Part shown: one piece after another, positions 1 to 64,000 of the stretch
Layout of the letters: each line of letters starts with the position of its first letter
How positions within the stretch are numbered: the stretch's first letter is position 1
Source of the DNA: an uncultured Candidatus Saccharibacteria bacterium
Lineage (GTDB): Bacteria; Patescibacteriota; Minisyncoccia; RBG-13-40-8-A
DNA: 64,000 bases
Direction: 5' to 3'
Assembly (NCBI GenBank): GCA_965231075.1
Contig: OZ246412.1
Location: 553,787-617,786 of the forward strand
The notes under the pieces: model-generated
Told to the model about the DNA's origin: nothing
What the model saw: the letters and a program-made list of their open reading frames with translations, nothing else
The model's database searches: none
Made by a program: the position numbers and the translations under genes

Positions 1-252
1 TTTCTGGCATTTACCACAAGTGTAATAGAAATCATCGACGAAAAGAGATTTGTAATTGTATTCCGACCGTTCACACCAAATATAACATCGGGGTTTACTT
101 ATCTCGTCCCCGAGAACGATTTTAAAAATCTTCCATCGTTGCTTGGAAAACGCGCCCTAAAGATACTCTTTCATGGCTGGTTGTCGCGAACCAAGTCCTG
201 AACAACAAAAAAGGAACACTTTCTGTGTTCCCTTTTTTTATTTTAACCTGAC

Positions 253-1980
253 CTATACCTCAATTATCACCGGCAAAACCATTGGTCGACGCTTGGTTTT
301 GCTGTATAAAAACTGGCCAATTTTGTCGCGTAAATTATCTTTGACAAACACCCAATTAATTGGCGCTCCGGGAATAGTGGTGTGTTCAACAATTTCCTTG
401 ACTTTTTTGCGAGCATCCGCTAAGAGTTGTTTAGATTCTTTCATATAGATAAACCCGCGCGAAATTATGTCCGGACTGTTTTTAATTTTGCCAGTTTGTC
501 GATCGATGGTGGCAATGATTACAAACATTCCATCCTCGGCCATGGTTTGTCTGTCTCTTAGTACAACGTGACCGATGTCACCAATGCCCAACCCATCAAC
601 AAAAACGTAATTGGTGTCAATTTTTTTGTTGAGAATTTTTGCCAATCTGTTTTGAAATTCAAGAACTGATCCGTTGTCTAAAACAAAAATTTTGTCTTTG
701 GGAATTCCCACCTGCATCGCTAATTTCGCTGCTTCTTTTAGAAAATAATGATTCGCATAAACTGGCAGAAAATAATCTGGTTGGATTTGTTTAATAATTT
801 CTTTGATATTTTCGGCATTAGAGTGACCACTGATGTGTACGTCCATGATTTCATTATGAACAACGTTATCGCATTGACGATACAAACTGTCTTTAAGGCG
901 TTGAATGGTTCTCTCGTTGCCAGGGATAACCGACGAAGAGAAGATTATGGTATCATTTTTTTTAATTCGAACAAATCGGTGTTCACCAGTAATAATTCGC
1001 GACAATACTGCATTGCCCTCGCCCTGTGCTCCAGTGCAAATAATAATAATCTTATTGTCGGGATGTTTATTGATTTCATTGATACCGATTAATGTCTCTT
1101 TGTCCACTTTAATGTATCCCAACCCTTGAGCTATTTCCACGTTCATTTTCATGCTGTAACCATCAAGCGCCACCTTTTTGCCAATCGTTTTAGCATATTC
1201 GATAATTTCGCCAATTCTTTTAATTTGAGAAGAAAACGTCCCAATTACCACCTTGCCCTGAGCATCGTTAATTAATTTTTTTAAATTAGCATACATATCC
1301 TTTTCGGAAATTTTCTCTTTGTTCGTATCCATTGACCCCAAACTTTCCAACATTAAAATTTTCGGTCCAGGCAAAGACACCAAATGATTATAAGTTACTG
1401 CTTGATGTGTATCTGAATTCTTTTCCATGGTCCAGTCGCCGGGATGAATAATTGTCCCTTCAGGAGTATTAAGAATCACGCCGACCGCATCCATAATTGA
1501 ATGTTCGACATTAAAGAACCCCACCCTAAATCGCCCTAAAGTCAATCGATCGTCAACTGATTTAATTTTAATAATTTTCAATTGTTTAATTGAGTCCTTG
1601 GCATACTCTTGCATTCTTTTTTCGATTAAAGCAATCGTTAAATCTCTGCCGATAATTGTCGGGTAGCCGAGTTTTTTTAAAAGTAACGGGGCAGCACCAA
1701 TGTGATCTAAATGACCATGACTAAAAATTACTCCTTTAATGTTTTTTTCTTTACCTTTTAAGTAATTAATGTTGGGAATAATAAAATCGATTCCTGGCAT
1801 ATCTTCTTCGGGAAACTGAATTCCCATATCTAAAATTACAATATCTTCGCCATATTCAAAAACCGTCATATTTCTTCCAACCTCTTCCATCCCGCCCAAG
1901 GGAATAATTTTTAAAGTTGGTTGTTTGGGTTTTTTCTGCGGTCTTTGTTTTCCTTGTCTGTGTTTAAATTGTTGTTCCAT
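253..1980 (-). CDS. rnj: Ribonuclease J (metallo-beta-lactamase/beta-CASP RNase)
   Basis: 575 aa ORF. HGHLDHIG metallo-beta-lactamase motif near the N-terminus (IIPLGGMEEVGRNMTVFEY...FSHGHLDHIGAAP); length and domain order typical of RNase J. Confidence 0.88.
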   Translation of the reverse strand: MEQQFKHRQGKQRPQKKPKQPTLKIIPLGGMEEVGRNMTVFEYGEDIVILDMGIQFPEEDMPGIDFIIPNINYLKGKEKNIKGVIFSHGHLDHIGAAPLLLKKLGYPTIIGRDLTIALIEKRMQEYAKDSIKQLKIIKIKSVDDRLTLGRFRVGFFNVEHSIMDAVGVILNTPEGTIIHPGDWTMEKNSDTHQAVTYNHLVSLPGPKILMLESLGSMDTNKEKISEKDMYANLKKLINDAQGKVVIGTFSSQIKRIGEIIEYAKTIGKKVALDGYSMKMNVEIAQGLGYIKVDKETLIGINEINKHPDNKIIIICTGAQGEGNAVLSRIITGEHRFVRIKKNDTIIFSSSVIPGNERTIQRLKDSLYRQCDNVVHNEIMDVHISGHSNAENIKEIIKQIQPDYFLPVYANHYFLKEAAKLAMQVGIPKDKIFVLDNGSVLEFQNRLAKILNKKIDTNYVFVDGLGIGDIGHVVLRDRQTMAEDGMFVIIATIDRQTGKIKNSPDIISRGFIYMKESKQLLADARKKVKEIVEHTTIPGAPINWVFVKDNLRDKIGQFLYSKTKRRPMVLPVIIEV

Positions 1981-2004
1981 ATTTTTACATTTTTAATTAA
2001 TTAT

Positions 2005-2075
2005 TCGGGCTGCCCGGATTTGAACCGGGACCACTGACTCCCGAAGCCAGCGTACTACCATTATACTACAGCCCG
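2005..2075 (-). tRNA. tRNA-Pro (anticodon CGG), no encoded 3' CCA
   Basis: Reverse complement folds as a cloverleaf: acceptor CGGGCTG/CAGCCCG, D-stem GTAT/GTAC, anticodon stem CTGGC/GTCAG with loop TTCGGGA (U33, G37), T-arm CCCGG-TTCAAAT-CCGGG, discriminator A. Genomic sequence after the discriminator is not CCA. Confidence 0.75.
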
Positions 2076-2079
2076 ATGA

Positions 2080-4434
2080 TTATTTTTTCTTTTTTAATAT
2101 TTTTTCTAATTCATCTCTGTCTAAAACCCAAAAGTTGTCTTTTTCTTTCGCATTTTCATCGTAAAACATCTCTCCCTTAATTTTAAATCCGGAATTTTTT
2201 AATACACCTTCCGAAAGTAGGTTTCTGGGGTTCGTGAAGGCTACAATTGTAGTTTTTTTTGATTTATTTAAAAGCGCAAAGCCAATTTGTCTAATTGCGC
2301 TCGGAACGTGTCCTCTTTCTTTATTTTTCTGTGGCAGGCCTTCATCGACAAGTCGCGCAAAACTCATTTCTAAAATTTCTGAATCTTTAGATAAGTCAAT
2401 TAACCCACTTTTTTTCAGATTAATGATCGTATCTTCTTCTGGGCTATAAAACCAAACAAATCCCTCCATTCGCCCTATCGCCTTTTCTCCGCAAATACCA
2501 TAAAAATATTCCTCCGAAAAATGTTTTTTAATCTCTTCTGTGGTATATGTGTCACCTGTCATCCATCTGCCCACTTCTGGTTGTGTATCAATATCTTGAA
2601 ACGCTTCTATATCTTTTGGGTTATTGGGGTCGGCCCTCTTAATCCATGCTGATTCTTGCTCAAAAACTTTCACTGGTCCCTCCTTTGGATTTTCGGGTAG
2701 TTTGCGATCCATAGACGGATTTTCTTCTGTTTTATTAATTTTCTTTATAAAGTCTGATATTTCCTTAACTGTTTCATTTGGTTCACAGTTATTTTTTATC
2801 CATCGACTGGCCTTTCTAGAATTCATTGTTTTGTCTTCATAAAGACTTAAAACTTCCTTTGATAATTCCTCGTTTGTTTGATAAAAAGCGTCAATGTTAG
2901 TTATCGTTGCGGTCCCAGTTTTAAAATCAAAAACCACAACTCCTCGCTCAAATAGTTTGTTTAGAGTATATACGGCAGCGTAATAATATTCATCACCATC
3001 AGATTTATCAAAAAGTTCCTCTAGTGAGTTTTCTAGGGCCGCAGAAGCCCACTCTTCTTTGGTTCCTTTTATTGCGCCTTTTTCGATTAATTTTGGTAGA
3101 AATTGTCGATAGAACTGTTCGGCTTTGACCTCATTAATAATCAAGCCCGGCTCTGCTCCTAATCTCTTCGCTCCCGGATCACCGTCTTTGTGAAAATGAC
3201 AGAATTCGTGAAATGAGGTGATAAAAAAAGACATTTTTAGACTATAGTGTTCTTGAGTATTACTAATTCGGAAATTTTTTTCTTTTGCTATAGCGTTTTG
3301 TAGTTTTTTTTGCTCAGCGAGAAAAATCATGCCAACCGATTCTCCCATTTGAGCGGTAGTTTTCATAGCTAATCCGGCGCCATAGTCTCCGATAGAATTA
3401 ACAACCGTAAACTTCTTTTCTGTTACATTTTTTGCTAGCTCGGTATGACCCATTTGTTCGAGCTCCTGAGAAATTATTTCTTGACAAGCAGATAGATTTT
3501 TTTCTTCTTCTGGAGACTTTAGTGTAATTTTTATTTCTGGATCAAAATATGGCGGCTTAAAGTATCCTCCTGTATATTCTGTTGGAACTATTAAAATCGG
3601 AAAATCAGACGAAGTTGATTGTCTATAAAGTTCGCTTACTAATTTATATTGTTCACTGATTTTTTCTATATCCTTTTCCCTATAAGAATCGCTCAGTGCT
3701 ATTAAATATTTTTGAAAGATATCCCCGCCGGGAAACTTTTGCCATTCAATTGGCATTTCACTTATCTCTTTAAATTTTCGACAAAGATATTGTGTGTCAC
3801 GATTAAATAATTCGTTGATTGTGTATGATTTTTCTTCTCCGGGCAAATAAAATTGAGTTGATAAAGACCCTTCTTTTGGCTGGGGCGACAGCCTTGAAAA
3901 TGCCAAGAAGCGGATAAAAAGATTATCGGCACGCATCGAAGCATCAAGAAGTTTTGTGGTAACATCACGTAGTTCTAAATTTAGTCCTAACTTTTCAAGA
4001 TCTTTTTCTTCGGCATGGGCGATGACCTCTTGATAGGCTTTTGTTTCCATGTGTCGCACGACGTGAGCAGCAACGGCGAGCAAAACCTCCCTTCTTTGTC
4101 CTTGAATTTCCGGTATTCCTTCGGGCCAATTATTAATAACCGTGTCAACAATTTCCTTTAGGGGAATGTTTTTAATTGACGAAACTTTTTCATGGAACGC
4201 GCCGACTTTGGTTTGTACTTGTTCTAAAACCACTCTTTGAACATTTTCGAAAAGTTCTAGAGAATTTTCCCACGGACCAATTTTTTCCGGCAAATCTTTT
4301 TTCCATTCAGTATAACCATCTAATAGCCCTAATGTTTTATAAATCCCTCTCAGTCCTGGCTCAGAATCAATTAATTTTTCTTGTTTAGTTCTTGGTTTTG
4401 GTTCCTTACTTTCTCCCATGTTTATTTTATCCAA
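2080..4434 (-). CDS. Hypothetical 784-aa multidomain protein: central HExxH (zincin-like) motif plus C-terminal GNAT-like acetyltransferase domain
   Basis: Long uninterrupted ORF. HEFCHFH motif; C-terminal ~150 aa (RGHVPSAIRQIGFALL...VAFTNPRNLLSEGVLKNSGFKIKGEMFYD) has GNAT motif-A/B-like spacing. Confidence 0.5.
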   Translation of the reverse strand: MDKINMGESKEPKPRTKQEKLIDSEPGLRGIYKTLGLLDGYTEWKKDLPEKIGPWENSLELFENVQRVVLEQVQTKVGAFHEKVSSIKNIPLKEIVDTVINNWPEGIPEIQGQRREVLLAVAAHVVRHMETKAYQEVIAHAEEKDLEKLGLNLELRDVTTKLLDASMRADNLFIRFLAFSRLSPQPKEGSLSTQFYLPGEEKSYTINELFNRDTQYLCRKFKEISEMPIEWQKFPGGDIFQKYLIALSDSYREKDIEKISEQYKLVSELYRQSTSSDFPILIVPTEYTGGYFKPPYFDPEIKITLKSPEEEKNLSACQEIISQELEQMGHTELAKNVTEKKFTVVNSIGDYGAGLAMKTTAQMGESVGMIFLAEQKKLQNAIAKEKNFRISNTQEHYSLKMSFFITSFHEFCHFHKDGDPGAKRLGAEPGLIINEVKAEQFYRQFLPKLIEKGAIKGTKEEWASAALENSLEELFDKSDGDEYYYAAVYTLNKLFERGVVVFDFKTGTATITNIDAFYQTNEELSKEVLSLYEDKTMNSRKASRWIKNNCEPNETVKEISDFIKKINKTEENPSMDRKLPENPKEGPVKVFEQESAWIKRADPNNPKDIEAFQDIDTQPEVGRWMTGDTYTTEEIKKHFSEEYFYGICGEKAIGRMEGFVWFYSPEEDTIINLKKSGLIDLSKDSEILEMSFARLVDEGLPQKNKERGHVPSAIRQIGFALLNKSKKTTIVAFTNPRNLLSEGVLKNSGFKIKGEMFYDENAKEKDNFWVLDRDELEKILKKKK

Positions 4435-5861
4435 TATTTTTCACGAATTTTGAGATCTTCCTCCTCTTTTTTTTCTTCAATTTTGCCTTTGGCTAATTTG
4501 CGTAGAACTTCGAGATTTTCTTCATTTAATTCTACAACTCTTCTCTCCAAGTATTTTTTATTGTTATTTTTTGGCTCTTCAATCACCTCTGCTAACAAAA
4601 CATCTAAAATTGCTCCCACTTTTGGACTAGGTTCAATTTTTAACAATTTCATTATATCTGTGCCATTAATTTTCAACATCTTTGCCGAAATTGGATCCTT
4701 GGAAACTTTTTCAATCATATATTCAATCGTTCTTAAACGATAGGGCTTTTCTTTTGGCCTACCCATACCCAATCGATCGGCAACGCGCAAATTTATCAAA
4801 TCAACAATATTTTCTTTGCCCACTCTTTTTAACAATCTTCTTGCGCCGGCATCAGTTAATTTCTCTGGATCAGAAACGAACATGTGGTTTTTAACCAATA
4901 AGACAACCTGATCAATAAATTTATTAGAAAATTTCAGTCGTCTTAAAATTCTATCGGTAAATTTTGCACCTACATAATCGTGGTTATAAAATGTCGAATC
5001 TGGACCATTGCCCTGCTTGGTTTCGGGCTTCCCAATATCGTGAAACAGGGCTGCAACTTTAATCTCTAAACTAAAATCTTTTTTAGCTGCTTCGTCCAGC
5101 GCCCTCAAGGAATGTTCGTAGATATCGTAGACGTGGTGCTTATTTTGGCTTACGCCCACGCCCTTATCAAGTTCAGGCAAAATAAATTTTAGTAAATTTG
5201 TTTGTCGTAACAAATCGATGCCATTGGCCGCTCTCTTGGTTTGAAAAATCTTAATTAATTCATCTTTAATTCTTTCGTTAGAAATCATCTGAATTAATTC
5301 TGCACTCTTTTGAATCGCTTTAAAGGTTTTTTCCTCGATTTCAAAATTGAGAGTACAAGCAAACCTTACTGCTCTCAACATTCTTAATGCATCTTCGTCA
5401 AATCTTTTATTGGCATCTCCAACTGCGCGGATAATTTTTTTCTTTAAATCTTTTTGTCCGTCAAAAAAATCGATAACTCTTTTTCTTTCATCTAATGCTA
5501 AAGCATTAACAGTGAAATCTCTTCTGGCTAAGTCATCCTCTAGTTTTTGAGCGAAAGTTATCTCGTCGGGATGACGTTTGTCAGAATATTTTCCCTCTAA
5601 ACGAAACGGAGTGATTTCAACGACCTTCAAGGTGTCATCTTTAGAATCGGTAATCACACTAACCGTGCCAAACATATTTTCGTAAAAATTTCTCGGAAAT
5701 AATTTCTGAATTTGTTTGGGATTAGCGTTGGTGGTGATGTCCCAATCCTTAGGTTTTTCGCCCAATATTAAATCTCTAACACAGCCCCCAACCGCGTATG
5801 CTTCGTAACCATTTTTGATCAATTTTTCCAATATTAAATTAACTTCCTTGGGAATTGTCAT
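4422..5861 (-). CDS. cca: CCA-adding tRNA nucleotidyltransferase with HD domain
   Basis: GGCVRDLILGEKPKDWDITT Pol-beta NTase motif at the N-terminus; HD motif (FHDIGK) downstream; 479 aa. Confidence 0.85.
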   Translation of the reverse strand: MTIPKEVNLILEKLIKNGYEAYAVGGCVRDLILGEKPKDWDITTNANPKQIQKLFPRNFYENMFGTVSVITDSKDDTLKVVEITPFRLEGKYSDKRHPDEITFAQKLEDDLARRDFTVNALALDERKRVIDFFDGQKDLKKKIIRAVGDANKRFDEDALRMLRAVRFACTLNFEIEEKTFKAIQKSAELIQMISNERIKDELIKIFQTKRAANGIDLLRQTNLLKFILPELDKGVGVSQNKHHVYDIYEHSLRALDEAAKKDFSLEIKVAALFHDIGKPETKQGNGPDSTFYNHDYVGAKFTDRILRRLKFSNKFIDQVVLLVKNHMFVSDPEKLTDAGARRLLKRVGKENIVDLINLRVADRLGMGRPKEKPYRLRTIEYMIEKVSKDPISAKMLKINGTDIMKLLKIEPSPKVGAILDVLLAEVIEEPKNNNKKYLERRVVELNEENLEVLRKLAKGKIEEKKEEEDLKIREKYWIK

Positions 5862-5925
5862 CTACTTTAAACATACATTAAAAACATTGTTCTGACAAAT
5901 AAAAAAATCGCATTAATGCAATCGA

Positions 5926-5998
5926 TGCGCTCAGAGGGAATCGAACCCCCGACCATCTCCTTAAAAGGGAGCTGCTCTACCGGCTGAGCTATGAGCGC
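5926..5998 (-). tRNA. tRNA-Lys (anticodon TTT)
   Basis: RC = GCGCTCATAGCTCAGCCGGTAGAGCAGCTCCCTTTTAAGGAGATGGTCGGGGGTTCGATTCCCTCTGAGCGCA; anticodon loop CTTTTAA; canonical D and T arms. Confidence 0.85.
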
Positions 5999-6047
5999 TT
6001 GATTTAAATCATAAATTTTAAAAAAATCTCTGTCAAATCTGGTTTGA

Positions 6048-6120
6048 TGCGCCGTGAGGGATTCGAACCCCCGACCATCTCCTTAAGAGGGAGCTGCTCT
6101 ACCAGCTGAGCTAACAGCGC
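6048..6120 (-). tRNA. tRNA-Lys (anticodon CTT)
   Basis: RC = GCGCTGTTAGCTCAGCTGGTAGAGCAGCTCCCTCTTAAGGAGATGGTCGGGGGTTCGAATCCCTCACGGCGCA; anticodon loop CTCTTAA. Confidence 0.85.
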
Positions 6121-6135
6121 ATAAATTATAACAAA

Positions 6136-6207
6136 TGCCCTCGAGAGGATTCGAACCCCTAATTCGACGTCCGAAGCGTCGCGTGTTATCCATTATACCA
6201 CGAGGGC
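6136..6207 (-). tRNA. tRNA-Arg (anticodon TCG)
   Basis: RC = GCCCTCGTGGTATAATGG...CGACGCTTCGGACGTCG...GGGGTTCGAATCCTCTCGAGGGCA; anticodon stem CGACG/CGTCG with loop CTTCGGA; T-loop TTCGAAT. Confidence 0.72.
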
Positions 6208-6217
6208 GACAATAAAA

Positions 6218-6246
6218 TCATACATCCGAATTAATTTTTGGTCAAT
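6218..6246 (-). promoter_or_regulatory. Candidate sigma70-type promoter for the tRNA-Arg/Lys/Lys cluster
   Basis: On the minus strand: TTGACC, 17 nt, TATGAT, just upstream of tRNA-Arg. Confidence 0.35.
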
Positions 6247-6253
6247 TTTCTTT

Positions 6254-6285
6254 CTTGACAAATCTATAGAATAGTTATATATTTA
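6254..6285 (+). promoter_or_regulatory. Candidate sigma70 promoter (TTGACA-17-TATATA) for the small basic ORF
   Basis: cttgacaaatctatagaatagttatatat, followed by a strong SD (taaggagaaagtgg) and ATG at 6303. Confidence 0.45.
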
Positions 6286-6302
6286 TTCTAAGGAGAAAGT
6301 GG

Positions 6303-6509
6303 ATGAACCTTATAAAATATTTTAGAAATTGGAAACGGGCACGCAGAATCTTGGGAGAGAGAAAAAGAAGACAGGCCGAGGCTGAAAGTCGCCACGATCA
6401 ACACAGAGCAAGAATGGAGTACGAAGCACGTCAAAGTATCGAGCGACTTATCGTTTTTAAGCTACCCCACAACGTTTTCGATCGTCACAAATCCCCCCAC
6501 ACTAAGTAG
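6303..6509 (+). CDS. Small Arg/Lys-rich protein (68 aa), hypothetical
   Basis: Consensus promoter and AAGGAG SD 7 nt upstream of the ATG; highly basic composition. Confidence 0.45.
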   Translation: MNLIKYFRNWKRARRILGERKRRQAEAESRHDQHRARMEYEARQSIERLIVFKLPHNVFDRHKSPHTK

Positions 6510-6544
6510 TGTTGAGGGGGATATTTTCGTTTTAAAATCTGATT

Positions 6545-7684
6545 CTACAATATTCCCAATAGATAATAAGTTCCCAGTCCTAATAGAATAATCGCTTCAA
6601 TTAAACTTAGCCATTTCATTGCTTTCCCAGATACAATTTTTATGTTCATCGTGAATACAGCAATCAGAAAAACAATGATTTCATCTAGCATATAAAACAA
6701 AATATAAACCAGGAGATGAAAAATGTAACTAATCAGAGAAACTTTGGCATGCGCCATAACCCCCGCGAACAGAACCGGTATCACTGCCGAGCAAGGAAAT
6801 TCGACAATTGTGATTACGAAAGCAAAAATTACTACCCCTACAATTAATCCCCAAATCCCTCCTGATTTTTGAAATGCCTCTTGAATTTTTAAAGAATGCT
6901 TGGTAACAATTTTGTTGTCTTGTTTGCAAATTAAATCTTGTTTTCGAGATTTTAAGAATTGTTTTAGAAAATATATTGAACCCAATATTCCCAAGATTCC
7001 TACAAATAAATTCATTATCTTCAGAACTGGACTTAACAAATAAAATAATTGATACCACAAAAAGATCAATGCGCCATAAATTATCGCAGTAATTAAAATA
7101 TATAGTCCGCCGAATAAAATTATTTTTGGCCGTGATTTTAAAATCAGCACCAACCCCAAAATCATGATCAGTGCCCCCAATGAACAAACACTAAATCCAT
7201 CAAAAAACCCCAAAATTATCGCTTGCATTAACAATGAATATTTGCTCAAATCTATTTCCCCCAAGATTGGAATTGTGATCTTGTTTTCGTCTTTTTTGTC
7301 TGGCGTTTCGAAATTTAATTGTTTCTCAATCGAATTGACGATCTGTTTACCGATTCCATTTTCATTATCAAAACCCAGAAAAAAATCCTCACCGACAAAA
7401 GTCATTGGCACGGCACCCAAATATTTTTCGGCATTGTGTTTTTTAACCGAATCAATTAATAGTTGTCTATGGGTTGTGTCGGTAATTAAGTAGCGATTAA
7501 TTTTCACTTCAGGATAATTTGGTTCGATTTTATCTAAAAATGTATTTTCTGCCTTACAATGAACGCAGGTTTCAGAATAGAAGAAATTTATTTCTAGCTT
7601 CGTTTCTGCGTACGCAAAAAACGGGGTTACAATCGTTAGCCCGATTAAAGCAACCAAAAACAAATTAAATGATTTTTTTGTCAT
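6545..7684 (-). CDS. Membrane thiol:disulfide oxidoreductase: N-terminal thioredoxin-like CxxC domain fused to a DsbD/CcdA-family polytopic domain
   Basis: Signal/TM segment, then a CVHC (CxxC) motif; multiple TM helices with conserved Cys in CSLG and FPCSAV segments. Confidence 0.5.
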   Translation of the reverse strand: MTKKSFNLFLVALIGLTIVTPFFAYAETKLEINFFYSETCVHCKAENTFLDKIEPNYPEVKINRYLITDTTHRQLLIDSVKKHNAEKYLGAVPMTFVGEDFFLGFDNENGIGKQIVNSIEKQLNFETPDKKDENKITIPILGEIDLSKYSLLMQAIILGFFDGFSVCSLGALIMILGLVLILKSRPKIILFGGLYILITAIIYGALIFLWYQLFYLLSPVLKIMNLFVGILGILGSIYFLKQFLKSRKQDLICKQDNKIVTKHSLKIQEAFQKSGGIWGLIVGVVIFAFVITIVEFPCSAVIPVLFAGVMAHAKVSLISYIFHLLVYILFYMLDEIIVFLIAVFTMNIKIVSGKAMKWLSLIEAIILLGLGTYYLLGIL

Positions 7685-7810
7685 TACTTCTTAATACTAC
7701 AATATTTTAATCTTTATTTCCACTCCGCTCCCTCTTGGCAAGAGAATTATTATAATGTATAATGTTTTTATTAATAAAATAAGTGATTCTAGTAAAAATA
7801 ATTTTACAAA

Positions 7811-8077
7811 ATGTTGGGAAAAATTAAGAAAAAGAAAATTATTACCGAACACAAAATCCACGACACCGATACCGGATCGGCGGATGTTCAGATTGGAATT
7901 TTATCTGAAGAGATAGAAAAATTAGCTGAACACCTAAAGAAACATCCTAAAGACAATCACTCTCGACGTGGTCTTTTGGGCATGGTTTCTAAGAGAAAAA
8001 AATTACTTGAATGGCTAAGTTCTGAAAATGAATCTCGCTATAAAAAAGTAATTAAGGCATTGGGTTTGAAAAAATAA
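7811..8077 (+). CDS. rpsO: 30S ribosomal protein S15
   Basis: DTGSADVQIGILS...HSRRGLLGMVSKRKKLLEWL...YKKVIKALGL matches S15; upstream of pnp as in the classical operon. Confidence 0.9.
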   Translation: MLGKIKKKKIITEHKIHDTDTGSADVQIGILSEEIEKLAEHLKKHPKDNHSRRGLLGMVSKRKKLLEWLSSENESRYKKVIKALGLKK

Positions 8078-8080
8078 TTT

Positions 8081-8596
8081 ATGAGTATTATTAAAAACAA
8101 GGATCAGAGGGTGGGCGTGTTTATGGATGTTCAAAACATGTATCATTCGGCAAAAAACCTTTACGGAGCAAGGGTCAATTTTAAAGAAATTTTAAAAACT
8201 GCAGTTGCTAATCGAAAACTTATTAGAGCAATTGCTTATGTTGTGACCACTGAATCGGGAGATGAAAAGGCATTTTTAGAAGCGTTAACCAAGGCGGGAA
8301 TTGAGGTTAAAAGTAAAGATTTACAAATTTTTCCTGGTGGAATGAAAAAGGCTGATTGGGATGTGGGTATGGCCGTGGACGCAATCAGTTTGAATACAAA
8401 ATTAGACACCATTGTTTTGGTTACCGGTGATGGTGACTTTGTGCCATTAGTAGAATACTTACAATCACAAGGACAACAAGTAGAAGTAATTTCGTTTGGT
8501 AAAAGTGCATCCGCCAAATTAAAAGAAGTAGTCGATGATTTCACCGATTTAAGCGCTTCCCCGCAAAAGTACCTAATAGGAATAAGAAATAAATAA
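8081..8596 (+). CDS. NYN-domain (LabA/DUF88-like) putative RNase
   Basis: VGVFMDVQNMYHSAKN...IAYVV...IVLVTGDGDFVPLVEYLQSQGQQVEVISF matches NYN/LabA-like motifs; lies between rpsO and pnp. Confidence 0.65.
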   Translation: MSIIKNKDQRVGVFMDVQNMYHSAKNLYGARVNFKEILKTAVANRKLIRAIAYVVTTESGDEKAFLEALTKAGIEVKSKDLQIFPGGMKKADWDVGMAVDAISLNTKLDTIVLVTGDGDFVPLVEYLQSQGQQVEVISFGKSASAKLKEVVDDFTDLSASPQKYLIGIRNK

Positions 8597-8708
8597 CCTG
8601 TCCCGACCTTGCGTCGGGATTAATAAGTAACGTTTTGGTCTGCGGACACATAGATTATAGATTCATACGAATCGTAGTCTGAAGTTTGCAGATCAGGGCG
8701 AAAAATAT
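8597..8708 (+). promoter_or_regulatory. Structured pnp 5' leader (candidate autoregulatory/RNase III-processed region)
   Basis: Hairpin tcccgac-cttgc-gtcggga, then a long imperfect hairpin (gtctgcggaca...tttgcagatc) directly upstream of the pnp ATG. Confidence 0.3.
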
Positions 8709-10820
8709 ATGAATGTGAAAACATTTAAGACGGAGATTGAAGGAAAAGAACTCTCTGTCGAGTTGGGCAGATTAGCTCAACAAACCAATGGCTCAGCATT
8801 GGTGACCTATGGTCAAACAACCGTTTTAGCAACTGCGGTTCTGGGCAAAAACAAAAGTGAAAAAACTTACTTTCCTTTGACCGTCGATTACGAAGAAAGA
8901 TTTTATGCAATTGGCAAGATCAAGGGCAGTAAATTTATTAAAAGAGAAGGAAGGCCATCAGACGAGGCTATCTTAACTGGTCGAGTAGTTGATAGATCGA
9001 TTCGACCACTTTTTAATCAGAAATTAAGAAACGATTTACAGGTTGTTTTAACTGTCTTATCGTTTGATGGAGAAAATGACCCAGCGCTACCAGCACTTAT
9101 TGGTGCTTCGGTGGCTTTGTCTGTTTCCGATATACCATTTAATGGTCCAATCGCCGGAATTTCTGCCGGGCAAGACGATACCGGTAAATGGATTGTTACC
9201 TCAACATTGAGTGCAAAAGCCAAAACTGGTTCAGAAATTTTTGCCGCCGGAATTGAAAAAGATAAGGAAATTCTTTTAAACATGCTTGAGGGGCAAGGCA
9301 TACAGGTTCCCGAAGAACAGATGCTTGAAGGAATTGATCTTGTGAGAAAATATATTAAAAAGTTAATTGACTTTCAAAAAGATATTGTCAAAGAAATCAA
9401 GCCAGTTAAATTAGATTTAACTATCACAGAAATCGACGACGAGTTAAAAAATTTAATTGACAAATTTCTTGAGGACAAAATCGAAACAGCGATTTACCAC
9501 AAAGAAAAACAAACCCGAGTAAAACAATTAGAAGAAATTAATCAAGGTATTGAAGCATTGATTGAAGAAAAATATCCTGAAGAGACTAAAGGTAAGACGG
9601 CGTTAGTTATGGATTACCTTGAAGAAAAAATTGATGAAATCACTCATGTCAATATTCTTAAACACGATAAAAGACCGGATGGCCGAAAAATTGATGAATT
9701 AAGAAAATTAAGCGCCGAAGTGGGAATTTTGCCAAGACTACATGGATCAGGGATTTTCCAAAGAGGAGAAACTCAAGTGTTTTCTGCGGTTACCCTTGGT
9801 TCGCCTGGTTCAGAACAAATTTTTGACCAAATGGAAATTCAAGGCAAAAAGGGGTTTATGCATGACTATAATTTCCCCCCATTTTCTGTGGGTGAAGTTG
9901 GGCGCGTAGGAAATCCTGGCCGACGTGATATCGGTCATGGTGCATTAGCCGAAAAAGCATTGGCTGCAATCATTCCGTCAAGAGAAGAATTTCCTTATAC
10001 AATTAGGGTTGTGTCTGAAGTTTTGTCCTCAAACGGATCATCTTCTATGGCGTCAGTTTGTGGTTCGACGCTGGCACTAATGGATGCTGGAGTCCCTATT
10101 AAAGAAAAGGCAGCAGGAATTGCCATGGGATTGATGATGGATGGTGATAAATATAAGGTTTTGACCGATATTCAAGGACCAGAAGATCATTATGGCGACA
10201 TGGATCTAAAGGTTGCCGGAACCAAAAATGGAATTAACGCAATCCAAATGGACATTAAAATCGATGGAATTTCCATAGATATTCTAAAAGATGCATTTAA
10301 GCAAGCCAAAAAAGCACGTTTAGAAATTCTCGATGTAATCTCTAAAACAATTGATGCCCCTCGCGCAGAATTATCAACGTTTGCACCACGAGTCTATTCC
10401 ATAAAAATTAATCCTGCTAAAATTGGATTGGTCATCGGCTCGGGCGGAAAAACAATCAACGAAATCTCTACCGAAACCGGAGCAACTATTGAAATCGAGG
10501 AAGATGGAACGGTTTTTGTCACTTCTGAAAATGCTGATGGCGCCAAACAAGCGATCAGTAGAATTAAATCGATGACCCGAGAGGCAAAGTTGGGCGAAGA
10601 ATTTGAAGGGAAGGTAGTTAAAATAATGGAGTTCGGAGCATTTGTGGAATTGTTTTCGGGACAGGACGGATTGTTACATATTTCTGAACTATCATCTAAA
10701 AGAGTGGACAAAGTTGAAGACGTGATTAGACAAGGCGATATTGTTCATGTTAAAGTTAAGAAGATAGACGATAATGGCAAAATTAGTCTTGGTTTAATAA
10801 AAGTTATTTCAAAAAAATAA
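8709..10820 (+). CDS. pnp: Polynucleotide phosphorylase (PNPase)
   Basis: 703 aa; two RNase PH-like domains plus C-terminal KH (IGLVIGSGGKTINEI) and S1 (GKVVKIMEFGAFVEL) domains. Confidence 0.95.
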   Translation: MNVKTFKTEIEGKELSVELGRLAQQTNGSALVTYGQTTVLATAVLGKNKSEKTYFPLTVDYEERFYAIGKIKGSKFIKREGRPSDEAILTGRVVDRSIRPLFNQKLRNDLQVVLTVLSFDGENDPALPALIGASVALSVSDIPFNGPIAGISAGQDDTGKWIVTSTLSAKAKTGSEIFAAGIEKDKEILLNMLEGQGIQVPEEQMLEGIDLVRKYIKKLIDFQKDIVKEIKPVKLDLTITEIDDELKNLIDKFLEDKIETAIYHKEKQTRVKQLEEINQGIEALIEEKYPEETKGKTALVMDYLEEKIDEITHVNILKHDKRPDGRKIDELRKLSAEVGILPRLHGSGIFQRGETQVFSAVTLGSPGSEQIFDQMEIQGKKGFMHDYNFPPFSVGEVGRVGNPGRRDIGHGALAEKALAAIIPSREEFPYTIRVVSEVLSSNGSSSMASVCGSTLALMDAGVPIKEKAAGIAMGLMMDGDKYKVLTDIQGPEDHYGDMDLKVAGTKNGINAIQMDIKIDGISIDILKDAFKQAKKARLEILDVISKTIDAPRAELSTFAPRVYSIKINPAKIGLVIGSGGKTINEISTETGATIEIEEDGTVFVTSENADGAKQAISRIKSMTREAKLGEEFEGKVVKIMEFGAFVELFSGQDGLLHISELSSKRVDKVEDVIRQGDIVHVKVKKIDDNGKISLGLIKVISKK

Positions 10821-10824
10821 CAAT

Positions 10825-12072
10825 ATGTCACAACAAAATAACGATCAAATCAACGCCCTACCCGAATACGAGGTCAGGACAATGAAAGACGATCTTAATA
10901 AAGTAGAGGGAAGGGCAATTCAACCGAAATTGGTGAATTTAAAAGTACCTGAAATACAAGTTCCCAAGCCATCAATAAAAATTGATGAACCACCAAAGGA
11001 ATTGCCGATTGTGGATAAAATCGAAAAACCCACAGAGCCCACAATTAAGACGTTTCCCAAACAATCGTTATCAGAAGAAATTGACAACATTCTTAACGCC
11101 CCTGGATTTGAACCAAAGCCTGAGCCCAAATCAGAGATTAAGCCAAGCGTCGAATCAAAAACAAACACACCGGAAATCGTAACACCAAAAATAACAATCA
11201 ATGAGACCAAAAAATCCTCTTTACCGGATATTGAGGATTTTATTGTCCCCGCGCCACCCGTTCCACCGCCCGCGCCCACACCTAAACCTAAACCATTAAT
11301 GCCTGTCCCTCCGATCACTGAACCGATTTCAATTGAAACCACGAAGTTTATAAAATCTGAAAATAACGAAATAGAAAGAACGATTAAAACCCACAAAACA
11401 AAAAAAATATTAACAATTCTGGGAATTATAATTATTGTGGGATTGATTGCTGGACTTGGATATTGGTTAATTACAAAACCTAGACCAACAGAACCAGAAC
11501 CACCAGTTATTGAACAACCAGAAACTCCTGCATCGTTAATTAGAGTTGATGAGACTAAGGTCTTTAAAATGGAAAATAATTCTTCCCTAGTCGATATCTT
11601 AATCAATGAAGAAAATTCTGGACAACCAGAAAAGACTCTTAAGAGAATTGTGCCAACAAAAATCAATGGAAAGGCTTTGTCTCTAAATGAATTGATCCAA
11701 GAATTACAAATCTATATTCCTCCATATACACTGGGAGAATTAAATAAAAATTACACATTAGTTGCATATAAACAAGGCAACCAACAGAGGTTAGGATTGA
11801 TTATTGAGATAAAGAACTTGCCAGGATTCATCGAAAAATCCAGATCGTGGGAGAATACAATGACTTGGAACTTCCAAGGAATATTTTTAAATCATCAGCC
11901 CAACAACCTGACCGTGAAAGGATTTTCCGACTACAAATACAACGAAATAAATGTTCGCTTCGTTAATCTCGCTGTCCCCGAACTGTCTATCGATTACGCG
12001 ATTCTGAATAATTTATTTGTGGTATCTACTAGTCGAGAATCGATGCGCAATATCATCGATAGATTAAAATAG
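10825..12072 (+). CDS. Hypothetical Pro-rich protein with a single central TM helix
   Basis: 415-aa ORF tightly following pnp; PxP-rich N-terminal half; TM segment ILTILGIIIIVGLIAGLGYWLI. Confidence 0.5.
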   Translation: MSQQNNDQINALPEYEVRTMKDDLNKVEGRAIQPKLVNLKVPEIQVPKPSIKIDEPPKELPIVDKIEKPTEPTIKTFPKQSLSEEIDNILNAPGFEPKPEPKSEIKPSVESKTNTPEIVTPKITINETKKSSLPDIEDFIVPAPPVPPPAPTPKPKPLMPVPPITEPISIETTKFIKSENNEIERTIKTHKTKKILTILGIIIIVGLIAGLGYWLITKPRPTEPEPPVIEQPETPASLIRVDETKVFKMENNSSLVDILINEENSGQPEKTLKRIVPTKINGKALSLNELIQELQIYIPPYTLGELNKNYTLVAYKQGNQQRLGLIIEIKNLPGFIEKSRSWENTMTWNFQGIFLNHQPNNLTVKGFSDYKYNEINVRFVNLAVPELSIDYAILNNLFVVSTSRESMRNIIDRLK

Positions 12073-12237
12073 GAACTTGTCCTATAACTGCGGGGTGGGG
12101 ATAACTTGTTTAGAACATTATTTTAGAAAAACAAAATTCGTCGATGTCAAGAGCAAAAACACTCTATTTTGGCTCTAAAAATACAATATTGTCTCGAAAC
12201 CTTGATATTGACGAAATCAACAAAACTTATCCACAAT

Positions 12238-13773
12238 ATGAATAAAGTTTATTCAGCGGCAATCACAGGGCTTGAAGCTGAACCCATAGAAGTGGAGGCA
12301 GATTTATCGTCTGGGCTCCGCTTTTTTAGTATTGTCGGCCTTCCCGATAAGTCGGTTGAAGAGTCCAAAGAAAGAATCGCTGCTGCGATTAAAAATAGTG
12401 GCGCCGAACCACCCCACAAACAAAATAAGCGCGTGATTATCAATCTCGCACCCGCCGATTTACGCAAAGAAGGTTCGGGATATGATTTACCAATCGCTTT
12501 AAGTTTTTTGTTGTCCTCTGAACAAATTAAATTTGATCCTAACGATAAAATTTTTATTGGCGAACTGGCTTTAAATGGCGAGGTGCGTAGAGTTAATGGA
12601 GTTTTGCCGATGTGTTTAATGGCCAAAGAAAAAGAAATTAAAAATGTTTTTATTCCTAAATCAAATAGTAATGAAGCGCGATTGGTCGATGGTTTAAATA
12701 TTTATCCTGTGGATTCGTTGGCAGAGTTAATTGGATTTTTAGAAAATCGAATTGAGATTATTCCGCTCGAACCATTAAATGAGGATTTTTTGGAGGGATT
12801 TGAAACTGCGTTTCAGGCAACGGTTGATATGGCCTATATTAAGGGCCAAGAAAATGCTAAACGCGCATTAGAAATTGCCGCCAGTGGAAATCATAATGTT
12901 CTGATGACTGGCCCACCAGGTTCAGGAAAAACTTTACTCGCCAAGGCGATTCCCACGATTTTGCCAAAAATGTCTTGGTCGGAAATGTTAGAAGTAACTA
13001 AAATTTATAGTGTATCGGGAAAGCTTTCACATAAAAAACCCTTAATTCATCAGAGGCCATTTCGCTCCCCTCATCATAGTGCCTCCGAAGCGAGTTTGAT
13101 TGGGGGCGGGGGATTTGCTAGGCCGGGAGAGATAACTTTGGCGCATAGGGGAGTTTTGTTTATCGACGAATTCCCGGAAGTGCATCGCGATGTTCTGGAA
13201 AGCTTAAGACAACCACTTGAGGATGGAGTTGTGCATGTTTCACGAGCGAAAGCGAGTTATAGTTTCCCGTCTCGATTTATTTTAATTGCGGCAATGAACC
13301 CTTGCCCTTGCGGATATTACGGCGATCCCGAAAAACAGTGCACTTGCAATCAGCAACAAATTAGCAAATATCAACGCAGAGTTTCTGGACCAATTATGGA
13401 TAGAATTGATTTATATGTCGAAGTGCCACATGTTAAATACGAAAAACTGACCGACGAATCAGTTGAAGGTTCAAGCGAAGAAATTCGACAAAAAGTGGAG
13501 AAAGCGAGAAAAATTCAATTAGAAAGATTTAAAGACGACCACATTGTTACTAATTCAGAAATGAATATTCCGTTAGTTAAAAAGCATTGTCAGACCGACG
13601 CACGAGGTGAAATGTTGTTAAAAAACGCCGTAAATAATCTACATATGTCTGCGCGTGGTTACCATCGTATTTTAAAACTTGCTCGCACCATTGCTGACCT
13701 CGCCGACTCGCCCAACATCACTCATATCCACATTGCCGAAGCACTACAATATCGACCGAAGATGGAAATATAG
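12238..13773 (+). CDS. comM: YifB/ComM-family Mg-chelatase-like AAA+ ATPase
   Basis: Walker A GPPGSGKT, Walker B LFIDEF, CPCGYYGDPEKQCTC zinc-finger-like motif; typical YifB N-terminus (MNKVYSAAITG). The ORF track starts at a TTG at 12169; the ATG at 12238 is more likely. Confidence 0.85.
   Translation: MNKVYSAAITGLEAEPIEVEADLSSGLRFFSIVGLPDKSVEESKERIAAAIKNSGAEPPHKQNKRVIINLAPADLRKEGSGYDLPIALSFLLSSEQIKFDPNDKIFIGELALNGEVRRVNGVLPMCLMAKEKEIKNVFIPKSNSNEARLVDGLNIYPVDSLAELIGFLENRIEIIPLEPLNEDFLEGFETAFQATVDMAYIKGQENAKRALEIAASGNHNVLMTGPPGSGKTLLAKAIPTILPKMSWSEMLEVTKIYSVSGKLSHKKPLIHQRPFRSPHHSASEASLIGGGGFARPGEITLAHRGVLFIDEFPEVHRDVLESLRQPLEDGVVHVSRAKASYSFPSRFILIAAMNPCPCGYYGDPEKQCTCNQQQISKYQRRVSGPIMDRIDLYVEVPHVKYEKLTDESVEGSSEEIRQKVEKARKIQLERFKDDHIVTNSEMNIPLVKKHCQTDARGEMLLKNAVNNLHMSARGYHRILKLARTIADLADSPNITHIHIAEALQYRPKMEI
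13520..13773 (+). repeat. Direct repeat copy 1: native 3' end of comM (second copy at 15155..15408, ~95% identical)
   Basis: By-eye alignment of 13526-13773 with 15161-15408 shows ~12 substitutions; encoded peptides are identical except H to Y. Confidence 0.8.
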
Positions 13774-13810
13774 TTATCCACAATATTAACTATTGACAAA
13801 CATATCATAT

Positions 13811-14188
13811 ATGATATATACTGGTTCTAGTGAATATAAAGTAAAATTTTATACAGATCCAAAAACCGGAAAGAGTTTTGTGTTCGAATATATTGATGAT
13901 TTGGACGAAAAACAAAAAGCCAAAGTATTAAAATTTATTGAATTTTTAAGAGAACACGATGGCGTATTGGACGAACCGTTTTCAAAACACATTAAGGGCA
14001 AAATTCGCGAATTAAGAGTTGATTTCGGTAAAAACAAACATAGAATATTTTATTTTACGTTTATCAATAAGAACATTGTACTGCTTCACGCGTTTTTGAA
14101 GCACACACAGAAGACTCCCCTTAGTGAAATACGGACTGCCGAAAATAACTATTATATTGTAGTTAATAATCCAAAAATTTATGAATAA
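13811..14188 (+). CDS. HigB/RelE-superfamily toxin-like protein (phage Gp49-like, DUF891 type)
   Basis: C-terminal KIRELRVDFGKNKHRIFYFTF...IVLLHAFLKHTQKTPLSEIRTAE matches the Gp49/HigB-like family; followed by an overlapping HTH gene. The ORF track starts at a TTG at 13793; the ATG at 13811 is preferred. Confidence 0.55.
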   Translation: MIYTGSSEYKVKFYTDPKTGKSFVFEYIDDLDEKQKAKVLKFIEFLREHDGVLDEPFSKHIKGKIRELRVDFGKNKHRIFYFTFINKNIVLLHAFLKHTQKTPLSEIRTAENNYYIVVNNPKIYE

Positions 14189-14471
14189 AAAAATAAAGGC
14201 AAGAGATTTCCAAAAATATCTTGCACAACAATTAAAAAATCCTCGGTTTAAGAAACATTACGACGACTATGGTAAACAATTGGAAATTGCTTACCAGATT
14301 TTACAATTACGAAAACAGAAAAACATCTCTCAGTTACAGCTGGCCAAAAAACTCAAAACCAAACAAAGCAACATCGCTCGAATCGAAGCTGGCAAACAAA
14401 ACTTAAGCATCCAAACCATCGACAGTATTGCCCGCGCATTAAATAGTGATTTTACTCTTAATTTTTCTTAA
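14181..14471 (+). CDS. HTH XRE-family DNA-binding protein (putative HigA-like antitoxin)
   Basis: ISQLQLAKKLKTKQSNIARIEAGKQNLSIQTIDSIARAL is a helix-turn-helix cro/C1 pattern; overlaps the upstream toxin-like gene by 8 nt. Confidence 0.65.
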   Translation: MNKKIKARDFQKYLAQQLKNPRFKKHYDDYGKQLEIAYQILQLRKQKNISQLQLAKKLKTKQSNIARIEAGKQNLSIQTIDSIARALNSDFTLNFS

Positions 14472-14627
14472 GAATTAAATATAAATTTATGATAGGCAAT
14501 ATTATTCTAGGTGCTTTAATTTTATCTCTTGCTTGGTATTTTGGAAAATGTATAAGCAATCTTTTCGACAGAATAGACAAACTTGAACACGAATTAATAT
14601 CTCGGATAGAAAAAAGCAAATAAATTT

Positions 14628-15152
14628 ATGGGGCAATCAATTAGAAAAAACCGTCCCAAAGAAGGAGGACGGGTTTTTAGAAGGGGCGTTTCCGTGCTTA
14701 TTGTAAACAATAAAAATGAATTTTTGCTTATAAATCTACAATCTTTTGCGGAGCATTTTTTCGCTGTTCCTGGTGGCGGGATAGAAAAAAACGAATCTTT
14801 AATTGATGCTGCGTATCGAGAAATACAAGAAGAGCTCGGAATACGCAAATCATTTCTTGAGTTCGTCGGAGAGTGTAAAAAACCAAATAAGTTTACGTTT
14901 AAAGTGAAGAAACTTAATCGTGATGGCGTTATATATGACGGACAAGAAAGATATTTTTTTGGTTTTAAATTCACAGGAGGTGATAGTGAAATTAAATTAC
15001 GATCAGAAGAGGTGCGCAGATATAAATGGGTTACATACGAAAATCTAAAAAATTATCTTTTGTTTGATAATCAGTTACAGGCAACATTAGAGAAATTGTT
15101 AGAGTTATTTCCCGATGCCCGTAGCGAAAAAAGAAAATGGCGTCAAAAATGA
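14628..15152 (+). CDS. NUDIX hydrolase
   Basis: Nudix box GGGIEKNESLIDAAYREIQEELGI (GX5EX7REUXEEXGU). Confidence 0.7.
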   Translation: MGQSIRKNRPKEGGRVFRRGVSVLIVNNKNEFLLINLQSFAEHFFAVPGGGIEKNESLIDAAYREIQEELGIRKSFLEFVGECKKPNKFTFKVKKLNRDGVIYDGQERYFFGFKFTGGDSEIKLRSEEVRRYKWVTYENLKNYLLFDNQLQATLEKLLELFPDARSEKRKWRQK

Positions 15153-15154
15153 GG

Positions 15155-15408
15155 TTAAAAGATTTAAAGATGACCACATTGTCACAAATTCAGAAATGAA
15201 TATTCCATTAGTCAAAAAGCACTGTCAGACCGACGCACGAGGTGAAATGTTGTTAAAAAACGCCGTAAATAATCTACATATGTCTGCGCGTGGTTACCAT
15301 CGTATTTTAAAACTTGCTCGCACCATTGCTGACCTCGCCGACTCACCCAACATCACTTATATCCACATTGCCGAAGCACTACAATATCGACCAAAAATGG
15401 AAATATAA
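15155..15408 (+). pseudogene. Duplicated 3' fragment of comM (C-terminal ~83 codons), remnant of an insertion or duplication event
   Basis: ORF 15115..15408 encodes ...FKDDHIVTNSEMNIPLVKKHCQTDARGEMLLKNAVNNLHMSARGYHRILKLARTIADLADSPNITYIHIAEALQYRPKMEI, near-identical to the comM C-terminus; it has no ATPase domain and no credible independent start. Confidence 0.75.
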
Positions 15409-15684
15409 AGGACCACTTATCGAGTGGTCCTTTTGAGCTTGACGCAGGGAAAGTAAAAAGCATGACCGCTTAACATTCGTTCCCCCGTTTTTTTTGTCTG
15501 TGCAGATGTCTTCCAATAGACGCAAGGTGCAGGCAATAAATCCCTTCCCATCGAACGAACTTTTACCGTGGCTAACGAATTCAACTTTCTTGCCTGTAAA
15601 ATTTTCTCTCGCCTCGGAATGAAACCCTCCCTGTCCCAGTTCGACAATTTCACATTCATCTCCGGGATTAAATTTTCTTTGCAT
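15379..15684 (-). CDS. Hypothetical protein (101 aa)
   Basis: Strong SD (ttaaggaggaacac) directly upstream of the ATG at 15684; the C-terminal part overlaps the comM-repeat and hairpin, so the true stop may lie earlier; relatively GC-rich. Confidence 0.45.
   Translation of the reverse strand: MQRKFNPGDECEIVELGQGGFHSEARENFTGKKVEFVSHGKSSFDGKGFIACTLRLLEDICTDKKNGGTNVKRSCFLLSLRQAQKDHSISGPLYFHFWSIL
15409..15434 (+). terminator. Rho-independent terminator-like hairpin immediately after the comM-fragment copy
   Basis: aggaccact-tatcg-agtggtcct followed by tttt. Confidence 0.5.
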
Positions 15685-15718
15685 GTGTTCCTCCTTAATT
15701 AAAATATAACATGGAATT

Positions 15719-15750
15719 AAAAAATCCCCCGCAACACGGGGGATTTTTTA
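15719..15750 (-). terminator. Hairpin with flanking A/T runs (terminator of the LysM/CHAP gene; bidirectional-capable)
   Basis: aaaaaatccccc-gcaacac-gggggatttttt. Confidence 0.6.
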
Positions 15751-16749
15751 GTAAATGTATCCTCTAATTCGCCAATCATCTTGATTTAAGATTCTCACAC
15801 GCTTAATACCGCGCCCCAAACTCATTTCAGAAATTGTAATTGTGTCTTCTCCTACTGCCTCAACATAAGCAACGTGTCCATAAACGCTTTCTTTAGTTGA
15901 AACGATCGCCCCAACTCTTGGTTCGGTTCCGGTTTCAAATCCATATTGTGGGGCTTTTCCTAACCAGGTCTTAGCATCTCCATTCCAAGGAATGTATCGT
16001 TTCTGGGCAACGTACCAGGTACATTGACCCCAGGGAAATCCATGACTCGTATCTCCATATGGTCCAAGCTCTTCGGGAGTATAAGAAGCATATGATCTTG
16101 CTTTTGCAGGGATAAATTGAATTGGTTTTTGGCCGTCGGGAATAATAATTTCTTGTCCAATAGCCAAGACGCCATTGGCTGGCAAACCATTTAAATCGAT
16201 AGTTTTCTCTGTGTTTCCTTTATACGTTTTAACAATACTATCTAATGTATCGCCCTTCTTAACCGTATGCTTTACTCCTGATACTGGCAAAATTGATAAT
16301 TTTTGACCAACTTTAATCTTACTGGTTGGAGTTAAATCGTTGGCCCAAAGTAAGGTGTTGGTTGTAATTCCAAACATCGAAGCAATTTCTGAAGGAATGT
16401 CCCCTTGCTGAACTTCGTAGACAATGACACTGCCTCTGCCCGACGAAGAAAACGGCGAAACCGCTGCCGGAGAATTATGGGCAACAAAAGAATTGTCTTG
16501 TATTAAGACACTAGAATCTTTAAATGACTCATCGACAAAATATGACTCTTCGACTATTTCCTCGTAAGGATTTAAATAGTCCGAAGCATACACACAAGAA
16601 CCGCTTATGGCTGAATTTATGTCTTCTTGGTCTGTATCAAAATTACCATTAAAACTTCCGGCGATCGTTGTGGTTACGAATAAAACCATTAAGACAATAA
16701 AAATAACTGCTGCTACCCTAAAATATGGGGTTTTGAGCAGTTTTCCCAT
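15748..16749 (-). CDS. Secreted peptidoglycan hydrolase with LysM repeats and a C-terminal CHAP domain
   Basis: N-terminal TM/signal; two LysM-like segments (VQQGDIPSEIASMFGITTNTLLWANDL; HTVKKGDTLDSIVKTY); CHAP-like C-terminus (GQCTWYVAQKR...GHVAYVEAV). Confidence 0.8.
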   Translation of the reverse strand: MGKLLKTPYFRVAAVIFIVLMVLFVTTTIAGSFNGNFDTDQEDINSAISGSCVYASDYLNPYEEIVEESYFVDESFKDSSVLIQDNSFVAHNSPAAVSPFSSSGRGSVIVYEVQQGDIPSEIASMFGITTNTLLWANDLTPTSKIKVGQKLSILPVSGVKHTVKKGDTLDSIVKTYKGNTEKTIDLNGLPANGVLAIGQEIIIPDGQKPIQFIPAKARSYASYTPEELGPYGDTSHGFPWGQCTWYVAQKRYIPWNGDAKTWLGKAPQYGFETGTEPRVGAIVSTKESVYGHVAYVEAVGEDTITISEMSLGRGIKRVRILNQDDWRIRGYIY

Positions 16750-16975
16750 AAAACTACTAGTTGTTTGAATCTTATAAATAGGTTTGAGGTTAAACTGATT
16801 ACCTAAAATAAAAAATACCTAACTGAGTTTTGGTATTTCTAATACTATCATAAAAATAGATCCCTGTCAAGCAAAATTCGGTAAAATTTATGCCCGTGTT
16901 ATACTTAATTTATGGACGATATTTTGATTAATTTGCCAGCCCGAGGCTGGTCCGCCTTGGGCGGAAATCCATCAT

Positions 16976-18901
16976 ATGGAAACTATACTAGAAAATCTTA
17001 ACCCCAAGCAAAGCGAAGCGGTGACCACGATTGATGGACCGATTTTGATATTGGCTGGACCGGGATCGGGCAAGACAAAAGTGCTCACCCATCGCTTGGC
17101 CTATATGGTAAAATCGGGGATTTTCCCACAAAATATCTTAGCGGTAACATTTACCAACAAAGCGGCCGGTGAAATGAAAAATCGAATGCAAACCCTGTTA
17201 AAAAATGAGAATTTTATACCATTTATTGGCACGTTTCACTCTTTTTGTTTAAAAACCCTTCGCAAAGAAATTCCTAAGCTAGGATATAAATCCAGTTTTG
17301 TAATTTATGATGAAGATGATCAATTGGCTATCGTTAAAGACGTTATTAAACGCCTAGATATCAATCCCGATCAGTTCTCTGCCAAACGCGCCCTACACAC
17401 AATTTCTTCTTTGAAAAACGAAATTATTGATTACAAAGAATATGAAAATAATGCGCAAGAATTTTTCGAAAAAATAATTGCCAAAATTTATAGAGGATAT
17501 CAGGAAGAATTGCAAAAAAATAACGCCCTAGATTTTGACGATCTAATTATGTTCATGGTTAGAATCTTCGAAGAACGACCTGATGTTTTGGAGAGATACC
17601 AAGAAGAATACAAATATATCATGGTCGATGAATACCAAGACACCGATCCATCACAATATAAATTGATTAAGTTGTTATCCGCAAAATACAAAAACGTTTG
17701 CGTAGTAGGCGACGATGCTCAGTCGATTTATTCTTTCAGAAACGCTGATTTTAGAAATATTTTAAATTTTGAAAAGGATTATCCGCAAGCTAAAGTCGTA
17801 ACTCTCGACCAAAATTATCGATCAACACAAAATATTTTAGATGCTGCCTCAAAATTGATTTCTAAAAATGTCTATCAAAAACCGAAAAATCTTTGGACAG
17901 AAAATCCTTCCGGTCCACTGATTAATATCGTCGGGACTTGGAACGAAAAAAGTGAAGCTGAATTTATCGTTAAAAAAATCGTTGAATTAACCCAACAAGG
18001 GTATAAATTAAGCGATTTCGCAATTTTTTACAGAACCAATGCTCAGTCACGTGCCGTGGAAGAAGCGTTTATTAAAAACAATATTCCTTACAAACTAGTC
18101 GGAGCAATCCGGTTTTATCAGAGAAGAGAAATTAAGGATTTAATCGGATACCTAAAATATGTTTCCAATGGCGATGAATTGAGTTTGAAAAGAATCATCA
18201 ATACTCCTACTCGAGGTGTAGGCAAAATTACGATCGATAAAATTCTCCAACAGGGCGTTGAAAAAATTGCTGAAGAAAAAAATGAAGTGGGGTTATTTCA
18301 TAAAATTATCCAAAAAGCTAAAGAACTCGCCTTAAATTCTCCTCTGTCGAAACTTTTGAAATTTATTCTCAAAGAAACTGAATATCAAAATTATTTAAAG
18401 AAAGAATATGGTGACAACGAATTGCAAGCTGGGCTTTCCGAAGATGAAGCGCGTTGGCAGAATGTGGAAGAATTGGTTAGCGTCGCTGCCGAATACGACG
18501 ATCTCCCGCCGCCACAAGGACTAAATGAGTTCCTGGAAAAAACCGCTTTACTTTCTGATGCTGATGAGATTCAAAACAATCAAAATGTCGTACACTTAAT
18601 GACTTTGCACACCGCTAAAGGATTGGAGTTTCCCGTGATCTTTATTATTGGTTGTGAGGAAGGAATTCTCCCTCATTCACGAAGCTTGTTGAATCCGCTG
18701 GATATTGAAGAAGAACGCCGATTATTCTATGTTGGTATTACCAGAAGCAAAATCCATCTACATTTAATCGTTTCTCAACGCAGAACGAGTTGGGGATCGC
18801 AGGAAGCAAATCCGCCTTCAAGGTTTTTGTCGGAGATACCCGAACATCTAATAAATTATGAAGATTTTGAACCAGATATTAAGGGACTGATAGACTTCTA
18901 A
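16976..18901 (+). CDS. pcrA: UvrD/PcrA-family ATP-dependent DNA helicase
   Basis: ILAGPGSGKTKVLTHR Walker A; UvrD helicase motifs throughout (VDEYQDT, VGDDAQSIYSFR); 641 aa. Confidence 0.9.
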   Translation: METILENLNPKQSEAVTTIDGPILILAGPGSGKTKVLTHRLAYMVKSGIFPQNILAVTFTNKAAGEMKNRMQTLLKNENFIPFIGTFHSFCLKTLRKEIPKLGYKSSFVIYDEDDQLAIVKDVIKRLDINPDQFSAKRALHTISSLKNEIIDYKEYENNAQEFFEKIIAKIYRGYQEELQKNNALDFDDLIMFMVRIFEERPDVLERYQEEYKYIMVDEYQDTDPSQYKLIKLLSAKYKNVCVVGDDAQSIYSFRNADFRNILNFEKDYPQAKVVTLDQNYRSTQNILDAASKLISKNVYQKPKNLWTENPSGPLINIVGTWNEKSEAEFIVKKIVELTQQGYKLSDFAIFYRTNAQSRAVEEAFIKNNIPYKLVGAIRFYQRREIKDLIGYLKYVSNGDELSLKRIINTPTRGVGKITIDKILQQGVEKIAEEKNEVGLFHKIIQKAKELALNSPLSKLLKFILKETEYQNYLKKEYGDNELQAGLSEDEARWQNVEELVSVAAEYDDLPPPQGLNEFLEKTALLSDADEIQNNQNVVHLMTLHTAKGLEFPVIFIIGCEEGILPHSRSLLNPLDIEEERRLFYVGITRSKIHLHLIVSQRRTSWGSQEANPPSRFLSEIPEHLINYEDFEPDIKGLIDF

Positions 18902-18944
18902 CAAATTTCTAATTATTTTAATTGACTCAATTGTTCTAAGTCCG

Positions 18945-19748
18945 ATGATAGAAATCCAAAAAATTCTTAATAAATACAACACCAAACCCAATAAATTCAT
19001 GGGGCAGAATTTTTTGATTGATGAGAATGTTTTAAATAAAATTTTAGAAACTTCCAACATTAAACCAAATGACATTGTGCTAGAAATTGGTCCTGGTTTA
19101 GGAGTTTTAACGTTAGAATTAGCAAAAAAAGCTAAAAAAGTTATTGCCATCGAAAAAGATAAAGAATTATGTGAAATATTGCAAAACGTTCTAATTGCTC
19201 AAAATGTTAAAAATGTTGAAATTATCCACGACGATATCTTGCGATTAAAACAAATACAACAATTACAACATTACAAAGTCGTTGCAAATATTCCCTACTA
19301 TCTAACCTCTCTCTTGATCAGAATGTTTTTAGAAACAAATAATCGACCATCGGAAATAATTTTAATGATTCAAAAAGAAGTTGCAGAAAGAATTTGTGCC
19401 GTTCCACCAAAAATGTCCTTACTCGCCGTGTCGGTACAGTTTTACGCTAAACCGGAAATTATTTCCTTCGTTTCAAAAAATAGTTTTTATCCCGTGCCAG
19501 AAGTAGATTCGGCTATCATTAAAATCGTACCTCAAACAAAACTGGAAATCGACACAAAAAAGTTTTTTGGGATTGTGAAGAAAGGATTCGCATCAAAGAG
19601 AAAAATGTTAATTAATAATTTAAAGTCCGAATTTCAAAATCCAAATATCAAATCAATTCTTGAAAACATCGGACTAAATCCAAAAGTTCGGGCAGAAAAT
19701 TTATCGATTGACGACTGGATAAAAATCTATGAACAAACAAATCTTTAA
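18945..19748 (+). CDS. rsmA: 16S rRNA (adenine1518/1519-N6)-dimethyltransferase
   Basis: GQNFLIDENVLNKI...VLEIGPGLGVLT SAM-binding motif, NIPY motif; 267 aa. Confidence 0.9.
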   Translation: MIEIQKILNKYNTKPNKFMGQNFLIDENVLNKILETSNIKPNDIVLEIGPGLGVLTLELAKKAKKVIAIEKDKELCEILQNVLIAQNVKNVEIIHDDILRLKQIQQLQHYKVVANIPYYLTSLLIRMFLETNNRPSEIILMIQKEVAERICAVPPKMSLLAVSVQFYAKPEIISFVSKNSFYPVPEVDSAIIKIVPQTKLEIDTKKFFGIVKKGFASKRKMLINNLKSEFQNPNIKSILENIGLNPKVRAENLSIDDWIKIYEQTNL

Positions 19749-21369
19749 TCTTAAATTAAATATTATTTGGCTCTTACCGATTTTGAGCGGGTTATTATTG
19801 GTCCTATTTCCATTATTTGATTTTGGCTATCTGGTTTGGTTTTCATTGATTCCGTTGTTGTGGTTTATTTTTTCAAAATCAATCACAACAAAGAAATCGT
19901 TTCTGGGTGGACTATTAACTGGGACGATTTTTGGCGGAGGATTGTTGTTGTGGCTATTTGATACTGTACCATTCGAATTCATCGGTGTTGATAACGAAAA
20001 AGAAGTTGTGTTGGTCTTTTTTGTTTTCTTAGTTCTGTGGTTGATTCACATTATATTCATTGGATTATTCATTGGTGCTTTTTCTTGGGTGATAAAAAAA
20101 TTGTCATTGAAATTAAATTTTATCTGGCTTGTGTTTCTGATCCCCGGGGCCTGGATAGTTTTTGAATATTTGCGAGCATGGGGATTTAATGTTTTATGGC
20201 TAGGAAAAGAAACTCTGTGGAGCCCATATTGGACATGGGGGAACCTAGCATACTTTATACATAACCATTATCCTCTGACGCAAATCGCCAACATTGGCGG
20301 AATTTATTTAATTGGCTTTTTAATTGTTTTGATTAACGTGCTGTTATTTTTATTAATTTATAAATTCAAACAATCAACGCTATCTTCAAAACTATTTATC
20401 TCGATACTTGTATCCGTCGCATTGATTCTATCTTTATGGATGATTTATGGAACCCACCAACTAAATGGGCACCAAAACACAAATACAGTTAAACTAGCTA
20501 TCTTGCAAACCAATTTCGCCTCGGGAAATGAGCTAAATGCTTACAATAAATTGGCCGTGTTTAATATCATTAAAGAACTGTTTCAAAAGTTTGACAATGT
20601 CGACCAAAAACCTGATATTGTCATTGAGCCAGAAGGATTCAGTTTTGTTACAATGTCTGGGAACAATAATATCGCTAAACATATTTTGGGAGATTTTTGG
20701 GAGCCGGGTCAAATATTTGTCGAAAATCAAAAATTTTCCGATGAAGATAAAAAAACAAAATCTCGATTATTTTATCTTGACCTAGACAAAAAACAACCAA
20801 TCGCTTTTTACGATAAAACATTTTTGATGCCTAACGGAGATTATTTGCCATACATCACAGAATTATTTCTAAAAATGTATTCATTTAAATCCGATTTAAG
20901 TCAGAAATTTTTCTCTCGCGGCAGTTCTTTTAGTGTGGCTGAAACGCCAAAAGGAGTTTTAGGTGGGACGATATGCACAGGATTTATGTCGCCAAATGAA
21001 AATAGGCAAATGGCCAAAAATAAAGCAACAATCTTGATTTCGGCCTCTAGCGACGCTCCGTTTCACGGATCTAAAAAACTTTTGAATCAAATTATTGGAA
21101 TGACGAAATTCCGTGCCATAGAAAATCACCGTTATTTTGCACAAGCCACAAACATGGGATACTCTTTCTTGCTTGATTATCACGGATTAATTGTTGATAA
21201 ACCAGAAAAAATAGATAATCGTATAATAATCGTTGACGCCGAACTTTCAAATGTCGAAACCTTTTATACAAAACTCGGCGACTGGATAATTTATTTGGCG
21301 ATTTTAACACTATTGATGGTTTGGTTATCTTATTTTTTGAAAAATGTTATAATTAAATATATCAAATAA
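19729..21369 (+). CDS. lnt: Apolipoprotein N-acyltransferase-like protein (N-terminal polytopic membrane domain plus C-terminal carbon-nitrogen hydrolase domain)
   Basis: Multiple N-terminal TM helices; CN-hydrolase triad candidates IVIEPEGFSF (Glu), YDKTFLMPNGDYLPY (Lys; compare Lnt KxxLVPFGE) and GGTICTGF (Cys). Confidence 0.5.
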   Translation: MNKQIFNLKLNIIWLLPILSGLLLVLFPLFDFGYLVWFSLIPLLWFIFSKSITTKKSFLGGLLTGTIFGGGLLLWLFDTVPFEFIGVDNEKEVVLVFFVFLVLWLIHIIFIGLFIGAFSWVIKKLSLKLNFIWLVFLIPGAWIVFEYLRAWGFNVLWLGKETLWSPYWTWGNLAYFIHNHYPLTQIANIGGIYLIGFLIVLINVLLFLLIYKFKQSTLSSKLFISILVSVALILSLWMIYGTHQLNGHQNTNTVKLAILQTNFASGNELNAYNKLAVFNIIKELFQKFDNVDQKPDIVIEPEGFSFVTMSGNNNIAKHILGDFWEPGQIFVENQKFSDEDKKTKSRLFYLDLDKKQPIAFYDKTFLMPNGDYLPYITELFLKMYSFKSDLSQKFFSRGSSFSVAETPKGVLGGTICTGFMSPNENRQMAKNKATILISASSDAPFHGSKKLLNQIIGMTKFRAIENHRYFAQATNMGYSFLLDYHGLIVDKPEKIDNRIIIVDAELSNVETFYTKLGDWIIYLAILTLLMVWLSYFLKNVIIKYIK

Positions 21370-21422
21370 ATTTGATGAATATTGATCTATCTTGACATTT
21401 AAATTTTTGATATAATAAAGAT

Positions 21423-22439
21423 ATGAAAATCAAAATAAAAAAATCGCGCTTAGCTATAATTCCATTAGCAATAGTTTTTGCTATTGGATTAATTTTATTT
21501 ATCGGTGCTTTTGCAAAAAAAGATGCCTTCTCAACATATAATTTATGGGGGGCGAAACAAACAATTGTCGAATCGCAAAACCTTGATACTGATAATGATG
21601 GGTTAAAAGATTGGGAAGAAGAACTATACAAGACCGACAAATTAAATCCTGACACTGATAATGATGGGTATCTAGATGGAGAAGAAATTAACTCCGGAAA
21701 CAACCCTTTAATTAAGGCCCCTGGAGACGAGGAAATGTTTTATCCTCTTCCGTTGGGAAATCGTTATAATATCACCAATAAAATTCTAAATAGTGAATTT
21801 ATCGATTCGATACTGGAGTCGTATATAGCTCAGAAAAACGAATACATTAACGACCATCAGATTTCGTCGCCAGGTCAATACGATGCAGCGACTAAAGATA
21901 CCACTATCCAGACCATGTTTACAAGAGCAATTGCCGACGGTTATCCGAAATTAATTGAAAGCGCAAATCAAATGTTGGAAGACATGCCGGAAATTTTCAA
22001 TTTGCGGGTCGCCGATCAAGATATTGTCCTATCAGATAATAATAGTGTAGAAAATATTAATACCTATATTTCACGAGCGTCGTCAGTATTGAAATCAAAA
22101 ACATTTTTTTTGCAACAGCAAAGCTTGTCTGCTATAACAGCCGCATTTAAAGAAGGTGATTTTTCCAAAATAGATATAATTATTAAGGATAATACCAACA
22201 AAATAGATTTATTAAAAGAAATTATTGTCCCCTCTTCATGGAAAGATGTTCACAAAGAAGGATTGCAGCTCATCTTAACGATAAGAAATATTTTTATCTC
22301 GTTCCGAGATCTTCCTAATGATCCATTAAAAGCCTATGTAGCTGTAAATGAATTTGAAAAATTTCCCGAGAGATGGAATAAGTTTTTAGAAAAAGTAATT
22401 AATTTGGCGAAACAACAAAATATAGAAATTAATTTATAA
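21423..22439 (+). CDS. Secreted/anchored protein with thrombospondin-type-3-like Ca-binding repeats
   Basis: N-terminal TM/signal; DTDNDGLKDWEE and NPDTDNDGYLDGEEIN repeats; first gene of a long co-directional operon. Confidence 0.5.
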   Translation: MKIKIKKSRLAIIPLAIVFAIGLILFIGAFAKKDAFSTYNLWGAKQTIVESQNLDTDNDGLKDWEEELYKTDKLNPDTDNDGYLDGEEINSGNNPLIKAPGDEEMFYPLPLGNRYNITNKILNSEFIDSILESYIAQKNEYINDHQISSPGQYDAATKDTTIQTMFTRAIADGYPKLIESANQMLEDMPEIFNLRVADQDIVLSDNNSVENINTYISRASSVLKSKTFFLQQQSLSAITAAFKEGDFSKIDIIIKDNTNKIDLLKEIIVPSSWKDVHKEGLQLILTIRNIFISFRDLPNDPLKAYVAVNEFEKFPERWNKFLEKVINLAKQQNIEINL

Positions 22440-22443
22440 AAAC

Positions 22444-25320
22444 ATGCTCACAAAATTTCAAAAAACGATTATATTCTCATTGGTCTTTTGTCTGATGTTC
22501 GGTTTGGTCTTTAATATATTTATTATAAAACCGAAATCAGTTGAGGCGACCGACGGAGGCGCGGGATGGGTACAGGCGATTAAAGATCTGGTACTTGATG
22601 CTGTTGGCTGGGCTGTAACAGATCAAATCTTACAACCACTAAAACAAAAGATTCAAGATTGGGGCATGGGCAAAACTAGCGACGACAACAAACCATTTTT
22701 TGTTATTGACTGGAAAGAGTTTGCCAACGAAGCTTTAGATGTCGCTTCAGCAAGATTTATAGAAGAAGTGGGACTAACCAAGCTTTGTGGTCCACTAAGA
22801 ATTAGTATTGGTCAAAACCCATTGTTTACAACATATTATACTGACCAACCGAAATATAAAAATTATGCTGCCTGTACACTCGACTCTGTTATAAGTAACG
22901 TGGATTCATTTCTCGATAATCCATCGATTAGCGTTTTTGGTTGGAATGCTTGGTCAGTTTTAACACAACCAAATAATAATTTTCTGGGCGCCTACCTGTT
23001 GGCTAGTCAAAGAAGCATAGAAATCGCCAATGAGGAAGCTAAGGCCAAAGACAAAGAAGTGGCTGCTAGTGGTGGGGTGAAAAACGAGACCACCACAAAC
23101 GAAACCGATACAGATGCTTGCCTTAAAAAGTGTGATTCAGAATTTGACGTGAATAGAGAAAACAATGGTCAGCTGTGGGAAGATTGCACCGATAAATGTG
23201 AAACCACAACTAAAGGAGTCCCCACAAAAAGTTCAGTTAAAAACCTCGGTTCGACAATAAAGAAAAATATCGACGACGCTCTGGGAGCAGATATGAGTAG
23301 AATCATTAGTGCTGATGAAATTAGTGAGCTCGTTGGTGTATTTTTTAGTGCCGTTATAAACAAAGCAATCGATGGGTTGGGGTTGGTACCATCTAGTGCG
23401 AATAAAACCGCAGCAGAAGAATCTCGCGATGAAATGAATGACCTTTATTCCTATGGAGATGGCAGCAATGAGATGACCGAAGAAACAAAACAGAATATTC
23501 GTTTGTCAGTTTTAAACGGAATGCTTAAGGGCGTGCAGATGATATCTAGATCAACAGCAAAATGTGAAGACGAAGATACCATGATAACCGATTTGGATTT
23601 TAATAAAAATATTAGTGATATATACTCAGCACAATTAGAGGCGCTGTATGTGGGAACTGCAGGGGTAAATCTCAAACCGGATTTTATAGTTTTGGATTCT
23701 CCGTATGCGCCATTTTCTCTATATGGTTATGGATGGAGCAATATTCCGGGAGTTAAAATGCCAGCTAAATGCAAGAAAATAACTGCCCAGGCAGGATTAG
23801 GATCGTCTGGTTCTTGTACAAATATCGTCAGCGGTCTTGAACCAAATTATAGTCCCAACTGTAAGAGATGCATATATGATGGAAGCGAATTAAATTGTCC
23901 TCCTGCGCCGTATCCTCCGTTCAGCAGCGTATCGGGGGATGTGGTAACGCCAGTGATCCCAGACGATGCAACGATTTTAGCCAAACAAGATTTTTATAAT
24001 AAATGCATGGAATGGTATGACGTAACTAAAAATAGATGCAGTGATTGCGTGAAGAAGGCTGATGCTAAATGTAATCAGGGGGACGAAATTGAAAAACAAG
24101 CATGCATTGAAGATGTCTGTAATAATTATGATGACCTTAAGCCACACGTTGCGTCTACTATCACTAGTAGCGTCGATTTTTACAACAAATGTCTATTAGA
24201 AGAAAAAAAATCTTCCTGCTTTACTTGTCTTAAAGAATATTTTATGCCTGCTTCATACTGTGACACTATGACTGAGTTTACAGCCAGATCATTAATCAAA
24301 TATCCTGCTGTCGTACTAGCGACAAATGTTGACGACGGTCGTTCTGTGGGAAGATACGACTCTACTTTTCAGGAAGCATTTGAAGATAGAGCTACCGAAT
24401 GTAATAACGATAAAAACAGAGGAGCAGCAATCGAAGTAAGCCTAATCTGCAGAATTATGCCAGAGTTCAAACATAATGGCATACAAATCTGTAGACAATA
24501 TTGTATGGGAAGCGGAATGACTGAAATAGAATTGAACGACATTTTAGATAATCGGCCAACTGATGGAGACTGTAATAACAAAAAAATAGGGATTGGTGGC
24601 TCAATTAACGTTTGGGATGTTGTTAAGAATGGAAACTTTCAACAACTAAGCAAATGTTGTGCAGCCACTAACACCACAAGCGTAAAAAAATATTCTACTT
24701 GTATAGGAGCATCGCAGCCCGCCGAAATCTGTACTTATGCGGTGCCACCAGAACAAGAGCCTTGGTGTTATTGTAGTGAAGGATATCGTCCACTGGGATT
24801 TACAAGAACCGGATTTCCACGATCTAGTGGATTGGGTGGGGATTGTAGTAATACTTCAGTTATTGATTGGACTACCAGTGGAATATCAGCGATACCATCT
24901 GGAAGAGAGGTTTACATATATACCAGCAATCAACCAGTAGACAGTGATATATATTATATTGCTAAGGGAGAATGCACCGAGAAAGACAATAATTGGGAGA
25001 ATGCCACTGGTCAAGGACTCGAAGATGGACAAGTTGACGAAGCTTATCATAATTTCACTATGAGTGAAATAACTCAACCATCGAGCGTAATTTGTTCCGG
25101 AAGTGGCGCAAATAGTGATTTTCAGTGCAATGAGGCAGCGGGACAATCGAGTCTCAATCTGGGGGTTTACCACACACAATTATTAGGACTTGGAGCCCCC
25201 GAATCTTCCACAGGGGTCCATATGTGTGCAAAATGCGAATCGTCTGATTCCGGATATCCGAGTTATGGATACAAAGATAAGTCAGGATATACGTCGGATC
25301 AATGCACTGGCAAACAATAA
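22444..25320 (+). CDS. Large (958 aa) secreted cysteine-rich protein, hypothetical surface component of the T4SS-like operon
   Basis: Signal/TM at the N-terminus; more than 60 Cys in clustered CxxC/CxnC patterns across the length; overlaps the next gene's start. Confidence 0.6.
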   Translation: MLTKFQKTIIFSLVFCLMFGLVFNIFIIKPKSVEATDGGAGWVQAIKDLVLDAVGWAVTDQILQPLKQKIQDWGMGKTSDDNKPFFVIDWKEFANEALDVASARFIEEVGLTKLCGPLRISIGQNPLFTTYYTDQPKYKNYAACTLDSVISNVDSFLDNPSISVFGWNAWSVLTQPNNNFLGAYLLASQRSIEIANEEAKAKDKEVAASGGVKNETTTNETDTDACLKKCDSEFDVNRENNGQLWEDCTDKCETTTKGVPTKSSVKNLGSTIKKNIDDALGADMSRIISADEISELVGVFFSAVINKAIDGLGLVPSSANKTAAEESRDEMNDLYSYGDGSNEMTEETKQNIRLSVLNGMLKGVQMISRSTAKCEDEDTMITDLDFNKNISDIYSAQLEALYVGTAGVNLKPDFIVLDSPYAPFSLYGYGWSNIPGVKMPAKCKKITAQAGLGSSGSCTNIVSGLEPNYSPNCKRCIYDGSELNCPPAPYPPFSSVSGDVVTPVIPDDATILAKQDFYNKCMEWYDVTKNRCSDCVKKADAKCNQGDEIEKQACIEDVCNNYDDLKPHVASTITSSVDFYNKCLLEEKKSSCFTCLKEYFMPASYCDTMTEFTARSLIKYPAVVLATNVDDGRSVGRYDSTFQEAFEDRATECNNDKNRGAAIEVSLICRIMPEFKHNGIQICRQYCMGSGMTEIELNDILDNRPTDGDCNNKKIGIGGSINVWDVVKNGNFQQLSKCCAATNTTSVKKYSTCIGASQPAEICTYAVPPEQEPWCYCSEGYRPLGFTRTGFPRSSGLGGDCSNTSVIDWTTSGISAIPSGREVYIYTSNQPVDSDIYYIAKGECTEKDNNWENATGQGLEDGQVDEAYHNFTMSEITQPSSVICSGSGANSDFQCNEAAGQSSLNLGVYHTQLLGLGAPESSTGVHMCAKCESSDSGYPSYGYKDKSGYTSDQCTGKQ

Positions 25321-27572
25321 TGGTAATAAAATTTATGAAAACAAACATGAAATCAAAATATAAAATTTCAACAATAACAATGATCGTAAGTATTGTTATG
25401 TTGGGAGTTATTGTCCCTGCGTATGCCCACGCAGGAGTCTTTAGTTTTATCGGAGATATCTTAGGAAATGTGGCCGCGGACTTGTTGTCGCTCTTAGTTG
25501 GTCTGATTCAGGGATTGTTGGGATTGTTAATAAAAGTTGGAGCTGCTTTTTTTGAGACAATGTTGAATTTTGGTTTCACTAGGAATTCTAGCGTTGATAT
25601 CGTTAAAACCGGATGGACGGTAACTAGAGATTTTGCAAATATGTTGTTTATACTCTTTATGATTGTGATTGCGTTTGCGACAATATTAAGAATAGAGGGC
25701 TACGGTATAAAAAAATTATTACCGAAGGTTATTGGTATAGCTCTTTTAATCAACTTCAGCATGGTACTATGTTCGGTGGTTGTTGACTTCAGCAATATTA
25801 CCGCCAATTTTTTTGTTAAGGATATAAACACCAAACTAAATGGCAAAACCATGGGAGCAGTGTTTGTGGATAGCATGAATCTATCCAAAATATTAACGTC
25901 TCAGATTGATTATAGTGGTTGTGACAAAACTTATCGAGAGGAACTATCGTCTTGTGATGAAATGAGAAAAACCATGGTGCCGGGTGATTATCAAAAATGT
26001 AGAACAAACGCCCAAAACGTAAGGGTTGCTTGTGAACAACAACTAGCAATAGCCGCACAAAACGCAGCTAAGCCCAAAAACGGATTAATTGAACTTATGG
26101 ATGTATTAATCTCTGGAATCTTTGGATCAATATTGTTGCTAATTGTAGTATTCACATTCTTCGCTGGAGGAGTCCTCTTGTTGATTAGAATGATATCCAT
26201 ATGGTTCTTGATCATGATCGTTCCCTTAGTTTTTATTTGCTACATAATACCGTCACTAAACTCTAATTGGAAAAAGTGGTGGGGAAAATTTCTCAATTGG
26301 TGTATTTTTGCACCTGCCTACAGTTTCTTTATCTGGTTAGCAATCAAAGTATCTATAGAACAATCCAATAAGAAAATCGTTGCAGGCATATCTAGTGCCA
26401 ATAATTATATATCAGACCCCGGAGTAACTAATAATCCGTTTATATTTAACCCTGGTCAAAATTTAATAAGTTTTGCATTTATCATTGCCCTTTTGGTCGG
26501 TGGGCTAATTGTAGCTAAATCTCTCGGAGTGTATGGAGCAGACACTGTGATGAAAATTGCAACCAACGCTAGAAAGGGTGCGACCGATTGGGCAAAGAGA
26601 AAAAGTACTGGCGCAGCTAAAGAGTTGGGCGCTAGAGGTGCTGGGTCATTGAAACAGGGGGTGGGGTCAATACTAAAAATGAAATACAGCCCATTTAAGA
26701 GTACGGGCAGGAGAATGGAAGCAGGTGGCAAGTTAATGAAACAGGACTCTGCTAGTGCCAAGGAAGTTGAAGCGTACAAGAAACGATTAGCTGTAATGTC
26801 GAGGGAAGATATGGTGGCCGAAATAAATTCCCCGCATTTACGAAAATCATTTAAATTAGCAGCCATACAAGAGGCTCAAAAGCGTGGAGACTTATCCAAA
26901 ACTGACAACCTCGACGCGATAAGATCATCTGTCAACACCCTCAAGGCTTACGGATACGATAAAAGCTCTTCGGATCTTCAGAATAATAGAGCAGACGCCA
27001 TTGAGGACAGAACAAAACAAAAAGAAATTGTCGAAAAAATGGCAAAAGAAGGTAAGCTTGGAGAGTTGTCTCTGCAAGCGATAAAGGATGAAAACGTAAC
27101 AGCATTATTGGCAGAGGTGTGTGAGCCACAACAACTCGAAGCAATAAGAAACACTTCTCGTCAACATGCTGAAGCTCTAGATAAGGCCCTAGAAGATATT
27201 ACCAATCCATTAAATGCAGCTGCCATGACAGCTAAACATATAAATCCTGCTCTAGAGAAAATACAACACGCTTATGCGGCTCAAACGGGCAAACTTGATA
27301 GATTAACCGCTGGCCCAACAGGTACGGCGCAATCATTTATAAAAGAGGTTGGGGCAAATTACGCCCTTAAGCGTGTTAAATCTGTCCCCGCAACAGCAAT
27401 GCCCGATATCGTGCCAAATATTCCCGTAAATAAACTTAAATCAATGATAGCAGAAATGGAAGATACTGCCGCAAAAGAAGTTATAACATACATCAAACAT
27501 ACACTGCCAAATACGCACGATTTATGGAAGCTTGTAGACAAAGATGAGTCCCTAAAGAATATCGCCCCATAA
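25302..27572 (+). CDS. Polytopic membrane protein, VirB6/TrbL-like candidate with a C-terminal coiled-coil extension
   Basis: Signal peptide, then at least 6 hydrophobic helices (aa ~40-420), then ~330 aa of hydrophilic K/E/A-rich tail; position in the operon before VirB3/VirB4-like genes. Confidence 0.4.
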   Translation: MHWQTIMVIKFMKTNMKSKYKISTITMIVSIVMLGVIVPAYAHAGVFSFIGDILGNVAADLLSLLVGLIQGLLGLLIKVGAAFFETMLNFGFTRNSSVDIVKTGWTVTRDFANMLFILFMIVIAFATILRIEGYGIKKLLPKVIGIALLINFSMVLCSVVVDFSNITANFFVKDINTKLNGKTMGAVFVDSMNLSKILTSQIDYSGCDKTYREELSSCDEMRKTMVPGDYQKCRTNAQNVRVACEQQLAIAAQNAAKPKNGLIELMDVLISGIFGSILLLIVVFTFFAGGVLLLIRMISIWFLIMIVPLVFICYIIPSLNSNWKKWWGKFLNWCIFAPAYSFFIWLAIKVSIEQSNKKIVAGISSANNYISDPGVTNNPFIFNPGQNLISFAFIIALLVGGLIVAKSLGVYGADTVMKIATNARKGATDWAKRKSTGAAKELGARGAGSLKQGVGSILKMKYSPFKSTGRRMEAGGKLMKQDSASAKEVEAYKKRLAVMSREDMVAEINSPHLRKSFKLAAIQEAQKRGDLSKTDNLDAIRSSVNTLKAYGYDKSSSDLQNNRADAIEDRTKQKEIVEKMAKEGKLGELSLQAIKDENVTALLAEVCEPQQLEAIRNTSRQHAEALDKALEDITNPLNAAAMTAKHINPALEKIQHAYAAQTGKLDRLTAGPTGTAQSFIKEVGANYALKRVKSVPATAMPDIVPNIPVNKLKSMIAEMEDTAAKEVITYIKHTLPNTHDLWKLVDKDESLKNIAP

Positions 27573-27578
27573 TCTTTT

Positions 27579-27989
27579 ATGCAATTTCAAGTACCACAAT
27601 TTATTGACATTGAGGACAAGGTTATTGGTCCCCTAACGATTAAACAATTCCTATATCTTTTAGCGGGCGGTGTTATTGTGTTTATCCTTTACAAAACATT
27701 GAATCTATTTGCGACAATTGTCCTGGGAGTTCCCATAGTGGGTATTGCTATTGCTCTTGCTTTTGCAAAAATTGGCAACCAGCCGTTTATTAATTTCTTA
27801 AAAAATTTCATTGGATTTGTTAAAAGACCGGATTTCTATGTTTGGAAAAAACCGATAGGAAAAAATAAGATTGTTGAACCAAACGAAGATATCGAAATCA
27901 TCCAAAAAGTGCCAGCCAAAACAAAGCTTAATCCAGAAGCTAAAGATAGTTTACAGGACATGGGATGGAAAGTAGAAATCGAAAAATAA
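27579..27989 (+). CDS. Small two-TM protein, VirB3-like candidate
   Basis: 136 aa; two adjacent TM helices (LYLLAGGVIVFILY...ATIVLGVPIVGIAIALAFA); immediately upstream of VirB4-like ORFs. Confidence 0.35.
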   Translation: MQFQVPQFIDIEDKVIGPLTIKQFLYLLAGGVIVFILYKTLNLFATIVLGVPIVGIAIALAFAKIGNQPFINFLKNFIGFVKRPDFYVWKKPIGKNKIVEPNEDIEIIQKVPAKTKLNPEAKDSLQDMGWKVEIEK

Positions 27990-27993
27990 TATT

Positions 27994-28626
27994 ATGCCAC
28001 AAGTCAAATTACCAAAAAACGCACCCGAGGTGCAAAAATTTGTTGAGGTTCAGGAAATCAAAAACGGAATGGCGATAATGAAAGACAACAGCATCAGATC
28101 TGTGTGTGCTTGTTCGTCAATAAATTTTGATTTATTAAGTGCAACTGAACAAGAAGCCGTCATCGCTAGATTCCAAGAGTTTTTAAATTCCGTCGACTTC
28201 CCTCTTCAAATTATTGTCGCCTCTCGTCATTTTAAAGTTGAGGGATACCTTAACCAGATTCGTGAGTTGGAAAAAAAACAGACCAATGAACTGTTAAAAA
28301 TTCAAACCAATGAGTATATAAATTTTGTGGAAAGTTTTGTAGAATTTGAGAATATTATGAATAAATCTTTCTACGTCATTGTTCCGTTTAACATTGTTGA
28401 ATCGCACAACGAAAATCTATCTACAAAGATTAAAAACGTTATCAGTTCTAGTAAGCCCAAAAAAGAAAGATTTGAGACAGAGAAGTTGAATCAATATAAA
28501 GCTCAATTAGACCAGAGAATTAATTTAGTAGCTCAAGGATTACAGGCATTAGGGATTAAAACTATTCCACTCAATGACGAACAGTTAACCCAGCTATATT
28601 TCGAGTTCTACAACATAGAGAAATAA
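27994..28626 (+). CDS. Hypothetical soluble protein, possibly the split N-terminal domain of VirB4
   Basis: 210 aa with no TM; its length added to the 598-aa ATPase ORF gives ~808 aa, the size of canonical VirB4. Confidence 0.4.
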   Translation: MPQVKLPKNAPEVQKFVEVQEIKNGMAIMKDNSIRSVCACSSINFDLLSATEQEAVIARFQEFLNSVDFPLQIIVASRHFKVEGYLNQIRELEKKQTNELLKIQTNEYINFVESFVEFENIMNKSFYVIVPFNIVESHNENLSTKIKNVISSSKPKKERFETEKLNQYKAQLDQRINLVAQGLQALGIKTIPLNDEQLTQLYFEFYNIEK

Positions 28627-28630
28627 ATTC

Positions 28631-30427
28631 ATGTCATTATTTAAGAAATCAAAACCTAAAAACCAAGGAAATGTTTCTGAAATTGAAGAAATTCAGGAAA
28701 TTGAGAACAGCTTAGCAGACACAATTTCACCATCTGCCCTCCAAATTACATCTAATTATATCCAGATTGGCGAGAAATTTGCCCAAACATTTTTTATTAT
28801 CACTTATCCCCGATTTCTCACCGTAAATTGGTTATCGCCAATCATCAATTTAGATAGAATATTTAATTTGGCGATGTTTGTGCACCCGACCGATACCGGA
28901 ATAATTTTAAAAAAACTTCGACGCAAAATTACGCAAATTGAATCTCAAATCAATTCTGAACAAGAAGCAGGAAAAATCAGGAACCCTATATTAGAAACTG
29001 CCCGAGGCGATGTCGAAGAAATGAGAGATCGACTGATTCAAGGCACAGAAAAGTTTTTTAAATATTCCCTCTATATCACTATTTTTGAAGACTCTGTGGA
29101 TAAACTTAAAGAAGCCGAGGAACAGATCATGGGACTGTTTGAGGCAAAAATGATTTATGCCCGACCGGCGCTGTTTCAACAACAGATTGGTCTAAATTCA
29201 ACGTTACCATTTGGCAAAGATCATTTGTTTATCACAAATTCTATGAATACTGCACCTCTTTCTACGGTATTTCCATTTGTATCGTCAAATCTATCGTCCA
29301 ACAAAGGTATTCTTTATGGCATTAATCGCCATAACAATAGTCTGATCATTTTTGATAGGTTCTCCATGGAAAACGGCAACATGGTTATTTTTGGCAAGTC
29401 CGGAGGAGGAAAATCTTATGCTGTGAAAGTGGAGATATTGAGGTCGTTAATGTTCGGAACAGACGTAATTGTTGTAGACCCAGAGAATGAATACCAGCAT
29501 TTGGCCGAAACCGTCGATGGTGCATATTTTAAAATATCATTAACTTCTGATAGCCACATTAATCCCTTTGATTTGTCTTTGCCCGATGAAGATGAAACCA
29601 CCGAAGATGTCTTGCGGTCAAAAATAATGGATTTAATTGGTCTCTTAAGGGTGGCTCTGGGGGAACTGACCCCAGAAGAAAATTCTATTTTAGACAGAGC
29701 ATTAACTGAAACCTACGCATCAAAAGATATTACGTTTCAATCTGATCTTAAGAACGTTACCCCGCCAGTTATGCAGGACCTGGAAACAGTTTTAAATAAC
29801 ATGAAAGGGGGTGATAGGATCGCTAAACGACTTGAGAGATACACTAAGGGCAGTTTTTCTGGATTTTTAAATCAACCCACAAATATTGATGTTAATAAGA
29901 ATCTCATTGTGTTTAGCACGCGCGATATGGAAGACGAATTAAAACCAGTGGCAATGTATCTGATCTTACAATATATTTGGAATCTAATTCGTTCTCAAAT
30001 GAAAAAACGCATTATGATCGTCGACGAGGCGTGGTGGATGTTGAAAAGCGAAGCTGGCGGGTCATTTCTTCATGGCATTGCTAAAAGATGTAGAAAATAC
30101 TGGCTAGGACTAACCACGATCACTCAAGATATTCCTGATTTCATGAATTCCCCTTATGGTAAACCGATTGTCTCTAACTCTTCAATCCAAATACTTTTTA
30201 AACAATCCCCCGCGACAATTGATGTCGTACAACAAACATTTAATCTAACTGATGAAGAAAAATACCTTCTTTTACAAGCCGGTGTCGGCGAGGGAATTTT
30301 CTTTGCCGGATTAAAACATGCTGCTATAAAAGTAGTCGCATCCTACACCGAAGATCAAATCGTAACAACTAATCCAGAACAGATTTCTAAAATTAATCAA
30401 GCGAAAGAAGAATTAAAAACAATATGA
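28631..30427 (+). CDS. virB4: VirB4/TrbE/CagE-family type IV secretion ATPase
   Basis: Walker A FGKSGGGKS, Walker B IMIVDEAWWM, downstream LTTITQD motif; no TM segments. Confidence 0.8.
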   Translation: MSLFKKSKPKNQGNVSEIEEIQEIENSLADTISPSALQITSNYIQIGEKFAQTFFIITYPRFLTVNWLSPIINLDRIFNLAMFVHPTDTGIILKKLRRKITQIESQINSEQEAGKIRNPILETARGDVEEMRDRLIQGTEKFFKYSLYITIFEDSVDKLKEAEEQIMGLFEAKMIYARPALFQQQIGLNSTLPFGKDHLFITNSMNTAPLSTVFPFVSSNLSSNKGILYGINRHNNSLIIFDRFSMENGNMVIFGKSGGGKSYAVKVEILRSLMFGTDVIVVDPENEYQHLAETVDGAYFKISLTSDSHINPFDLSLPDEDETTEDVLRSKIMDLIGLLRVALGELTPEENSILDRALTETYASKDITFQSDLKNVTPPVMQDLETVLNNMKGGDRIAKRLERYTKGSFSGFLNQPTNIDVNKNLIVFSTRDMEDELKPVAMYLILQYIWNLIRSQMKKRIMIVDEAWWMLKSEAGGSFLHGIAKRCRKYWLGLTTITQDIPDFMNSPYGKPIVSNSSIQILFKQSPATIDVVQQTFNLTDEEKYLLLQAGVGEGIFFAGLKHAAIKVVASYTEDQIVTTNPEQISKINQAKEELKTI

Positions 30428-30864
30428 TGGTTGAATCAACTCTGCAGGAACAAGTGCAAACACAAGAATTAAATCAGAGTCGATCTGATTCGCGCTTGCA
30501 TGGAAAAAACCAAACGACTACAACGCAGTCTTCAACCTCGACATTAGAATTTGTGGCGCTTCTACCATTAGCAATATTTGCCGACTTGATCGGCGGACTG
30601 GATTTGACTGTATTTGGTTCAGTTATTGTCAGAATAATCAACATCCCTATAGTGCTTGTCTTGTGGTTGTGGAGAGTGTTTAAACATGGTCCCGGGCTAC
30701 AAAAAAATGATTATACCTACCAATTATTCGCAACCTTTTTAATCGAAATGTCCCCCTTTGGAATCGTCCCGACATGGACTACGTTTGTGATTTATGCTTA
30801 TTTAAAAGACAAAAACATAGCCAAGAATACCTTGGGTCGAAAATTAAACAAAACAAATAATTAA
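30424..30864 (+). CDS. Small membrane protein (3 TM), hypothetical T4SS-operon component
   Basis: Q/T-rich N-terminus followed by three hydrophobic helices; translationally coupled to virB4 by an overlap. Confidence 0.4.
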   Translation: MMVESTLQEQVQTQELNQSRSDSRLHGKNQTTTTQSSTSTLEFVALLPLAIFADLIGGLDLTVFGSVIVRIINIPIVLVLWLWRVFKHGPGLQKNDYTYQLFATFLIEMSPFGIVPTWTTFVIYAYLKDKNIAKNTLGRKLNKTNN

Positions 30865-30868
30865 TATT

Positions 30869-31603
30869 ATGAAAAAACAAATCTGTCTTATTATAATTTC
30901 GTTGTCAGTGTTTTTACCGATAATTGGTTGCGCGTCAGAAGAGTATATTCCGTTAATACAAAACTTATTGCCATCAACAACATCGGCTGGCACTCAAGAC
31001 CAGCCCTCGATTAAGTTAAATATGCTTGAACTTGCCTGGAGCGCTGAGACATATGCTCCACTAGACTATCAAGGGAGGACGTTGCCAATTAAAGGGTCAA
31101 TGGTTGATGTGGACGCGATAATATCTATCACAGGAGAAAATACAGGCAATCTAAAATTCAGTTGGTTTTTAGATAATACGTTTCAAGAATCTAAATCTGG
31201 ATACGGCAAAACCTCGTTTAGATTTGGGGTTAGGAAATTCAACGGCGACTTTCATAATGTTTTAGTAAAGATTTTCAATGAAGATAGATCATTCTATATT
31301 GAAAAATCGATAGAGATACCGATAGCCCGATCAGAGGTTGTTTTAAAACAATCCAATATGAATCAACTCTCCATTCTTGCGAAGCCGTATTTTTTCAGTA
31401 TAGATAAATTGACCGACCTAGAATTCCAGTGGACACTAGAGGGGCAAGAGCCTATCATTTCATCTAATTATAATGCTGATATACTAGATATAAATATTAA
31501 AAACAAAAATCTTCCGGCGTCTGAATATCAATTAGGACTTGTTGTTAAAAATCTGAGAAACACAATACAAAGCGCAAATAGTTCGATTAAAATTAACTTA
31601 TAA
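30869..31603 (+). CDS. Lipoprotein, hypothetical
   Basis: Signal peptide with lipobox LPIIGC-AS. Confidence 0.5.
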   Translation: MKKQICLIIISLSVFLPIIGCASEEYIPLIQNLLPSTTSAGTQDQPSIKLNMLELAWSAETYAPLDYQGRTLPIKGSMVDVDAIISITGENTGNLKFSWFLDNTFQESKSGYGKTSFRFGVRKFNGDFHNVLVKIFNEDRSFYIEKSIEIPIARSEVVLKQSNMNQLSILAKPYFFSIDKLTDLEFQWTLEGQEPIISSNYNADILDINIKNKNLPASEYQLGLVVKNLRNTIQSANSSIKINL

Positions 31604-31608
31604 TAAAA

Positions 31609-31971
31609 ATGAAAAAATCCATATTCTTTATAGTCACAATCTTTGTGCTTTTAATAATAGCTCAGAATTGTCTAGCGCTAGAATTGTTGTTAGACTATCC
31701 GACTATAAGCGGAAAAGATTTGGGCGACACTAGTAGTATTCCAGATTTGATAAGCTATATTTATAAATTCGCTCTAGGCGCTTGTGGTATAACTGCCTTG
31801 GTGTCTATTATAATTGGAGCTGCACAATATGCTTTCTCTGCTGGCGACTCTTCTAAGGCAGGAGATGCTAAAGACAGAATAACTTCGGCATTGTTAGGAG
31901 TTTTAATTTTATTGTTTTCGTATCTGATTCTAAACACAATTAATCCAGACCTAGTAAGTTTGAAATTTTAA
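31609..31971 (+). CDS. VirB2/TrbC-like pilin candidate
   Basis: 120 aa; cleavable signal peptide followed by two hydrophobic helices separated by a short polar loop (GACGITALVSIIIGAAQYAFSAGD...ALLGVLILLFSYLIL), the classic T4SS pilin architecture. Confidence 0.4.
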   Translation: MKKSIFFIVTIFVLLIIAQNCLALELLLDYPTISGKDLGDTSSIPDLISYIYKFALGACGITALVSIIIGAAQYAFSAGDSSKAGDAKDRITSALLGVLILLFSYLILNTINPDLVSLKF

Positions 31972-31989
31972 TAAATATTATAAAATCAT

Positions 31990-33165
31990 ATGAACACAAA
32001 ACTTAAAAAGGTATTAATCATCATCGTGATAATCTTGATTGTCGCATTAGCAGGACTTCTGGTCTACAATTTTGTTATTAGAAAGAACATTGAAGACGAA
32101 AACAATAATGGCAATCTCCCCGGAGAACAACCAAACATCGACAATCAGGATCAAAATCAAGACCAGGGTGACACCGAACAACTAATATCAGAACGAAAGA
32201 TTATTGCAATTAGCACTGATCCCGTATTATCTCCAACAATCACCAACAATAAAACAAGTGTGATTTATTATTCGAAAACAAATGGCAATATTATTCAATC
32301 CGATTTCGATGGATTAAATAAAATTACGATATCTGATACAAATCTCGATAATCTCCTACAGGTATTTTGGGCGCAGAGCAAAGACAAAACCATAACCGTG
32401 TTTCAGGACAATATTGGTAACACTAGCAAATATTATTATAATATTCCTACTAAAAAATCGTTTCCTCTAAATAAGTTTATAAATTATATCTCTTGGTCTT
32501 CAGACGGCTCTAAAATCGTTTATCAATATCAAAACGATGATACGGGCGAAAACACAATCAGTGTATCGAATCCTGACGGATCAAGATATTCTGTAATTCT
32601 TAATACTCGAATGAAAAATCTAATCATCAATTGGCCCAAAGGATCAACTATTTACCTACAAGAAAGACCGTCAGGATTGGCGCAGAGTAGCTTATACTCA
32701 TTAAACTATCTATCTAAAGCATTTAATAAGGTAGTATCGAATCTTTATGGATTTAGTCTGAAATGGTCATCTGGTGGCAATAAAATACTTTATTCTAAAA
32801 CAAATTCCGAAGGAGAAAATATCGGCTTATACATTGCAAACAGTAATGGGTCTAGTGAAAAAGCATTGGATGTTCAAACATTAATCGAAAAGTGTGCATG
32901 GTCCCAAGACACAAGATACATCTTCTGCGCAATACCAAATAATATTTCTGATGCAAAAATACTGCCTGATGATTTTTATAAGGGGGTATTCGTCAGCGAT
33001 GATGAATTCTATAAAATCAACATTGAAACTGGTGAAAAAACCAATCTGTTTGATAAAAGCTTAGAAGAATCATTTGACGCAGACGAGTTGTTCCTTTCGC
33101 CGAATGAAGATTATTTATTCTTTGTAAATAAAAATAACGGACTATTATACCGTATAAAAATTTAA
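31990..33165 (+). CDS. Membrane-anchored TolB-like beta-propeller (PD40/WD40-like repeats) protein
   Basis: N-terminal TM anchor; repeated SxDGSKIVY / WSSGGNKILYSK motifs. Confidence 0.55.
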   Translation: MNTKLKKVLIIIVIILIVALAGLLVYNFVIRKNIEDENNNGNLPGEQPNIDNQDQNQDQGDTEQLISERKIIAISTDPVLSPTITNNKTSVIYYSKTNGNIIQSDFDGLNKITISDTNLDNLLQVFWAQSKDKTITVFQDNIGNTSKYYYNIPTKKSFPLNKFINYISWSSDGSKIVYQYQNDDTGENTISVSNPDGSRYSVILNTRMKNLIINWPKGSTIYLQERPSGLAQSSLYSLNYLSKAFNKVVSNLYGFSLKWSSGGNKILYSKTNSEGENIGLYIANSNGSSEKALDVQTLIEKCAWSQDTRYIFCAIPNNISDAKILPDDFYKGVFVSDDEFYKINIETGEKTNLFDKSLEESFDADELFLSPNEDYLFFVNKNNGLLYRIKI

Positions 33166-33180
33166 CAAATTATATTCTAA

Positions 33181-33214
33181 AAGAGCTCTCAATTTTATCG
33201 GAGCTCTTTTTTGT
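33181..33214 (+). terminator. Rho-independent terminator ending the 21423-33165 operon
   Basis: aagagctc-tcaattttatcg-gagctctt followed by tttt. Confidence 0.7.
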
Positions 33215-34412
33215 TTATTAATGTTAATCCGATAATCACCCAAAATATTATAGATAGATCGTTTTTCCAATAAGTCGTATCAACTAGGCCATGAGCAAGA
33301 ATATAAATCATCAGTATTGTAATTATCAAGTTCCCGTTTTCAATTTTCAATCCTCTAATGAAGAACCACGCCAATACAAGAATAAACCCGACAAAACCGA
33401 TTAATCCAGTCTGAATTAAAAATGCTAGAAATATATTATGTGGCTGTGGCACGCCCCACTTGGGATAGGGCGGAAAATAATCCTCAAATGTTCCTGGTCC
33501 AATTCCAGTCAAAGGATGTTGCAAAAAAACATCAATCGCCTGTCCCCATATCACGAATCTCGCGTCAAAAGATTTCAGCCCATCCAACGATCTTATCTTT
33601 ATTAGTCCAATGACCATAATTATAGCGAAAATAACACAAATAACACTCAATAACAATTTCTTCTTGTTTCGTTGATATAGATAAATCGCTAACCAGAATC
33701 CACCAGCCACCAAAACACCCAATAGGACACCGAAAGATTTAGTAAAAAACAATACAACAAGAAACAAGACACAAGATACAAGATACAAAAATAAGCGGAT
33801 ATTTGTTCGCAACAAAGTCCGCATCGGAAGCCGACCGCAGTCGGCTGAGATAGAGTGCGATTTCGCATTGCGAAATCGACACGTGTCTTTGTGTGAACAA
33901 ATATCCGCTATTAATAAAATCAGCGGCACAGCCAGATACATTGCTAAGTAATTTGGCGAATCAAATATCCCCTGCAATCTCCCCTGATAATTAAATGTCC
34001 TCGAGAACAAATAAACTAGCGAAATAACTGCCACTACAACTCCCGAATAGATCATTGTTTTGAATACGTTCTGAACATCGTCTTTTTTAATCGCTGACAC
34101 GAAAACAGCAAAAAACATTAACGGATCAATGAACCACGCCTTCCAAATTCCTGCACTCAATCTCACGTTCCAAGAAAACAAGACTGCAATGCTTACTCCA
34201 GAAATCAACAATAAAACTCCCCAAACCAATAATCTTTCGTGTTTTATTGTTTTCCAAAACTTTTTATATCCTCCGCCCACCAACCACCAAATAAAGAGTG
34301 CATAAATTAATAATTCCAACGCCGTTGTTGGAATTTTGAATATATTAAATCTAACCAAGTATAGTGGTAAGCAGAAAATAATTAAATATACTCCCCGCCT
34401 TAAATTATTCAT
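33195..34412 (-). CDS. O-antigen ligase/Wzy-like polytopic membrane protein carrying an in-frame 114-bp repeat-element insertion
   Basis: About 10 TM helices; Wzy_C-like motif HNIFLAFLIQTGLIGFVG; the insertion is translated as the Cys/Arg-rich loop CSHKDTCRFRNAKSHSISADCGRLPMRTLLRTNIR. Confidence 0.55.
   Translation of the reverse strand: MNNLRRGVYLIIFCLPLYLVRFNIFKIPTTALELLIYALFIWWLVGGGYKKFWKTIKHERLLVWGVLLLISGVSIAVLFSWNVRLSAGIWKAWFIDPLMFFAVFVSAIKKDDVQNVFKTMIYSGVVVAVISLVYLFSRTFNYQGRLQGIFDSPNYLAMYLAVPLILLIADICSHKDTCRFRNAKSHSISADCGRLPMRTLLRTNIRLFLYLVSCVLFLVVLFFTKSFGVLLGVLVAGGFWLAIYLYQRNKKKLLLSVICVIFAIIMVIGLIKIRSLDGLKSFDARFVIWGQAIDVFLQHPLTGIGPGTFEDYFPPYPKWGVPQPHNIFLAFLIQTGLIGFVGFILVLAWFFIRGLKIENGNLIITILMIYILAHGLVDTTYWKNDLSIIFWVIIGLTLINKKELR
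33795..33908 (-). mobile_element. MITE-like palindromic repeat element (copy C), 114 bp, inside the Wzy-like CDS
   Basis: 22-bp terminal inverted repeats gcggatatttgttcgcaacaaag / ctttgtgtgaacaaatatccgc flank a core shared with copy B (57053-57128): ACACGTGT palindrome, an 8-bp-stem hairpin, then CTCAGCCGACTGCGGTCGGCTTCCGA. Confidence 0.65.
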
Positions 34413-34414
34413 AT

Positions 34415-35851
34415 CTATATTTCTTTCTTTGTTATAAGCTGAATTTCTTCTTTTTTAATTCCCTTAATTAAATAAAGCGTGCCGAGATAAACAATTAGTC
34501 CGCCTACAGCTAACAAAATCACATTGAATTGATTAAACACAAAAATAAATCCCGCCATAATTCCACCAGCAATTAATGGCTTCCAAATATTTAATTTTGG
34601 AAAATATTTAATTGTTTTATAGATCAACGCAAGCATCAATCCCGTGACCAATAATTCTGTTATTGTTGTAGTCCAGGCTGCCCCAAGATATCGATATCTA
34701 GGAATGAAAATTAGGTTGGTTACGATATTAAAAATCATTCCTGTGAAATATATCCATGCCCCCATTTTTTGTTTGTTTAGGGCTATGATACTGTTTCCAA
34801 AGAGATTGCCCAAAAATATAAACCCGATAGCAATTGCCAGAACATTTAATGGTCCGGCCGAAGCAGAAAAGTCTTTGCCGCCAATCAAAACCACTATTTG
34901 CGTAGAAAGCATCAAAATTCCAATAATTAACGGAACAATGAAGACGAATAGAATATCTAATGTCTTTTGAAAAATCTTTTTGAACCTTTCTTTATCGTTG
35001 AAAGCACTAGCAGACAATAGAGGCATAATCAAGCCCACAAACATTGCCGGAAAGAAGATTAATCCCTCTAGAATCTTGTAAGCAATTCCGTAGATTCCTA
35101 CATCCGACATTGGATTTAAAGAGTTATTATTGATTGCCGGAATCGAAAGAAAAATGCTGTCAATTTTAAAATAAATTAATGTCAAAACTATCGAAGCAGC
35201 AATGGGAATTGTTGCCTTAATCAATTTTTTCCAGTAGACGAAATCGAATTCTAGAGAAAATTTAACATAGTGTCTGGCAAAGACAAACAAAAATAAGAAA
35301 TTAATTAAACAACCAATAATTAAAGAGAAAATTACTCCGTAAAAACCAAATCCCAATTTCATCACAACGATAACCAATGCAAACTGAGCGATTCTACCGA
35401 CAATATCTGCTATTGCCGACTTATCTGTTCTCAAATATTTTTGAAAAATCCCCATCAGAACCTGCCCCATAGACAAAAACAAGAACGAAATTGCTGCAAA
35501 CATTGTTCCGTTCTTTACCTGATCTGAATAAGGAAAAACCCATACGATTAATGAAGCAATTATTAGAAAGACCAAGAGTGCGACGATTCTAATCGTAAAG
35601 ATATTGCTCACAACCTTCTTTTCGTCTACCTCTGATTGAGAAATTTCCCTTACCATTAAAGAGTAAAGGCCTAGGTCGGCCAAACTATCAAATGTATACA
35701 AAAATGCCAATATTAGACTGTAACTACCAAATCCGTCCTTGCCCAGATATCTAGCGATAATGCCAATCGTAACCAGAGAAAGGGCAACGCCTAAAAGGCG
35801 CGCCCCGGTTGAAATGATTGTATTGTAGGCTATTTTCCTAACAATTGTCAT
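34415..35851 (-). CDS. Polysaccharide biosynthesis protein/oligosaccharide flippase (Wzx/MOP superfamily)
   Basis: 478 aa with ~12-14 TM helices; N-terminus (TGARLLGVALSLVTIGIIARYLGKDGFGSYSL) typical of Wzx-type flippases; adjacent to the Wzy-like gene. Confidence 0.7.
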   Translation of the reverse strand: MTIVRKIAYNTIISTGARLLGVALSLVTIGIIARYLGKDGFGSYSLILAFLYTFDSLADLGLYSLMVREISQSEVDEKKVVSNIFTIRIVALLVFLIIASLIVWVFPYSDQVKNGTMFAAISFLFLSMGQVLMGIFQKYLRTDKSAIADIVGRIAQFALVIVVMKLGFGFYGVIFSLIIGCLINFLFLFVFARHYVKFSLEFDFVYWKKLIKATIPIAASIVLTLIYFKIDSIFLSIPAINNNSLNPMSDVGIYGIAYKILEGLIFFPAMFVGLIMPLLSASAFNDKERFKKIFQKTLDILFVFIVPLIIGILMLSTQIVVLIGGKDFSASAGPLNVLAIAIGFIFLGNLFGNSIIALNKQKMGAWIYFTGMIFNIVTNLIFIPRYRYLGAAWTTTITELLVTGLMLALIYKTIKYFPKLNIWKPLIAGGIMAGFIFVFNQFNVILLAVGGLIVYLGTLYLIKGIKKEEIQLITKKEI

Positions 35852-35856
35852 ACAAG

Positions 35857-36318
35857 TTAAGGATAGATCCTGACTACCAACTTTCTTTCTGGTTCTTCTC
35901 CGATGCTTTCAGTCACAATATCTGGCTGTTCTGCCAACTTTAAATGAATAATTCTTCTTTCGTAGGCAGACATCGGCTCTAGAGTTATCGACTCTTTAGT
36001 TCTTCTTACTTTCTTCGCTGTTTCAATTGCGATCTCGCTTAATTCGTTTTTCCTTTTCTCTTTGCATCCGTTAACGTCTAAAACTAAAAACGCGTCTGTT
36101 TTTTCTCTGGAAAATAACAATCTCGCCAAGTGTTGTAATGCATTTAATCCTTCGGCATTGTCTCTGGTCAATACGTCTGCATCGTATGCACTCATTTCGA
36201 TATTAACCTCCATTACTTCTTTGTTTTTAGATAAGTTGTCTTTTTTGACACTAATTTCTTTTACCTTGATGCCTATTTTCTCGAGTATCTCCTCAATTAT
36301 TTTTTTGATCTTTTCCAT
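35857..36318 (-). CDS. jag: Jag/KhpB RNA-binding protein (KH + R3H domains)
   Basis: C-terminal R3H motif (ERRIIHLKLAEQPDIVTESIGEEPERKLVV); located downstream of yidC as in the conserved cluster. Confidence 0.75.
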   Translation of the reverse strand: MEKIKKIIEEILEKIGIKVKEISVKKDNLSKNKEVMEVNIEMSAYDADVLTRDNAEGLNALQHLARLLFSREKTDAFLVLDVNGCKEKRKNELSEIAIETAKKVRRTKESITLEPMSAYERRIIHLKLAEQPDIVTESIGEEPERKLVVRIYP

Positions 36319-36988
36319 ATTTTTTATATAAATAATAATCTTGTGCCAATCCCAATAAAGTGCTTATTGTCCAATAAAAGGTTAACCCTGCCGGGAGACC
36401 AATGCCGATCACTACTGTAATTATCGGCATAAAATAAGTCATTTGACTGGTCATTTTCTTTTGTGTTTCTGCCGCCTTGTCTGACACTCCTGGTTGAGGC
36501 ATTGTGACCGTGCGTTTCATGGTTAATTTCGAGGCGAAAAACTGTGATATCCCAGCCAAAATCGCTAAAATTACGTTCTTTTCAGATAAATTAATAACTC
36601 CTAAAAACATCGGACTAATAGAACTTCCCTCAACCAGAACATTCATTAGTGCTCGGTAAAGAGCGAAAATTATTGGTAATTGAATTATTAATGGCAAGCA
36701 ACCAGAGAATGGATTTATCTTATTTTCTTTATAGAATTTCATCAATTCTCGACTCTGCTCCTCTTTGGTTTTGAATTTATTTTGGATTTCTTTTATCGCG
36801 CCCTTGTGCCGAGCTAGTTTTGATTGTGATTTAATTGACTTCGCCGCCAAAGGAAACAAAACAACCCTAACTAATAGGGTTATAATAATTATCGCAACAC
36901 CTAAATCGTGTCCGGGAACGTTGTTATACAAAAAAACCAAAAACTTAAAGATTGGTTCGTAAAAAATTTGATTAAATATATTTCCCAT
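36293..36988 (-). CDS. yidC: YidC/Oxa1-family membrane protein insertase (short form)
   Basis: LVRVVLFPLAAKSIKSQSKLARHKGAIKEIQNKFK...CLPLIIQLPIIFALY is the conserved YidC core. Confidence 0.85.
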   Translation of the reverse strand: MGNIFNQIFYEPIFKFLVFLYNNVPGHDLGVAIIIITLLVRVVLFPLAAKSIKSQSKLARHKGAIKEIQNKFKTKEEQSRELMKFYKENKINPFSGCLPLIIQLPIIFALYRALMNVLVEGSSISPMFLGVINLSEKNVILAILAGISQFFASKLTMKRTVTMPQPGVSDKAAETQKKMTSQMTYFMPIITVVIGIGLPAGLTFYWTISTLLGLAQDYYLYKKYGKDQKNN

Positions 36989-36989
36989 A

Positions 36990-37214
36990 TTATTTTACTG
37001 GGTCAACCCCACCGCGATTAAACGGATTACAACGCAAAATTCTTTTTATGCCCATCGCGGAACCCTTAAATGTTCCATGTTTTTTTAGTGACTGACAAAA
37101 ATACTCGGAGCAAGAAGGATAAAACCTACAACCACAGGAGGGATTGATTTTAACAATAACCCTAGAAACACTTTTTTGATACAGCTTTATTAAACTCAAA
37201 ATTAAATATTTCAT
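36990..37214 (-). CDS. yidD: Membrane protein insertion efficiency factor YidD
   Basis: CRFYPSCSEY...RILRCNPFNRGGVDPV is the YidD signature. Confidence 0.8.
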   Translation of the reverse strand: MKYLILSLIKLYQKSVSRVIVKINPSCGCRFYPSCSEYFCQSLKKHGTFKGSAMGIKRILRCNPFNRGGVDPVK

Positions 37215-37515
37215 TTAGATCTTGTTTTATTTCTTGAAAGCTTCTTTCGCAAATTTGAGGCTTAGCAATAACGACGAAATCAAAGCCCGGCGCTAATTCT
37301 ATTCCCTTAATAATTTCTCTAATCTGCCTTTTGATTTTATTCCTTTTGACGGCCTTCTTAGATACTTTTAGACTAACCACTGTAGTAAATCGATTGTTCT
37401 TTGATTCGTTTCTCGCGACCCTTATTAAAATCAAACGACCAGCAATTGTTTTGCCGCCCCTAAAAACCTTGTTAATATCACTCTTTTTTCTTAAGCGATT
37501 TTCCGAAGAAAGCAT
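37162..37515 (-). CDS. rnpA: RNase P protein component
   Basis: RLRKKSDINKVFRGGKTIAGRLILIRVARN...VKRNKIKRQIREII is an RnpA signature; preceded by rpmH. Confidence 0.85.
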   Translation of the reverse strand: MLSSENRLRKKSDINKVFRGGKTIAGRLILIRVARNESKNNRFTTVVSLKVSKKAVKRNKIKRQIREIIKGIELAPGFDFVVIAKPQICERSFQEIKQDLNEIFNFEFNKAVSKKCF

Positions 37516-37517
37516 CT

Positions 37518-37661
37518 TTATGCGCTTATTTTTTTTCTGTTCTTCTGTTTTCTCCTCTTAAGGACTCTCCTGCCATTCTTGGTTCTCATTCTTACTCTGA
37601 AGCCGTGTGTTTTGCTTCTCTTCCTTTTTTTTGGTTTATATGTTAATCCTTGTTGTGCCAT
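37518..37661 (-). CDS. rpmH: 50S ribosomal protein L34 (not in the ORF track; below its size cutoff)
   Basis: Manual translation of the minus strand gives [47 protein letters not shown], the canonical L34 sequence. Confidence 0.85.
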
Positions 37662-37798
37662 ATGATTTAGCTTAACAATAAATAAAGACTAGGTCAATCA
37701 GACCCCACTAAATCAATTAACAGATAATACACATTTTATTCACAAAAATGACTATTGATTTTGTTTTTGTTGTATAAATTTCGTGATATAATTTGACT

Positions 37799-39175
37799 AT
37801 GACCAATCATGAATTATGGCAATCTGTATTAAGCGAAATTGAGCTTTCTATCTCAAAAGCTAATTTTGTGACCTGGTTTAAAAATACACACATTTTATCT
37901 CAAAAGGATGGCAAGGTTATTGTTGGTGTGCCAAACGGATTCACTAAAGAGTGGCTGGAAAATAAATATAACAAGATTATTTTTAAGGCGCTGAGAAGCT
38001 CCCTGGGCAGAGTTAAGAGCGTAAGTTATGTCATCGCGTCCAACACCAAACCATCCCCCGAAAAAACTACCAAAAAAGAAGACAAAAAAGAAAAAAAACC
38101 GATAATTGTTAAGGAGCAACTAGACATACAGGAATATAAAACCAACGAAAACACCAACCTTAATCCACGCTATACATTTGATTCATTTGTGGTCGCATCG
38201 TTTAATGAGCTGGCCCACGCAGCAGCTAGATCAGTGGTAAACGATTTGGGCAAAATTTACAACCCCTTGTTTATTTACGGCGGAGTCGGTGTGGGAAAAA
38301 CACATTTAATGCAAGCTATCGGTAATGAAATCTATAAAACCAAAAGCAAGAATATTGTTTACTTGTCTTCGGAAAAGTTTAGCGCCGACCTTATCTCCTC
38401 CATCTCTGAAGGGAAGGTAGAGCAATTCAAAGAAAAATATAGAAAGGCCGATGTTTTAATCATTGATGATATTCAATTTCTGGCGGGGAAAGAAAAGACT
38501 CAAGAAATATTCTTTCACACGTTTAATAGTTTGTATGAAAAAAACAAACAAATTATTTTATCCAGTGATCGACCACCCAAGGCCATCCCCACCCTTGAAG
38601 AACGCCTAAGATCACGTTTTGAGGGCGGAATGATCGCCGATATTAGTATGCCCGATTTTGAGACCAGATTAGTGATATTAAAGAAAAAGGCCCAAGAAAT
38701 CGGCATTGAATTATCTGATGAGGCACTAAGCTATATTGCATCTAATGTCCAAAGAAATATTCGGGAATTGGAGGGCGCATTAAATCGAGTGGTGGCATTT
38801 ATTAGAATGAACAACACTATCCCAAACCAGAAACAGCTTATTAAAATATTGAAAACCGTTATCTCTAATCCACAAAAAAGAACTAACTATAAAAAAATAG
38901 CTGAAATTGTTGCCGAGTTTTATGATATTAATGTTAATGAATTAATTAATAGAAGCAGGAAACAAGAAGTTGTTAGGCCTCGCCAAATAGCAATGTATCT
39001 GATGCGCGAGGAATTAAAAAGTTCATATCCTTTTATTGGATCTAAATTAGGAGGAAGAGATCACACTACTGCAATTTATGCTTGTGAAAAAATTGCCAAA
39101 GAAAAAGACATAGATAATGAATTAGAACAAGATTTAAATTTAATAAAAGAAAGACTGTATAGTGAATCAATATAA
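37799..39175 (+). CDS. dnaA: Chromosomal replication initiator DnaA
   Basis: Walker A GGVGVGKTHL, AAA+ motifs, C-terminal DnaA box-binding domain (KSSYPFIGSKLGGRDHTTAIYA). The ORF track starts at a TTG at 37793; the ATG at 37799 is preferred. Confidence 0.95.
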   Translation: MTNHELWQSVLSEIELSISKANFVTWFKNTHILSQKDGKVIVGVPNGFTKEWLENKYNKIIFKALRSSLGRVKSVSYVIASNTKPSPEKTTKKEDKKEKKPIIVKEQLDIQEYKTNENTNLNPRYTFDSFVVASFNELAHAAARSVVNDLGKIYNPLFIYGGVGVGKTHLMQAIGNEIYKTKSKNIVYLSSEKFSADLISSISEGKVEQFKEKYRKADVLIIDDIQFLAGKEKTQEIFFHTFNSLYEKNKQIILSSDRPPKAIPTLEERLRSRFEGGMIADISMPDFETRLVILKKKAQEIGIELSDEALSYIASNVQRNIRELEGALNRVVAFIRMNNTIPNQKQLIKILKTVISNPQKRTNYKKIAEIVAEFYDINVNELINRSRKQEVVRPRQIAMYLMREELKSSYPFIGSKLGGRDHTTAIYACEKIAKEKDIDNELEQDLNLIKERLYSESI

Positions 39176-39385
39176 TATTAATTTGTTAATAAGTAGTAGA
39201 TTAAGTTGTTTATAAAATTAAGGTTTAGAAATTTTACACAAATTAATAAGGTTTTTTAAGTTTATTATTCATACTATTTTACACATAATTTATTTAATTT
39301 TATATAGTATAAAAATAAGTTTTCCACAAAAAATTAAAACATAATAATAGTAATAATTTTTATTTATTAATTAATTATTAAATAT
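39176..39385. promoter_or_regulatory. Candidate oriC: AT-rich dnaA-dnaN spacer with DnaA-box-like motifs
   Basis: 210 bp at ~15% GC; three TTTTMCACA-type boxes (ttttacacaaat, attttacacata, ttttccacaaaa) and long A/T tracts (DUE-like). Confidence 0.5.
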
Positions 39386-40501
39386 ATGAAATTAATTTGT
39401 CTTCAAGAAAATTTAAAAAAAGGATTAAATAATATTTCCAATATAACTGGAAAGAATCTAACTCTACCAATTTTAAATAATATTTTATTTAATGTTGATA
39501 AAAAACAATTAAAACTATCAACCACAGACCTAGAAATGGCAATTACTAGTGATATACCTTGTAAGATAGAAAAAGAAGGAAGTATAACTATTCCTGCTAA
39601 ATTATTAGTTAATTTTATTAATAATCTTCCTAATAAAAAAATAGAAATAAACGTAAAAAATAATATAATATTTTTAAAATGCGAAAATTATAATTCTAAT
39701 ATTAAAGGATTAGATTCAAAAGATTTTCCAATTATTCCTAAGATTAAAAACGAACCAATTATTGAAATAGATTCTTATGAATTTAAAAACGCATTAGAAC
39801 AAATTATTAATTTTACATCTATATCTGATATTCGACCAGAAATTTCAGGAATTTTATTAGACCTTAATAATGATAAAAAAATAAAATTTGTTGCTACAGA
39901 TAGTTTTAGATTGGGAGAAAAAATATTAACCATTAAAAATCACAAAATCAAAAAAAATAATTTAGGTTTAATAATAATCCCCTTAAAAACGGCACAAGAA
40001 GTTATAAAAATAATTTCCAATTATGAAAACTGTGAATTAAAAATTAATATTGAAAATAATCAAATTTTATTTAATTTACCAGAAACACAAATAATTTCAA
40101 GACTAATTGAGGGAAATTATCCTAATTATCAACAACTTATATCTAAACAATTCGACACCACAGTTACAATATTAAGAGAAGAATTAATTAAGGCGGTAAA
40201 AATCAGTAGCCTATTTAGCAGCAAAATAAACGATATAAGATTAAAGGTAAACACCAAAAAATCAGAAATAGAAATTTTCTCACAAGACGCCGAACTAGGA
40301 GAAAACTCAGCCGAGATAAAAGGAGATGTAAGTGGCAAGGATTTAGAAATAATTTTTAATCACAAATATTTATTAGACGGACTGAATAATATTAATTCTG
40401 AAAAGATAATTATCGGTTTTAATGGAGATACAAGTCCGGGAATTATAAGACCAGAAGGAAAGGATGACTTTTTGTATATAATTATGCCGATTAAGTTGTA
40501 G
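39386..40501 (+). CDS. dnaN: DNA polymerase III beta sliding clamp
   Basis: 371 aa, immediately after dnaA; three-domain clamp length; N-terminal MKLICLQENLKKGLNNIS matches the DnaN start pattern. Confidence 0.88.
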   Translation: MKLICLQENLKKGLNNISNITGKNLTLPILNNILFNVDKKQLKLSTTDLEMAITSDIPCKIEKEGSITIPAKLLVNFINNLPNKKIEINVKNNIIFLKCENYNSNIKGLDSKDFPIIPKIKNEPIIEIDSYEFKNALEQIINFTSISDIRPEISGILLDLNNDKKIKFVATDSFRLGEKILTIKNHKIKKNNLGLIIIPLKTAQEVIKIISNYENCELKINIENNQILFNLPETQIISRLIEGNYPNYQQLISKQFDTTVTILREELIKAVKISSLFSSKINDIRLKVNTKKSEIEIFSQDAELGENSAEIKGDVSGKDLEIIFNHKYLLDGLNNINSEKIIIGFNGDTSPGIIRPEGKDDFLYIIMPIKL

Positions 40502-40502
40502 T

Positions 40503-40781
40503 ATGCAACACATTAAATCAATAATTATAAACAAAACGGCAAATCGCATAGTTCAAAAAGTTGATAACAATATTGTCTGTAAAGAAGTAGAAAAAATGAT
40601 AAAACAAAAAAGTGTCGAGGAATTCGAGACACTTTTTTATAAAAACAAAAACATCTATATTAGATGTTTTAATGCAGCAACGGCCAACGAAATAAGTTTA
40701 ATACAGGAAGAGATAAAGCAGGAAATAAACGATTTATTTAAAAAGACGGTGTTAAATCGAATAATTATCAAAATCGATTAA
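40503..40781 (+). CDS. Hypothetical small protein (92 aa) downstream of dnaN
   Basis: ORF only; tight spacing after dnaN. Confidence 0.35.
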   Translation: MQHIKSIIINKTANRIVQKVDNNIVCKEVEKMIKQKSVEEFETLFYKNKNIYIRCFNAATANEISLIQEEIKQEINDLFKKTVLNRIIIKID

Positions 40782-43156
40782 TAATTATAGTTCGTCGTAT
40801 TTCCGTTGTCATATTCTTGCGGTAGTGGTAAATTGTAAAGATACCCGTCGTTTAATGTGTTGATCCAGTTTAATATTGGTTGTTCCCAGTTAATAAATTG
40901 AGAGTCGTCTCGCCCATTAGTATCTTCTAGTGGGTTTTCTTTATTTAGATAATACAAGATTGAATGGATTTGGGGATAAGCTCTTTCTTCGATCATGTCA
41001 AAAGGAGTGAGATTAGTTGCCAATTTTCCGTTGAATTTATTTACTCTAACAATCAGTTCATTGATATATAAACCATTAAGGACGTTTTTGTTGGTTATTA
41101 TGGGTTCTGGCTTAATAAACTCTTCGGCTTGTTGTGGCAGGTTGAAATAATTATCTGGTTTTGTGGAATTTTGTAATTCCTGTTTTTTGGCATATGATTT
41201 TTTAATAAATTCGTTCCAGATAGGAGCAGCAATTACGGCCCCAGGCTCTTTATTTATTGGGGTGTTGTCATTATTCCCTGTCCAAACGCCAACAGCTATT
41301 GATGGTGTATACCCAACAGTCCAACCATCTCGATAATCTTGTGTGGTGCCAGTTTTAGCAGCTGCAGGAATTCCTTCGATATGCAAGTAAGAATTTCTAC
41401 CAAAAATAGGAGCGCGATAATCCTCAGAAGAGAGAATTTCTGAAATCATGCGTGCAATTTGTGGTTCAATCACTTTTTGGGGCTTGTTCTGATATTCTTC
41501 AATAATCTCATTACGATTATTTTCTATGCGCAAAATTCCTTGGATAGAGTTCTTAACGCCATCATTAGCGAATACTCCAAAAGCAGCAGTTTCCTCTAAT
41601 AATTTAACCTCTCCTCCGCCCAAGACCAATGACAAACCAAAACGTGATCGATCTTTTAATGTCTCAATTCCCATATCCTGAGCCAGATTAATGGTTTCGT
41701 TCACTCCTGCTAAATAAAGTGTTTTTACTGATGGAATGTTTAATGATTGAGCCAAAGATTCTTTAAGTGATATCGGTCCACGGAATTTTCCGTCGTAATT
41801 TTTAGGGTGATAACAATCTAGTCCATATTGGTCTTTTTCTTGGCTTGCATCTGAAGAGCAATTAGGATTAAATTCTGTTTTAAGATCAAACAGTATTGTG
41901 TCTAGAGTAAACCCCTTTTTAAATGCCATGGCATAGGCAAACGGCTTAAATGAAGAGCCAGGTTGTCTGGGCCTGGTAGTTACATTAACATTGGGCTCAA
42001 ATAGGCAATTTTTCCCCGGTGTACACCCCTTCGGGTAAGATTCTGCCCAATAATCCTTGGATCCGACCATGGCCAAAATTTGGCCTGTTTTAGGATCTAT
42101 TGCTGATAGTGCTGCGTTTTGAGCATTGAATTTCTTGCCGTTTGTGTCAGCAATATTTTTGATAGCTTGTTCGGCAATTTGTTGTAGGTCCCAATCGAGG
42201 GTTGTGTAAACCTTTAATCCGGCAGTTTCGATGTAGTCTTGACCGTATTTGTTTTCTAAATATTCTTTAATGTACATCACAAAATGCGGAGCTTTGAAAC
42301 TAGAACGAATAGGCAAAAAAACTAGTTTCTCGCTTTTTGCATTATTGTATTGCTCGGCATTGATATAGCCGAGATCGTTCATCCTTTTCAAAACGTATTC
42401 TTGGCGTGCTTTAGTGGTATCAAAATGCGATCCATAGGGAGAATAATAACTTGGCGCTTGTGTTAGGGCTGCCAACAATGCCGATTCTGCCAAAGTTAAA
42501 TTTCGAGCATTCTTACCAAAAAACGTTTGTGCTGCCGCCTCTACGCCATAAGCATTAGAACCATAGGGGACCTGATTAAGATAAAATCCGAGGATTTCAT
42601 CTTTGGTGTATTTGATTTCTAATTCAATTGCCAAAACCGCTTCTTTAATTTTTCTAACGTAAGTTTTTTCGGATGTTAAAATTGCATTCTTAACGAATTG
42701 TTGAGTAATTGTTGATCCGCCAACGCTGGTTTTAGTTCCTAGGACGGTTTTTCCGATAAGATTGCTAATCACGGACCTGGCAACCCCTTTCAAGTCGATT
42801 CCGAAATGATGATAAAAATTATTATCCTCAATAGCAATCGTAGCGTCTTTAATGTACTGAGGCATGTCCCCAAACGGAATAATAGTTCTCTTTTCTTCTC
42901 CGTGTACATCATATAATATTATTTCTCCCGTACGGTCATATATTTTAGTTGATTCGCTAACCGTTCTCTGGGTTAAGCTCTCGGGGCTAGGAAGGTCCTT
43001 CATAAAGAATGCGAAAGTAAGTACAATAATCAGAAACAAGATAATAAACAGCCAAATTAAAACACTGAATTTGGCTTTTGCAAATTTTATCCAACGCGAA
43101 TAAAATCTATCTTTAATGTTTTTATATGACTCCAATTTTGGCATACCTATAAACAA
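40778..43156 (-). CDS. Class A penicillin-binding protein (PBP1A: transglycosylase + transpeptidase)
   Basis: N-terminal TM; glycosyltransferase motif GGSTITQQFVKN; transpeptidase motifs SSFKPF (SxxK) and KTGT. Confidence 0.9.
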   Translation of the reverse strand: MFIGMPKLESYKNIKDRFYSRWIKFAKAKFSVLIWLFIILFLIIVLTFAFFMKDLPSPESLTQRTVSESTKIYDRTGEIILYDVHGEEKRTIIPFGDMPQYIKDATIAIEDNNFYHHFGIDLKGVARSVISNLIGKTVLGTKTSVGGSTITQQFVKNAILTSEKTYVRKIKEAVLAIELEIKYTKDEILGFYLNQVPYGSNAYGVEAAAQTFFGKNARNLTLAESALLAALTQAPSYYSPYGSHFDTTKARQEYVLKRMNDLGYINAEQYNNAKSEKLVFLPIRSSFKAPHFVMYIKEYLENKYGQDYIETAGLKVYTTLDWDLQQIAEQAIKNIADTNGKKFNAQNAALSAIDPKTGQILAMVGSKDYWAESYPKGCTPGKNCLFEPNVNVTTRPRQPGSSFKPFAYAMAFKKGFTLDTILFDLKTEFNPNCSSDASQEKDQYGLDCYHPKNYDGKFRGPISLKESLAQSLNIPSVKTLYLAGVNETINLAQDMGIETLKDRSRFGLSLVLGGGEVKLLEETAAFGVFANDGVKNSIQGILRIENNRNEIIEEYQNKPQKVIEPQIARMISEILSSEDYRAPIFGRNSYLHIEGIPAAAKTGTTQDYRDGWTVGYTPSIAVGVWTGNNDNTPINKEPGAVIAAPIWNEFIKKSYAKKQELQNSTKPDNYFNLPQQAEEFIKPEPIITNKNVLNGLYINELIVRVNKFNGKLATNLTPFDMIEERAYPQIHSILYYLNKENPLEDTNGRDDSQFINWEQPILNWINTLNDGYLYNLPLPQEYDNGNTTNYNY

Positions 43157-43186
43157 TATTACATTTTAATCATAACATTTATTGCT

Positions 43187-43229
43187 CCTAAATTAAAACT
43201 CCTCCAAAATGTGTTGGAGGAGTTTTAAT
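43187..43229. terminator. Bidirectional-capable terminator hairpin
   Basis: aaaactcctccaa-aatgtg-ttggaggagtttt followed by aatttttt. Confidence 0.55.
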
Positions 43230-43241
43230 TTTTTATTTCAC

Positions 43242-43457
43242 CTATTCTTCGTCTCCGTCTTCGTCATCTTCGTCGTCCTCGTCGTCGTCTCCAAGTCCGA
43301 AGTCGTCATCTTCCTCTTTTGTCTCTTCATCGTCGGCACCTTCGATTCCTTCTCCTTCTTCGATCCCGAGGTCTTTATCGTCATCACTTGCATTGTCGTC
43401 TTCGTCTCCGCTGAACGCAAGAATTTTAGAAGTTTCGTCAATGGTTGTTAAAGTCAT
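43242..43457 (-). CDS. Small extremely acidic protein (71 aa, ~50% Asp/Glu), hypothetical
   Basis: ORF with a terminator downstream; an alternative overlapping frame (43238..43441) encodes a basic peptide, so frame choice is uncertain. Confidence 0.35.
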   Translation of the reverse strand: MTLTTIDETSKILAFSGDEDDNASDDDKDLGIEEGEGIEGADDEETKEEDDDFGLGDDDEDDEDDEDGDEE

Positions 43458-43530
43458 GTTGATTACTTCTTAATTGTTATTTACCCCTATTTTAGGGCTA
43501 TGCGTCTTATTATAATTATAAAAAATAGCG

Positions 43531-43605
43531 TGTCAACCCCTGTTAAATAAAAATCTCTGATTTTTGATTTTTGTAACACAAAAATCATTTAACGGGGTCA
43601 ACCCC
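43531..43605. repeat. Long inverted repeat/hairpin between ruvC and the acidic-protein gene
   Basis: gtcaacccctgttaaat ... atttaacggggtcaacccc (~17-bp arms with a ~40-nt loop); the 9-mer gtcaacccc occurs twice. Confidence 0.45.
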
Positions 43606-43607
43606 TT

Positions 43608-44081
43608 TTAGCCAAATTTCACTGAATTTGCGCAACAAATAGCAATCGCCAGAGCGTCGGCGGCATCATCTGGCTTGGGAATTTCTCTTAACCCCAATAA
43701 AACCTTTACCATCTTCTGAACCTGATTTTTTTCCGCTCGACCATAACAAGCAACTGCCTGTTTGATCTGCAAAGGAGTATATTCAGCTATTTTTGTCTTG
43801 GCTTGGGCAATGGTTAAGAGGATTACGCCTCTGGCCTGACTAACTTTGATTGCTGTTTTTAGATTTTTAAAGAAGAAAAGATCTTCCACCGCAACGATAT
43901 CGGGTTTGTGGAGTTTAATTAAATCGGTTAACTCGTTATGAAGTTTTTCTAGTCGTTCAGCAGTAGAAAAGTCGGTAGTTGTCTTAATGCAACCATATTC
44001 GATAAGTTCTAATTTTTTCGGCCCCTTAATTACGCCGTACCCAATTGTCGCTGTTCCCGGATCAATGCCAAGTATAATCAT
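43608..44081 (-). CDS. ruvC: Holliday junction resolvase RuvC
   Basis: MIILGIDPGTATIGYGVI start; RuvC catalytic Asp/Glu pattern; 157 aa. Confidence 0.9.
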   Translation of the reverse strand: MIILGIDPGTATIGYGVIKGPKKLELIEYGCIKTTTDFSTAERLEKLHNELTDLIKLHKPDIVAVEDLFFFKNLKTAIKVSQARGVILLTIAQAKTKIAEYTPLQIKQAVACYGRAEKNQVQKMVKVLLGLREIPKPDDAADALAIAICCANSVKFG

Positions 44082-44085
44082 AAAT

Positions 44086-45204
44086 TTATTGTTTTAATTC
44101 TGTCCTGATTTGTTTTATTTTTTCAATATCTTCAACCGCCCGTTCTATTGTCTTTATTTGTTCGCGTTTTTGATTGTTTTTTTCTTCTGATCCAAAGAAA
44201 ATCATTGCCATGTCTAACATTTTTTCTGCGGACCTGTCCTTTGATTCATAAATTTTTTGCGCGAAGGAACGGAAAAGTTCTTTCGCCTGATCGGGACTAT
44301 CTTTGAATTTAGGTTGCCGTAGTGCCACTTCAAAAATTTGATCGGCGCGCATTTCTGGTGTTAGTTGTTTAGCGATGGTTTCAAAAATTTTACGTGCGAT
44401 TTCAATGTTTATGGAAAATTCATTTTCAAAAACATTCTTAACGTTATCAACGTCTTCTTTTGTAACTCTTCCCGTATCGATAAGTCTTTGAATATCGGTT
44501 ATGTCGTACTTTCTTCCCTGATGCAATTTATAATATAAAACCTTTCCGGGATGAGATAGATTGAGTTGTTTTCCTTTAAATTCAATAGGACAAGATTTTG
44601 CCCATTCTTCAGGGAGGACCACGCCGAATTCTCCTAGTGGTTGTCCGTCTAGATTCTTTTTGACAACATGGACGTCTATAAAATTTAATGATCTGTCTGT
44701 GCGTATCTCCCCGCTTTTATTGATGGCAACTATTTGCATGTTCTCCGTCTCGGAACTTCTAAAGTCCCTGTAATTGACGCGCCTTAACGTTCTATTTCCG
44801 GTTTCATTTTCTGTTCTAGACAAGAACAATCCGTATCCCTTTTCCGCTAGCCATGTTTCAAGAGCAGAAAGGCCTTCCTCTTCAACGGAAATATCAACAT
44901 CTTTATGGTTGCCAATATATTCTCCGTTCAACAATGAAATATTAATAGCTCCATCTATGTGCCAATTTAGCCCAGAATTTTCAAAAACTTCGCCGAGCTC
45001 AATCAACCGTTGATCCATTTTTTCTTTTTGTTCTGGCGTGGCTGGTTTGCGTTTGAAGTTGTCGTCTATGTTTTCTCTGTCAAAAGGTTCCCATGGTGGT
45101 TGTTTTTGCTCAAAAAGTTCTTCGTGATTTTCAGGTTGTTCTGGGCGAGGAGTTCCTTTGTCGGCACTTTCTTGTGCTGGGGTACAATTTTCTTTTAAAT
45201 TCAT
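44086..45204 (-). CDS. Hypothetical protein with a nucleotidyltransferase-fold-like motif
   Basis: hGGxAxxhhxG...DVDISV pattern (WHIDGAINISLLNGEYIGNHKDVDISV); otherwise unrecognised. Confidence 0.35.
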   Translation of the reverse strand: MNLKENCTPAQESADKGTPRPEQPENHEELFEQKQPPWEPFDRENIDDNFKRKPATPEQKEKMDQRLIELGEVFENSGLNWHIDGAINISLLNGEYIGNHKDVDISVEEEGLSALETWLAEKGYGLFLSRTENETGNRTLRRVNYRDFRSSETENMQIVAINKSGEIRTDRSLNFIDVHVVKKNLDGQPLGEFGVVLPEEWAKSCPIEFKGKQLNLSHPGKVLYYKLHQGRKYDITDIQRLIDTGRVTKEDVDNVKNVFENEFSINIEIARKIFETIAKQLTPEMRADQIFEVALRQPKFKDSPDQAKELFRSFAQKIYESKDRSAEKMLDMAMIFFGSEEKNNQKREQIKTIERAVEDIEKIKQIRTELKQ

Positions 45205-45926
45205 AAATTTACGTTTGAATAAATTTCGTTGACATCGTCGTTTTCGTCGAGGGCGTCGAAAAGTTTTTCGATACGCGCCTTCCCCTCTTCGGAAACGTTA
45301 ACTTCGTTTTTTGCAATCCATTCTAATCCCGATTCTTCAATTTCAATATTTTCTTTTTTTAACGCTTCTTTAACTTTTTCTAAATTTTCTGGAGAAGTTT
45401 TTATTTCTAAAATATCCTCTTGTAATTTTATATCTTCCGCTCCGGCATCAATCATCGACAACTCAATTTCTTCAATCGGTTTAGAAATTTTATTCTTATC
45501 AACCCTAATCACACCCATTTGATTAAAATTCCATTTTACACTGCCGTTTTCCGCTAATCTTCCATCAAAAGTGCTTAAAATGTGCCTGATTTCAGAAATT
45601 ACTCTGTTTTTGTTATCGGTGATGACCTCTAGAATGAGCTGGCTCCCTTCTGGGCCATAAGCTTCATAAACAATTTCTTCTAACTGTGTGGCGTCCTTGT
45701 TTTCACCAGAACCCTTTTTGATCGCCCTCTGAATATTGTCGTTGGGCATATTATAGGAACGCGCCTTATCGATAGCCATGCGCAAAGAGGGGTTGGTGAC
45801 TGGGTCGCCACCTTTTCTGGCAGAAATTTCAATAAATTTAGCCATTTTACTAAAAACCTTACCACGTTTTTTATCCATGGCCTCTTTTCGCACTTTTATA
45901 TTTGCCCACTTATTGTGTCCGCTCAT
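45201..45926 (-). CDS. yebC: YebC/PmpR-family transcriptional regulator
   Basis: MSGHNKWANIKVRK...RKGGDPVTNPSLRMAIDKARSYNMP is a YebC signature. Confidence 0.9.
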   Translation of the reverse strand: MSGHNKWANIKVRKEAMDKKRGKVFSKMAKFIEISARKGGDPVTNPSLRMAIDKARSYNMPNDNIQRAIKKGSGENKDATQLEEIVYEAYGPEGSQLILEVITDNKNRVISEIRHILSTFDGRLAENGSVKWNFNQMGVIRVDKNKISKPIEEIELSMIDAGAEDIKLQEDILEIKTSPENLEKVKEALKKENIEIEESGLEWIAKNEVNVSEEGKARIEKLFDALDENDDVNEIYSNVNL

Positions 45927-45948
45927 ATATATAGAGTTTTGCAGAAAT

Positions 45949-47508
45949 TTATCCTGTTGGCAAGCCTTTTTTCCGGAACTTAATTAACAACAACCCCAAA
46001 AATCCCATCCCAAAAACAATCGCGACAATAATGAATACGAGATTTAGTGGGCTCTGACCAATGGGCTGAGTTACTCCCGCCAATTGATTGGTTGTTGAGT
46101 TTTGGTTCTTGGTTATTGGGACTTGATTGGTCATTGAAAATTGGTCATTGGGGCTTGTGGCGACATAGCCACCACTAATCTTATTTTCTGTTAGATTTAT
46201 AGAATATGTTTTGGTGGAATTCTTGGTTGTTTGTGGCTCAACGATATTTAATTGTGAAACCGTCTGCTTGCTGGGATTCGTAGCGATACCTGAAATATTC
46301 GGTAATCCGGGCGTAGCATCTGACCAAACAAATCCTTCCTCTGTTCGGGCTGATGATTTTCCTTGTGGCGGTTTTTCATATTTTACTTCCTGAAACAGAA
46401 TTCCGCCAGGCATCAAGAGTTTAACCGAATCAACATCATTATTTAAAGTGATTTTTGTAATCGGTCGAGAAAACACCAAATAACTTTTTGGCGCGATTAA
46501 GGTATTTTCCGGAAAGGTGAATGCTTTGCTCGACGAAGCAGAGTCGTCCAGTTGCCAACCACTGATATCGGTTATAAAATTGGAATCATTGTAAATTTCG
46601 ATCCATTCTTCCTCCTCGTCTGTGCCGGTCGGATTTGCCATAAATTCATTAATTGTGATTTGTGCTTGCTCGATTTTAACCGTAATTGTGTCAGAGGCAT
46701 AATTTCTACCATCATAAACCGTAAGCGTAACTAAATAAGTGCCCGGGAAGGTATATGTGTATGCAAATGAGGGTTGTTCTATAAGCTTTCCGTTGCCCAT
46801 ATTCCATTCATAGTGTAGATCGATAGTATCTGGATCAGAAGACCTTGAGCCATCAAATTTAATTTCTTGATTTACAAACCCAATAATATTGTCGCCAGCA
46901 TTGGCGACAGGTTTACTCTCCGCCGAAGAGGCGGACAGAATTGACTGCTCTTCGGATTCTTCTGTCGACGACGAACTAGAAGTCGGTTCTTCCGGGGGTG
47001 CAGAAAAGCTATTTAATGTTCCTGGTGTCGGTGTGCCAGTTTTCCATATTGAACCGTCATTTTGAAGCGATTGCCCATTACCATTAGCTCCTTGGGTTGA
47101 ATTATATGTGACTTCATCGATAATTATTAAATTATTATCTTTAACTGCCAATCCCTCGCCGTCATTGCTTAAAGAAAACGCACTATCAAAGATTGTTCCC
47201 GAAAAACTAGGATTATCGATTAGAAATTTGCTTGAATCATCAGCAATAATTGCATATCCATTAGGAGAAAGCACAATATTGCCTTGTGCTACGGTTAATC
47301 CGTGATTGGTATTATTTTCAAAAAATTTCCAATTAGTTAAATCAATCGATGTATCGCCATTATTCAAAATTTCCACCCACTCTCTACCGCCGTCTGCTCC
47401 AGTTTCTAAATCATACATAATTTCATTAATAACCACTGCTCCAAAGGCAGGGTTGGCAATTAAAAAAAGAGCAATAAAAACTATAATTTTGAAAAAATTA
47501 ATTTTCAT
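45949..47508 (-). CDS. Secreted protein with two lamin-tail-domain (LTD) repeats and a PKD domain, plus a C-terminal TM anchor
   Basis: Signal peptide; LTD motifs (GREWVEILNNGDTSIDLTNWKF; EEWIEIYNDSNFITDISGWQL); PKD motif (FDGSRSSDPD...YTYTFPGTYLVTLTVYDG); C-terminal hydrophobic helix plus KFRKKG. Confidence 0.65.
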   Translation of the reverse strand: MKINFFKIIVFIALFLIANPAFGAVVINEIMYDLETGADGGREWVEILNNGDTSIDLTNWKFFENNTNHGLTVAQGNIVLSPNGYAIIADDSSKFLIDNPSFSGTIFDSAFSLSNDGEGLAVKDNNLIIIDEVTYNSTQGANGNGQSLQNDGSIWKTGTPTPGTLNSFSAPPEEPTSSSSSTEESEEQSILSASSAESKPVANAGDNIIGFVNQEIKFDGSRSSDPDTIDLHYEWNMGNGKLIEQPSFAYTYTFPGTYLVTLTVYDGRNYASDTITVKIEQAQITINEFMANPTGTDEEEEWIEIYNDSNFITDISGWQLDDSASSSKAFTFPENTLIAPKSYLVFSRPITKITLNNDVDSVKLLMPGGILFQEVKYEKPPQGKSSARTEEGFVWSDATPGLPNISGIATNPSKQTVSQLNIVEPQTTKNSTKTYSINLTENKISGGYVATSPNDQFSMTNQVPITKNQNSTTNQLAGVTQPIGQSPLNLVFIIVAIVFGMGFLGLLLIKFRKKGLPTG

Positions 47509-47565
47509 ATATTTTTATTCGCTCTAATTATAGTATATAAAATTTTTCGCAATCAAAAAAGAGCC

Positions 47566-47964
47566 CTATGGCTCTTTTTGGTCTAAGTGTAGTTGCTTCT
47601 TTAGTTTAGACGCCCACATGCCCCAAGACAAAAGAAGGATTCCTAACGGGATAGCGACGATCAAGAAATACTTACTATCTAATATGTTTTCTGTTGTTAA
47701 ACGATAGACGAGAGAAAACCCAAACATTCCCACGATCACATCGAATGTCCGATTAATAATGGGCTCACGAATTTTACGCGAGATTTCAAATAGTTCATAA
47801 AAGATTAACAAGACCAGAACAATAACGGCGCTTTTTAAGAGAGACAGTTGAATAATCGAAGAAATGGCTGCTAATATACACCCGGACAGAAAATGATTTA
47901 TCGACCAACAATCCAGATATTTCTTTTTAACCCAAATCTTTATGTACCACTTATTATGAATCAT
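47566..47964 (-). CDS. Small membrane protein (132 aa, ~4 TM), hypothetical
   Basis: ORF between ruvB and the LTD protein gene; hydrophobic helices. Confidence 0.4.
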   Translation of the reverse strand: MIHNKWYIKIWVKKKYLDCWSINHFLSGCILAAISSIIQLSLLKSAVIVLVLLIFYELFEISRKIREPIINRTFDVIVGMFGFSLVYRLTTENILDSKYFLIVAIPLGILLLSWGMWASKLKKQLHLDQKEP

Positions 47965-47966
47965 AT

Positions 47967-48977
47967 TTAAATTAATTTTTCTTGTTTTCCGTTTTTTGGT
48001 TTAACATCGAGATGTTTGTAGGCGGCGGGGGTGACGACACGGCCTTGAGGAGTGCGAGCAAGAAAACCGATTTGCATTAAATACGGTTCGTAGATATCGG
48101 AAATCGTATCTCTTTCTTCGGAGGTAGCGGCGGCGATGGTTTCGATACCTACTGGTCCGCCATCAAATTTTTCAATAATAGTTCTAACAATCAATCGATC
48201 AATCGGTTCTAATCCCAAATGATCAATTTCCATCATTTCTAGTGCTTCTTCGGTAATTTTTTTGTTAATCTTGCCCTCTCCGTGAACTTGAGCATAATCT
48301 CTAACTCTTTTTAATAAACGATTTGCCACGCGAGGAGTTCTTCGAGCTCTTTGAGCAATTTCTTTTAATCCTTCCCTATCGGCCTCGATATTTAAAATCT
48401 TTGCCGAACGATTTAAGATATCTTCAATATCCTTTTCTTCATAAAAATCTAGATGATAAGTTGCGCCGAAACGATTTCGAAGAGGCGACGACAATAAACT
48501 AATGCGCGTGGTTGCAGCAATCATGGTAAATGGCGGGATGTCCAATTGAATACTTCTCGCCGACGGACCTTTGCCGATAATAATATCCAGATGAAAATCT
48601 TCCATCGCTGGATATAGATACTCTTCGATTAGTTTGTTTAAACGGTGTGCCTCATCAATAAACAAAACATCACCCTTTTCAAGATTGGTTAATATAGAAG
48701 CTAGATCGCCGACTTTCTCAATTGCTGGTCCGGAAGTAATTTTTATGTTTTTACCAAGCTCTTTAGCAATAATGTGTGCTAGTGTTGTCTTTCCTAGTCC
48801 TGAACCTCCATATAATAGTATGTGTTCGACCGCCTCATCACGTTTTTTGGCTGCTTCAAGCAAAACTTTGAGATTTTTCTTAACCTTTTCTTGACCAAAA
48901 TACTCTGTAAGCTCATTAGGCCTAAGAGTTTTGTCGAGGGTATTATCTTCTGATTGTTGTCGTGGGTCGGTAAACAT
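47967..48977 (-). CDS. ruvB: Holliday junction DNA helicase RuvB
   Basis: Walker [12 protein letters not shown], Walker [10 protein letters not shown], RuvB C-terminal winged helix; 336 aa. Confidence 0.95.
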
Positions 48978-48990
48978 GTGGATAAAAAGC

Positions 48991-49019
48991 TTGACAAGGT
49001 TTAGTTAATCTGCTATAAT
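48991..49019 (+). promoter_or_regulatory. Consensus sigma70 promoter (TTGACA-17-TATAAT) driving the ncRNA candidate
   Basis: cttgacaaggtttagttaatctgctataat. Confidence 0.6.
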
Positions 49020-49025
49020 AGACGC

Positions 49026-49287
49026 AGAGAATAGAAATAGGCGTAAAATACCTATTTTTATTTATGCTCTTTTTCAATAACCTGTAGGCAATAAGGGTAA
49101 CCAAATTTTTTATTAAAATTTACCCTTTGGAGCTTTTCTTAGTTTAGGATGTTCCGGTTCCCTCCTTGATGAGGTCTCAACTGGAGTATTCCTCGGAAAA
49201 TTTCTAAACTTCGGATCCTAAGCCGATGTCACTTGCCTACAGATTATTGGAAGAGAGCTTATCTCGACACAGTGTCGAGATTTTTTT
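49026..49287 (+). ncRNA. Unclassified structured ncRNA candidate (~260 nt) with its own promoter and intrinsic terminator
   Basis: No ORF. Long-range complementarity (acctgtaggcaa ... ttgcctacagat) enclosing local hairpins (aagggtaa...ttaccctt; ctcc...ggag; cggatcctaagccg). Ends in the terminator atctcgacacagtgtcgagat plus a T7 run (49261-49287). Confidence 0.5.
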
Positions 49288-50956
49288 ATCCTAAGATTCT
49301 TTCTACTTCGTCTAGAGTTGTAACCTTTTGCAAGACCTTTAACAATCCGTCTTGCTTCATTAAAACCATTCCCGATCTTATGGCAGTTTCTTTAATCTCG
49401 ACGATTGATGGGGTTTTCAAAATGACTTTTTCCATGGCATCGTCAACAATAAACAACTCAAATACGCCAATTCTTCCTTTATATCCTGTAAAATTGCAAT
49501 AAGCACAACCTTCTTTCGACGCCTCTTTAATTGTGGCCTTGTCGAAATCGGGCTTTGATACGCGGTCGGGTAAACTACCTAGGCCGTTTTTTATTTTTTC
49601 TAATGTTTCCTTGTCCGGCTTAATTTCTTTAGAACATTTAGGGCAGACTTTTCTCAATAATCTTTGGGCGATAATTAAATTTAATGCCGGAGGAATCATG
49701 GTTGGGTTAACCTTCATATCAATCAATCGAGGAATTGCTCCAGCAGCGTCATTGGTATGTAATGTAGAAAATACCAGGTGACCCGTGAGAGCGGCATTAA
49801 TTGCGGTTGCGGCAGTTTCGCCGTCGCGAACTTCTCCGATCAAAAGAATGTCTGGATCTTGACGCAAAATCGATCTTAATCCCGAAGCAAAAGTGTAGCC
49901 CTTCTCTGATTCAACCTGGGTTTGTTCAACGCCCTCGAGATGATATTCAATAGGATCTTCAAGGGTTATAATTTTTGACCCCGGATCATTAACCGCTTTT
50001 AGAAAAGCATATAATAAAGTAGTTTTACCAGAACCAGTTGGACCAGTGGTGATAATCATGCCGTTGGGCTTCTTTAATTCTTCTTGAACAATTTTAAAAT
50101 CGTCTTCTCGAATTCCTAAATCCTCCATTTTTAGGCCAATCGTCTTAGGATCTAAAATTCTCAAAACGATATTTTCGCCATAATCGGCAGGGATAATTGA
50201 AGTTCTAATTTCAATTTCTTTGTTCTGTGATTTAAAACTGAATCTTCCATCTTGTGGCACGTCGTGAACATTTAGTTTTAGCTCAGAAAGCATTTTTATT
50301 CGAGAAAGCAATAATTGAAATGACGCCGAAGGAATATCAGCGGCGTCTTGTAATATTCCGTCTAATCGATATCTTAGGCGTGTAGTATTTTTGGCTTCGT
50401 TTTCAAAATGCACGTCCGATGCGTCTAATTTTAGTCCAGCTGCCATAACAATATTTAACAATTCACTGGTTTGGATATTAGGTTGCTCTAATTTTTGTTT
50501 TAAGTCCTCAATGGTGTTAATTCCGCCTTGGATCTGCTGAAGTTCTTCGGAACTAATTTCTGCTTTTCGAGAAATATCTTTCTTCTCCGGTCTCACATAT
50601 TGAAATCGGTCCCACGCCCTTTGAATACTGCTCTTTGAAACAATGTTTGGTTTGGGAATGAATCCTTTAATTTCCAAATTATGTAGAAATTCAATAGTTT
50701 CCTTTAATCGTGGATCTAAAACAGCGACAAATAATTCCTTTTGTTTTTGTTCAATGGCCGCGGCCTGTGCTTTTTTTGATTCCATTTCAGTTGAAAGAGC
50801 TAGTGCTTCATCATTAATTGTAGAAATTCGTAAATCTAAATAAGGAAAACCCAGCTCATTGGCTAGGTTCTTAGCTTTTTGTTCTTCGGCCTCGCGGTGA
50901 AGTAATTTTATCTTGGCTTCGGCTTTTTGGTTTTGCTCTTTATCTTTTATTGGCAT
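49286..50956 (-). CDS. pilB: Type IV pilus assembly/type II secretion ATPase (PilB/GspE family)
   Basis: Walker A TGPTGSGKTT; GspE N-terminal domain; tetracysteine zinc-binding motif CPKC...CAYC near the C-terminus. Confidence 0.85.
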   Translation of the reverse strand: MPIKDKEQNQKAEAKIKLLHREAEEQKAKNLANELGFPYLDLRISTINDEALALSTEMESKKAQAAAIEQKQKELFVAVLDPRLKETIEFLHNLEIKGFIPKPNIVSKSSIQRAWDRFQYVRPEKKDISRKAEISSEELQQIQGGINTIEDLKQKLEQPNIQTSELLNIVMAAGLKLDASDVHFENEAKNTTRLRYRLDGILQDAADIPSASFQLLLSRIKMLSELKLNVHDVPQDGRFSFKSQNKEIEIRTSIIPADYGENIVLRILDPKTIGLKMEDLGIREDDFKIVQEELKKPNGMIITTGPTGSGKTTLLYAFLKAVNDPGSKIITLEDPIEYHLEGVEQTQVESEKGYTFASGLRSILRQDPDILLIGEVRDGETAATAINAALTGHLVFSTLHTNDAAGAIPRLIDMKVNPTMIPPALNLIIAQRLLRKVCPKCSKEIKPDKETLEKIKNGLGSLPDRVSKPDFDKATIKEASKEGCAYCNFTGYKGRIGVFELFIVDDAMEKVILKTPSIVEIKETAIRSGMVLMKQDGLLKVLQKVTTLDEVERILG

Positions 50957-51009
50957 ATTTTAATACTATTCTATATCCAGAAAAAATGCAAGCGAGGAGG
51001 TAATCGCTA

Positions 51010-51038
51010 TTGACAAATAGGCGGTTATATGATAATAT
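51010..51038 (+). promoter_or_regulatory. Candidate sigma70 promoter (TTGACA-17-TAATAT) of the GC-rich lipoprotein cassette
   Basis: ttgacaaataggcggttatatgataatat, followed by the SD aggaga 6-8 nt before the ATG at 51068. Confidence 0.5.
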
Positions 51039-51067
51039 ATAAGCATTCTAGGACAAGGAGAAAAAGC

Positions 51068-51622
51068 ATGAAAAAACTGATTGTTCTCTTGATCGTGGTT
51101 GTGTCTTTGAGTTCCGGGTGCTCCGTTGCTCGGGCCCTATTCATGGATCCGCGGGTCTCGGCCGAAATGCGCCTGGAGAACGTCGCCAGGAGTTACAAGG
51201 TCACGACCGACGTGGTCGTGAAGATCATCGGCCAGAGCAAGGACACCAAGGTCGCCGAGAAGGTTTTCAGCGACTTCGGGTTTCTGGTTCAGGATGAGGA
51301 ATTCATTTCCGACCCGGATTTCAAAATCCTGGTTGAGCGTGAAGACCTCGGCGGTGGAGGGAGATCGAACTACGGGTTCGGTTTTTCCAATAACCAGAAG
51401 TCCTTGGTTCGGGCCAGATTAACGATCTCCAACAAGGGGATCAAGAAGATCATCGAGGACACCACGGCATATACTCACAGGACGAGTTACTCCGACGGGT
51501 ACAGTTCCAGGTATAACTACCAGAACGATCCCGGCGAAGTCGCGTTCCGTGGCGCTCTGATGGTATGTATCGGCAAATTCATCGATGAGGCCGATATACC
51601 CTATCGAAAGATCAATAAGTAA
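51068..51622 (+). CDS. Lipoprotein of anomalous (high) GC content, likely horizontally acquired; function unknown
   Basis: Lipobox VSLSSGC; coding sequence visibly GC-rich (~55%) against the ~35% background; own promoter, SD and terminator. The ORF track starts at 51029; the ATG at 51068 with SD is preferred. Confidence 0.6.
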   Translation: MKKLIVLLIVVVSLSSGCSVARALFMDPRVSAEMRLENVARSYKVTTDVVVKIIGQSKDTKVAEKVFSDFGFLVQDEEFISDPDFKILVEREDLGGGGRSNYGFGFSNNQKSLVRARLTISNKGIKKIIEDTTAYTHRTSYSDGYSSRYNYQNDPGEVAFRGALMVCIGKFIDEADIPYRKINK

Positions 51623-51646
51623 AATCTCGTCGCGCACCTTCATTTC

Positions 51647-51672
51647 GCCCCGACCCGTGTCGGGGCTTTTTT
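51647..51672 (+). terminator. Rho-independent terminator
   Basis: gccccgac-ccgtg-tcggggc followed by ttttttatttg. Confidence 0.75.
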
Positions 51673-51703
51673 ATTTGCTTTAATCTTGCTAATATAAAGG
51701 TAT

Positions 51704-52132
51704 ATGGCAGAACAATTTTTAGTGCAAAGCAAAAAACAGACAGAAAATCTAGCAAAAATGTTGGCTGGCGAAATTTTAAAACACAAAAATAATAAAAAAC
51801 AGGCGTTAGTTTTTGGATTTGTAGGAAATTTAGGCGCAGGGAAAACAACCTTTATTCAATCGTTCGCCAAGGGATTAGGCATTAGAAGTCGTTTAACCAG
51901 CCCGACCTTTGTTTTAATGAAAAAATACGGCAATTTGTATCACATGGATTGTTATCGGATTAAAGATTTTAAAGATATTTTAGCATTAGATTTTGCGGAA
52001 ATTATAAATGATTTTAAGAATATTGTTGTCATCGAGTGGGCAGAAAAAATTAAAAAAATTCTTCCCAAAGATACGGTTTGGATTAAATTTAAAATTCTGC
52101 CTCAAAACAAAAGAAAAATAGAAATTAGTTAA
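51704..52132 (+). CDS. tsaE: tRNA threonylcarbamoyladenosine biosynthesis ATPase TsaE
   Basis: VFGFVGNLGAGKTTFIQSFAKGLGI...SPTFVLMKKY is a TsaE/YjeE signature. Confidence 0.85.
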   Translation: MAEQFLVQSKKQTENLAKMLAGEILKHKNNKKQALVFGFVGNLGAGKTTFIQSFAKGLGIRSRLTSPTFVLMKKYGNLYHMDCYRIKDFKDILALDFAEIINDFKNIVVIEWAEKIKKILPKDTVWIKFKILPQNKRKIEIS

Positions 52133-52134
52133 TT

Positions 52135-53076
52135 ATGAAGAGATTAGTATTAATTGATTCTAACGCTATTGTTCATAAGGCATTTCATGCTATTCCGCCG
52201 TTGACTAATCGTGACGGAGAACAAGTGAATGCGATTTATGGTTTTGCTTCAATCCTATTGAAGATTATTGGCGATTTAAATCCTGATTATATTGCTGCAA
52301 CCTATGATTTGCCTGCCCCAACATTTAGACATTTAGAATATGACGCGTACAAAGCCAAGAGAGTAAAAGCGCCAGATGAGTTATATGAGCAAATCCCTAA
52401 ATCACAAGAAGTTTTAAAGGGTTTTAATATTAATATTTTCCAAAAAGAAGGATATGAAGCCGATGACATTATCGGAACAATCGCTAGAAAATTCAGCGAT
52501 AAATTAGAGATTTTAATTTTGACTGGCGACCTAGACACCCTGCAATTAATTGATGAAAATATTCGCGTTTATGCTCTACGCAAAGGCATGTCTGATATTG
52601 TGATTTATGATGCCAAAAAAGTTTTTGAACGATATGAATTACAGCCTGACCAAATGATCGATTATAAAGGATTAAGAGGAGATCCGTCGGACAACATTCC
52701 TGGCATTAAGGGCGTGGGCGAAAAAACAGCACAAATTTTATTGAAAGAATTCCATACGATTGAAAACATGTACAAGGTTCTGGATAAAATTAAACCTGCC
52801 GATACAAAAAAATACAAATTTTTAACGCCAAAATTATTAGAAAAGATTAGACAAGAAAAACAAATGGCATTTTTTAGTAAAAAATTATCGACAATCTACG
52901 ATAAAGTGCCGATCGATGTTGAATTAAAAGATTTGGATTGGAAAAAAGGATACGAAGTTAAAAATGCCGAACTCTCTTTAGACAAATATCATTTCAAATC
53001 ATTGATTAATCGTTTGTATGGTCGTGAAGGAAAGCCAAAAGAAGTAAAAACTAATCCGCAACAGAAGTTAATTTAA
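52135..53076 (+). CDS. 5'-3' exonuclease (Pol I N-terminal domain homolog/FEN-like)
   Basis: LVLIDSNAIVHKAFHAIPPLTNRDGEQVNAIYGF...GIPGIKGVGEKTAQILL (H3TH). Confidence 0.85.
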   Translation: MKRLVLIDSNAIVHKAFHAIPPLTNRDGEQVNAIYGFASILLKIIGDLNPDYIAATYDLPAPTFRHLEYDAYKAKRVKAPDELYEQIPKSQEVLKGFNINIFQKEGYEADDIIGTIARKFSDKLEILILTGDLDTLQLIDENIRVYALRKGMSDIVIYDAKKVFERYELQPDQMIDYKGLRGDPSDNIPGIKGVGEKTAQILLKEFHTIENMYKVLDKIKPADTKKYKFLTPKLLEKIRQEKQMAFFSKKLSTIYDKVPIDVELKDLDWKKGYEVKNAELSLDKYHFKSLINRLYGREGKPKEVKTNPQQKLI

Positions 53077-53080
53077 ATTC

Positions 53081-53896
53081 ATGCCAGAATTACCCGAGGT
53101 AGAAACAATTAAAAGAGAACTAGACAAAACAATCGTCGATAAAAAAATTACTGACGTGATTGTTTATAATCCCAAGGTAATCAAGGAGCCGAAAAAAGAA
53201 AAATTTATCAAGGAATTAAAAAATGTTAAAATTAAAAAAATAATTAGGAAGGGAAAATTGTTGATTTTAGAACTTTCTTCAGGTAAATTTTTAACTGTTC
53301 ATTTAAGAATGACTGGGCAAATTATCTATCCCCGTCAGGGCGGGGTAAACCCCCAGAAATCGACCAGAGTGAGTTTTAAACTGTCGAACGGAAAAATAAT
53401 CGATTTCAACGATTCTCGGTTACTCGGAGAATTAAGGTTGATTGATGATTGGCGAGATTTAAAATTTATTAAAGAACTTGGACCAGAACCATTTGAGATT
53501 GATATTAAAAAATTTAAGGAATTATTAAAAAACCGAAAAACTAAAATCAAACCCCTGCTTTTAGACCAAAAATTTATTTCCGGAGTAGGAAATCTTTATG
53601 CCGTAGAAGCATTATTCGGGGCGAAAATTGATCCCAGAAGATCGGCAAGCTCGCTAAAGGACAAGGAAATTGAATTGTTGTTTAAGGAAATCAAAAGAAT
53701 CTTATTATTGGCGATAAAACACGGCGGTTCTTCGGTTGATGACTACACAAGAGTGTCGGGAAAGAAGGGAGATTATATGAAATTTATTAGAGTTTACGAT
53801 AGAAAAGGAGAGAAGTGTTATAAATGTAAGGGAAAGATAGAAAGAATTTCTTTGGGTGGACGTGGAACATATTTTTGCCCACGATGCCAACGATAA
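53081..53896 (+). CDS. mutM: Formamidopyrimidine-DNA glycosylase
   Basis: MPELPEVETIKRELD N-terminus; C-terminal zinc finger CYKCKGKIERISLGGRGTYFCPRCQ. Confidence 0.9.
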   Translation: MPELPEVETIKRELDKTIVDKKITDVIVYNPKVIKEPKKEKFIKELKNVKIKKIIRKGKLLILELSSGKFLTVHLRMTGQIIYPRQGGVNPQKSTRVSFKLSNGKIIDFNDSRLLGELRLIDDWRDLKFIKELGPEPFEIDIKKFKELLKNRKTKIKPLLLDQKFISGVGNLYAVEALFGAKIDPRRSASSLKDKEIELLFKEIKRILLLAIKHGGSSVDDYTRVSGKKGDYMKFIRVYDRKGEKCYKCKGKIERISLGGRGTYFCPRCQR

Positions 53897-53900
53897 TATT

Positions 53901-54050
53901 ATTCAAATTTATTTTATATGTCGATACGTGTTGGTGCAATCATAAAAATTATTTATTCGTCGATACGCGTCGACGCCCCAGCGTGGCGTCGCGCTCTCTC
54001 TCGGCCTCGCCCTAACCATGCGCTCGGCCTGCGAGGCGATCTCCTTAATA
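53901..54050. repeat. Repeat-family copy A: shared AT-rich terminus plus GTCGATACGTGT motif fused to a GC-rich (~70% GC) hairpin module flanked by 16-bp inverted repeats
   Basis: Left end attcaaatttattttatatgtcgatacgtgt parallels copy B (tttcaaatttattttacatgtcgacacgtgt). Inner IR ataaaaattatttatt / aataaataatttttat brackets cgtcgatacgcgtcgacgccccagcgtggcgtcg...ggcctcgcc...ggcctgcgaggc. Confidence 0.55.
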
Positions 54051-54085
54051 AATAATTTTTATTAAAATTAAAAATTGATATTTTT

Positions 54086-55126
54086 ATGAAAAAAATTAAA
54101 ATAATTCTAATAGTTGTAATAATTTTAATAATTGCCGGAGCAATTTTTTGGTTTTTTGGTAAAAAAAATATAGATATATCGCCAAATGGCGATCAACAAA
54201 AAGAAGAACCTAAAGATGAAACAGGAATAAATCCAATAACTGGAGAAAAATGCGAAAATTATAATCGTCGACCGATTGCCGTGATGATGGCGAACGATGC
54301 AATCAATCGACCATTGTCGGGAATCAGTCAGGCGGATGTAATTATTGAAATGCCCGTGATTACTGGCGGAATTACGCGTCTGATGGCAATTTATGGTTGT
54401 GAAACGCCGAAAGAAATTGGTTCGGTGCGTAGTGCACGTCATGATTATATTCCATTGGCACTGGGATTTAATGCAATTTATGCGCACTGGGGCGGTTCGC
54501 ATTTTGCCTATGATCAATTAAACAAAGGAATTATTGAGAATATTGATGCCATGACTGACCAATATCAGGCGTATTATCGAACCTCAGACAAGGAGCCACC
54601 ATATAACGGTTTTACTTCTCTGGAAAGATTGATTAATGCAGCAAAAAAATTCGGATATAGTTTAGAAAATAATTTTTCCGGATACCCGCACTTAAAAAAT
54701 CCAAAATCCAAAATCCAAAATCCAAATACTGGCGGAAAGCTGACTATCGGCTACGGCGGAGAATTTAGAGTTTCTTATGCATATAATAAGGAAGAAAATG
54801 TTTATCAAAGATATAGAACAAATTTAAGAGAAACAGATAAAAACAATGGTAATCAGGCGGAAGTGAGTGTGGTAGCGGTAATGCGCGCCGAATCACATAT
54901 GATCGAGGTGCCAAACTATAACGAAGTGGACGTGCAAGGTGAAGGTGAGGCAAAGATTTATCAAAATGGTGAAGAAATAAAAGGAATTTGGAAAAAAACT
55001 GGCAATTATTCAAATTCCAAACTTACATTTATTGGCGAAAATGGCAAAGAGATAGAATTTACACCTGGTAAAATTTGGATAGAAATCGTGGAACCGAATA
55101 CAGAGGTAAAATGGGAGACATTTTAA
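54086..55126 (+). CDS. DUF3048 (YerB-like) domain protein with an N-terminal TM anchor
   Basis: RRPIAVMMANDAINRPLSGISQADVIIEMPVITGGITRLMAIYGCE...IGSVRSARHDY matches the DUF3048 core as recalled. Confidence 0.5.
   Translation: MKKIKIILIVVIILIIAGAIFWFFGKKNIDISPNGDQQKEEPKDETGINPITGEKCENYNRRPIAVMMANDAINRPLSGISQADVIIEMPVITGGITRLMAIYGCETPKEIGSVRSARHDYIPLALGFNAIYAHWGGSHFAYDQLNKGIIENIDAMTDQYQAYYRTSDKEPPYNGFTSLERLINAAKKFGYSLENNFSGYPHLKNPKSKIQNPNTGGKLTIGYGGEFRVSYAYNKEENVYQRYRTNLRETDKNNGNQAEVSVVAVMRAESHMIEVPNYNEVDVQGEGEAKIYQNGEEIKGIWKKTGNYSNSKLTFIGENGKEIEFTPGKIWIEIVEPNTEVKWETF
54696..54723 (+). repeat. Perfect tandem heptamer repeat (AAAATCC)x4 inside the DUF3048 CDS
   Basis: aaaatcc aaaatcc aaaatcc aaaatcc; the unit length is not a multiple of 3. 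Confidence 0.8.
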
Positions 55127-55127
55127 T

Positions 55128-56057
55128 ATGATTTATTTTTTATATGGCGAGGATACATATAGATCTAAAGAAGAATTAAGGAAGATGGTTGAGGGTGCCC
55201 GCCTCCTCGGCGGACAAACCAGCAATAGCTGGTTTGATTTTATTAGAATTGATGCTAGTGACAGACAAACAGATGTTTTAAAAGAATTAAAACAGACAAT
55301 CAATACGGTCTCAATGTTTAGCGAAAAGAAGATGATGATCATCGAAAACGTTTTTGATTTAGACGATGATGATCAGGACAAAATATTAGAATTTCTCAAA
55401 AAATCAAAAATCGAGAACGGCAAAGACACAACATTAATTTTTTGGACGGAAGAAGTGAGTAGTGATTTGGGCAAGTATTTGAAGTCCAAGGCAGAATGTA
55501 AAGAATTCAAGCTATTGGAAGGTACACAACTTAAAAAATGGATCAAGGATTTTGTGGAAGAACAGCGGGGATCGATTGATAATTCAGCCATAGACAAATT
55601 AATCGGAGGAGCTGGCAATGATTTGTGGCGCTTATCCAATGAACTAAATAAGCTACTCGCCTACAATTTGACGATACGACCAGAAAACATAGAATTGTTT
55701 ATAAAACCGGAAATTGATTTAAAAATTTTTGATCTAGTCGATGCAATTGGATACAAGAACAAAGCCCAGGCATTGAAGCTTTTTAATCAACATATAAACG
55801 AAGGCGAAGATGAATATTATTTATTATCAATGATCGCTTACCAGATTCGTAATCTAATTAAAATCAAAACCGTTAAATCAATCGCATCGTTGGGACTGCA
55901 TCCTTTTGTTGCTAGGAAAAGTGAACAGCAAACCAAGAATTTTACCTATCAAGAATTAAAAAAAATCTACCGTCAGTTGATGACCATAGATTTTGAATCA
56001 AAACTAGGAAAGACAAACACTCAAACCGCTCTAGAGTTGCTTATTTCTGGGCTTTAG
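55128..56057 (+). CDS. holA: DNA polymerase III delta subunit
   Basis: MIYFLYGEDTYRSKEEL N-terminus typical of HolA; ~309 aa with helical C-terminal domain. Confidence 0.75.
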   Translation: MIYFLYGEDTYRSKEELRKMVEGARLLGGQTSNSWFDFIRIDASDRQTDVLKELKQTINTVSMFSEKKMMIIENVFDLDDDDQDKILEFLKKSKIENGKDTTLIFWTEEVSSDLGKYLKSKAECKEFKLLEGTQLKKWIKDFVEEQRGSIDNSAIDKLIGGAGNDLWRLSNELNKLLAYNLTIRPENIELFIKPEIDLKIFDLVDAIGYKNKAQALKLFNQHINEGEDEYYLLSMIAYQIRNLIKIKTVKSIASLGLHPFVARKSEQQTKNFTYQELKKIYRQLMTIDFESKLGKTNTQTALELLISGL

Positions 56058-56307
56058 CGATTAATTTTGTTAATCGAGATTTTTTCCGCGCGGAAGTGTT
56101 TTTCTTGATTACTCCGGTTTTAGCCGCCTTATCCAGTGCTTTATAAGCAAGCGGAAGAAGTTTGATTGCTTCTTCTTTTTTGTTTTCTGCCATCAGTTTC
56201 TTGATTTTTTTAACGGTATCGCGTAAAACATTAAATCGACGAAGATTTCTTTCCCTTCGAGTTTTATTTTGTCTTAACGCCTTTTTTGCTGATTTTGTTA
56301 TTGGCAT
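56041..56307 (-). CDS. rpsT: 30S ribosomal protein S20
   Basis: MPITKSAKKALRQNKTRRERNLRRF...AIKLLPLAYKALDKAAKTGVIKKNTSARKKSRL is an S20 signature. Confidence 0.9.
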   Translation of the reverse strand: MPITKSAKKALRQNKTRRERNLRRFNVLRDTVKKIKKLMAENKKEEAIKLLPLAYKALDKAAKTGVIKKNTSARKKSRLTKLIAKAQK

Positions 56308-56312
56308 ATTAT

Positions 56313-56996
56313 TTATAGATTAGCAGAGATTAATTTTTTTGTCCAGTTTTGAGAATTTAGCTCGTTTATTTTTGTGGAATTCTCAATGGAGAATTTACCA
56401 ATTTTGGTTCGGGTTAATGCTTCCAAATAAGCTCCGCAGCCGAGTTTTTGGCCAATATCGTGGGCCAAGCTTCTAATGTATGTGCCACGACTACAATCGA
56501 CCTCGATTTTAAGGCGTGGCCATTCATAATTTAAAATTTTAATGTCGTAAATTTTTATTTTTCTCGGTTTTAATTCTGGTTTTTCGCCTTGCCATGCTAG
56601 CTTGTATGCCCTGACCCCGTTTACTTTAATTGCCGAATGGATTGGTGGCACTTGGTCAATTTCACCGATAAAAGATTTAATTGTATCTTGAACTGTCTGA
56701 ATATTGGGATTTGTTTGGTTGTTGTGTCTTGTATCTTGTGTCTTTTCGCCCTCTACATCATATGTACTCGACGTTTCTCCCAATTTCAATGTTCCAATAT
56801 ATGTCTTTGGCATGTCCATGAACTTGGTCTGTAGTTTGGTTGCGTTGTTAATTAGAATAATAAGCACTCCCTCGGCGAAAGGGTCTAGGGTTCCGGCATG
56901 GCCAACTTTTTTTGTACGGGTGATCTTCTTGATTCGGTCCACAATGTCGTAAGAGGTTGGGCCGGCTGGTTTGTTTATGATTAATATTCCGTCCAT
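56313..56996 (-). CDS. truB: tRNA pseudouridine(55) synthase
   Basis: GILIINKPAGPTSYDIVDRIKKI...VGHAGTLDPFAEGVLIILI with catalytic Asp motif. Confidence 0.9.
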   Translation of the reverse strand: MDGILIINKPAGPTSYDIVDRIKKITRTKKVGHAGTLDPFAEGVLIILINNATKLQTKFMDMPKTYIGTLKLGETSSTYDVEGEKTQDTRHNNQTNPNIQTVQDTIKSFIGEIDQVPPIHSAIKVNGVRAYKLAWQGEKPELKPRKIKIYDIKILNYEWPRLKIEVDCSRGTYIRSLAHDIGQKLGCGAYLEALTRTKIGKFSIENSTKINELNSQNWTKKLISANL

Positions 56997-57034
56997 TGAT
57001 TTGAATTGTAATAAGGGTTATTATTAATCTGAGG

Positions 57035-57152
57035 TTTCAAATTTATTTTACATGTCGACACGTGTTGATTGCTCAAATTGTAGCAATCACACTAACTCTC
57101 AGCCGACTGCGGTCGGCTTCCGAGATTGTCTCAGTGTAAAATAAATTTAAAA
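57035..57152 (+). mobile_element. MITE-like palindromic repeat element (copy B), intergenic upstream of ruvA
   Basis: TIRs tttcaaatttattttaca / tgtaaaataaatttaaaa flank the core TGTCGACACGTGT, hairpin gattgctcaaattgtagcaatc, then CACACTAACTCTCAGCCGACTGCGGTCGGCTTCCGAG. Confidence 0.65.
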
Positions 57153-57195
57153 TATATTTAGAATAATTAGGTTAATTAGAATAATTAGAAATTTA

Positions 57196-57768
57196 ATGTA
57201 TATGATTGGTTTTATTGAGGGGAAAATTGAATATAGTACAGATAAATATGTTATAGTCGACGTAAACGGTGTCGGCTATAAGATTTATATTTCAACCAGC
57301 GTATTTAAAAATCTACCAGAAATCGGAAATAAAGTAAAATTGTTTACTCATTTACACGTGCGTGAGGACATTTTAGACCTTTTTGGATTTTTAGATAAAA
57401 AGGATTTAGATTTTTTTGAGATGTTAATTTCAATATCGGGTATTGGACCGAAAGGAGCAATGAATATATTAAGTGTAGCATCTGTGGAAACATTAAAAAA
57501 GGCCGTAACCAATGAAGATAGCACGATTCTAACTAAAGTTTCGGGAATTGGGCAGAAAACGGCAGAAAAAATTATCTTAGAGCTGAAATCTAAGATTAGT
57601 GGTGAGTATTTGGACGAAAAGGGAGGCGCAGACGGAGAAGCAATTGATGCTCTGGTTTCGTTGGGGTATCGATTGCAAGAGGCAAGAGAAGCATTGAAAA
57701 AAATTCCACACGAAATTACGGAAGTCGGTGCAAAGATTAAACATGCACTAAAACTATTGAGCAAGTAA
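57196..57768 (+). CDS. ruvA: Holliday junction DNA helicase subunit RuvA
   Basis: MIGFIEGKIEY...VNGVGYKIYIS (OB fold), GIGPKGAMNILS helix-hairpin-helix, C-terminal RuvB-binding domain. Confidence 0.9.
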   Translation: MYMIGFIEGKIEYSTDKYVIVDVNGVGYKIYISTSVFKNLPEIGNKVKLFTHLHVREDILDLFGFLDKKDLDFFEMLISISGIGPKGAMNILSVASVETLKKAVTNEDSTILTKVSGIGQKTAEKIILELKSKISGEYLDEKGGADGEAIDALVSLGYRLQEAREALKKIPHEITEVGAKIKHALKLLSK

Positions 57769-57769
57769 C

Positions 57770-58633
57770 ATGGGAAAATCATTTCTACAATCAGATTTAT
57801 GGTTAGAATTTCAGAGAAAGATTGGCAGAAGCGTTTTTAAAGTTAATAACATCAATATAATTAGCCATGAATTACCGATAAATAAATTGTTTCTGTACTC
57901 CCCCAGGGTTAGCACAATAGATGATTTCGATGGTTTTATAGAAAAAATTAAAACAATTGCAAAGAGAGAAAATGCGATTTTTTTTAAGGCAGAGTTTGAA
58001 AACAAAATAGACGAGAATTTATTAGATAAATATAATTTTAAAAAATCAAATAATATTCAACCGCTACAGACAATTATTCTCGATTTAGCCAAAACTGAAG
58101 AGGAATTATTAAATCAGATGCACCCGAAAACGAGATATAATATTAATTTGGCACAGAAGAAGGGAATCAAGATAAAAACCGGAAAGACCGATGACGATTT
58201 TGATCGATTTTGGAAATTGATGCAAGATACATCGCAAAGAGATAATTTTAAATCATATTCCCGGGCTTATTATGAAGAAATGTTAGAAATTTCGGGGGTG
58301 GAGTTATTTCTTGCGGAGTATCAAAATGAGGCAATTGTAGCGAACATCGTCGTTTTTTATGAGGATCAAGCAATTTATTTGCATGGGGCATCAAGTTATG
58401 AGCATAGAAACTTAATGGCAGCACCGCTGTTGCAGTGGCACCAAATTCAAGAAGCAAAGAGAATTGGTTGCAAAACGTATGATTTTTGGGGAATAAACGA
58501 ACAAAAATGGCCAGGTGTAACTCGTTTTAAGAGAGGATTTGGCGGTCAGGAAATAACCTATCCTGGTGCATACGATTTAGTTTTCAGGCCGATGTGGTAT
58601 AAATTATATAAATTAGCAAAAAGAATCTTATGA
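57770..58633 (+). CDS. FemAB-family peptidoglycan interpeptide-bridge aminoacyltransferase (GNAT fold)
   Basis: HPKTRYNINLAQKKGIKI and the C-terminal half (LHGASSYEHRNLMAAPLLQWHQIQEAKRIGCKTYDFWGI) match the FemAB/FemX family. Confidence 0.65.
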   Translation: MGKSFLQSDLWLEFQRKIGRSVFKVNNINIISHELPINKLFLYSPRVSTIDDFDGFIEKIKTIAKRENAIFFKAEFENKIDENLLDKYNFKKSNNIQPLQTIILDLAKTEEELLNQMHPKTRYNINLAQKKGIKIKTGKTDDDFDRFWKLMQDTSQRDNFKSYSRAYYEEMLEISGVELFLAEYQNEAIVANIVVFYEDQAIYLHGASSYEHRNLMAAPLLQWHQIQEAKRIGCKTYDFWGINEQKWPGVTRFKRGFGGQEITYPGAYDLVFRPMWYKLYKLAKRIL

Positions 58634-59826
58634 TTAGAAAAATTATTCCTAAATTTGTTTTTAGTATTTATCATTATCTATTGGCATTAGCGGGCGCTGT
58701 TAGATATGGTTTTCCGTCGAGGAAATTAATTGTGATTGGAGTTACGGGGACAAAGGGCAAATCAACGACAGTAGTTTTGGCGGGAAAGATTTTTCAAGAA
58801 GCCGGAATTAAAGTGGGTTGGGTGTCTTCTTTGACCATAAATTATGGCGAAGAAGAGATAATGAATAAGTATCACATGACCATGCCAGGAAGATTTTTTA
58901 TTCAATCAGCGTTAGCGAAAATGGTTAAAAATGGTTGTAAATATGCGATTATTGAAGTAACTTCGGAGGGTATCAAACAATTTAGACACAAATTCATCAG
59001 ATTTTCAGGGGCGGTTTTTACAAATTTAGCTCCCGAACACATTGAAGCACATGGCAGTTTTGAAAGATATCGGGCTGCGAAAATGGAATTGTTTAAAGCA
59101 ACCGCAAAAAACAAAAATAGTTTTGGAATTTATAACGCTGATGATGAAAATGTTGATTGGTTTTTGAAATATCCAATTAAAAATAAATATAATTTTAGTT
59201 TAAAAAACGATAAAATTGATTTTAAATTAAATTTAATTGGGGATTTCAATGTTGCTAACGCCCTAACTGCTGCAACAATCGCAAAATCACAAGGAATTTC
59301 TAGTGAAGCCATAAGAACGGCGCTAGAAAAAATAAAATTTATTCCCGGACGACTCGAAGAAATTAATGAAGGACAAAATTTTAGAGTGATTGTTGATTTA
59401 GCACATACACCAGATTCGTTTGAAAAAGTTTTTAAGGTTTTCAAAAATTTGTCACACAAAAAAATTATATCCGTTTTCGGCGCTGCGGGTGGAGGCAGAG
59501 ATAAATGGAAAAGACCAGAACTAGGCAGAATCGCCTCCGAAGGATCAGACATTGTAATAATTTGCACAGAAGATTCTTATAACGAAGACGAACAAAAAAT
59601 TGCCGACGATATTGCCATGGGATGTAAAAAAACGCAACCCGAAATAATTTTAAATAGAAGAAAGGCAATCAACAAAGCGTTTTCGTTAGCGCAGAAAGAC
59701 GACATTGTTTTGATTCTGGGTAAAGGCACAGAGCAGACCATGGTCGTGGGTAATAATAAATCTCATTGGGACGATCGAGAAGTTGTGCGTGAGGAATTAA
59801 AAGACCTACTTAGTCACAACACATAA
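58630..59826 (+). CDS. Mur ligase-family protein (short; MurT/CapB-like or atypical peptide ligase)
   Basis: VIGVTGTKGKSTTVVLAGKIF P-loop, Mur ligase middle-domain motifs (DFNVANALTAATIA, GRLEEI); 398 aa is shorter than MurC-F. Confidence 0.7.
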   Translation: MIRKIIPKFVFSIYHYLLALAGAVRYGFPSRKLIVIGVTGTKGKSTTVVLAGKIFQEAGIKVGWVSSLTINYGEEEIMNKYHMTMPGRFFIQSALAKMVKNGCKYAIIEVTSEGIKQFRHKFIRFSGAVFTNLAPEHIEAHGSFERYRAAKMELFKATAKNKNSFGIYNADDENVDWFLKYPIKNKYNFSLKNDKIDFKLNLIGDFNVANALTAATIAKSQGISSEAIRTALEKIKFIPGRLEEINEGQNFRVIVDLAHTPDSFEKVFKVFKNLSHKKIISVFGAAGGGRDKWKRPELGRIASEGSDIVIICTEDSYNEDEQKIADDIAMGCKKTQPEIILNRRKAINKAFSLAQKDDIVLILGKGTEQTMVVGNNKSHWDDREVVREELKDLLSHNT

Positions 59827-59827
59827 C

Positions 59828-60004
59828 ATGAGAAATATTTTTAGTCTAAAAATTGAAACAAAAGTAAGTCTGTTAATTGTATTAATATTTGTGGCGATTT
59901 TTCTAATCACAGTATTTAAAAGTGTCAACAGTTTTAACAATTTTTCTGATAACATTAACAAATATGAAGAATTACGCATCGAAAAGGGCGACAAGAAATA
60001 AGAC
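59828..60004 (+). CDS. Small membrane protein (58 aa), hypothetical; below the ORF-track cutoff
   Basis: ATG immediately after the Mur-ligase stop; single TM helix (VSLLIVLIFVAIFLITVF). Confidence 0.3.
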
Positions 60005-60055
60005 TACCTACCGAACACCAAGTCCTATTAAATATAATTTGATTTTAAGAAACAA

Positions 60056-60085
60056 AAAAACAGGGCGCACAGAGCGCCCCGTACC
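60056..60085 (-). terminator. Rho-independent terminator for the minus-strand gene ending at 60104
   Basis: On the minus strand: cggggcgctctgtgcgccctg followed by tttttttg. Confidence 0.6.
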
Positions 60086-60103
60086 ATATCAAAGGACTGA
60101 TAA

Positions 60104-60445
60104 TTAATTCTTGAGAGGGAAAATCTCTTCTGCAAGGATCTTCTTTTCCTCAACAATTTTCGCCCTGGATTTTTCCATGTCCAACTCAGATTCACCTCCT
60201 CCAACAGTGATATACTTGCCTGCCTTAAGAATTGCTTCTCTTTCGGTGTTGGCGAAGATCCTCTTAATTGTCATGTTTCGGAGACTTCCTTTTGTTCGAA
60301 GAGATACGGTGAAATTAAATTTCCCGTCATCCAGCTCATACTCTTCTCTCTCTTGTCTCCTAAGGTACTCTTCTTCCGATAGTCCCTCTCGAACTGCCTT
60401 TCTGGACGCTGACATTCTCTTAAATTCGCCCTCTCCTAACATATG
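60104..60445 (-). CDS. Hypothetical charged/coiled-coil protein (113 aa from the ATG at 60445)
   Basis: ORF; the N-terminal extension present in the track overlaps the ppiB upstream region and is probably untranslated. Confidence 0.4.
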   Translation of the reverse strand, partial: HMLGEGEFKRMSASRKAVREGLSEEEYLRRQEREEYELDDGKFNFTVSLRTKGSLRNMTIKRIFANTEREAILKAGKYITVGGGESELDMEKSRAKIVEEKKILAEEIFPLKN

Positions 60446-60511
60446 TTTTCTCCTTTTGACTAAATTAATTATTATGATAATATAATAACAAATAAATCTT
60501 AACAAATCAAT

Positions 60512-61228
60512 ATGGGCAAGATACAAAAAATTAAAGAGGAGAGAAAAATCCAGGAACAAATCAACTTAAAATTGCGTCAGAAAGATAAAAGAAAGACGAT
60601 TTTAATTACGGGAATCACAATAGTTGTTGTGATTGGTGTAATTTTTGGAGTTAATTACTTATTAAACACTAAAACAGATAATATGAAAAATAATGTGACA
60701 GATACAATAATTAATGCGACCATAGAGACCGTCAAAGGCAATATAGAACTGGAACTACATAAAGACGTTGCGCCGAATACGGTTGATAATTTTGTTAAAT
60801 TGGCTAATGAAAAGTTCTACGATGGAGTCAAGTTCCATAGAGTTATCGGGGATTTTATGATTCAATCGGGTGATCCATTATCTAAAGACAACGATCCCAG
60901 TAATGACGGCACAGGCGGTCCGGGTTACACATTTAAAGATGAAATCAATCCTAGATCGTTAGGTGTTTCCGAAGAAACCATAAGCCAATTGCAAGCACAA
61001 GGATATACTTATAATTTTATGCTTAAATCGATTCCTCACACCCCGGGAGTAATTTCCATGGCCAATGCTGGACCGAACACAAACGGAAGTCAATTTTTTA
61101 TTGTTACAACTCAAGATCAACCCCATTTAAATGGCAAACATACTGTTTTTGGCAAAGTTGTGAATGGTATGGAGGTAGTGCAAAATATCAAACAAGGTGA
61201 TATAATTAATAAGATAATAATTAAGTAA
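60512..61228 (+). CDS. ppiB: Cyclophilin-type peptidyl-prolyl cis-trans isomerase with N-terminal TM anchor
   Basis: [32 protein letters not shown]...[10 protein letters not shown]...[19 protein letters not shown]. Confidence 0.9.
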
Positions 61229-61241
61229 ATAAAAATAAATT

Positions 61242-62009
61242 ATGTTAGATTTTTTTCAAATTAAGCAACATCGAATTGTGTTTTCAGTTTTTGTCGGTTT
61301 AGTCATTTTAATTATGGTTATAATGGTGATATCGGGCGTATCAATGTTATTCAACGGGGGTAGATCCGGAAACAACATCAATGCAAACATAATCTCGTTT
61401 ACTGGCGAAGGCAAAATTTCCACTAAACCAGACGTGGCTTTTGTTGACTTTTCCGTTGTGACACAGGGAACACGATTGGCAGATGTTCAAAATAAGAATA
61501 GCGAGAAAATGAATAAAGTTGTGGAATTTTTAAAAAGCTTTGGTGTCGAAGAAAAAGATATAAAAACAACGAATTATAATTTATACCCTCAATACACTTA
61601 TGAGAACAACAGAATCCCTCAAATTATGGGATATCAAATTAGTCAAACATTGAGTGTAAAAATTAAACAACTAGATAAAGTTGGTGAAGTCATGGAAAAA
61701 GTTGTTGAGATGGGCATAAATCAAGTTAATTCATTATATTTTGGAGTTGAAAACGATGAAGAGCTGAAAGAACAAGCAAGAAAAATGGCAATTGATAATG
61801 CCAAAGAAAAAGCGGAGAAATTGGCCAAAGAACTTGGCATAAGATTGGGGAAATTAACTAATTTTTACGAGAATACTTCTGGATATCCAGTGCCAATGTA
61901 CGATTCCTATAAAGCCGTCGGAATGGGCGGAGGAGCAGGATCCCCAAACATTCAAACCGGAGAGAATGAAATTATTGTTAATATAACTTTGAACTACGAA
62001 GTAAAATAA
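61242..62009 (+). CDS. SIMPL-domain (DUF541/BP26-like) protein
   Basis: ISFTGEGKISTKPDVAFVDFSV...AIDNAKEKAEKLAKELG matches SIMPL family features; N-terminal TM. Confidence 0.7.
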   Translation: MLDFFQIKQHRIVFSVFVGLVILIMVIMVISGVSMLFNGGRSGNNINANIISFTGEGKISTKPDVAFVDFSVVTQGTRLADVQNKNSEKMNKVVEFLKSFGVEEKDIKTTNYNLYPQYTYENNRIPQIMGYQISQTLSVKIKQLDKVGEVMEKVVEMGINQVNSLYFGVENDEELKEQARKMAIDNAKEKAEKLAKELGIRLGKLTNFYENTSGYPVPMYDSYKAVGMGGGAGSPNIQTGENEIIVNITLNYEVK

Positions 62010-62356
62010 TGGAAGACAAAAAGCCCAGAAACACTGAACGATTCGAATGGACGATGCACGTTGTTTCTAAGATGAAGCAATACAATTTGTCAGAAAATAG
62101 AGTTAAGAGAGTAATCAATAATCCTAAAAGAATCGAAGAAGGCATTGCTCCAAATACGATTGCGGTGATGCAACCAAACAGTTCTAAGCATTCCTATGAA
62201 TTTTGGGCAATGTATTCCCGCGTAGCGGGACGGAAAATAAGAATTATTACCGCCTGGAAATATCCAGGCAGAAGCCCAGTTAAGGGGCCGATACCCATAC
62301 CACTCGACATATTGGAGGAACTGAGTGAACTAAGGAACGATAAAAATTATGTTTAA
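62009..62356 (+). CDS. Hypothetical protein (115 aa)
   Basis: ORF with start overlapping the upstream stop (ATAATGG). Confidence 0.4.
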   Translation: MEDKKPRNTERFEWTMHVVSKMKQYNLSENRVKRVINNPKRIEEGIAPNTIAVMQPNSSKHSYEFWAMYSRVAGRKIRIITAWKYPGRSPVKGPIPIPLDILEELSELRNDKNYV

Positions 62357-62714
62357 GAAATTAAAAAAAATATTTTTCAACATTAAGGCATTAATCGTAT
62401 TATTGATCGTGTTAATTGTTGTCGGTTGGGGTCTCACAATTTATTTTGGCGTTAAAATTAATTCTCGCAAAGACGTCTGTACTGACCATGAGTTAAAGAC
62501 AGAGAAATTAAATTATTACGTACAACTATTACAGAAATCCAGGGACTTAATCGACAGAAATCAAAGCTTAGTCGACTTAGAAGACGAGGTCCGTCTATTG
62601 GACAATGGAGTTCTGACAGCAGAATGGGAAAACGCTGTCGCCACCAACAGAAAAGAAGATGCAAATAATTATCTTGATGTAATTATCGACGCGTTGGTGT
62701 TTTTTTCTAAATAG
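62349..62714 (+). CDS. Hypothetical membrane-anchored coiled-coil protein (121 aa)
   Basis: N-terminal TM helix; overlaps neighbouring genes (operon with the Cas4-like gene). Confidence 0.4.
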   Translation: MFKKLKKIFFNIKALIVLLIVLIVVGWGLTIYFGVKINSRKDVCTDHELKTEKLNYYVQLLQKSRDLIDRNQSLVDLEDEVRLLDNGVLTAEWENAVATNRKEDANNYLDVIIDALVFFSK

Positions 62715-62717
62715 GCA

Positions 62718-63389
62718 ATGAAAAAAATAGTTCGTCTATCGCCATCAAGTTTAAATTTATTTTTGGAATGTCCAAGATGTTTTTGGCTCCAAATGAATGA
62801 AAATATCCACCGTCCGCGGGGGATATTTCCGTCTTTGCCGGGAGGAATGGATCTTGTGATTAAAGATTATTTTGATAAATACCGAGAGAAAGATGAATTA
62901 CCCCCAGAATTACAAGGAAAAATTGAAGGAAAGCTGCTACATGACCACAATCTTTTAAACAGGTGGAGGAACTGGAGAACAGGACTTGAATTTACAGACG
63001 AAAGCTTAGGAGTGACTCTGTTCGGAGCACTCGATGACTGCTTGCAGGTCGGAGATAAATTTACGCCACTAGACTATAAAACCAGAGGATCGGAACCAAA
63101 GGAAGGAGATTCGCAGAAATATTACGGAAATCAATTAGATTGTTATTCTCTATTACTCGAAGAAAACGGATATCCGGTTGAAAAGTTTGGTTATTTGGTT
63201 TATTACTATCCTGAACACGTCGAAGAAAATGGAACAGTTGTATTTAATGTTAAGCCGGTAAAATTAAATCTTGACCCAGATCGTGCAAGACAGACCTTAA
63301 AAAATGCAATTAAACTATTAAGCGGTCCTGTCCCCTCGCATCACACCGAATGCGAGTATTGTATTTGGGGGAGGAACAACGGAGATTAG
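62718..63389 (+). CDS. Cas4-like/RecB-family PD-(D/E)XK nuclease with a four-Cys (Fe-S-type) cluster; stand-alone
   Basis: N-terminal ECPRCFW and C-terminal CEYCIW Cys pairs; PD-(D/E)XK-like motifs (GALDDC...PLDYKTR). Confidence 0.55.
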   Translation: MKKIVRLSPSSLNLFLECPRCFWLQMNENIHRPRGIFPSLPGGMDLVIKDYFDKYREKDELPPELQGKIEGKLLHDHNLLNRWRNWRTGLEFTDESLGVTLFGALDDCLQVGDKFTPLDYKTRGSEPKEGDSQKYYGNQLDCYSLLLEENGYPVEKFGYLVYYYPEHVEENGTVVFNVKPVKLNLDPDRARQTLKNAIKLLSGPVPSHHTECEYCIWGRNNGD

Positions 63390-63403
63390 AAATCTTAATT
63401 AAT

Positions 63404-63440
63404 AAAAAAATGCCTCGATTTTTCGATCGAGGCGTTTTTA
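63404..63440. terminator. Bidirectional terminator between convergent genes
   Basis: aaaaaaa-gcctcgat-ttttcg-atcgaggc-gttttta. Confidence 0.7.
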
Positions 63441-63449
63441 GTTGCGAAA

Positions 63450-63833
63450 TTATTCAATAAATCCAAAATGTGCGAGAGTTGGTTCGATATTCGGACCGAG
63501 ATCATCAGATAGGTTGCTGATGTCCATCCACTTCCATTCTTTGATATCTGGTCCAGGCTTAATTTCTCCTACTCTTTTAGCAAGAAAATGAACCAACAAA
63601 ATATCTTTGTCGTCTTTTCGAACGTGCATTATGAAAGGTTCGGGATTAATGATCTCGATTTCGATTCCCATTTCTTCTCTGACTTCGCGTTTTGCATTTT
63701 CAATGAGATTGGTCTCGAAATCTTCAACTCTTCCGCCACAAAATTTCCAAAAAAGATCATCGCCGTGCTTATTTAAAAGCACTTTTCCATTCTCAACGAT
63801 CACTGGGCCAGATGCAATGATAATTTTTGACAT
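63450..63833 (-). CDS. NUDIX hydrolase (MutT-like)
   Basis: Nudix box GGRVEDFETNLIENAKREVREEMGI. Confidence 0.75.
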   Translation of the reverse strand: MSKIIIASGPVIVENGKVLLNKHGDDLFWKFCGGRVEDFETNLIENAKREVREEMGIEIEIINPEPFIMHVRKDDKDILLVHFLAKRVGEIKPGPDIKEWKWMDISNLSDDLGPNIEPTLAHFGFIE

Positions 63834-63891
63834 AATTTTACTCCTTCTTTTAATATTTCTATTTTAATATAAAAACACGATCAAATCAATA

Positions 63892-64000
63892 TTATAAATT
63901 TTTAACCATATACTCATCTCTTAATTTATAACCGAGTTTCTTGTAGTATCCACGAACACCGATGCCAGCGATAACCGCGATTTTTTTATTCCCGAATTCG
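63892..64000 (-). CDS. C-terminal end of a GNAT-family acetyltransferase-like protein (partial; continues beyond the window)
   Basis: Minus-strand translation ...[35 protein letters not shown] resembles a GNAT C-terminal motif (YYKKLGY). Confidence 0.3.

What the first reader, a model, noticed from the sequence alone, without database searches (positions are those of the whole stretch)
2080..4434. 784-aa orphan protein combining an HExxH zincin-like motif with a C-terminal GNAT-like domain
A single long ORF between tRNA-Pro and cca carries HEFCHFH, a candidate metallopeptidase zinc site, ~360 aa into the protein, and ends in a ~150-aa segment with GNAT-like motif spacing. The N-terminal ~350 aa is unrecognisable. 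A protease (or hydrolase) plus acetyltransferase combination in one polypeptide is unusual and could represent a toxin/effector or a protein-modifying enzyme.
Basis: partly seen in the sequence, partly recalled or inferred. Interest (0 to 1): 0.55.

Follow-up and report, generated by a model that had tools for sequence, protein, structure and literature searches.

The report
DPP III-like metallopeptidase fused to acetyltransferase
This gene from a tiny symbiotic-type (Patescibacteria) bacterium encodes a real two-part enzyme, a divergent zinc peptidase of the dipeptidyl-peptidase III type joined to a RimJ/RimL-type N-acetyltransferase, from an uncharacterised family that elsewhere sits in an operon with other amine- and peptide-modifying enzymes.

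Summary
The ORF is real (2080-4434, minus strand; the likely true start is the ATG at 4419, giving 779 aa). It is not an orphan: there are 35 close homologues and about 200 cluster representatives, all from Patescibacteria or metagenomes.

An AlphaFold model (pLDDT 84.8) and Foldseek show that aa ~25-560 have the two-lobe fold of dipeptidyl-peptidase III (M49). A family profile hits the two characterised HExxH-type bacterial DPP III enzymes at E = 4-5e-9. H404, E405 and H408 are invariant and E430 is nearly so ("EVKAE", matching M49 "EEAKAD"). The DPP III transition-state His is replaced by an invariant Tyr478. No Peptidase_M49 Pfam hit is found, and the nearest Pfam family is DUF7897.

Residues ~580-779 are an Acetyltransf_3 (RimJ/RimL-type) GNAT. 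This GNAT type also exists as a stand-alone protein.

GNAT domains were fused to this module at least three separate times: type A at the C-terminus, type A at the N-terminus, and an unrelated type B at the C-terminus. Unfused relatives lie in a conserved operon with a GARS-like ATP-grasp ligase, an MprF-C-like aminoacyl-tRNA transferase, SET and GNAT genes (16 of 18 well-flanked loci).

Most likely function: a metal-dependent hydrolase acting at a free peptide N-terminus, coupled to N-acetylation. The substrate is unknown.

The parts
2080..4419 (-). Coding sequence of the two-domain protein (779 aa plus the stop codon at 2080-2082). The longest ORF extends to a TTG at 4434.
   Evidence: ORF list. 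The start region reads ...TGG ATA AAA TAA (cca stop) AC ATG GGA.... P0001 is 100% identical and 779 aa.
2740..4347 (-). N-terminal module (aa ~25-560): a two-lobe DPP III (M49)-like gluzincin fold.
   Evidence: AF2 pLDDT is mostly 85-98 over this range. Foldseek hits: 6eom E = 2e-8 with TM 0.60 over 529 columns, plus 5zum, 5na8, 5yfb and 5e3c. Profile against PDB sequences: 5zum 4e-9, 6eom 5e-9.
3196..3210 (-). HEFCH (H404-E405-x-x-H408): the predicted metal-binding and catalytic motif on the active-site helix (aa 394-406).
   Evidence: Invariant in 35 close homologues and in 33 sequences down to 15% identity. Aligns with HELMH of CoDPP III and HEISH of CaDPP III.
3118..3132 (-). EVKAE (E430-x-x-A433-E434): the predicted third metal ligand motif on the following helix (aa 422-446).
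   Evidence: E430 is conserved in at least 90% of sequences and A433 is invariant. Aligns with IEEAKAD / IEECKAD of the DPP III enzymes. In CaDPP III the second Glu of that motif binds Zn (PMC5805324).
2986..2988 (-). Tyr478, invariant across the superfamily, at the position of the DPP III transition-state His.
   Evidence: Invariant in A1 and A3. Aligns with chain H438 of 5zum, which is His465 in the paper's numbering and stabilises the scissile carbonyl.
2683..2739 (-). Disordered interdomain linker (aa 561-579).
   Evidence: pLDDT is below 50 for aa 562-574 and 577-579. Unfused homologues end here, and stand-alone GNATs begin just after it.
2083..2682 (-). C-terminal GNAT domain (aa 580-779), Acetyltransf_3 / RimJ-RimL type ('type A').
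   Evidence: Scanned alone, aa 575-779 give Pfam PF13302 at 26.2 bits against a cutoff of 25.4, E = 1.5e-5. Foldseek hits: 3fbu TM 0.74, AAC(6')-Ib, 3igr RimJ. Stand-alone homologues are 48-60% identical.
2272..2322 (-). KERGHVPSAIRQIGFAL (aa 700-716): the beta4-alpha3 loop and start of helix alpha3, the expected acetyl-CoA pyrophosphate site.
   Evidence: Aligns with QGKGIMRRAV of RimJ 3igr. The Gly is kept in 14 of 17 type-A GNATs, and S707, A708, R710 and Q711 are invariant.
2170..2223 (-). NLLSEGVLKNSGFKIKGE (aa 733-750): GNAT motif B of the RimJ/RimL kind (N-x-x-S...G-F).
   Evidence: N733, L734, S736, F745 and G749 are invariant in 17 sequences, as is Y753 just beyond. Aligns with PRNEKSAKVLAALGFVKEG of 3igr.
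4422..5861 (-). cca (tRNA nucleotidyltransferase) immediately upstream, 2 nt from the ATG. Syntenic neighbour within the window's clade only.
   Evidence: ORF. The orthologue in L001 carries the Pfam PolyA_pol/HD architecture. cca adjacency is seen in L001, L006 and L025-L027, and in L009 next to the GNAT alone.
2004..2076 (-). tRNA-Pro(CGG), 3 nt downstream of the stop codon.
   Evidence: ARAGORN and Rfam.

Best explanation
The gene encodes a probably cytoplasmic, bifunctional enzyme.

Module 1 (aa ~25-560) is a divergent relative of the short bacterial HExxH-type dipeptidyl-peptidases III. It is a two-lobe gluzincin. H404, H408 and E430 are predicted to hold one metal ion (most likely Zn), E405 to act as the general base, and the invariant Tyr478 to take over the transition-state role of the DPP III His. 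By analogy it clamps a short peptide, or a peptide-like aminoacyl conjugate, that has a free amino terminus between the lobes and hydrolyses an amide bond near that terminus.

Module 2 (aa ~580-779) is a RimJ/RimL-type GNAT that uses acetyl-CoA to acetylate a primary amine. The most economical reading is that it acts on the alpha-amine of the same substrate or of the product that module 1 exposes ('cut, then cap', or 'cap to protect from cutting').

Shown: the folds, the motif conservation, the homology, the repeated independent fusions and the operon association. Inferred: the metal identity, hydrolytic activity, substrate class, and the order and coupling of the two reactions.
For: Fold. The AF2 model has pLDDT 84.8. 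Foldseek's top hits are all DPP III (6eom 2e-8, TM 0.60 over the whole 524-aa target), followed by GNATs for the C-terminus.

Sequence homology. The family profile hits CoDPP III (5zum) at 4e-9 and CaDPP III (6eom) at 5e-9 over about 210 positions that include both zinc motifs. Both are biochemically proven dipeptidyl peptidases with a pentapeptide HExxH (PMC5805324, PMC9820243).

Conservation. H404, E405, H408 and Y478 are invariant and E430 is at least 90% conserved down to 15% identity. The secondary structure fits a zincin: beta-sheet, then the HExxH helix, then the Glu helix.

GNAT. The domain passes the Pfam threshold when scanned alone. The acetyl-CoA loop Gly and motif B are conserved in 17 fused and stand-alone sequences.

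Functional coupling.
- GNATs were fused at least three times independently: type A at the C-terminus (window, P0002-5), type A at the N-terminus (P0055; hhalign E = 5e-5), and the unrelated type B at the C-terminus (P0015/20/30/36/37; in-frame in L049 and L067).
- Type B also occurs as a separate neighbouring gene (L023, L051, L063, L074).
- 16 of 18 well-flanked distant loci carry a GARS-like ATP-grasp, an MprF-C-like aminoacyl-tRNA transferase, SET, GNAT or C39 gene beside the module.

Precedent for protease-then-N-acetyltransferase logic: microviridin maturation (PMC5934393).
Against: - No Peptidase_M49 Pfam hit was found for any of 33 members.
- The DPP III catalytic His is absent, replaced by Tyr.
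- The first Glu of the M49 motif 'EExxAE' is not conserved.
- The HExxH-to-Glu spacing (21 residues) equals that of the non-hydrolytic PolE/DUF6421 oxidases (21-23) rather than CaDPP III (28).
- The GNAT hit is borderline, and its Q/R-x-x-G-x-G/A loop is degenerate (KERGHV).
- I could not inspect model coordinates, so the metal-site geometry and the relative orientation of the two active sites are unverified.
- The window's own clade lacks the ATP-grasp/transferase/SET operon, so transferring that context to this gene is indirect.
- There is no experimental datum for any family member.
Confidence: 0.55

Rival explanations
1. Module 1 is not a peptidase. It is a redox or other non-hydrolytic metalloenzyme built on the DPP III scaffold, like PolE/DUF6421, an Fe2+/tetrahydropterin-dependent amino-acid desaturase. 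The protein would then modify a free amino acid, which the GNAT acetylates.
For: Foldseek also hits PolE structures (9j30 and others; E = 1.6e-5, TM 0.52 relative to target). The DUF6421 motif HE/DxxH-x(21-23)-E matches the window's spacing exactly (H408-x21-E430), and DUF6421 also lacks the DPP III catalytic His (PMC12614342). DUF6421 genes co-localise with amino-acid-modifying enzymes (same paper), as this family does.
Against: The family profile hits true DPP III enzymes at about 1e-9 but finds no PolE chain at E <= 10, and there is no DUF6421 Pfam hit. The module is about 560 aa and aligns over the whole two-lobe 524-aa CaDPP III, whereas PolE is about 370 aa. The second motif E-x-K-A-E/D resembles M49 EE(A/C)KAD. 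E405 is strictly Glu (DUF6421 tolerates Asp). Tyr is a common oxyanion-stabilising residue in zincins (general knowledge). DUF6421 is reported mainly from actinobacteria.
Confidence: 0.13
2. Only the peptidase-like module is catalytic. The GNAT domain is a degenerate, non-catalytic appendage that serves for substrate or partner binding, regulation or oligomerisation.
For: The full-length protein falls below the Pfam cutoff (22.2 against 25.4). The acetyl-CoA loop deviates from Q/R-x-x-G-x-G/A, and the Gly is lost in 3 of 17 relatives. The domain is dispensable: close relatives in the same syntenic slot lack it (L006, L026).
Against: The same domain exists as a stand-alone protein with 48-60% identity and strong conservation of S-A-x-R-Q, N-x-x-S, G-F and Y753, which argues for an autonomous, selected activity. 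The RimJ structure 3igr has a comparably imperfect loop (QGKGIM). An unrelated GNAT type that passes Pfam Acetyltransf_1 (26.5 against 20.7) was fused independently.
Confidence: 0.15
3. It is a secreted or injected toxin or effector that acts on host proteins.
For: The gene diverges faster than its neighbours: N-module 59-82% and GNAT 69% identity where cca and RNase J are 86-89%. The domain is gained and lost within a fixed slot. SET and GNAT partners recall effector toolkits (general knowledge).
Against: The N-terminus is hydrophilic with no hydrophobic signal-like segment by eye (no predictor was run). The G+C content matches the flanks. The gene is embedded 2-3 nt from cca and tRNA-Pro. 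No secretion, immunity or mobile-element genes are adjacent. The DPP III cleft accepts short peptides, not folded proteins (PMC9820243).
Confidence: 0.05
4. The fusion is an assembly or annotation artefact: two genes joined by a sequencing error.
For: Fused and unfused forms, and stand-alone GNATs, all exist.
Against: The identical 779-aa protein is recorded from two contigs in two sources. Four further fused orthologues come from NCBI, ENA, JGI and Logan assemblies, and L025 and L027 are fused too. The reading frame is continuous through a conserved linker.
Confidence: 0.02

Closest known systems
Short bacterial HExxH-type dipeptidyl-peptidases III (MEROPS M49): CaDPP III (6eom) and CoDPP III (5zum)
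   Same: Size is about 550 aa with a two-lobe fold (Foldseek E = 2e-8, TM 0.60). It has a pentapeptide HExxH and a second motif E-x-K-A-E/D on the next helix. The profile-to-sequence E-value is 4-5e-9 over about 210 residues.
   Different: Identity is only 13-14%. There is no Peptidase_M49 Pfam match. The first Glu of 'EE' is not conserved. The ligand spacing is 21 residues rather than about 28. The transition-state His (CoDPP III His465) is replaced by an invariant Tyr. It carries a fused GNAT and is restricted to Patescibacteria.
Pfam DUF7897 (PF25448), uncharacterised
   Same: This is the nearest sequence family. Ten of 33 superfamily members hit it (best 1.6e-46), and several core-family members hit it just below threshold. 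It has the same HExxH...ExKA(D/E)...Y signature.
   Different: The window protein itself does not hit it. The window's family forms a separate tier (E < 1e-30 within the family, 1e-23 to 1e-9 to the DUF7897 tier). No function or publication exists for DUF7897.
PolE / DUF6421 Fe2+/pterin-dependent amino-acid desaturases
   Same: It has a DPP III-derived fold, the HExxH-x(21-23)-E spacing, no DPP III catalytic His, and a genomic association with amino-acid-modifying enzymes.
   Different: No sequence-level hit was found. PolE is about 370 aa against about 560 aa here. It is mainly actinobacterial and sits in natural-product clusters.
RimJ/RimL-family GNATs (Pfam Acetyltransf_3), e.g. 3igr and 3fbu
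   Same: It has the GNAT fold (TM 0.66-0.74), the N-x-x-S...G-F motif B, and passes the Pfam threshold as an isolated domain. Stand-alone homologues are labelled RimJ/RimL by JGI.
   Different: It is very divergent (13-16% identity to solved structures), has an atypical acetyl-CoA loop, is fused to a peptidase-like module, and its acceptor is unknown.
Plant Nudix-DPP III fusion proteins
   Same: These are a precedent for an HExxH-type DPP III module fused to a second, unrelated catalytic domain (PMC5805324).
   Different: The partner there is an N-terminal Nudix hydrolase, not a GNAT, and the proteins are eukaryotic.
Microviridin (graspetide) maturation: ATP-grasp ligases, a protease and the MdnD N-acetyltransferase
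   Same: It shares the logic of a protease exposing a new N-terminus that a GNAT then acetylates, in a cluster with ATP-grasp enzymes and a C39-type peptidase (PMC5934393).
   Different: The ATP-grasp here is GARS/PurD-like, not microviridin-type. No precursor-peptide gene was seen. An MprF-C-like aminoacyl-tRNA transferase and SET genes are present. The analogy is functional only.

Membership tests
Peptidase family M49 (DPP III) | Two-lobe DPP III fold with the metal site at the base of the upper lobe | tested here: met
   Foldseek hits: 6eom E = 2e-8 with TM(target) 0.60 over 529 columns, plus 5zum, 5na8, 5yfb and 5e3c. The model pLDDT is 84.8.
Peptidase family M49 (DPP III) | First zinc motif HEXXGH, or HEXXH in the short bacterial and plant subgroup | tested here: met
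   HEFCH at aa 404-408 is invariant and aligns with HELMH / HEISH. The pentapeptide form is accepted in M49 (PMC5805324).
Peptidase family M49 (DPP III) | Second motif EEXR(K)AE(D), whose second Glu binds zinc | tested here: inconclusive
   The sequence is N-E430-V-K-A-E434. The liganding Glu and K-A-E are kept, but the first Glu is variable and the spacing is 21 residues rather than about 28.
Peptidase family M49 (DPP III) | Catalytic or transition-state His of conserved region 5 (yeast H578, CoDPP III His465) | tested here: not met
   It is replaced by the invariant Tyr478 in the profile alignment to 5zum.
Peptidase family M49 (DPP III) | Match to the curated family model (Pfam Peptidase_M49) | tested here: not met
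   The family does not appear among Pfam hits at E <= 10 for the window protein or at E <= 1 for 33 superfamily members.
Peptidase family M49 (DPP III) | Release of N-terminal dipeptides from oligopeptides | not testable with these tools
   This needs an enzyme assay.
GNAT superfamily, Acetyltransf_3 (RimJ/RimL type) | GNAT alpha/beta fold | tested here: met
   Foldseek hits: 3fbu TM 0.74, 2vqy 0.70, 3igr 0.66.
GNAT superfamily, Acetyltransf_3 (RimJ/RimL type) | Score at or above the Pfam PF13302 gathering threshold | tested here: met
   The isolated domain scores 26.2 bits against 25.4. The full-length protein scores 22.2, which is below threshold, so the result is borderline.
GNAT superfamily, Acetyltransf_3 (RimJ/RimL type) | Acetyl-CoA pyrophosphate loop Q/R-x-x-G-x-G/A between beta4 and alpha3 | tested here: inconclusive
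   The window has K-E-R-G-H-V. The Gly is kept in 14 of 17 sequences and the last G/A is absent, as it is in RimJ 3igr (Q-G-K-G-I-M).
GNAT superfamily, Acetyltransf_3 (RimJ/RimL type) | Acetyl-CoA-dependent N-acetyl transfer | not testable with these tools
   This needs an enzyme assay.
DUF6421 / PolE Fe-pterin oxidases | Motif HE/DxxH-x(21-23)-E | tested here: met
   The window has H404ExxH408-x21-E430. The motif definition comes from PMC12614342.
DUF6421 / PolE Fe-pterin oxidases | Sequence-level relationship to DUF6421 or PolE | tested here: not met
   No PolE chain was found at E <= 10 with either family profile, and no DUF6421 Pfam hit was found.
DUF6421 / PolE Fe-pterin oxidases | Fe2+/tetrahydropterin/O2-dependent activity | not testable with these tools
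   This needs an enzyme assay.
Pfam DUF7897 | Score at or above the PF25448 gathering threshold (27 bits) | tested here: not met
   The window protein gives no hit. Core-family members score 18-26.5 bits. Second-tier relatives reach 1.6e-46. The window's family is therefore a sister family, not a member.

The most novel reading that the evidence does not exclude
The DPP III-like module is the hydrolase component of a previously undescribed, Patescibacteria-restricted system. That system builds, trims and caps a peptide or aminoacyl conjugate at its amino end. The components would be a GARS-like ATP-grasp ligase and an MprF-C-like aminoacyl-tRNA transferase to add residues, the DPP III-like enzyme to remove them, and GNAT and SET enzymes to cap the exposed amine. 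The window's gene would be a hard-wired 'cut-and-acetylate' version of this system. The target could be a protein N-terminus (an N-degron-like editing pathway), a cell-envelope component or a small peptide metabolite.
Probability: 0.25. Interest if true: 0.75.

Novelty: new variant of a known kind. Interest (0 to 1): 0.5.

Why it matters
Patescibacteria have tiny genomes in which a large share of genes are uncharacterised. This work assigns a fold and a plausible chemistry to one such family: about 200 cluster representatives plus the uncharacterised Pfam DUF7897.

It defines a new branch of the DPP III clan with a His-to-Tyr change at the transition-state position, lying between classical M49 peptidases and the recently discovered PolE oxidases. 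It also documents a DPP III-GNAT architecture that I could not find described.

The repeated independent GNAT fusions, together with the conserved operon containing an ATP-grasp ligase, an aminoacyl-tRNA-transferase-like protein and SET methyltransferases, point to a peptide- or amine-editing pathway specific to these symbiotic bacteria. If confirmed, this would give a concrete biochemical handle on how they process scavenged peptides or modify proteins or envelope components. The hypothesis is directly testable with recombinant protein.

Tried and rejected
- **NCBIfam** gave no hit. phmmer of the single sequence against PDB gave nothing meaningful. Only family profiles were informative.
- **Paralogue test.** The 628-aa unannotated gene between cca and the orthologue in L001 is not a paralogue (BLASTP E > 3).
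- **Split-gene hypothesis rejected.** Unfused close homologues have no GNAT gene nearby, and stand-alone GNAT loci have no N-module remnant.
- **Single ancestral fusion rejected.** Type A and type B GNATs are unrelated at the sequence level (hhalign probability 0.4%). P0055 carries type A at the opposite end.
- **Direct DUF6421/PolE membership rejected** at the sequence level, but kept as a mechanistic rival.
- **Coordinates.** Model coordinates are not exposed, so I could not measure the H404/H408/E430 geometry or the interdomain orientation.
- **Literature.** Searches for DUF7897, for a DPP III-GNAT fusion, and for a SET/ATP-grasp/DUF2156 cluster in CPR bacteria returned nothing relevant.
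- **Window context.** The 64-kb window has no cluster partner (SET, LPG_synthase_C-like or GARS-like gene; tblastn at E <= 1e-3 found none).
- **Not looked for.** I did not search the operons for precursor-peptide genes. The intergenic gaps there are short (median about 290 nt).
Full report
**Observation**

The window carries one uninterrupted minus-strand ORF at 2080..4434 (784 aa from a TTG). It lies between a cca-type tRNA nucleotidyltransferase gene (4422..5861) and tRNA-Pro(CGG) (2004..2076), with an RNase J gene further downstream. The TTG overlaps the end of cca. An ATG at 4419, 2 nt after the cca stop codon, gives a 779-aa product. That product is identical to the database protein P0001 and matches the N-termini of the homologues. 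I use 779-aa numbering below.

HEFCHFH is present, with HExxH at aa 404-408. The protein has only 11 His. The expected number of HExxH motifs for this composition is 0.018. HExxH followed 18-30 residues later by Exx[AS][ED] appears in 0.025% of shuffles. G+C content (0.35-0.38) is the same as in the flanking genes.

**Not an orphan**

A word-indexed search found 35 homologues at E <= 1e-83. An exhaustive profile search found 203 cluster representatives at E <= 1e-3, of which 67 were below 1e-30. Scans of GTDB species genomes and of JGI metagenomes gave 15 and 55 loci. All named sources are Patescibacteria/CPR MAGs, namely Parcubacteria-group lineages and Paceibacterota. One record is labelled Gammaproteobacteria, probably wrongly.

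Most members are 560-600 aa and end where the window protein's linker begins. Only some carry an extra domain.

**N-terminal module: structure**

Pfam, NCBIfam and single-sequence PDB searches recognise nothing in aa 1-600. An AlphaFold2 model built on the 35-sequence alignment is confident (mean pLDDT 84.8, pTM 0.69). It has two domains separated by a disordered linker at aa 562-579.

Foldseek against the PDB puts dipeptidyl-peptidases III at the top. These are 6eom from Caldithrix abyssi (E = 2e-8, TM 0.60 relative to the 524-residue target, 529 aligned columns), then 5zum, 5na8, 5yfb and human 5e3c. The 'unrecognisable' first 350 residues are therefore the lower lobe of the DPP III fold.

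**N-terminal module: sequence**

At the sequence level, a profile of the core family hits 5zum weakly (E = 0.02). A broader profile that includes the distant tier hits 5zum at 4e-9 and 6eom at 5e-9 over about 210 positions. In those alignments HExxH falls on HELMH/HEISH, and the family motif I-x-E-x-K-A-E/D falls on IEEAKAD/IEECKAD.

Both enzymes are biochemically proven DPP III enzymes with the atypical pentapeptide motif. In CaDPP III the two His and the second Glu of EECKAD bind the zinc (PMC5805324; PMC9820243).

Across 33 sequences down to 15% identity the only invariant residues are G347, H404, E405, H408 and Y478 (apart from the initiator Met), with E430 at 90% or more. The secondary structure fits a gluzincin: a beta-sheet (336-366), the HExxH helix (394-406) and the following long helix that carries E430 (422-446).

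**How the module differs from M49**

- No member hits Pfam Peptidase_M49.
- The first Glu of 'EE' is not conserved.
- The ligand spacing is 21 residues, against about 28 in CaDPP III.
- Chain H438 of 5zum is His465 in the paper's numbering (offset 27, checked on HELMH). That His, with Zn, stabilises the scissile carbonyl. It aligns with the family-invariant Tyr478.

A defining M49 feature is therefore not met, so I do not file the protein as an M49 member. It belongs to a sister family in the same clan. The nearest curated family is the uncharacterised Pfam DUF7897, which 10 of 33 superfamily members hit (best 1.6e-46), though the window protein itself does not. No paper mentions DUF7897.

**The PolE rival**

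Foldseek also finds PolE (9j30 and others; E = 1.6e-5, TM 0.52). PolE/DUF6421 enzymes have a DPP III-derived fold but are Fe2+/tetrahydropterin-dependent amino-acid desaturases. They carry the motif HE/DxxH-x(21-23)-E and lack the DPP III catalytic His (PMC12614342). Both properties also fit the window protein.

Against this rival:
- Neither family profile finds any PolE chain at E <= 10, while true DPP III enzymes score about 1e-9.
- There is no DUF6421 Pfam hit.
- The module is full-size (about 560 aa, against about 370 aa for PolE) and aligns over the entire two-lobe CaDPP III.
- The K-A-E/D part of the second motif is M49-like.
- E405 is strictly Glu.
- Tyr is a well-known transition-state residue in other zincins (general knowledge).

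I keep the rival at about 0.13.

**C-terminal module**

The full-length protein scores just below the Pfam Acetyltransf_3 threshold (22.2 against 25.4 bits). Residues 575-779 scanned alone pass it (26.2 bits, E = 1.5e-5). Foldseek finds GNAT structures (3fbu TM 0.74, AAC(6')-Ib, RimJ 3igr, Rv1347c, SpeG). A profile of the five fused orthologues hits RimJ 3igr through the motif A/B region (E = 0.014).

A profile search found twelve stand-alone proteins of 198-252 aa that are 48-60% identical over 89-100% of the domain. JGI names some of them RimJ/RimL family. Their loci contain no remnant of the N-module.

In 17 fused and stand-alone sequences the following are invariant: E684, F687-A688-R689, D692, S707-A708-x-R710-Q711, N733-L734-x-S736, F745, G749 and Y753. 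The Gly of the acetyl-CoA loop is kept in 14 of 17. The loop (K-E-R-G-H-V) is imperfect, but so is that of RimJ 3igr (Q-G-K-G-I-M). I consider the domain probably active. This is not proven.

**The two modules belong together**

(i) Fusion happened repeatedly.
- Type A GNAT sits at the C-terminus in the window protein, P0002-P0005 and L025/L027.
- A type-A-like domain sits at the N-terminus of P0055 (hhalign E = 5e-5, 31% identity over 100 columns).
- An unrelated 'type B' GNAT sits at the C-terminus of P0015, P0020, P0030, P0036 and P0037. The type B domains are mutually homologous (E = 3e-21). They show no similarity to type A (probability 0.4%). P0036 passes Pfam Acetyltransf_1 (26.5 against 20.7 bits). 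The fusions are in-frame in L049 and L067.
- These fusions lie in different clades of the N-module tree, interleaved with unfused members.

(ii) Type B also occurs as a separate gene next to unfused N-module genes (L023, L051, L063, L074).

(iii) The fusion is not a split or merged gene artefact. Unfused close relatives have no GNAT neighbour. The same syntenic slot downstream of cca holds the fused gene (window, L001, L025, L027), the peptidase-like gene alone (L006, L026) or the GNAT alone (L009).

**A conserved operon in the distant branch**

Neighbours of unfused members recur:
- A roughly 430-aa GARS/PurD-like ATP-grasp protein. It hits GARS_A and GARS_C above threshold but only at E about 1e-9 to 1e-12, and GARS_N is not detected.
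- A roughly 300-aa soluble LPG_synthase_C/Acetyltransf_6 protein. This is the aminoacyl-tRNA-dependent transferase fold of the MprF C-domain.
- SET-domain proteins.
- Type-B GNAT.
- A small C39-like peptidase.
- Once, an MR_MLE enzyme.

A tblastn census of the metagenome loci, dereplicated at 97% nucleotide identity, gave 46 distinct genes, 44 of them in the distant branch. Of 18 distant-branch loci with at least 2.5 kb on both sides, 16 carry at least one of these genes: ATP-grasp 14, LPG_synthase_C-like 10, SET 6, GNAT-B 4 and C39 3. Across all 44 distant-branch loci, 50 of 68 such genes are co-directional with the N-module gene. The median gap is about 290 nt, and the gene orders vary.

As an informal control, none of these genes occurs in the 64-kb window, in the window-clade loci or in the stand-alone GNAT loci. 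The exception is one RimK-like ATP-grasp in L005. I found no description of such a cluster in the literature.

**Mechanism**

Shown:
- a DPP III-type two-lobe zincin scaffold with an intact, invariant HExxH/E/Y constellation;
- an autonomous RimJ/RimL-type GNAT;
- repeated fusion of the two;
- operon linkage to amide-forming enzymes (ATP-grasp, aminoacyl-tRNA transferase) and amine-capping enzymes (GNAT, SET).

Inferred. Module 1 binds a short peptide or aminoacyl conjugate by its free amino terminus, as DPP III does (PMC9820243), and hydrolyses an amide bond near it. E405 acts as the base and Tyr478 stabilises the intermediate. Module 2 acetylates the alpha-amine of the substrate or product. 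Both DPP III and RimJ/L-type enzymes recognise free N-termini, which makes a shared substrate end the simplest coupling. Microviridin maturation, in which a protease releases the core and the GNAT MdnD then N-acetylates it in a cluster with ATP-grasp enzymes, is a precedent for the logic (PMC5934393). The substrate is unknown.

The window's own clade lacks the operon. Instead it sits between cca and tRNA genes, and it evolves faster than its neighbours (N-module 59-82% and GNAT 69% identity where cca and RNase J are 86-89%). I cannot explain this faster divergence.

**Verdict**

'Orphan' and 'unrecognisable N-terminus' are wrong, and 'toxin/effector' has no support. The protein is a new variant of known kinds: a new branch of the DPP III clan with a novel GNAT fusion. 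Its gene-neighbourhood signal may mark a new CPR-specific peptide- or amine-editing pathway.

Interest is 0.5. The specific function stays open, but the hypotheses are directly testable.

Noticed in passing
L013 3170-8549; L015 1-3842; L034 3821-9093; L049 4661-10253; L039 4099-8614 (and about 25 further loci): A conserved, apparently undescribed Patescibacteria operon. It combines a GARS/PurD-like ATP-grasp, the DPP III-like gene and a soluble MprF-C-like (LPG_synthase_C) aminoacyl-tRNA transferase, with SET-domain, type-B GNAT and C39-like peptidase genes present in some loci. Gene order varies between loci.
   Followed up: partly
L001 6107-7993 (same as L010 2107-3990): In the closest relative (cca 89% identical), a 628-aa gene with no Pfam hit is inserted between cca and the orthologue. 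It is not a paralogue of the finding and is absent from the window.
   Followed up: partly
L009 4547-6654: A stand-alone type-A GNAT lies directly after a cca gene that is called as three fragments (100, 96 and 112 aa). This could be a pseudogene or frameshift errors in that assembly. S15 and NYN genes are nearby, as in the window.
   Followed up: no
window 2080-4419 compared with L001, L006, L025-L027: The gene diverges much faster than its housekeeping neighbours. The N-module is 55-82% and the GNAT 58-69% identical, where cca is 76-89% and RNase J 89%. The GNAT domain is present or absent within a fixed syntenic slot.
   Followed up: partly
P0055 (929 aa; not in the window): A family member carries the type-A-like GNAT at the N-terminus, with an insertion of about 60 aa inside the GNAT. 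It has a longer N-terminal region of about 100 aa of unknown nature.
   Followed up: partly
L023 / L063 about 5368-5420; L077 about 6633: The N-module gene appears frameshifted or split in these MAGs. This could be assembly error or pseudogenisation.
   Followed up: no
window 22444-27572 and 28631-30427: Two large adjacent ORFs (958 and 756 aa) with no Pfam hit lie just upstream of a TraG/VirB4-like P-loop ATPase. This may be a type IV secretion- or conjugation-like apparatus.
   Followed up: no
window 6545-7684 (-): A 379-aa multi-pass membrane protein has an N-terminal thioredoxin-like CxxC segment (ETCVHCK) and no Pfam hit at E <= 1e-4.
   Followed up: no
window 45949-47508 (-): A 519-aa protein with PKD and Lamin-tail (LTD) domains, probably a surface protein. 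A type II/IV secretion ATPase (49286-50956) and a class A PBP (40778-43156) are nearby.
   Followed up: no
L022 (CAYZRL010000012.1): This MAG is labelled 'uncultured Gammaproteobacteria' but carries the CPR-restricted gene with SET and Acetyltransf_6 neighbours. It is probably a mis-binned or mislabelled record.
   Followed up: no
L005 4298-5110 (-): A RimK/ATP-grasp_3 gene lies convergent with an unfused window-clade homologue (P0009). It is the only ATP-grasp neighbour seen in that clade.
   Followed up: no

Follow-up and report, generated by a model that had tools for sequence, protein, structure and literature searches.

The comM/yifB gene at positions 12238..13773 of the window (the whole 64-kb stretch of DNA analysed; features lie on the plus strand unless otherwise stated) is intact and encodes a protein of 511 aa, ending in TAG, with the Pfam domains ChlI, Mg_chelatase and Mg_chelatase_C. 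The product gave a full-length ComM/YifB match to NCBIfam TIGR00368 (608.9 bits, cut-off 362.4, model positions 1-499) and its ATG start agrees with those of two of the related loci compared, L001 and L002. The 3' end of this gene is present twice. The first copy (13523..13773) is the working end, which carries on from the gene body and leads into a toxin-antitoxin (TA) cassette; the second (15158..15408) is a displaced end which runs into a hairpin and the ancestral downstream flank. Between them lie ~1381-1384 bp of cargo, hereafter the islet, for which ORF calls and Pfam bear out the content described in an earlier note on this DNA: a Gp49/HigB-type toxin gene, an overlapping HTH antitoxin gene, a 44-aa ORF with a hydrophobic N-terminus and a NUDIX gene.

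The left end of the TA cassette (13774..13822) consists of the motif TTATCCACAATAT followed by a candidate promoter (TTGACA, 18 nt, TATACT), which with 11 of 12 positions matching was the best such site in a 5-kb scan and has the palindrome ATATCATATATGATAT within its spacer. This left-junction sequence is conserved in six related loci (L001, L002, L013, L014, L021, and L023). The toxin gene (13811..14188) encodes 125 aa from its ATG, a length also called in relatives, and belongs to the HigB/Gp49 type of the RelE/ParE superfamily (PF05973, 80.1 bits, cut-off 23.9). It overlaps by 8 nt the HTH-XRE, HigA-like antitoxin gene at 14181..14471 (PF01381 HTH_3, 51.7 bits, cut-off 23), the product of which is 89.6% identical in amino acid sequence in L001, L002, L013, and L014. 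The pair is thus a predicted type II HigBA-like module, resembling known modules in its toxin-first order, its overlapping genes and families, and a promoter palindrome of the kind typical of autoregulation, here predicted; it differs from them in that the toxin does not reach the cut-off of the closest NCBIfam model, and its toxin-antitoxin activity is a prediction from sequence. The same pair is found at an identical junction after comM in four other lineages (L001, L002, L021, and L023) and in DNA identity it runs parallel to comM, so that the TA pair is old and syntenic, having diverged about as much as comM itself. To the right of it each lineage carries different cargo.

In the present genome that cargo begins with the 44-aa ORF (14489..14623), for which tblastn found no counterpart in any of the fetched loci, and continues with the NUDIX hydrolase gene (14628..15152; PF00293, 71 bits). 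The best NCBIfam RppH model scored 55 bits against cut-offs of 116-259; only a general NUDIX domain can therefore be assigned, and the protein is RppH-like at most. At the DNA level, window positions 14660-15138 are 89% identical to positions 2719-3196 of L016, where a 290-aa gene, the NUDIX gene and a 417-aa ATP-grasp gene stand in that order, and this NUDIX/ATP-grasp operon is a conserved one, seen in over 100 Patescibacteria proteins or contigs. The islet gene is the sole recorded member of its NUDIX family on the 626-kb source contig, on which no ATP-grasp homologue is recorded. Among the comM loci compared, the NUDIX gene and the 251-bp comM copy occur in this genome only. The earlier note had treated the TA pair and the NUDIX gene as a single unit of cargo; this does not hold, as the former is shared by four lineages and the latter, with the long comM copy, is unique here.

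The NUDIX gene is still joined to the 5' end of its former neighbor. At 15115..15170 there remain a start codon and ~5 codons of the ATP-grasp gene, after which ~60 codons have been lost in frame, and then the codons for KKENGVKNEVKRFK. Positions 15127-15171 match L016 3369-3413 at 43 of 45 sites, within the ATP-grasp ORF and ~172 nt past the NUDIX stop, and the motif KKE..EVKRFK is conserved across ATP-grasp homologues and so is native to that family. The gene has thus been reduced to ~19 codons at the islet. A three-way comparison of L016, the first comM copy and the window junction showed that the switch of parent from ATP-grasp to comM falls within an 11-nt microhomology, AAAGATTTAAA (15158..15168), which is present in both parents (L016 ~3399-3409 and comM 13523-13533); the sequence at comM -251 is AAAGATTTAAAGA. 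The consequence is a predicted chimeric ORF of 97 aa (15115..15408), in which the N-terminal ATP-grasp remnant is in frame with the last 83 aa of ComM (PF13335, Mg_chelatase_C, 89 bits) and the ATP-grasp start codon and the NUDIX stop share bases, just as they do in the native operon. Neither the internal deletion nor the fusion has disturbed the reading frame, for which the chance is 1 in 9; if this is not chance, it hints at selection on the predicted chimeric ORF rather than at a passive scar.

The duplication of the comM end reported in the earlier note is real. Positions 13523-13773 and 15158-15408 are identical at 240 of 251 sites (95.6%), in register at an offset of 1635; over the slightly wider coordinates first given (13520-13773 and 15155-15408) the figure is 241/254 (94.9%), and a repeat search of the DNA gave a length of 263 nt and an identity of 94% for this pair. 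The peptides, aligned from RFKDDH to the stop, are the same apart from one His-to-Tyr change, as was claimed. The central 122 bp are identical in the two copies, whereas relatives differ there at 15-30 sites, and this, with the length of 251 bp, argues that the repeat is not due to chance. All but one of the 11 differences are synonymous (P ~2e-6 to 2e-5 under neutrality), and the exception, His/Tyr, is polymorphic in functional ComM as well, its state being found in 5 of 10 relatives. The second copy, free of frameshifts, stops and degenerative changes, is thus the intact 3' end of a second, related comM allele. The stop codons are in keeping with this: the TAG of the first copy is that of all four TA-bearing relatives and the TAA of the second that of all six empty-site relatives. 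The view of the earlier note, that the divergence reflects an allele from a related lineage rather than a simple tandem duplication, is therefore supported. The flanks beside the identical 122 bases are ~8.5% diverged (P = 0.006), a pattern which would have been left either by later gene conversion or by patchy allelic divergence.

Directly after the second copy stands a hairpin (15407..15434, dG -16.5 kcal/mol), at the place where the earlier note had put a terminator. Equivalent hairpins, with compensatory changes, follow the stop of the single comM in L012, L006, L021, and L002, and it is taken to be the native comM terminator; a terminator scan missed it because its T-run has only 4 T. The ancestral context on the right-hand side is marked by a conserved small ORF on the minus strand (15379..15684), which has AGGAGG as a strong ribosome-binding site; the ORF has no match in Pfam or NCBIfam, and tblastn found homologues in L002, L006, and L012. 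From the second copy onward the window aligns with empty-site genomes, at 15155-19730 as one block with L006 (7283-11853) and at 15158-15712 with L012 (4923-5476).

A comparison with related comM loci showed both occupied and empty sites, with cargo that differs by lineage. The site is empty in L012, L006, L022, L005, and L026-L030 and holds other cargo in L001, L002, L021, and L023, which supports the view of a variable hot spot, anchored by the TA pair, in the downstream flank of comM. The earlier note had called the comM 3' end an island hotspot; the variable flank upholds this, but its parallel with AbaR islands fails, as those insert in the interior of comM and disrupt it. Displaced comM ends occur elsewhere too, at other lengths: L002 is an array of full comM, a 45-nt remnant and a 12-nt remnant, and L021 has one of ~12 nt, compared with 251 nt here. 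The 12-nt remnants might just as well represent a short attachment-site core or the target duplication of an original, ancient TA insertion. By comM body and upstream flank the closest relative is L012, whose empty site is what would be expected if empty alleles replace islets through recombination. Across the islet the nearest relative shifts from L012 upstream to L002 over 15.6-16.8 kb; this should be considered weak evidence, as the locus is a mosaic elsewhere too. In L013 a separate mobile element lies within the 5' end of comM.

Taken as a whole, the locus is probably a composite product of integrase-free recombination at a variable site just 3' of comM in a Patescibacteria (CPR) genome. 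Three layers are evident from the sequence: an old, putatively addictive HigB/HigA-type TA cassette, clade-wide, directly after the TAG-ended comM; lineage-specific DNA to its right, comprised of the 44-aa ORF and the NUDIX gene still joined to an ATP-grasp stump; and a pristine 251-bp comM 3' end of a second, closely related allele, which with the ancestral TAA, hairpin and downstream genes is joined to that stump via the 11 nt. Because the second copy is joined at one edge, by microhomology, to a housekeeping gene that is broken, the arrangement reads as a scar of ordinary recombination between related strains, in which DNA would have entered by homologous recombination on one side and by a microhomology-guided illegitimate join on the other (homology-facilitated illegitimate recombination, HFIR, as observed following natural transformation). 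The short-microhomology junction of two unrelated parents that is characteristic of HFIR is present here in AAAGATTTAAA, and the window encodes RuvA, RuvB, RuvC, ComM, and a PilB-like ATPase.

The version which we tentatively favor, as a possibility rather than a settled course of events, has an empty-site donor (comM, TAA, hairpin, small ORF, and a CHAP gene) with its homologous anchor in the downstream flank and an illegitimate join of the resident ATP-grasp gene to the donor comM at -251. The join would have deleted the remainder of the resident gene and carried in 251 nt of donor comM as a passenger; the event would amount to an incomplete 'curing' of the islet, which the TA module survived. 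A less probable version is that a fragment circularised at the same microhomology, giving a circle of comM end, TA pair, 44-aa ORF, NUDIX gene, and ATP-grasp stump, which one homologous crossover then brought into an empty-site comM. No genome with the TA pair, 44-aa ORF, NUDIX gene, and full ATP-grasp gene in a row was found as donor or intermediate, so the arrival of the NUDIX/ATP-grasp DNA beside the TA pair is an unobserved step.

The earlier note had attributed the architecture to integrase-mediated insertion: a circular element with a replacement comM 3' end at its attP would have entered comM and later lost its integrase. The topology of gene end, cargo and displaced near-identical gene end is indeed what such elements leave, and direct repeats of the target gene end do surround the cargo (251 bp, 95.6%). 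The two ends are different alleles, both empty and occupied versions of the polymorphic site exist, 12-nt comM-end repeats stand on both sides of the L002 and L021 islets, and the element in L013 adds to the case. However, the lack of an integrase, which the earlier note had already remarked, extends to the whole window, where a Pfam scan of all 66 ORFs that reach 60 aa was negative for integrase, resolvase and transposase domains. The boundary that would be attR is the microhomology join of comM to the ATP-grasp fragment, and the arm expected of attP beside the supposed core is instead a truncated chromosomal housekeeping gene contiguous with NUDIX. Nor is there one crossover position, the displaced ends starting at -251 in the window, -45 and -12 in L002 and ~-12 in L021; with remnants of 45 and 12 nt in relatives there is no fixed crossover core. 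The TA pair is, moreover, syntenic in relatives which have neither the NUDIX gene nor the long repeat, and no relatives of the toxin or the comM-end ORF were found in IMG/VR, nor any match to the islet DNA in PLSDB or INPHARED, collections with few CPR elements. A decayed integrase islet is thus unlikely.

Distinctly unlikely, too, is a duplication within the genome, by template switch or unequal exchange, that was kept for a useful chimeric 97-aa ORF, with purifying selection on an expressed mini-protein of the ComM C-terminus then allowing synonymous divergence only. The retained start codon and its overlap with the NUDIX stop, the two in-frame events, and a second copy with 10 of 11 differences synonymous and no disabling change would all fit. 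However, chance alone gives such an in-frame fusion in one case out of nine, and expression of the chimeric ORF is itself hypothetical; the empty-site TAA and hairpin of the second copy, in place of the resident TAG and TA pair, would not easily arise from a copy of the resident comM, and the run of 122 identical bases between diverged flanks is better explained by allele mixing or gene conversion than by steady divergence. An assembly or strain-mixture artefact, two co-occurring strains having been collapsed or chimerised into a second copy, is scarcely credible, even though the contig belongs to a metagenome-assembled genome and k-mers are typically shorter than a repeat of ~250 bp: an independent k=31 Logan unitig (SRR12133403; 2 samples) matches window 13728-15252 at 100% identity, from the tail of the first copy through the TA pair and NUDIX to the head of the second, so containing both inner junctions, and begins and ends exactly where 31-mers cease to be unique to one copy, and 11 nt of microhomology is too short for an assembler jump.

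The earlier comparison with AbaR deserves a further word. AbaR/Tn6022 elements of Acinetobacter are Tn7-like (TnsABC, TniQ, TnsF) and lie inside comM, which they inactivate, with a 5-bp target duplication (PMC11014353, PMC11441513). The gene family is the same, as is the theme of islands set against removal by natural transformation; here, however, comM is intact, the site is its 3' end, transposition domains are absent from the ORFs of the window and the repeat is of 251 bp rather than 5 bp, and such an insertion is not supported. Integrase-borne islands which restore a target gene end, such as SGI1 at the 3' end of trmE (PMC8409611) and those with dusA-specific integrases (PMC4482086), share with this locus the intact gene, cargo and displaced near-identical fragment, and the occurrence of occupied and empty alleles in a population. 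They differ in that this locus has no integrase in the 64 kb and no constant core, a boundary formed by microhomology with a housekeeping gene fragment, and cargo which is not inherited as a unit.

There is also a resemblance to the T6SS effector, Rhs and CDI loci, in which arrays of displaced ('orphan') 3' ends occur with immunity genes (PMC5361080). In both, a cassette stands behind a constant upstream gene and ahead of shifted remnants of earlier gene ends, of which the L002 array is an example; the ends are alleles from different strains rather than duplications, and HFIR without an integrase was proposed for those loci. The anchor there is a toxin gene and here the transformation helicase gene comM, the module retained is an effector-immunity pair there and a type II TA pair here, and the displaced end in the window encodes a whole Mg_chelatase_C domain.

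HFIR itself has been seen in the naturally transformable S. pneumoniae, A. baylyi, and P. stutzeri, with junctions usually of 3-10 bp of microhomology and insertion coupled to deletion, and re-circularised DNA entering by single crossovers gives gene-end duplications of variable length (PMC3240628). On the reading given above, the present locus would likewise combine a homology join on one side with the short microhomology on the other, DNA adjacent to the anchor being inserted and resident DNA lost, for which no element-encoded enzyme is necessary. It departs from those experiments in that the event is reconstructed from a natural genome whose host would need to be competent, in that the microhomology, at 11 nt, exceeds the usual 3-10 and lies at the long end of the reported range, and in that the 'foreign' insert is a second copy of the neighboring gene's own 3' end. 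The comM flank of this organism would be a new setting for an event of a type already known.

The duplicated 3′ end of comM around a toxin-antitoxin (TA) pair and a NUDIX gene, as described in the earlier note, is real and was correctly observed. The end of the intact gene (copy 1, 13523-13773) aligns without gaps to the displaced end (copy 2, 15158-15408) at an offset of 1635, with 240 of 251 bases identical (241/254 over the span originally described), and a hairpin of -16.5 kcal/mol lies directly 3′ of copy 2. Intact comM (12238-13773) carries the Pfam domains ChlI, Mg_chelatase and Mg_chelatase_C and scores 609 bits against TIGR00368, whilst the islet between the copies holds a Gp49/HigB-type toxin gene (13811-14188; Pfam), an HTH_3 antitoxin gene overlapping it (14181-14471; Pfam), a hydrophobic 44-aa ORF (14489-14623) and the NUDIX gene (14628-15152; Pfam). 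A Logan unitig from SRR12133403, present in two samples, matches 13728-15252 with 100% identity and ends precisely at the points where both copies begin sharing 31-mers, thus both inner junctions are present in reads independently of the genome assembly.

The mechanism that had been proposed, integrase-mediated insertion at comM, stood up in so far as the site is variable, but its enzymatic part did not: no integrase, resolvase or transposase domains were found by Pfam in the 66 ORFs of at least 60 aa in the 64-kb window, and the left edge of copy 2 is a microhomology join. In five contigs the closest homologue of the NUDIX gene (P0122, 83% aa identity) is flanked by genes for a 290-aa protein and a 417-aa ATP-grasp protein. 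At the DNA level 14660-15138 is 89% identical to this NUDIX gene, and 15127-15171 matches at 43 of 45 positions inside the ATP-grasp ORF, ~172 nt further on. As the peptide KKENGVKNEVKRFK encoded by 15127-15171 is part of a block conserved across the ATP-grasp family, this is native ATP-grasp sequence. The parent switch from ATP-grasp to comM falls inside AAAGATTTAAA, an 11-mer found both in L016, a contig with the NUDIX/ATP-grasp operon, and in comM (13523-13533); at the left edge, comM was thus joined illegitimately, through microhomology, to a housekeeping gene that has been truncated, which rules this edge out as an attachment-site core. In a second small deletion, ~60 ATP-grasp codons have gone from between AAAAAACAAAAT and AAAAAGGAAAAT. 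The 626,281-bp source contig has no record of an ATP-grasp homologue or of a second NUDIX gene of the P0122-type family, and the relocated gene seems to be the only one kept by the genome. A second NUDIX relative, P0124, lies in an unrelated context that gives no clue to where the 44-aa ORF came from. An unrelated second NUDIX-domain gene (127 aa) is located at the far end of the window (63450-63833, reverse strand).

Ten of the 11 differences between the copies are synonymous and at third positions (TAG/TAA counted), and ten are transitions; under neutral change, the probability of at least 10/11 being synonymous is ~2e-6 to 2e-5. The sole amino-acid difference, His/Tyr, concerns a state present in the functional ComM of 5/10 relatives. 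Together, the synonymous bias and the His/Tyr state argue that copy 2 never drifted as dead DNA; judged by its sequence, it represents the 3′ end of another, functional comM allele which was recently acquired. The locus holds two alleles of the comM end and one microhomology junction for which both parent sequences are identified. A simple tandem duplication is rejected, since only one set of the cargo is present and the two comM ends belong to different alleles. All the differences lie in the outermost 65 and 64 bp (~8.5% divergence) and none in the central 122 bp (P = 0.006 for such a gap), a pattern which fits either conversion of one copy by the other or uneven divergence among strains that recombine; sequence constraint is rejected as its cause because relatives vary at 15-30 sites in that central stretch.

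All relatives of ComM come from metagenome-assembled genomes of Patescibacteria (CPR), and an exact look-up returned no identical record for the ComM of the window. In the comM loci fetched from these relatives (L-numbers; percentages are ComM aa identity to the window) the flank order is conserved as PNPase, a variable gene, comM, variable content, a LysM-CHAP gene, UvrD helicase and KsgA. The CHAP gene directly follows comM in L005 (80%), L022 (86%), L026/27 (84%) and L028-30 (83%), a hairpin and small conserved ORF follow in L006 (87%) and L012 (95%), and a TA pair follows in L001/L013/L014 (~95-96%), L002 (92%), L021 (88%), L023 (87%) and the window. Wherever the TA pair is present, comM has a TAG stop and then TTATCCACA(A/G)TATTAACTATTGACA; in every empty genome it has a TAA stop and then directly the hairpin or unrelated intergenic sequence. 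Copy 1 has the TA-bearing state (TAG) and copy 2 the empty-site state (TAA). By comM body and upstream flank the nearest relative of the window is L012, an empty site, so that the presence of the TA pair is patchy on the tree.

Several further features surround this site. The small ORF at 15379-15684 (reverse strand; no family match) has a strong AGGAGG ribosome-binding site. L002, L006 and L012 conserve it, and at the equivalent position L021 and L023 have called ORFs that are alike in size; the 3′ end of the ORF in the window crosses the comM hairpin and reaches 30 nt into copy 2. The perfect DnaA-box 9-mer TTATCCACA occurs five times in the window (0.7 expected), at 12227-12235 and 13774-13782 and also at 11010, 29095 and 48977. 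A hypervariable 415-aa membrane protein rich in proline and lysine is encoded 5′ of comM (10825-12072); it aligns at the DNA level with L002 only, whilst the flanking genes align in all relatives, and it shows that the locus is mosaic here as well. Starting at nucleotide 87 of comM, L013 (ena:ERZ27257428:k141_311688) is 99.97% identical to L001, and at least 5.7 kb of mobile-element-like genes (L013:1-5860; window equivalent 12238-12323) replace comM nucleotides 1-86 and the whole region preceding the gene, so comM has also been struck at its 5′ end in this clade. These genes encode a DnaG-type zinc-ribbon primase, a DnaB-like AAA_25 ATPase and small ORFs, and the contig ends inside the element. 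The 292-aa ORF adjoining the junction has no Pfam domain, and integrase domains were absent from the L013 ORFs adjoining comM and from one L002 cargo ORF.

Between lineages the DNA identity of the TA cassette (79-85%) tracks that of comM (77-83%) in all pairs except L021 vs L023, which argues that the TA pair is a long-standing resident of the clade and did not arrive together with the NUDIX gene. In L021 and L023 comM is 95.4% identical and the adjacent cassette only 85.0%, a discrepancy that points to recombination having swapped either the TA alleles or comM. Beyond the antitoxin stop, on its right, the content is different in each lineage: a 106-aa ORF in L001, a 76-aa ORF in L023, a terminator and 12-nt comM remnant in L021, and in L002 (8235-10560) a 45-nt comM remnant encoding IHIAEALQYRPKMEV and the stop, a 5′ fragment of a second antitoxin (39 codons, 74% identical) and four ORFs without Pfam matches, after which come ATAGAAATTTA and then ATGGAAATATAA with a hairpin. 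This array of displaced comM ends in L002 suggests at least two successive events. Across the clade there are remnants of variable length, an old TA pair beside changing cargo, and empty alleles in close relatives.

In place of an integrase we infer, from these comparisons, homologous and illegitimate recombination at a TA-anchored variable site. Related strains would exchange DNA in such a way that one side of the incoming piece recombines homologously and the opposite side is joined illegitimately, that is, by homology-facilitated illegitimate recombination (HFIR), the junctions of which typically have 3-10 bp of microhomology and pair insertion with deletion (PMC3240628). In the version we favour, a fragment from an empty-site donor (comM end, TAA, hairpin, small ORF and CHAP gene) would have been anchored in the downstream flank and joined at its left end to the resident ATP-grasp gene, the remainder of which would have been removed as 251 nt of donor comM were brought in. 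With a donor of this kind, a complete double crossover would remove the islet and leave L012-like empty sites; a partial event would spare the TA pair, and addiction would favour such an outcome. Alternatively, a fragment may have circularised at the same 11-mer and entered by a single crossover. Exactly such variable-length gene-end duplications have been observed (PMC3240628) and the data fit both versions, each of which would require a hypothetical earlier state with NUDIX/ATP-grasp to the right of the TA pair. Sliding-window identity along comM located no crossover inside the gene. The wider identity profile, in which the nearest relative changes across the islet, lends weak support, as the locus is mosaic elsewhere too. 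IMG/VR scans found no relatives of the 97-aa ORF formed at the join or of the toxin, and 13500-15440 had no blastn match in PLSDB plasmids or INPHARED phages.

The event is a fresh instance of an already known type. Its architecture works like the arrays of displaced 3′ ends and orphans found at T6SS, Rhs and CDI loci, where HFIR is likewise the proposed mechanism (PMC5361080). The gene-end-restoring integrase islands (trmE/SGI1, dusA) resemble it in topology only: it has no recombinase gene in the 64 kb, no fixed crossover position among occupied sites and a truncated housekeeping gene where element DNA would adjoin the core, and IMG/VR, PLSDB and INPHARED gave no match to a free form. AbaR is wholly different, being a Tn7-like transposon which inserts in the interior of comM, with a 5-bp duplication and disruption of the gene (PMC11014353); this disruption shields the island against removal by transformation (PMC11441513).

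The 97-aa chimeric ORF (15115-15408) still begins at the ATP-grasp start codon, which overlaps the NUDIX stop just as it does in the native operon; neither rearrangement breaks its frame, and it encodes the whole of an Mg_chelatase_C domain. If expressed through the translational coupling signal of the NUDIX operon, its product might act as a free Mg_chelatase_C decoy, impairing assembly or activity of the ComM hexamer and so reducing curing of the TA islet. We consider this very improbable, since an in-frame fusion is expected by chance in 1 in 9 cases and the synonymous pattern is already explained by allelic origin; if true, the product would be a protein-decoy counterpart of the breakage of comM by AbaR against transformation-driven deletion.

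The window also encodes the housekeeping proteins RNase J, PNPase, PcrA/UvrD, KsgA, RuvA, RuvB and RuvC, along with dnaA and dnaN, a PilB-like ATPase and a T4SS-like cluster. The latter (22444-33165) is typical of CPR T4SS-like systems, with a PrgI-family protein, a TraG/VirB4-type P-loop ATPase, a T4SS pilin and a number of large ORFs that match nothing in Pfam, and may be relevant to DNA exchange. Just 3′ of dnaA (37793-39175), dnaN (39386-40501) has ~20-29% GC vs ~36% for the genome (GC profile 39001-41000); its product, though very rich in Asn/Lys/Ile, is a full-length beta clamp in which Pfam recognises all three domains, and the gene may have been replaced or be fast-evolving.

For annotation, the locus is a counter-example to a shortcut: a gene end, cargo and a displaced gene end alone do not prove integrase action. 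Mechanisms can be distinguished by tracing the parent sequences of each junction, which calls for caution in island calling. As a putatively addictive TA pair lies directly 3′ of a transformation helicase gene, and is patchily distributed, empty sites being nested among the occupied, the comM/TA locus is a candidate test system for the idea that transformation purges selfish DNA and addiction modules resist. It provides one natural junction with both parent sequences identified and sequence-level evidence that uncultivated Patescibacteria swap DNA between strains and fix illegitimate joins; its main value is as natural evidence for strain-to-strain recombination in CPR bacteria.

Follow-up and report, generated by a model that had tools for sequence, protein, structure and literature searches.

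The ten-gene operon described here is, with a probability that we put at roughly 85%, a chromosomal, origin-proximal type IV secretion system (T4SS) of the Patescibacteria VirB4 clade within MPF-FATA, non-conjugative and acting as a contact-dependent conduit between host and epibiont. It lies in a 64,000-nucleotide stretch of DNA (the window) from an ultrasmall Patescibacteria (CPR; Paceibacteria/Portnoybacteria-like) bacterium, and it very probably belongs to a system that is already known, the Patescibacteria-clade T4SS, so that the observation is correct and not new.

All ten ORFs (o1 to o10, Table 1) are encoded on the plus strand between 21423 and 33165, are intact and retain their conserved motifs, and they are separated, in order, by 4, -19 (or -1), 6, 4, 4, -4, 4, 5, and 18 nt, the alternative value arising from the start of o3, which we place at 25302 and public gene calls place at 25320. 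They form one tightly packed unit, as a preliminary description of this DNA had proposed. That description had asked for a comparison of synteny, and because the same gene order is repeated in dozens of independent genomes, the arrangement can be taken as not due to chance. According to hydropathy, o5 and o6 have no hydrophobic segment, and each of the other eight has a signal or anchor sequence or several transmembrane (TM) segments. The promoter-like element ends 6 nt ahead of the first ATG, that of o1, and the leader could be very short or absent. Perfect TTGACA/TATAAT pairs occur three times in the 64 kb against 0.32 expected, this element among them, and TTGACA with TGnTATAAT at a spacing of 13-14 nt is kept 5' of the orthologous first gene in three other loci (L001, L030, and L006); we infer that the element acts as a promoter. 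The single terminator that had been claimed for the 3' end corresponds to a hairpin with a U-run at 33179-33210, whose ΔG of -12.9 kcal/mol was equaled by 0 of 200 shuffled sequences (z = -3.4) and which a consensus terminator scan overlooked because of its 10-nt loop. Internal terminator-like sites in that scan were not above chance within the region (10 found, 10.0 expected). The hairpin lies where two convergent genes meet and reaches into the 3' end of a minus-strand Wzy_C gene, a position from which it probably terminates both the operon and the Wzy_C gene.

Table 1. Features of the T4SS operon and its surroundings, in window coordinates.
Feature	Position	Strand	Description	Basis
LysM-CHAP	15748..16749	-	Cell-wall hydrolase, two LysM plus CHAP	Pfam
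Promoter-like element	21392..21416	+	TTGACA, 13 nt, extended -10 TGaTATAAT	Sequence read
o1	21423..22439	+	Membrane-anchored or secreted, two Ca-binding TSP3 repeats, 338 aa	Pfam
o2	22444..25320	+	Exported protein, 958 aa	
o3	25302..27572	+	Extended VirB6/TrbL-like polytopic membrane protein, 756 aa	
o4	27579..27989	+	PrgI-family, VirB3-like small membrane protein, 136 aa	Pfam PrgI
o5	27994..28626	+	Separate VirB4 N-terminal domain (TrsD/TraC-like), cytoplasmic, 210 aa	Profiles
o6	28631..30427	+	VirB4-family ATPase, central and C-terminal ATPase domains, 598 aa	Profiles, motifs
o7	30424..30864	+	Small membrane protein, ~3 TM segments, 146 aa	Alignment, hydropathy
o8	30869..31603	+	Lipoprotein, lipobox ..PIIGC, 244 aa	Lipobox read in sequence
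o9	31609..31971	+	VirB2-like T4SS pilin, 120 aa	PF18895
o10	31990..33165	+	N-terminal membrane anchor, low-complexity linker, TolB-like β-propeller, 391 aa	
Terminator-like hairpin	33179..33215		Intrinsic type, 11-bp stem, 10-nt loop, A-tract before and U-tract after	

The o6 protein is an MPF-FATA-type VirB4 ATPase, as expected of the Patescibacteria clade, and its NTPase motifs can be read intact in the protein sequence: Walker A (GKSGGGKS), Walker B (IMIVDEAWW), and TITQD. The preliminary assignment to VirB4 withstood the HMM search, in which the best family was NCBIfam conju_CD1110 (4e-112, 375.9 bits, passing the equivalog cut-off of 325), with a further match to Pfam P-loop_TraG (9.5e-29, 100.7 bits); in the PDB, o6 matches 4ag5, a VirB4 C-terminal domain (3.6e-43), and TrwK (7e-8). 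A search of 185,579 species genomes found its relatives at 52 loci, all of them in Patescibacteria MAGs, with 48-91% identity. At one such locus, L044, VirB4 contains an intein that includes a homing endonuclease, as would suit a gene that is both conserved and indispensable. Located 4 nt upstream of o6 and without a TM segment, o5 covers positions 2-163 of the CD1110 profile, and o6 covers positions 176-728. The o5 protein also covers positions 105-266 of VirB4_plasma, has a precomputed Pfam assignment to PF26593 (TraC-like), and matches NCBIfam TrsD (TrsD/TraD) at 7.8e-8, below the curated cut-off, while VirB4_TrbE_N weakly matched a relative of o5. A split virB4 had been suggested for this pair, and the separate N-terminal gene is indeed real, but it is not a local split: a TrsD-like gene adjoining virB4 is a feature of the Patescibacteria clade, and the arrangement is the ancestral TrsD type, common to the phylum and to the pGO1 subclass.

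The other core components of the clade are likewise encoded close to virB4. The VirB6/TrbL-like o3 has a membrane part at residues 1 to ~460 and a hydrophilic helical C-terminal tail at residues ~470-756. The o4 protein matches Pfam PrgI (1.6e-8, 35.4 bits, cut-off 27) and forms a hydrophobic hairpin at residues 19-61, and o9 matches the T4SS pilin family PF18895 (1.5e-6, 28.6 bits, cut-off 26.6) and NCBIfam Mbov_0395 pilin-like (9.6e-5), so that both the two-TM VirB3-like protein and the VirB2/TrbC-like pilin of the preliminary description now have family matches above cut-off. Hydropathy gives o9 a signal peptide and two hydrophobic helices with a charged loop between them, and alignment gives it a conserved C-terminal INPxL motif; compared with solved pilins, it has no match at the sequence level. 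Homologues were found in 51 of the 52 loci for o6, 49 for o5, 45 for o4 (immediately 5' of o5), 41 for o3, 38 for o10 (Berkelbacteria-labelled loci included), 28 for o8, 27 for o7 (directly 3' of VirB4), 25 for o1 (in every case just 5' of o2), and 24 each for o2 and o9; many of these loci are truncated contigs.

The five remaining proteins are envelope accessories, among which the Ca-binding TSP3-repeat protein, the lipoprotein, and the TolB-like propeller had been named beforehand and were recovered. In o1, the TSP3 repeats (Pfam TSP3_bac, 31.9 bits, cut-off 25) are accompanied by one N-terminal hydrophobic segment and a helical C-terminal domain of no assigned function, and o1 and o2 are fused as one ORF in five loci (L016, L018, L023, L044, and L045). 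The o2 protein combines a conserved N-terminal core (residues ~36-320) containing three conserved Cys with a lineage-specific, Cys-rich C-terminal region of ~640 residues, the whole protein having 41 Cys. Its family is large (2,279 clusters), has no Pfam or PDB match, and ends in variable, adhesin-like C-termini that carry Ig-like, F5/8 type C, and DUF4215 domains; we propose o2 as a surface or host-contact component. It was also considered as a VirB5 or pilus-tip adhesin, and no VirB5/TraC-like helical fold was found. The o7 protein has a cytoplasmic N terminus, and its alignment shows an Asp conserved in TM1 together with an ExxPxxxxLPxxT motif; none of 26 members matches a Pfam family. Following its lipobox, o8 contains two tandem homologous domains of ~90 residues each (hhalign internal repeat, probability 91%, E 9.5e-7), which are probably Ig/PKD-like β-sandwiches; PKD_3/BiPBP_C match weakly in 2 of 28 family members, and nothing significant was found in the PDB. 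An o10 profile built from 36 homologues matches TolB propeller domains in the PDB (2e-19), and the propeller is all that it shares with TolB: against NCBIfam propeller_TolB it scores 8.8e-6 and 24.9 bits (cut-off 343) over profile positions 183-418 of 418, a membrane anchor replaces the TolB N-domain, and there are no tol-pal genes nearby and no Pal/TolA context, so it is not TolB proper.

The closest comparator is the Patescibacteria-clade T4SS surveyed in 2025 by Quinonero-Coronel et al. (PMC12102498), in which 2,417 of 3,035 genomes carried a repertoire consisting of a VirB4 clade within MPF-FATA, TrsD, PrgI, VirB6, and PF18895 pilins. In that survey, loci lie close to dnaA/dnaN/ksgA, coupling proteins (VirD4/T4CP) are distant, relaxases are rare (only 103 of 3,035 genomes), and inheritance is near-vertical within classes. 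The preliminary description overlooked that the source is a Patescibacteria genome and that the system had been described there (PMC12102498, PMC10633639). The present locus shares with this clade the core, the chromosomal position by ksgA and dnaA/dnaN, the monoderm CPR host, and the fact that neither a relaxase nor a coupling protein is encoded alongside. The prototype is the Southlakia epibionticum cluster SEML1_0006-0019, which has a VirB6-PrgI-TrsD-like-VirB4 core and is essential for epibiotic growth by Tn-seq (Wang et al. 2023, PMC10633639). In Southlakia the pilins form a tandem of six, there is a pair of VirB6-like proteins, and VirB4 is followed by an NTF2-like protein along with lysozyme-like or PEGA proteins, whereas the present locus has a single pilin and, as its accessory set, the TSP3 protein, o2, the three-TM protein, the two-domain lipoprotein, and the TolB-like propeller. 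These accessory families go unmentioned in PMC12102498, where TolB, TSP3, and propeller give no text matches, and the co-occurrence of the five accessory genes with the core across many lineages is a modest addition of the present analysis.

An adhesive or structural filament as the operon's sole product, namely a VirB4-powered attachment pilus with an o1/o2 adhesin and nothing transported, is improbable. The pilin, VirB6 platform, and ATPase are present, a coupling protein for recruiting substrates is absent, the C-termini of the o2 family are of adhesin type, and conjugative pili serve chiefly as attachment organelles (PMC12857230); however, these bacteria already have type IV pili with which to adhere and move (PMC10633639), and a PilB-like ATPase is encoded in the window at 49286-50956. 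T4SSs that have no T4CP, such as Ptl and Brucella VirB, nonetheless translocate proteins, and the essentiality in Southlakia together with the cytoplasm-depleted hosts reported in a 2026 preprint (OT8) suggests that material is transferred.

A machine dedicated to competence, taking up DNA that is free or comes from the host and comparable with Helicobacter pylori ComB or archaeal Ced, is more doubtful still. CPR bacteria are unable to make nucleotides and the idea has been raised (PMC11665869), ComM is encoded in the window at 12169-13773, ComB likewise has no relaxase or T4CP, and o6 weakly matches CedB (2.8e-14) and CedD (2e-8), neither score coming near its cut-off. The Ced matches, however, reflect general resemblance within the VirB4 family (CedB scores 52.7 bits, with the cut-off at 700), the best family being CD1110 at 376 bits. 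Moreover, Southlakia transformation needs type IV pili and ComEC, and since deletion of comEC ends competence and not viability while the T4SS is essential, the two functions are separable there (PMC12857230). Bordetella Ptl, Brucella VirB, ComB, and Ced also work without a relaxase, some of them without a coupling protein, and Ced and ComB are precedents for inward transport, though their envelope components and hosts differ from those of the present system. As for diderm VirB/Trw (R388) and Dot/Icm systems, VirB5, 7, 8, 9, 10, 11, and D4 were not detected here, the present bacterium has no outer membrane, and identity to TrwI is only 15%.

The genomic setting bears on a conjugative origin. 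The order pcrA-ksgA-o1...o10-(yidC) near dnaA is kept in most long loci, even with VirB4 proteins only ~50% identical, and distant o2 relatives have this neighborhood too in public gene calls that were made independently. Here ksgA is at 18945, dnaA at 37793 (4.6 kb from the operon end), and dnaN at 39386; Jag/YidC lie downstream, and the flanks encode PNPase, ComM, PcrA, KsgA, and Lnt. GC content is unshifted (0.34-0.39 inside the operon, 0.34-0.40 outside). Pfam searches of the sizeable ORFs of the 64-kb window found no relaxase or coupling protein, VirB8-11 are likewise missing among the window ORFs, as the preliminary description had remarked, Pfam and NCBIfam profiles gave no match to the VirB8/PrgL family, and the window contains no integrase or element-typical repeats. 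Compared with monoderm MPF-FATA conjugation systems (pCF10 PrgH-PrgI-PrgJ, pGO1/pSK41 TrsC-TrsD-TrsE, CTn2 CD1110), the VirB6-VirB3-VirB4 order is shared, with o6 passing the CD1110 cut-off, o5 resembling TrsD, and o4 in the PrgI family, but no relaxase, T4CP, PrgL/TraM-type VirB8-like protein, or PrgB-type adhesin was found here, the VirB2-like pilin is lacking in Gram-positive systems, and the present locus is core chromosomal where those are mobile elements. That the operon is the mating-pore module, active or decayed, of an integrated conjugative element or plasmid with its relaxase and T4CP outside the window is thus very unlikely: the nearest non-CPR families are conjugative (CD1110 of CTn2, TrsD of pGO1/pSK41, PrgI of pCF10) and T4CP genes are frequently far from virB4, but the constant synteny, unshifted GC content, intact genes, absence of element functions from the window, and rarity of relaxases with near-vertical inheritance all argue against it. 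Judged from its gene content, the machine does not conjugate DNA, because relaxase and coupling protein are lacking in the window and the operon lies among core housekeeping genes. The LysM-CHAP gene, divergent from pcrA and 4.7 kb 5' of the operon, has a LysM-Peptidase_M23 gene at the equivalent position in L054 and L055; CHAP/LysM VirB1-like genes are associated with virB4 specifically in Paceibacteria (PMC12102498), and it is possibly an operon-associated VirB1-type hydrolase, an uncertain association, a housekeeping autolysin being just as plausible.

For the epibiont-host conduit that we prefer, a mechanism may be sketched by analogy with R388/VirB. A VirB4 hexamer of o5 and o6 would dock on PrgI and the VirB6-like platform, pull the Sec-exported, membrane-inserted o9 pilin out, and polymerize a tube that crosses the wall. 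The lipoprotein o8, the propeller o10, and perhaps the LysM-CHAP hydrolase might scaffold or clear the passage through the wall, replacing the undetected VirB7-10, and the o1/o2 pair would be displayed at the cell surface for host-cell contact. Reviews have put forward a pilus conduit for uptake or signaling, the 2026 preprint reports that a cultivated member takes up host RNA and has tubes, possibly T4SS pili, where it meets its host, and the earlier suggestion of a non-conjugative, possibly partner-interaction machine agrees with the published view. Most likely the system serves an obligate episymbiotic lifestyle by linking epibiont and host through a conduit that depends on contact; in a rough division of what it may carry, macromolecules or nucleic acids taken up from the host would be a tentative first choice, export of effectors a possible second, and transport in both directions or another role would be rather unlikely.

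The 598-amino acid protein encoded by the sixth gene of the operon (o6; the genes are numbered o1 to o10 in order) is a VirB4 ATPase, as the preliminary description had proposed. It scores 375.9 bits against the NCBIfam equivalog conju_CD1110 (cut-off 325), aligning to profile positions 176 to 728 of 752, and 100.7 bits against Pfam P-loop_TraG. A solved structure of the VirB4 C-terminal domain (4ag5) is matched at 3.6e-43, and the Walker A, Walker B, and TITQD motifs of the protein are all intact. The 210-amino acid o5 protein aligns to positions 2 to 163 of the same CD1110 profile, and because the two proteins jointly cover a full-length VirB4, the suspected split of virB4 is real. The o5 protein also aligns to positions 105 to 266 of a Mycoplasma VirB4 profile and matches TrsD/TraD (7.8e-8), and its precomputed Pfam family is TraC-like. 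In one related locus (L044), VirB4 is 1,242 amino acids long and carries within the ATPase domain an intein with a LAGLIDADG homing endonuclease (Pfam Intein_splicing 5.9e-19, LAGLIDADG_3 4.7e-20). The membrane proteins previously judged by size and topology to be VirB3-like and VirB2-like are PrgI (o4, 136 amino acids) and a T4SS_pilin of PF18895 (o9, 120 amino acids), both exceeding the Pfam cut-off, and the latter has a signal peptide and two hydrophobic helices. In many relatives the pilin does not stop at its conserved C-terminal INPxL motif but carries a further Cys-rich stretch of 80 to 300 amino acids, with the length of some of these ORFs possibly inflated by the choice of an upstream start, and the pilin of the window ends directly after the motif. 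For the VirB6/TrbL-like o3 protein, the idea that its C-terminal tail exists elsewhere as a separate conserved gene was rejected, the tail being restricted to the seven closest loci.

The same repertoire has been published, which makes the system in the window one more example of a type already on record, the Patescibacteria T4SS. VirB4 was found in 2,417 of 3,035 Patescibacteria genomes, nearly all of it in one clade nested within MPF-FATA, with TrsD as the commonest virB4 partner and with PrgI/VirB3, VirB6, and PF18895/VirB2-like pilins nearby; relaxases were present in only 103 of the 3,035 genomes, T4CP (coupling protein) genes were mostly distant from virB4, and virB4 was often close to dnaA, dnaN, ksgA, rnpA, and rpmH, particularly in Paceibacteria (Quinonero-Coronel et al. 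2025, PMC12102498). Tn-seq showed that Southlakia epibionticum cannot grow as an epibiont without its homologous cluster (Wang et al. 2023, PMC10633639). That cluster contains VirB6-like, NTF2-like, PrgI, VirB4, lysozyme-like, and Ig-like proteins and six pilins, compared with the single pilin here, and an un-annotated 293-amino acid protein occupies the TrsD position (PMC10633639). The Patescibacteria T4SS is thus already known, and the sole increment of the present locus is the conservation of TSP3, propeller, and lipoprotein partners, of which PMC12102498 makes no mention (TolB, TSP3, and propeller each have 0 occurrences).

This conservation was followed by tblastn and iterative HMM searches across all ORFs of 52 loci that carry VirB4 relatives of 48 to 91% identity, obtained by scanning a single genome for each species. 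All 52 are Patescibacteria/CPR MAGs, labeled as Paceibacterota, Portnoybacteria, Yanofskybacteria, Harrisonbacteria, Liptonbacteria, Berkelbacteria, and others. Homologues were found for o6 in 51 loci, o5 in 49, o4 in 45, o3 in 41, o10 in 38, o8 in 28, o7 in 27, o1 in 25, and o2 and o9 in 24 each, counts that are lower bounds because many loci are short contigs. The order pcrA-ksgA-o1-o2-o3-o4-o5-o6-o7-o8-o9-o10-(yidC) is kept in most of the long loci. The un-annotated neighbors of virB4 are therefore conserved system components and not random genes, and the list of parts, their membrane or exported nature, and their co-inheritance are established.

The window is core chromosome. PNPase, ComM, PcrA, KsgA, and Lnt are encoded upstream of the operon, and a Wzy_C protein, a flippase, Jag, and YidC are encoded downstream on the opposite strand, followed by dnaA and dnaN. 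An ICE or plasmid module can be dismissed, since the housekeeping synteny is conserved, the region shows no shift in GC content, and no integrase, relaxase, or coupling protein family was detected in any ORF of appreciable size across the 64 kb. VirB8-11 families were likewise not detected in these ORFs, which bears out the absences that had been noted for the conjugation genes. With neither a relaxase nor a T4CP, and being itself part of the core genome, the operon does not represent a conjugation module. The Lnt gene (LNT_N + CN_hydrolase) adjoins the operon, which itself encodes a lipoprotein, and its position is kept in five relatives (L001, L013, L014, L024, and L030). Lnt is normally associated with lipoprotein sorting in diderms, so that its presence is noteworthy in a presumed monoderm. 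Between ComM and a NUDIX gene there is a Gp49/HigB-like toxin-family gene that may be half of a toxin-antitoxin pair.

All ten plus-strand ORFs of the operon lie exactly where they had been placed, and the gaps between successive ORFs are 4, -19, 6, 4, 4, -4, 4, 5, and 18 nt, the second becoming -1 instead of -19 nt if the public start at 25320 is used. The terminator described at the operon end was recovered as a hairpin flanked by A- and U-tracts (-12.9 kcal/mol, z-score -3.4, 0 of 200 shuffles folding as well); it sits between convergent genes and so probably serves both, and it was overlooked by the consensus terminator scan because of its 10-nt loop. The same scan revealed no excess of internal terminator-like sites (10 found versus 10.0 expected). 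Upstream of o1 is one of the three perfect -35/-10 pairs of the window, against 0.32 expected, and a TTGACA + TGnTATAAT pair with a spacing of 13 to 14 nt rather than 17 precedes the o1 orthologue in three of four relatives (L001, L030, and L006). The -10 end is 6 nt from the ATG in both the window and L001, a short distance that points to transcription without a leader, to an atypical geometry of the promoter, or to a site for a regulator. Together, the promoter-like element and the hairpin make predicted operon boundaries of ~21392 and ~33215 plausible.

Features of the window and of related loci (L-numbers, Patescibacteria MAG loci carrying a VirB4 relative)
Feature	Coordinates	Strand	Remark
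Promoter-like element	21392-21416	+	TTGACA perfect, 13 nt, extended -10 TGaTATAAT, end 6 nt before first ATG
Terminator hairpin	33179-33210		3' of last gene
Lnt gene	19729-21369		upstream side of operon
dnaA, dnaN	37793, 39386		4.6 kb from operon
RNA-turnover genes	253-1980 (-), 4422-5861 (-), 8081-8596, 8709-10820		RNase J, CCA/poly(A) polymerase family, NYN nuclease, PNPase
Weak o10-profile match	10825-12072	+	no Pfam family
Weak o10-profile match	54086-55126	+	DUF3048
Gp49/HigB-like protein	13793-14188	+	Pfam Gp49 1.3e-22
LysM-CHAP hydrolase	15748-16749		
Secreted PKD + lamin-tail-domain protein	45949-47508	-	same origin-proximal region
PilB-like T2SSE ATPase (type IV pilus)	49286-50956	-	same origin-proximal region
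o1/o2 fusions	L016:2361-4655, L018:2928-5180, L023:3276-5531, L044:1448-3331, L045:730-2976		
VirB4 with intein	L044:7337-11065		
Cys-rich pilin extensions (examples)	L004:5510-6133, L006:12997-13815, L029:7133-7909		

Among the accessory proteins, the Ca-binding TSP3 repeats of o1 (338 amino acids), the lipobox of o8 (244 amino acids), and the TolB-like propeller of o10 (391 amino acids; family profile match to TolB β-propellers, 2e-19) all agree with the protein types originally reported. A genuine TolB was rejected for o10, as the match is limited to the propeller and a membrane anchor takes the place of the TolB N-domain. Apart from two weak matches to the propeller profile (E ~4e-6), the window contains no paralogues of the ten operon proteins elsewhere. 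The o8 protein consists of two homologous domains of ~90 amino acids (hhalign E 9.5e-7), and o7 (146 amino acids) has about three TM segments and matches no known family; Pfam scans across all homologues of these two were uninformative, and PDB profile searches of o1, o5, o8, and o9 returned only TSP3 repeats and noise. The 958-amino acid o2 protein has a conserved exported core (residues ~36-320) with three conserved cysteines, which no Pfam family covers and which has no PDB fold match, and a Cys-rich C-terminal part confined to the nearest relatives. An exhaustive phmmer search of representatives with this core yielded 2,279 clusters with E<=1e-3 and 590 with E<=1e-10; the family is visible only in this search, a word-indexed homologue search giving two matches by sequence and two by profile. 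Individual members end in Ig-like, F5/8-type-C, or DUF4215 domains, and public gene calls around three distant members recover the neighborhood seen here, with KsgA, TSP3 or o1-like, o2-like, TrbL, PrgI, TraC-like, and VirB4 proteins. In five loci an o1-like (TSP3/helical) and an o2-like protein form a single fused ORF, Rosetta-stone evidence that argues that the two act together.

By the R388/VirB paradigm, the o5 + o6 ATPase would dock onto a platform of PrgI and the VirB6-like protein, pull the pilin out of the membrane, and build a tube through the wall, with the o8 lipoprotein, the o10 propeller, and perhaps the LysM-CHAP hydrolase aiding wall passage and o1/o2 making host contact. It is conceivable, if rather unlikely, that o1, o2, o7, o8, and o10 form a CPR-specific envelope-spanning and host-contact module replacing VirB5 and VirB7-10, with the o2 family as a new type of surface or tip component of the T4SS that determines host specificity through an exchangeable C-terminal domain; the surface or tip reading draws on the 2,279 clusters, the lack of a Pfam family and of a PDB fold match, the conserved disulfide-bonded core, the variable Ig/lectin/Cys-rich C-termini, and the occasional fusion to the Ca-binding o1. 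Judged from sequence data, the operon may serve the import of host macromolecules, the export of effectors, or adhesion alone. Two reviews put forward the delivery of effectors or uptake through a pilus conduit (PMC12857230, PMC11665869). In a 2026 preprint on a cultivated member, tubular structures that may be T4SS pili are described along with the uptake of host RNA, and both PNPase and the T4SS are linked to feeding on that RNA; a literature search found no cryo-ET of a Patescibacteria T4SS. Four RNA-turnover genes cluster less than 20 kb from the operon, which may be relevant to that link or may be a coincidence.

Overall, the preliminary description is confirmed and its interpretation is supported. 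The main value of the result is negative, in that the locus is neither a new secretion system nor a mobile element and leaves the picture of the Patescibacteria T4SS unchanged, and the remaining interest lies mostly in the conserved accessory module and the uncharacterized o2 family. Few machines are known to be essential to episymbiosis in this radiation, which holds a large share of bacterial diversity, and the Patescibacteria T4SS is one of them; the locus provides a clean, compact, single-pilin case from the Paceibacteria side, where hardly anything experimental exists. The putative o1/o2 surface pair, the 3-TM protein, the two-domain lipoprotein, and the anchored TolB-like propeller are targets for complex structure prediction, cryo-ET interpretation, and host-range comparison.
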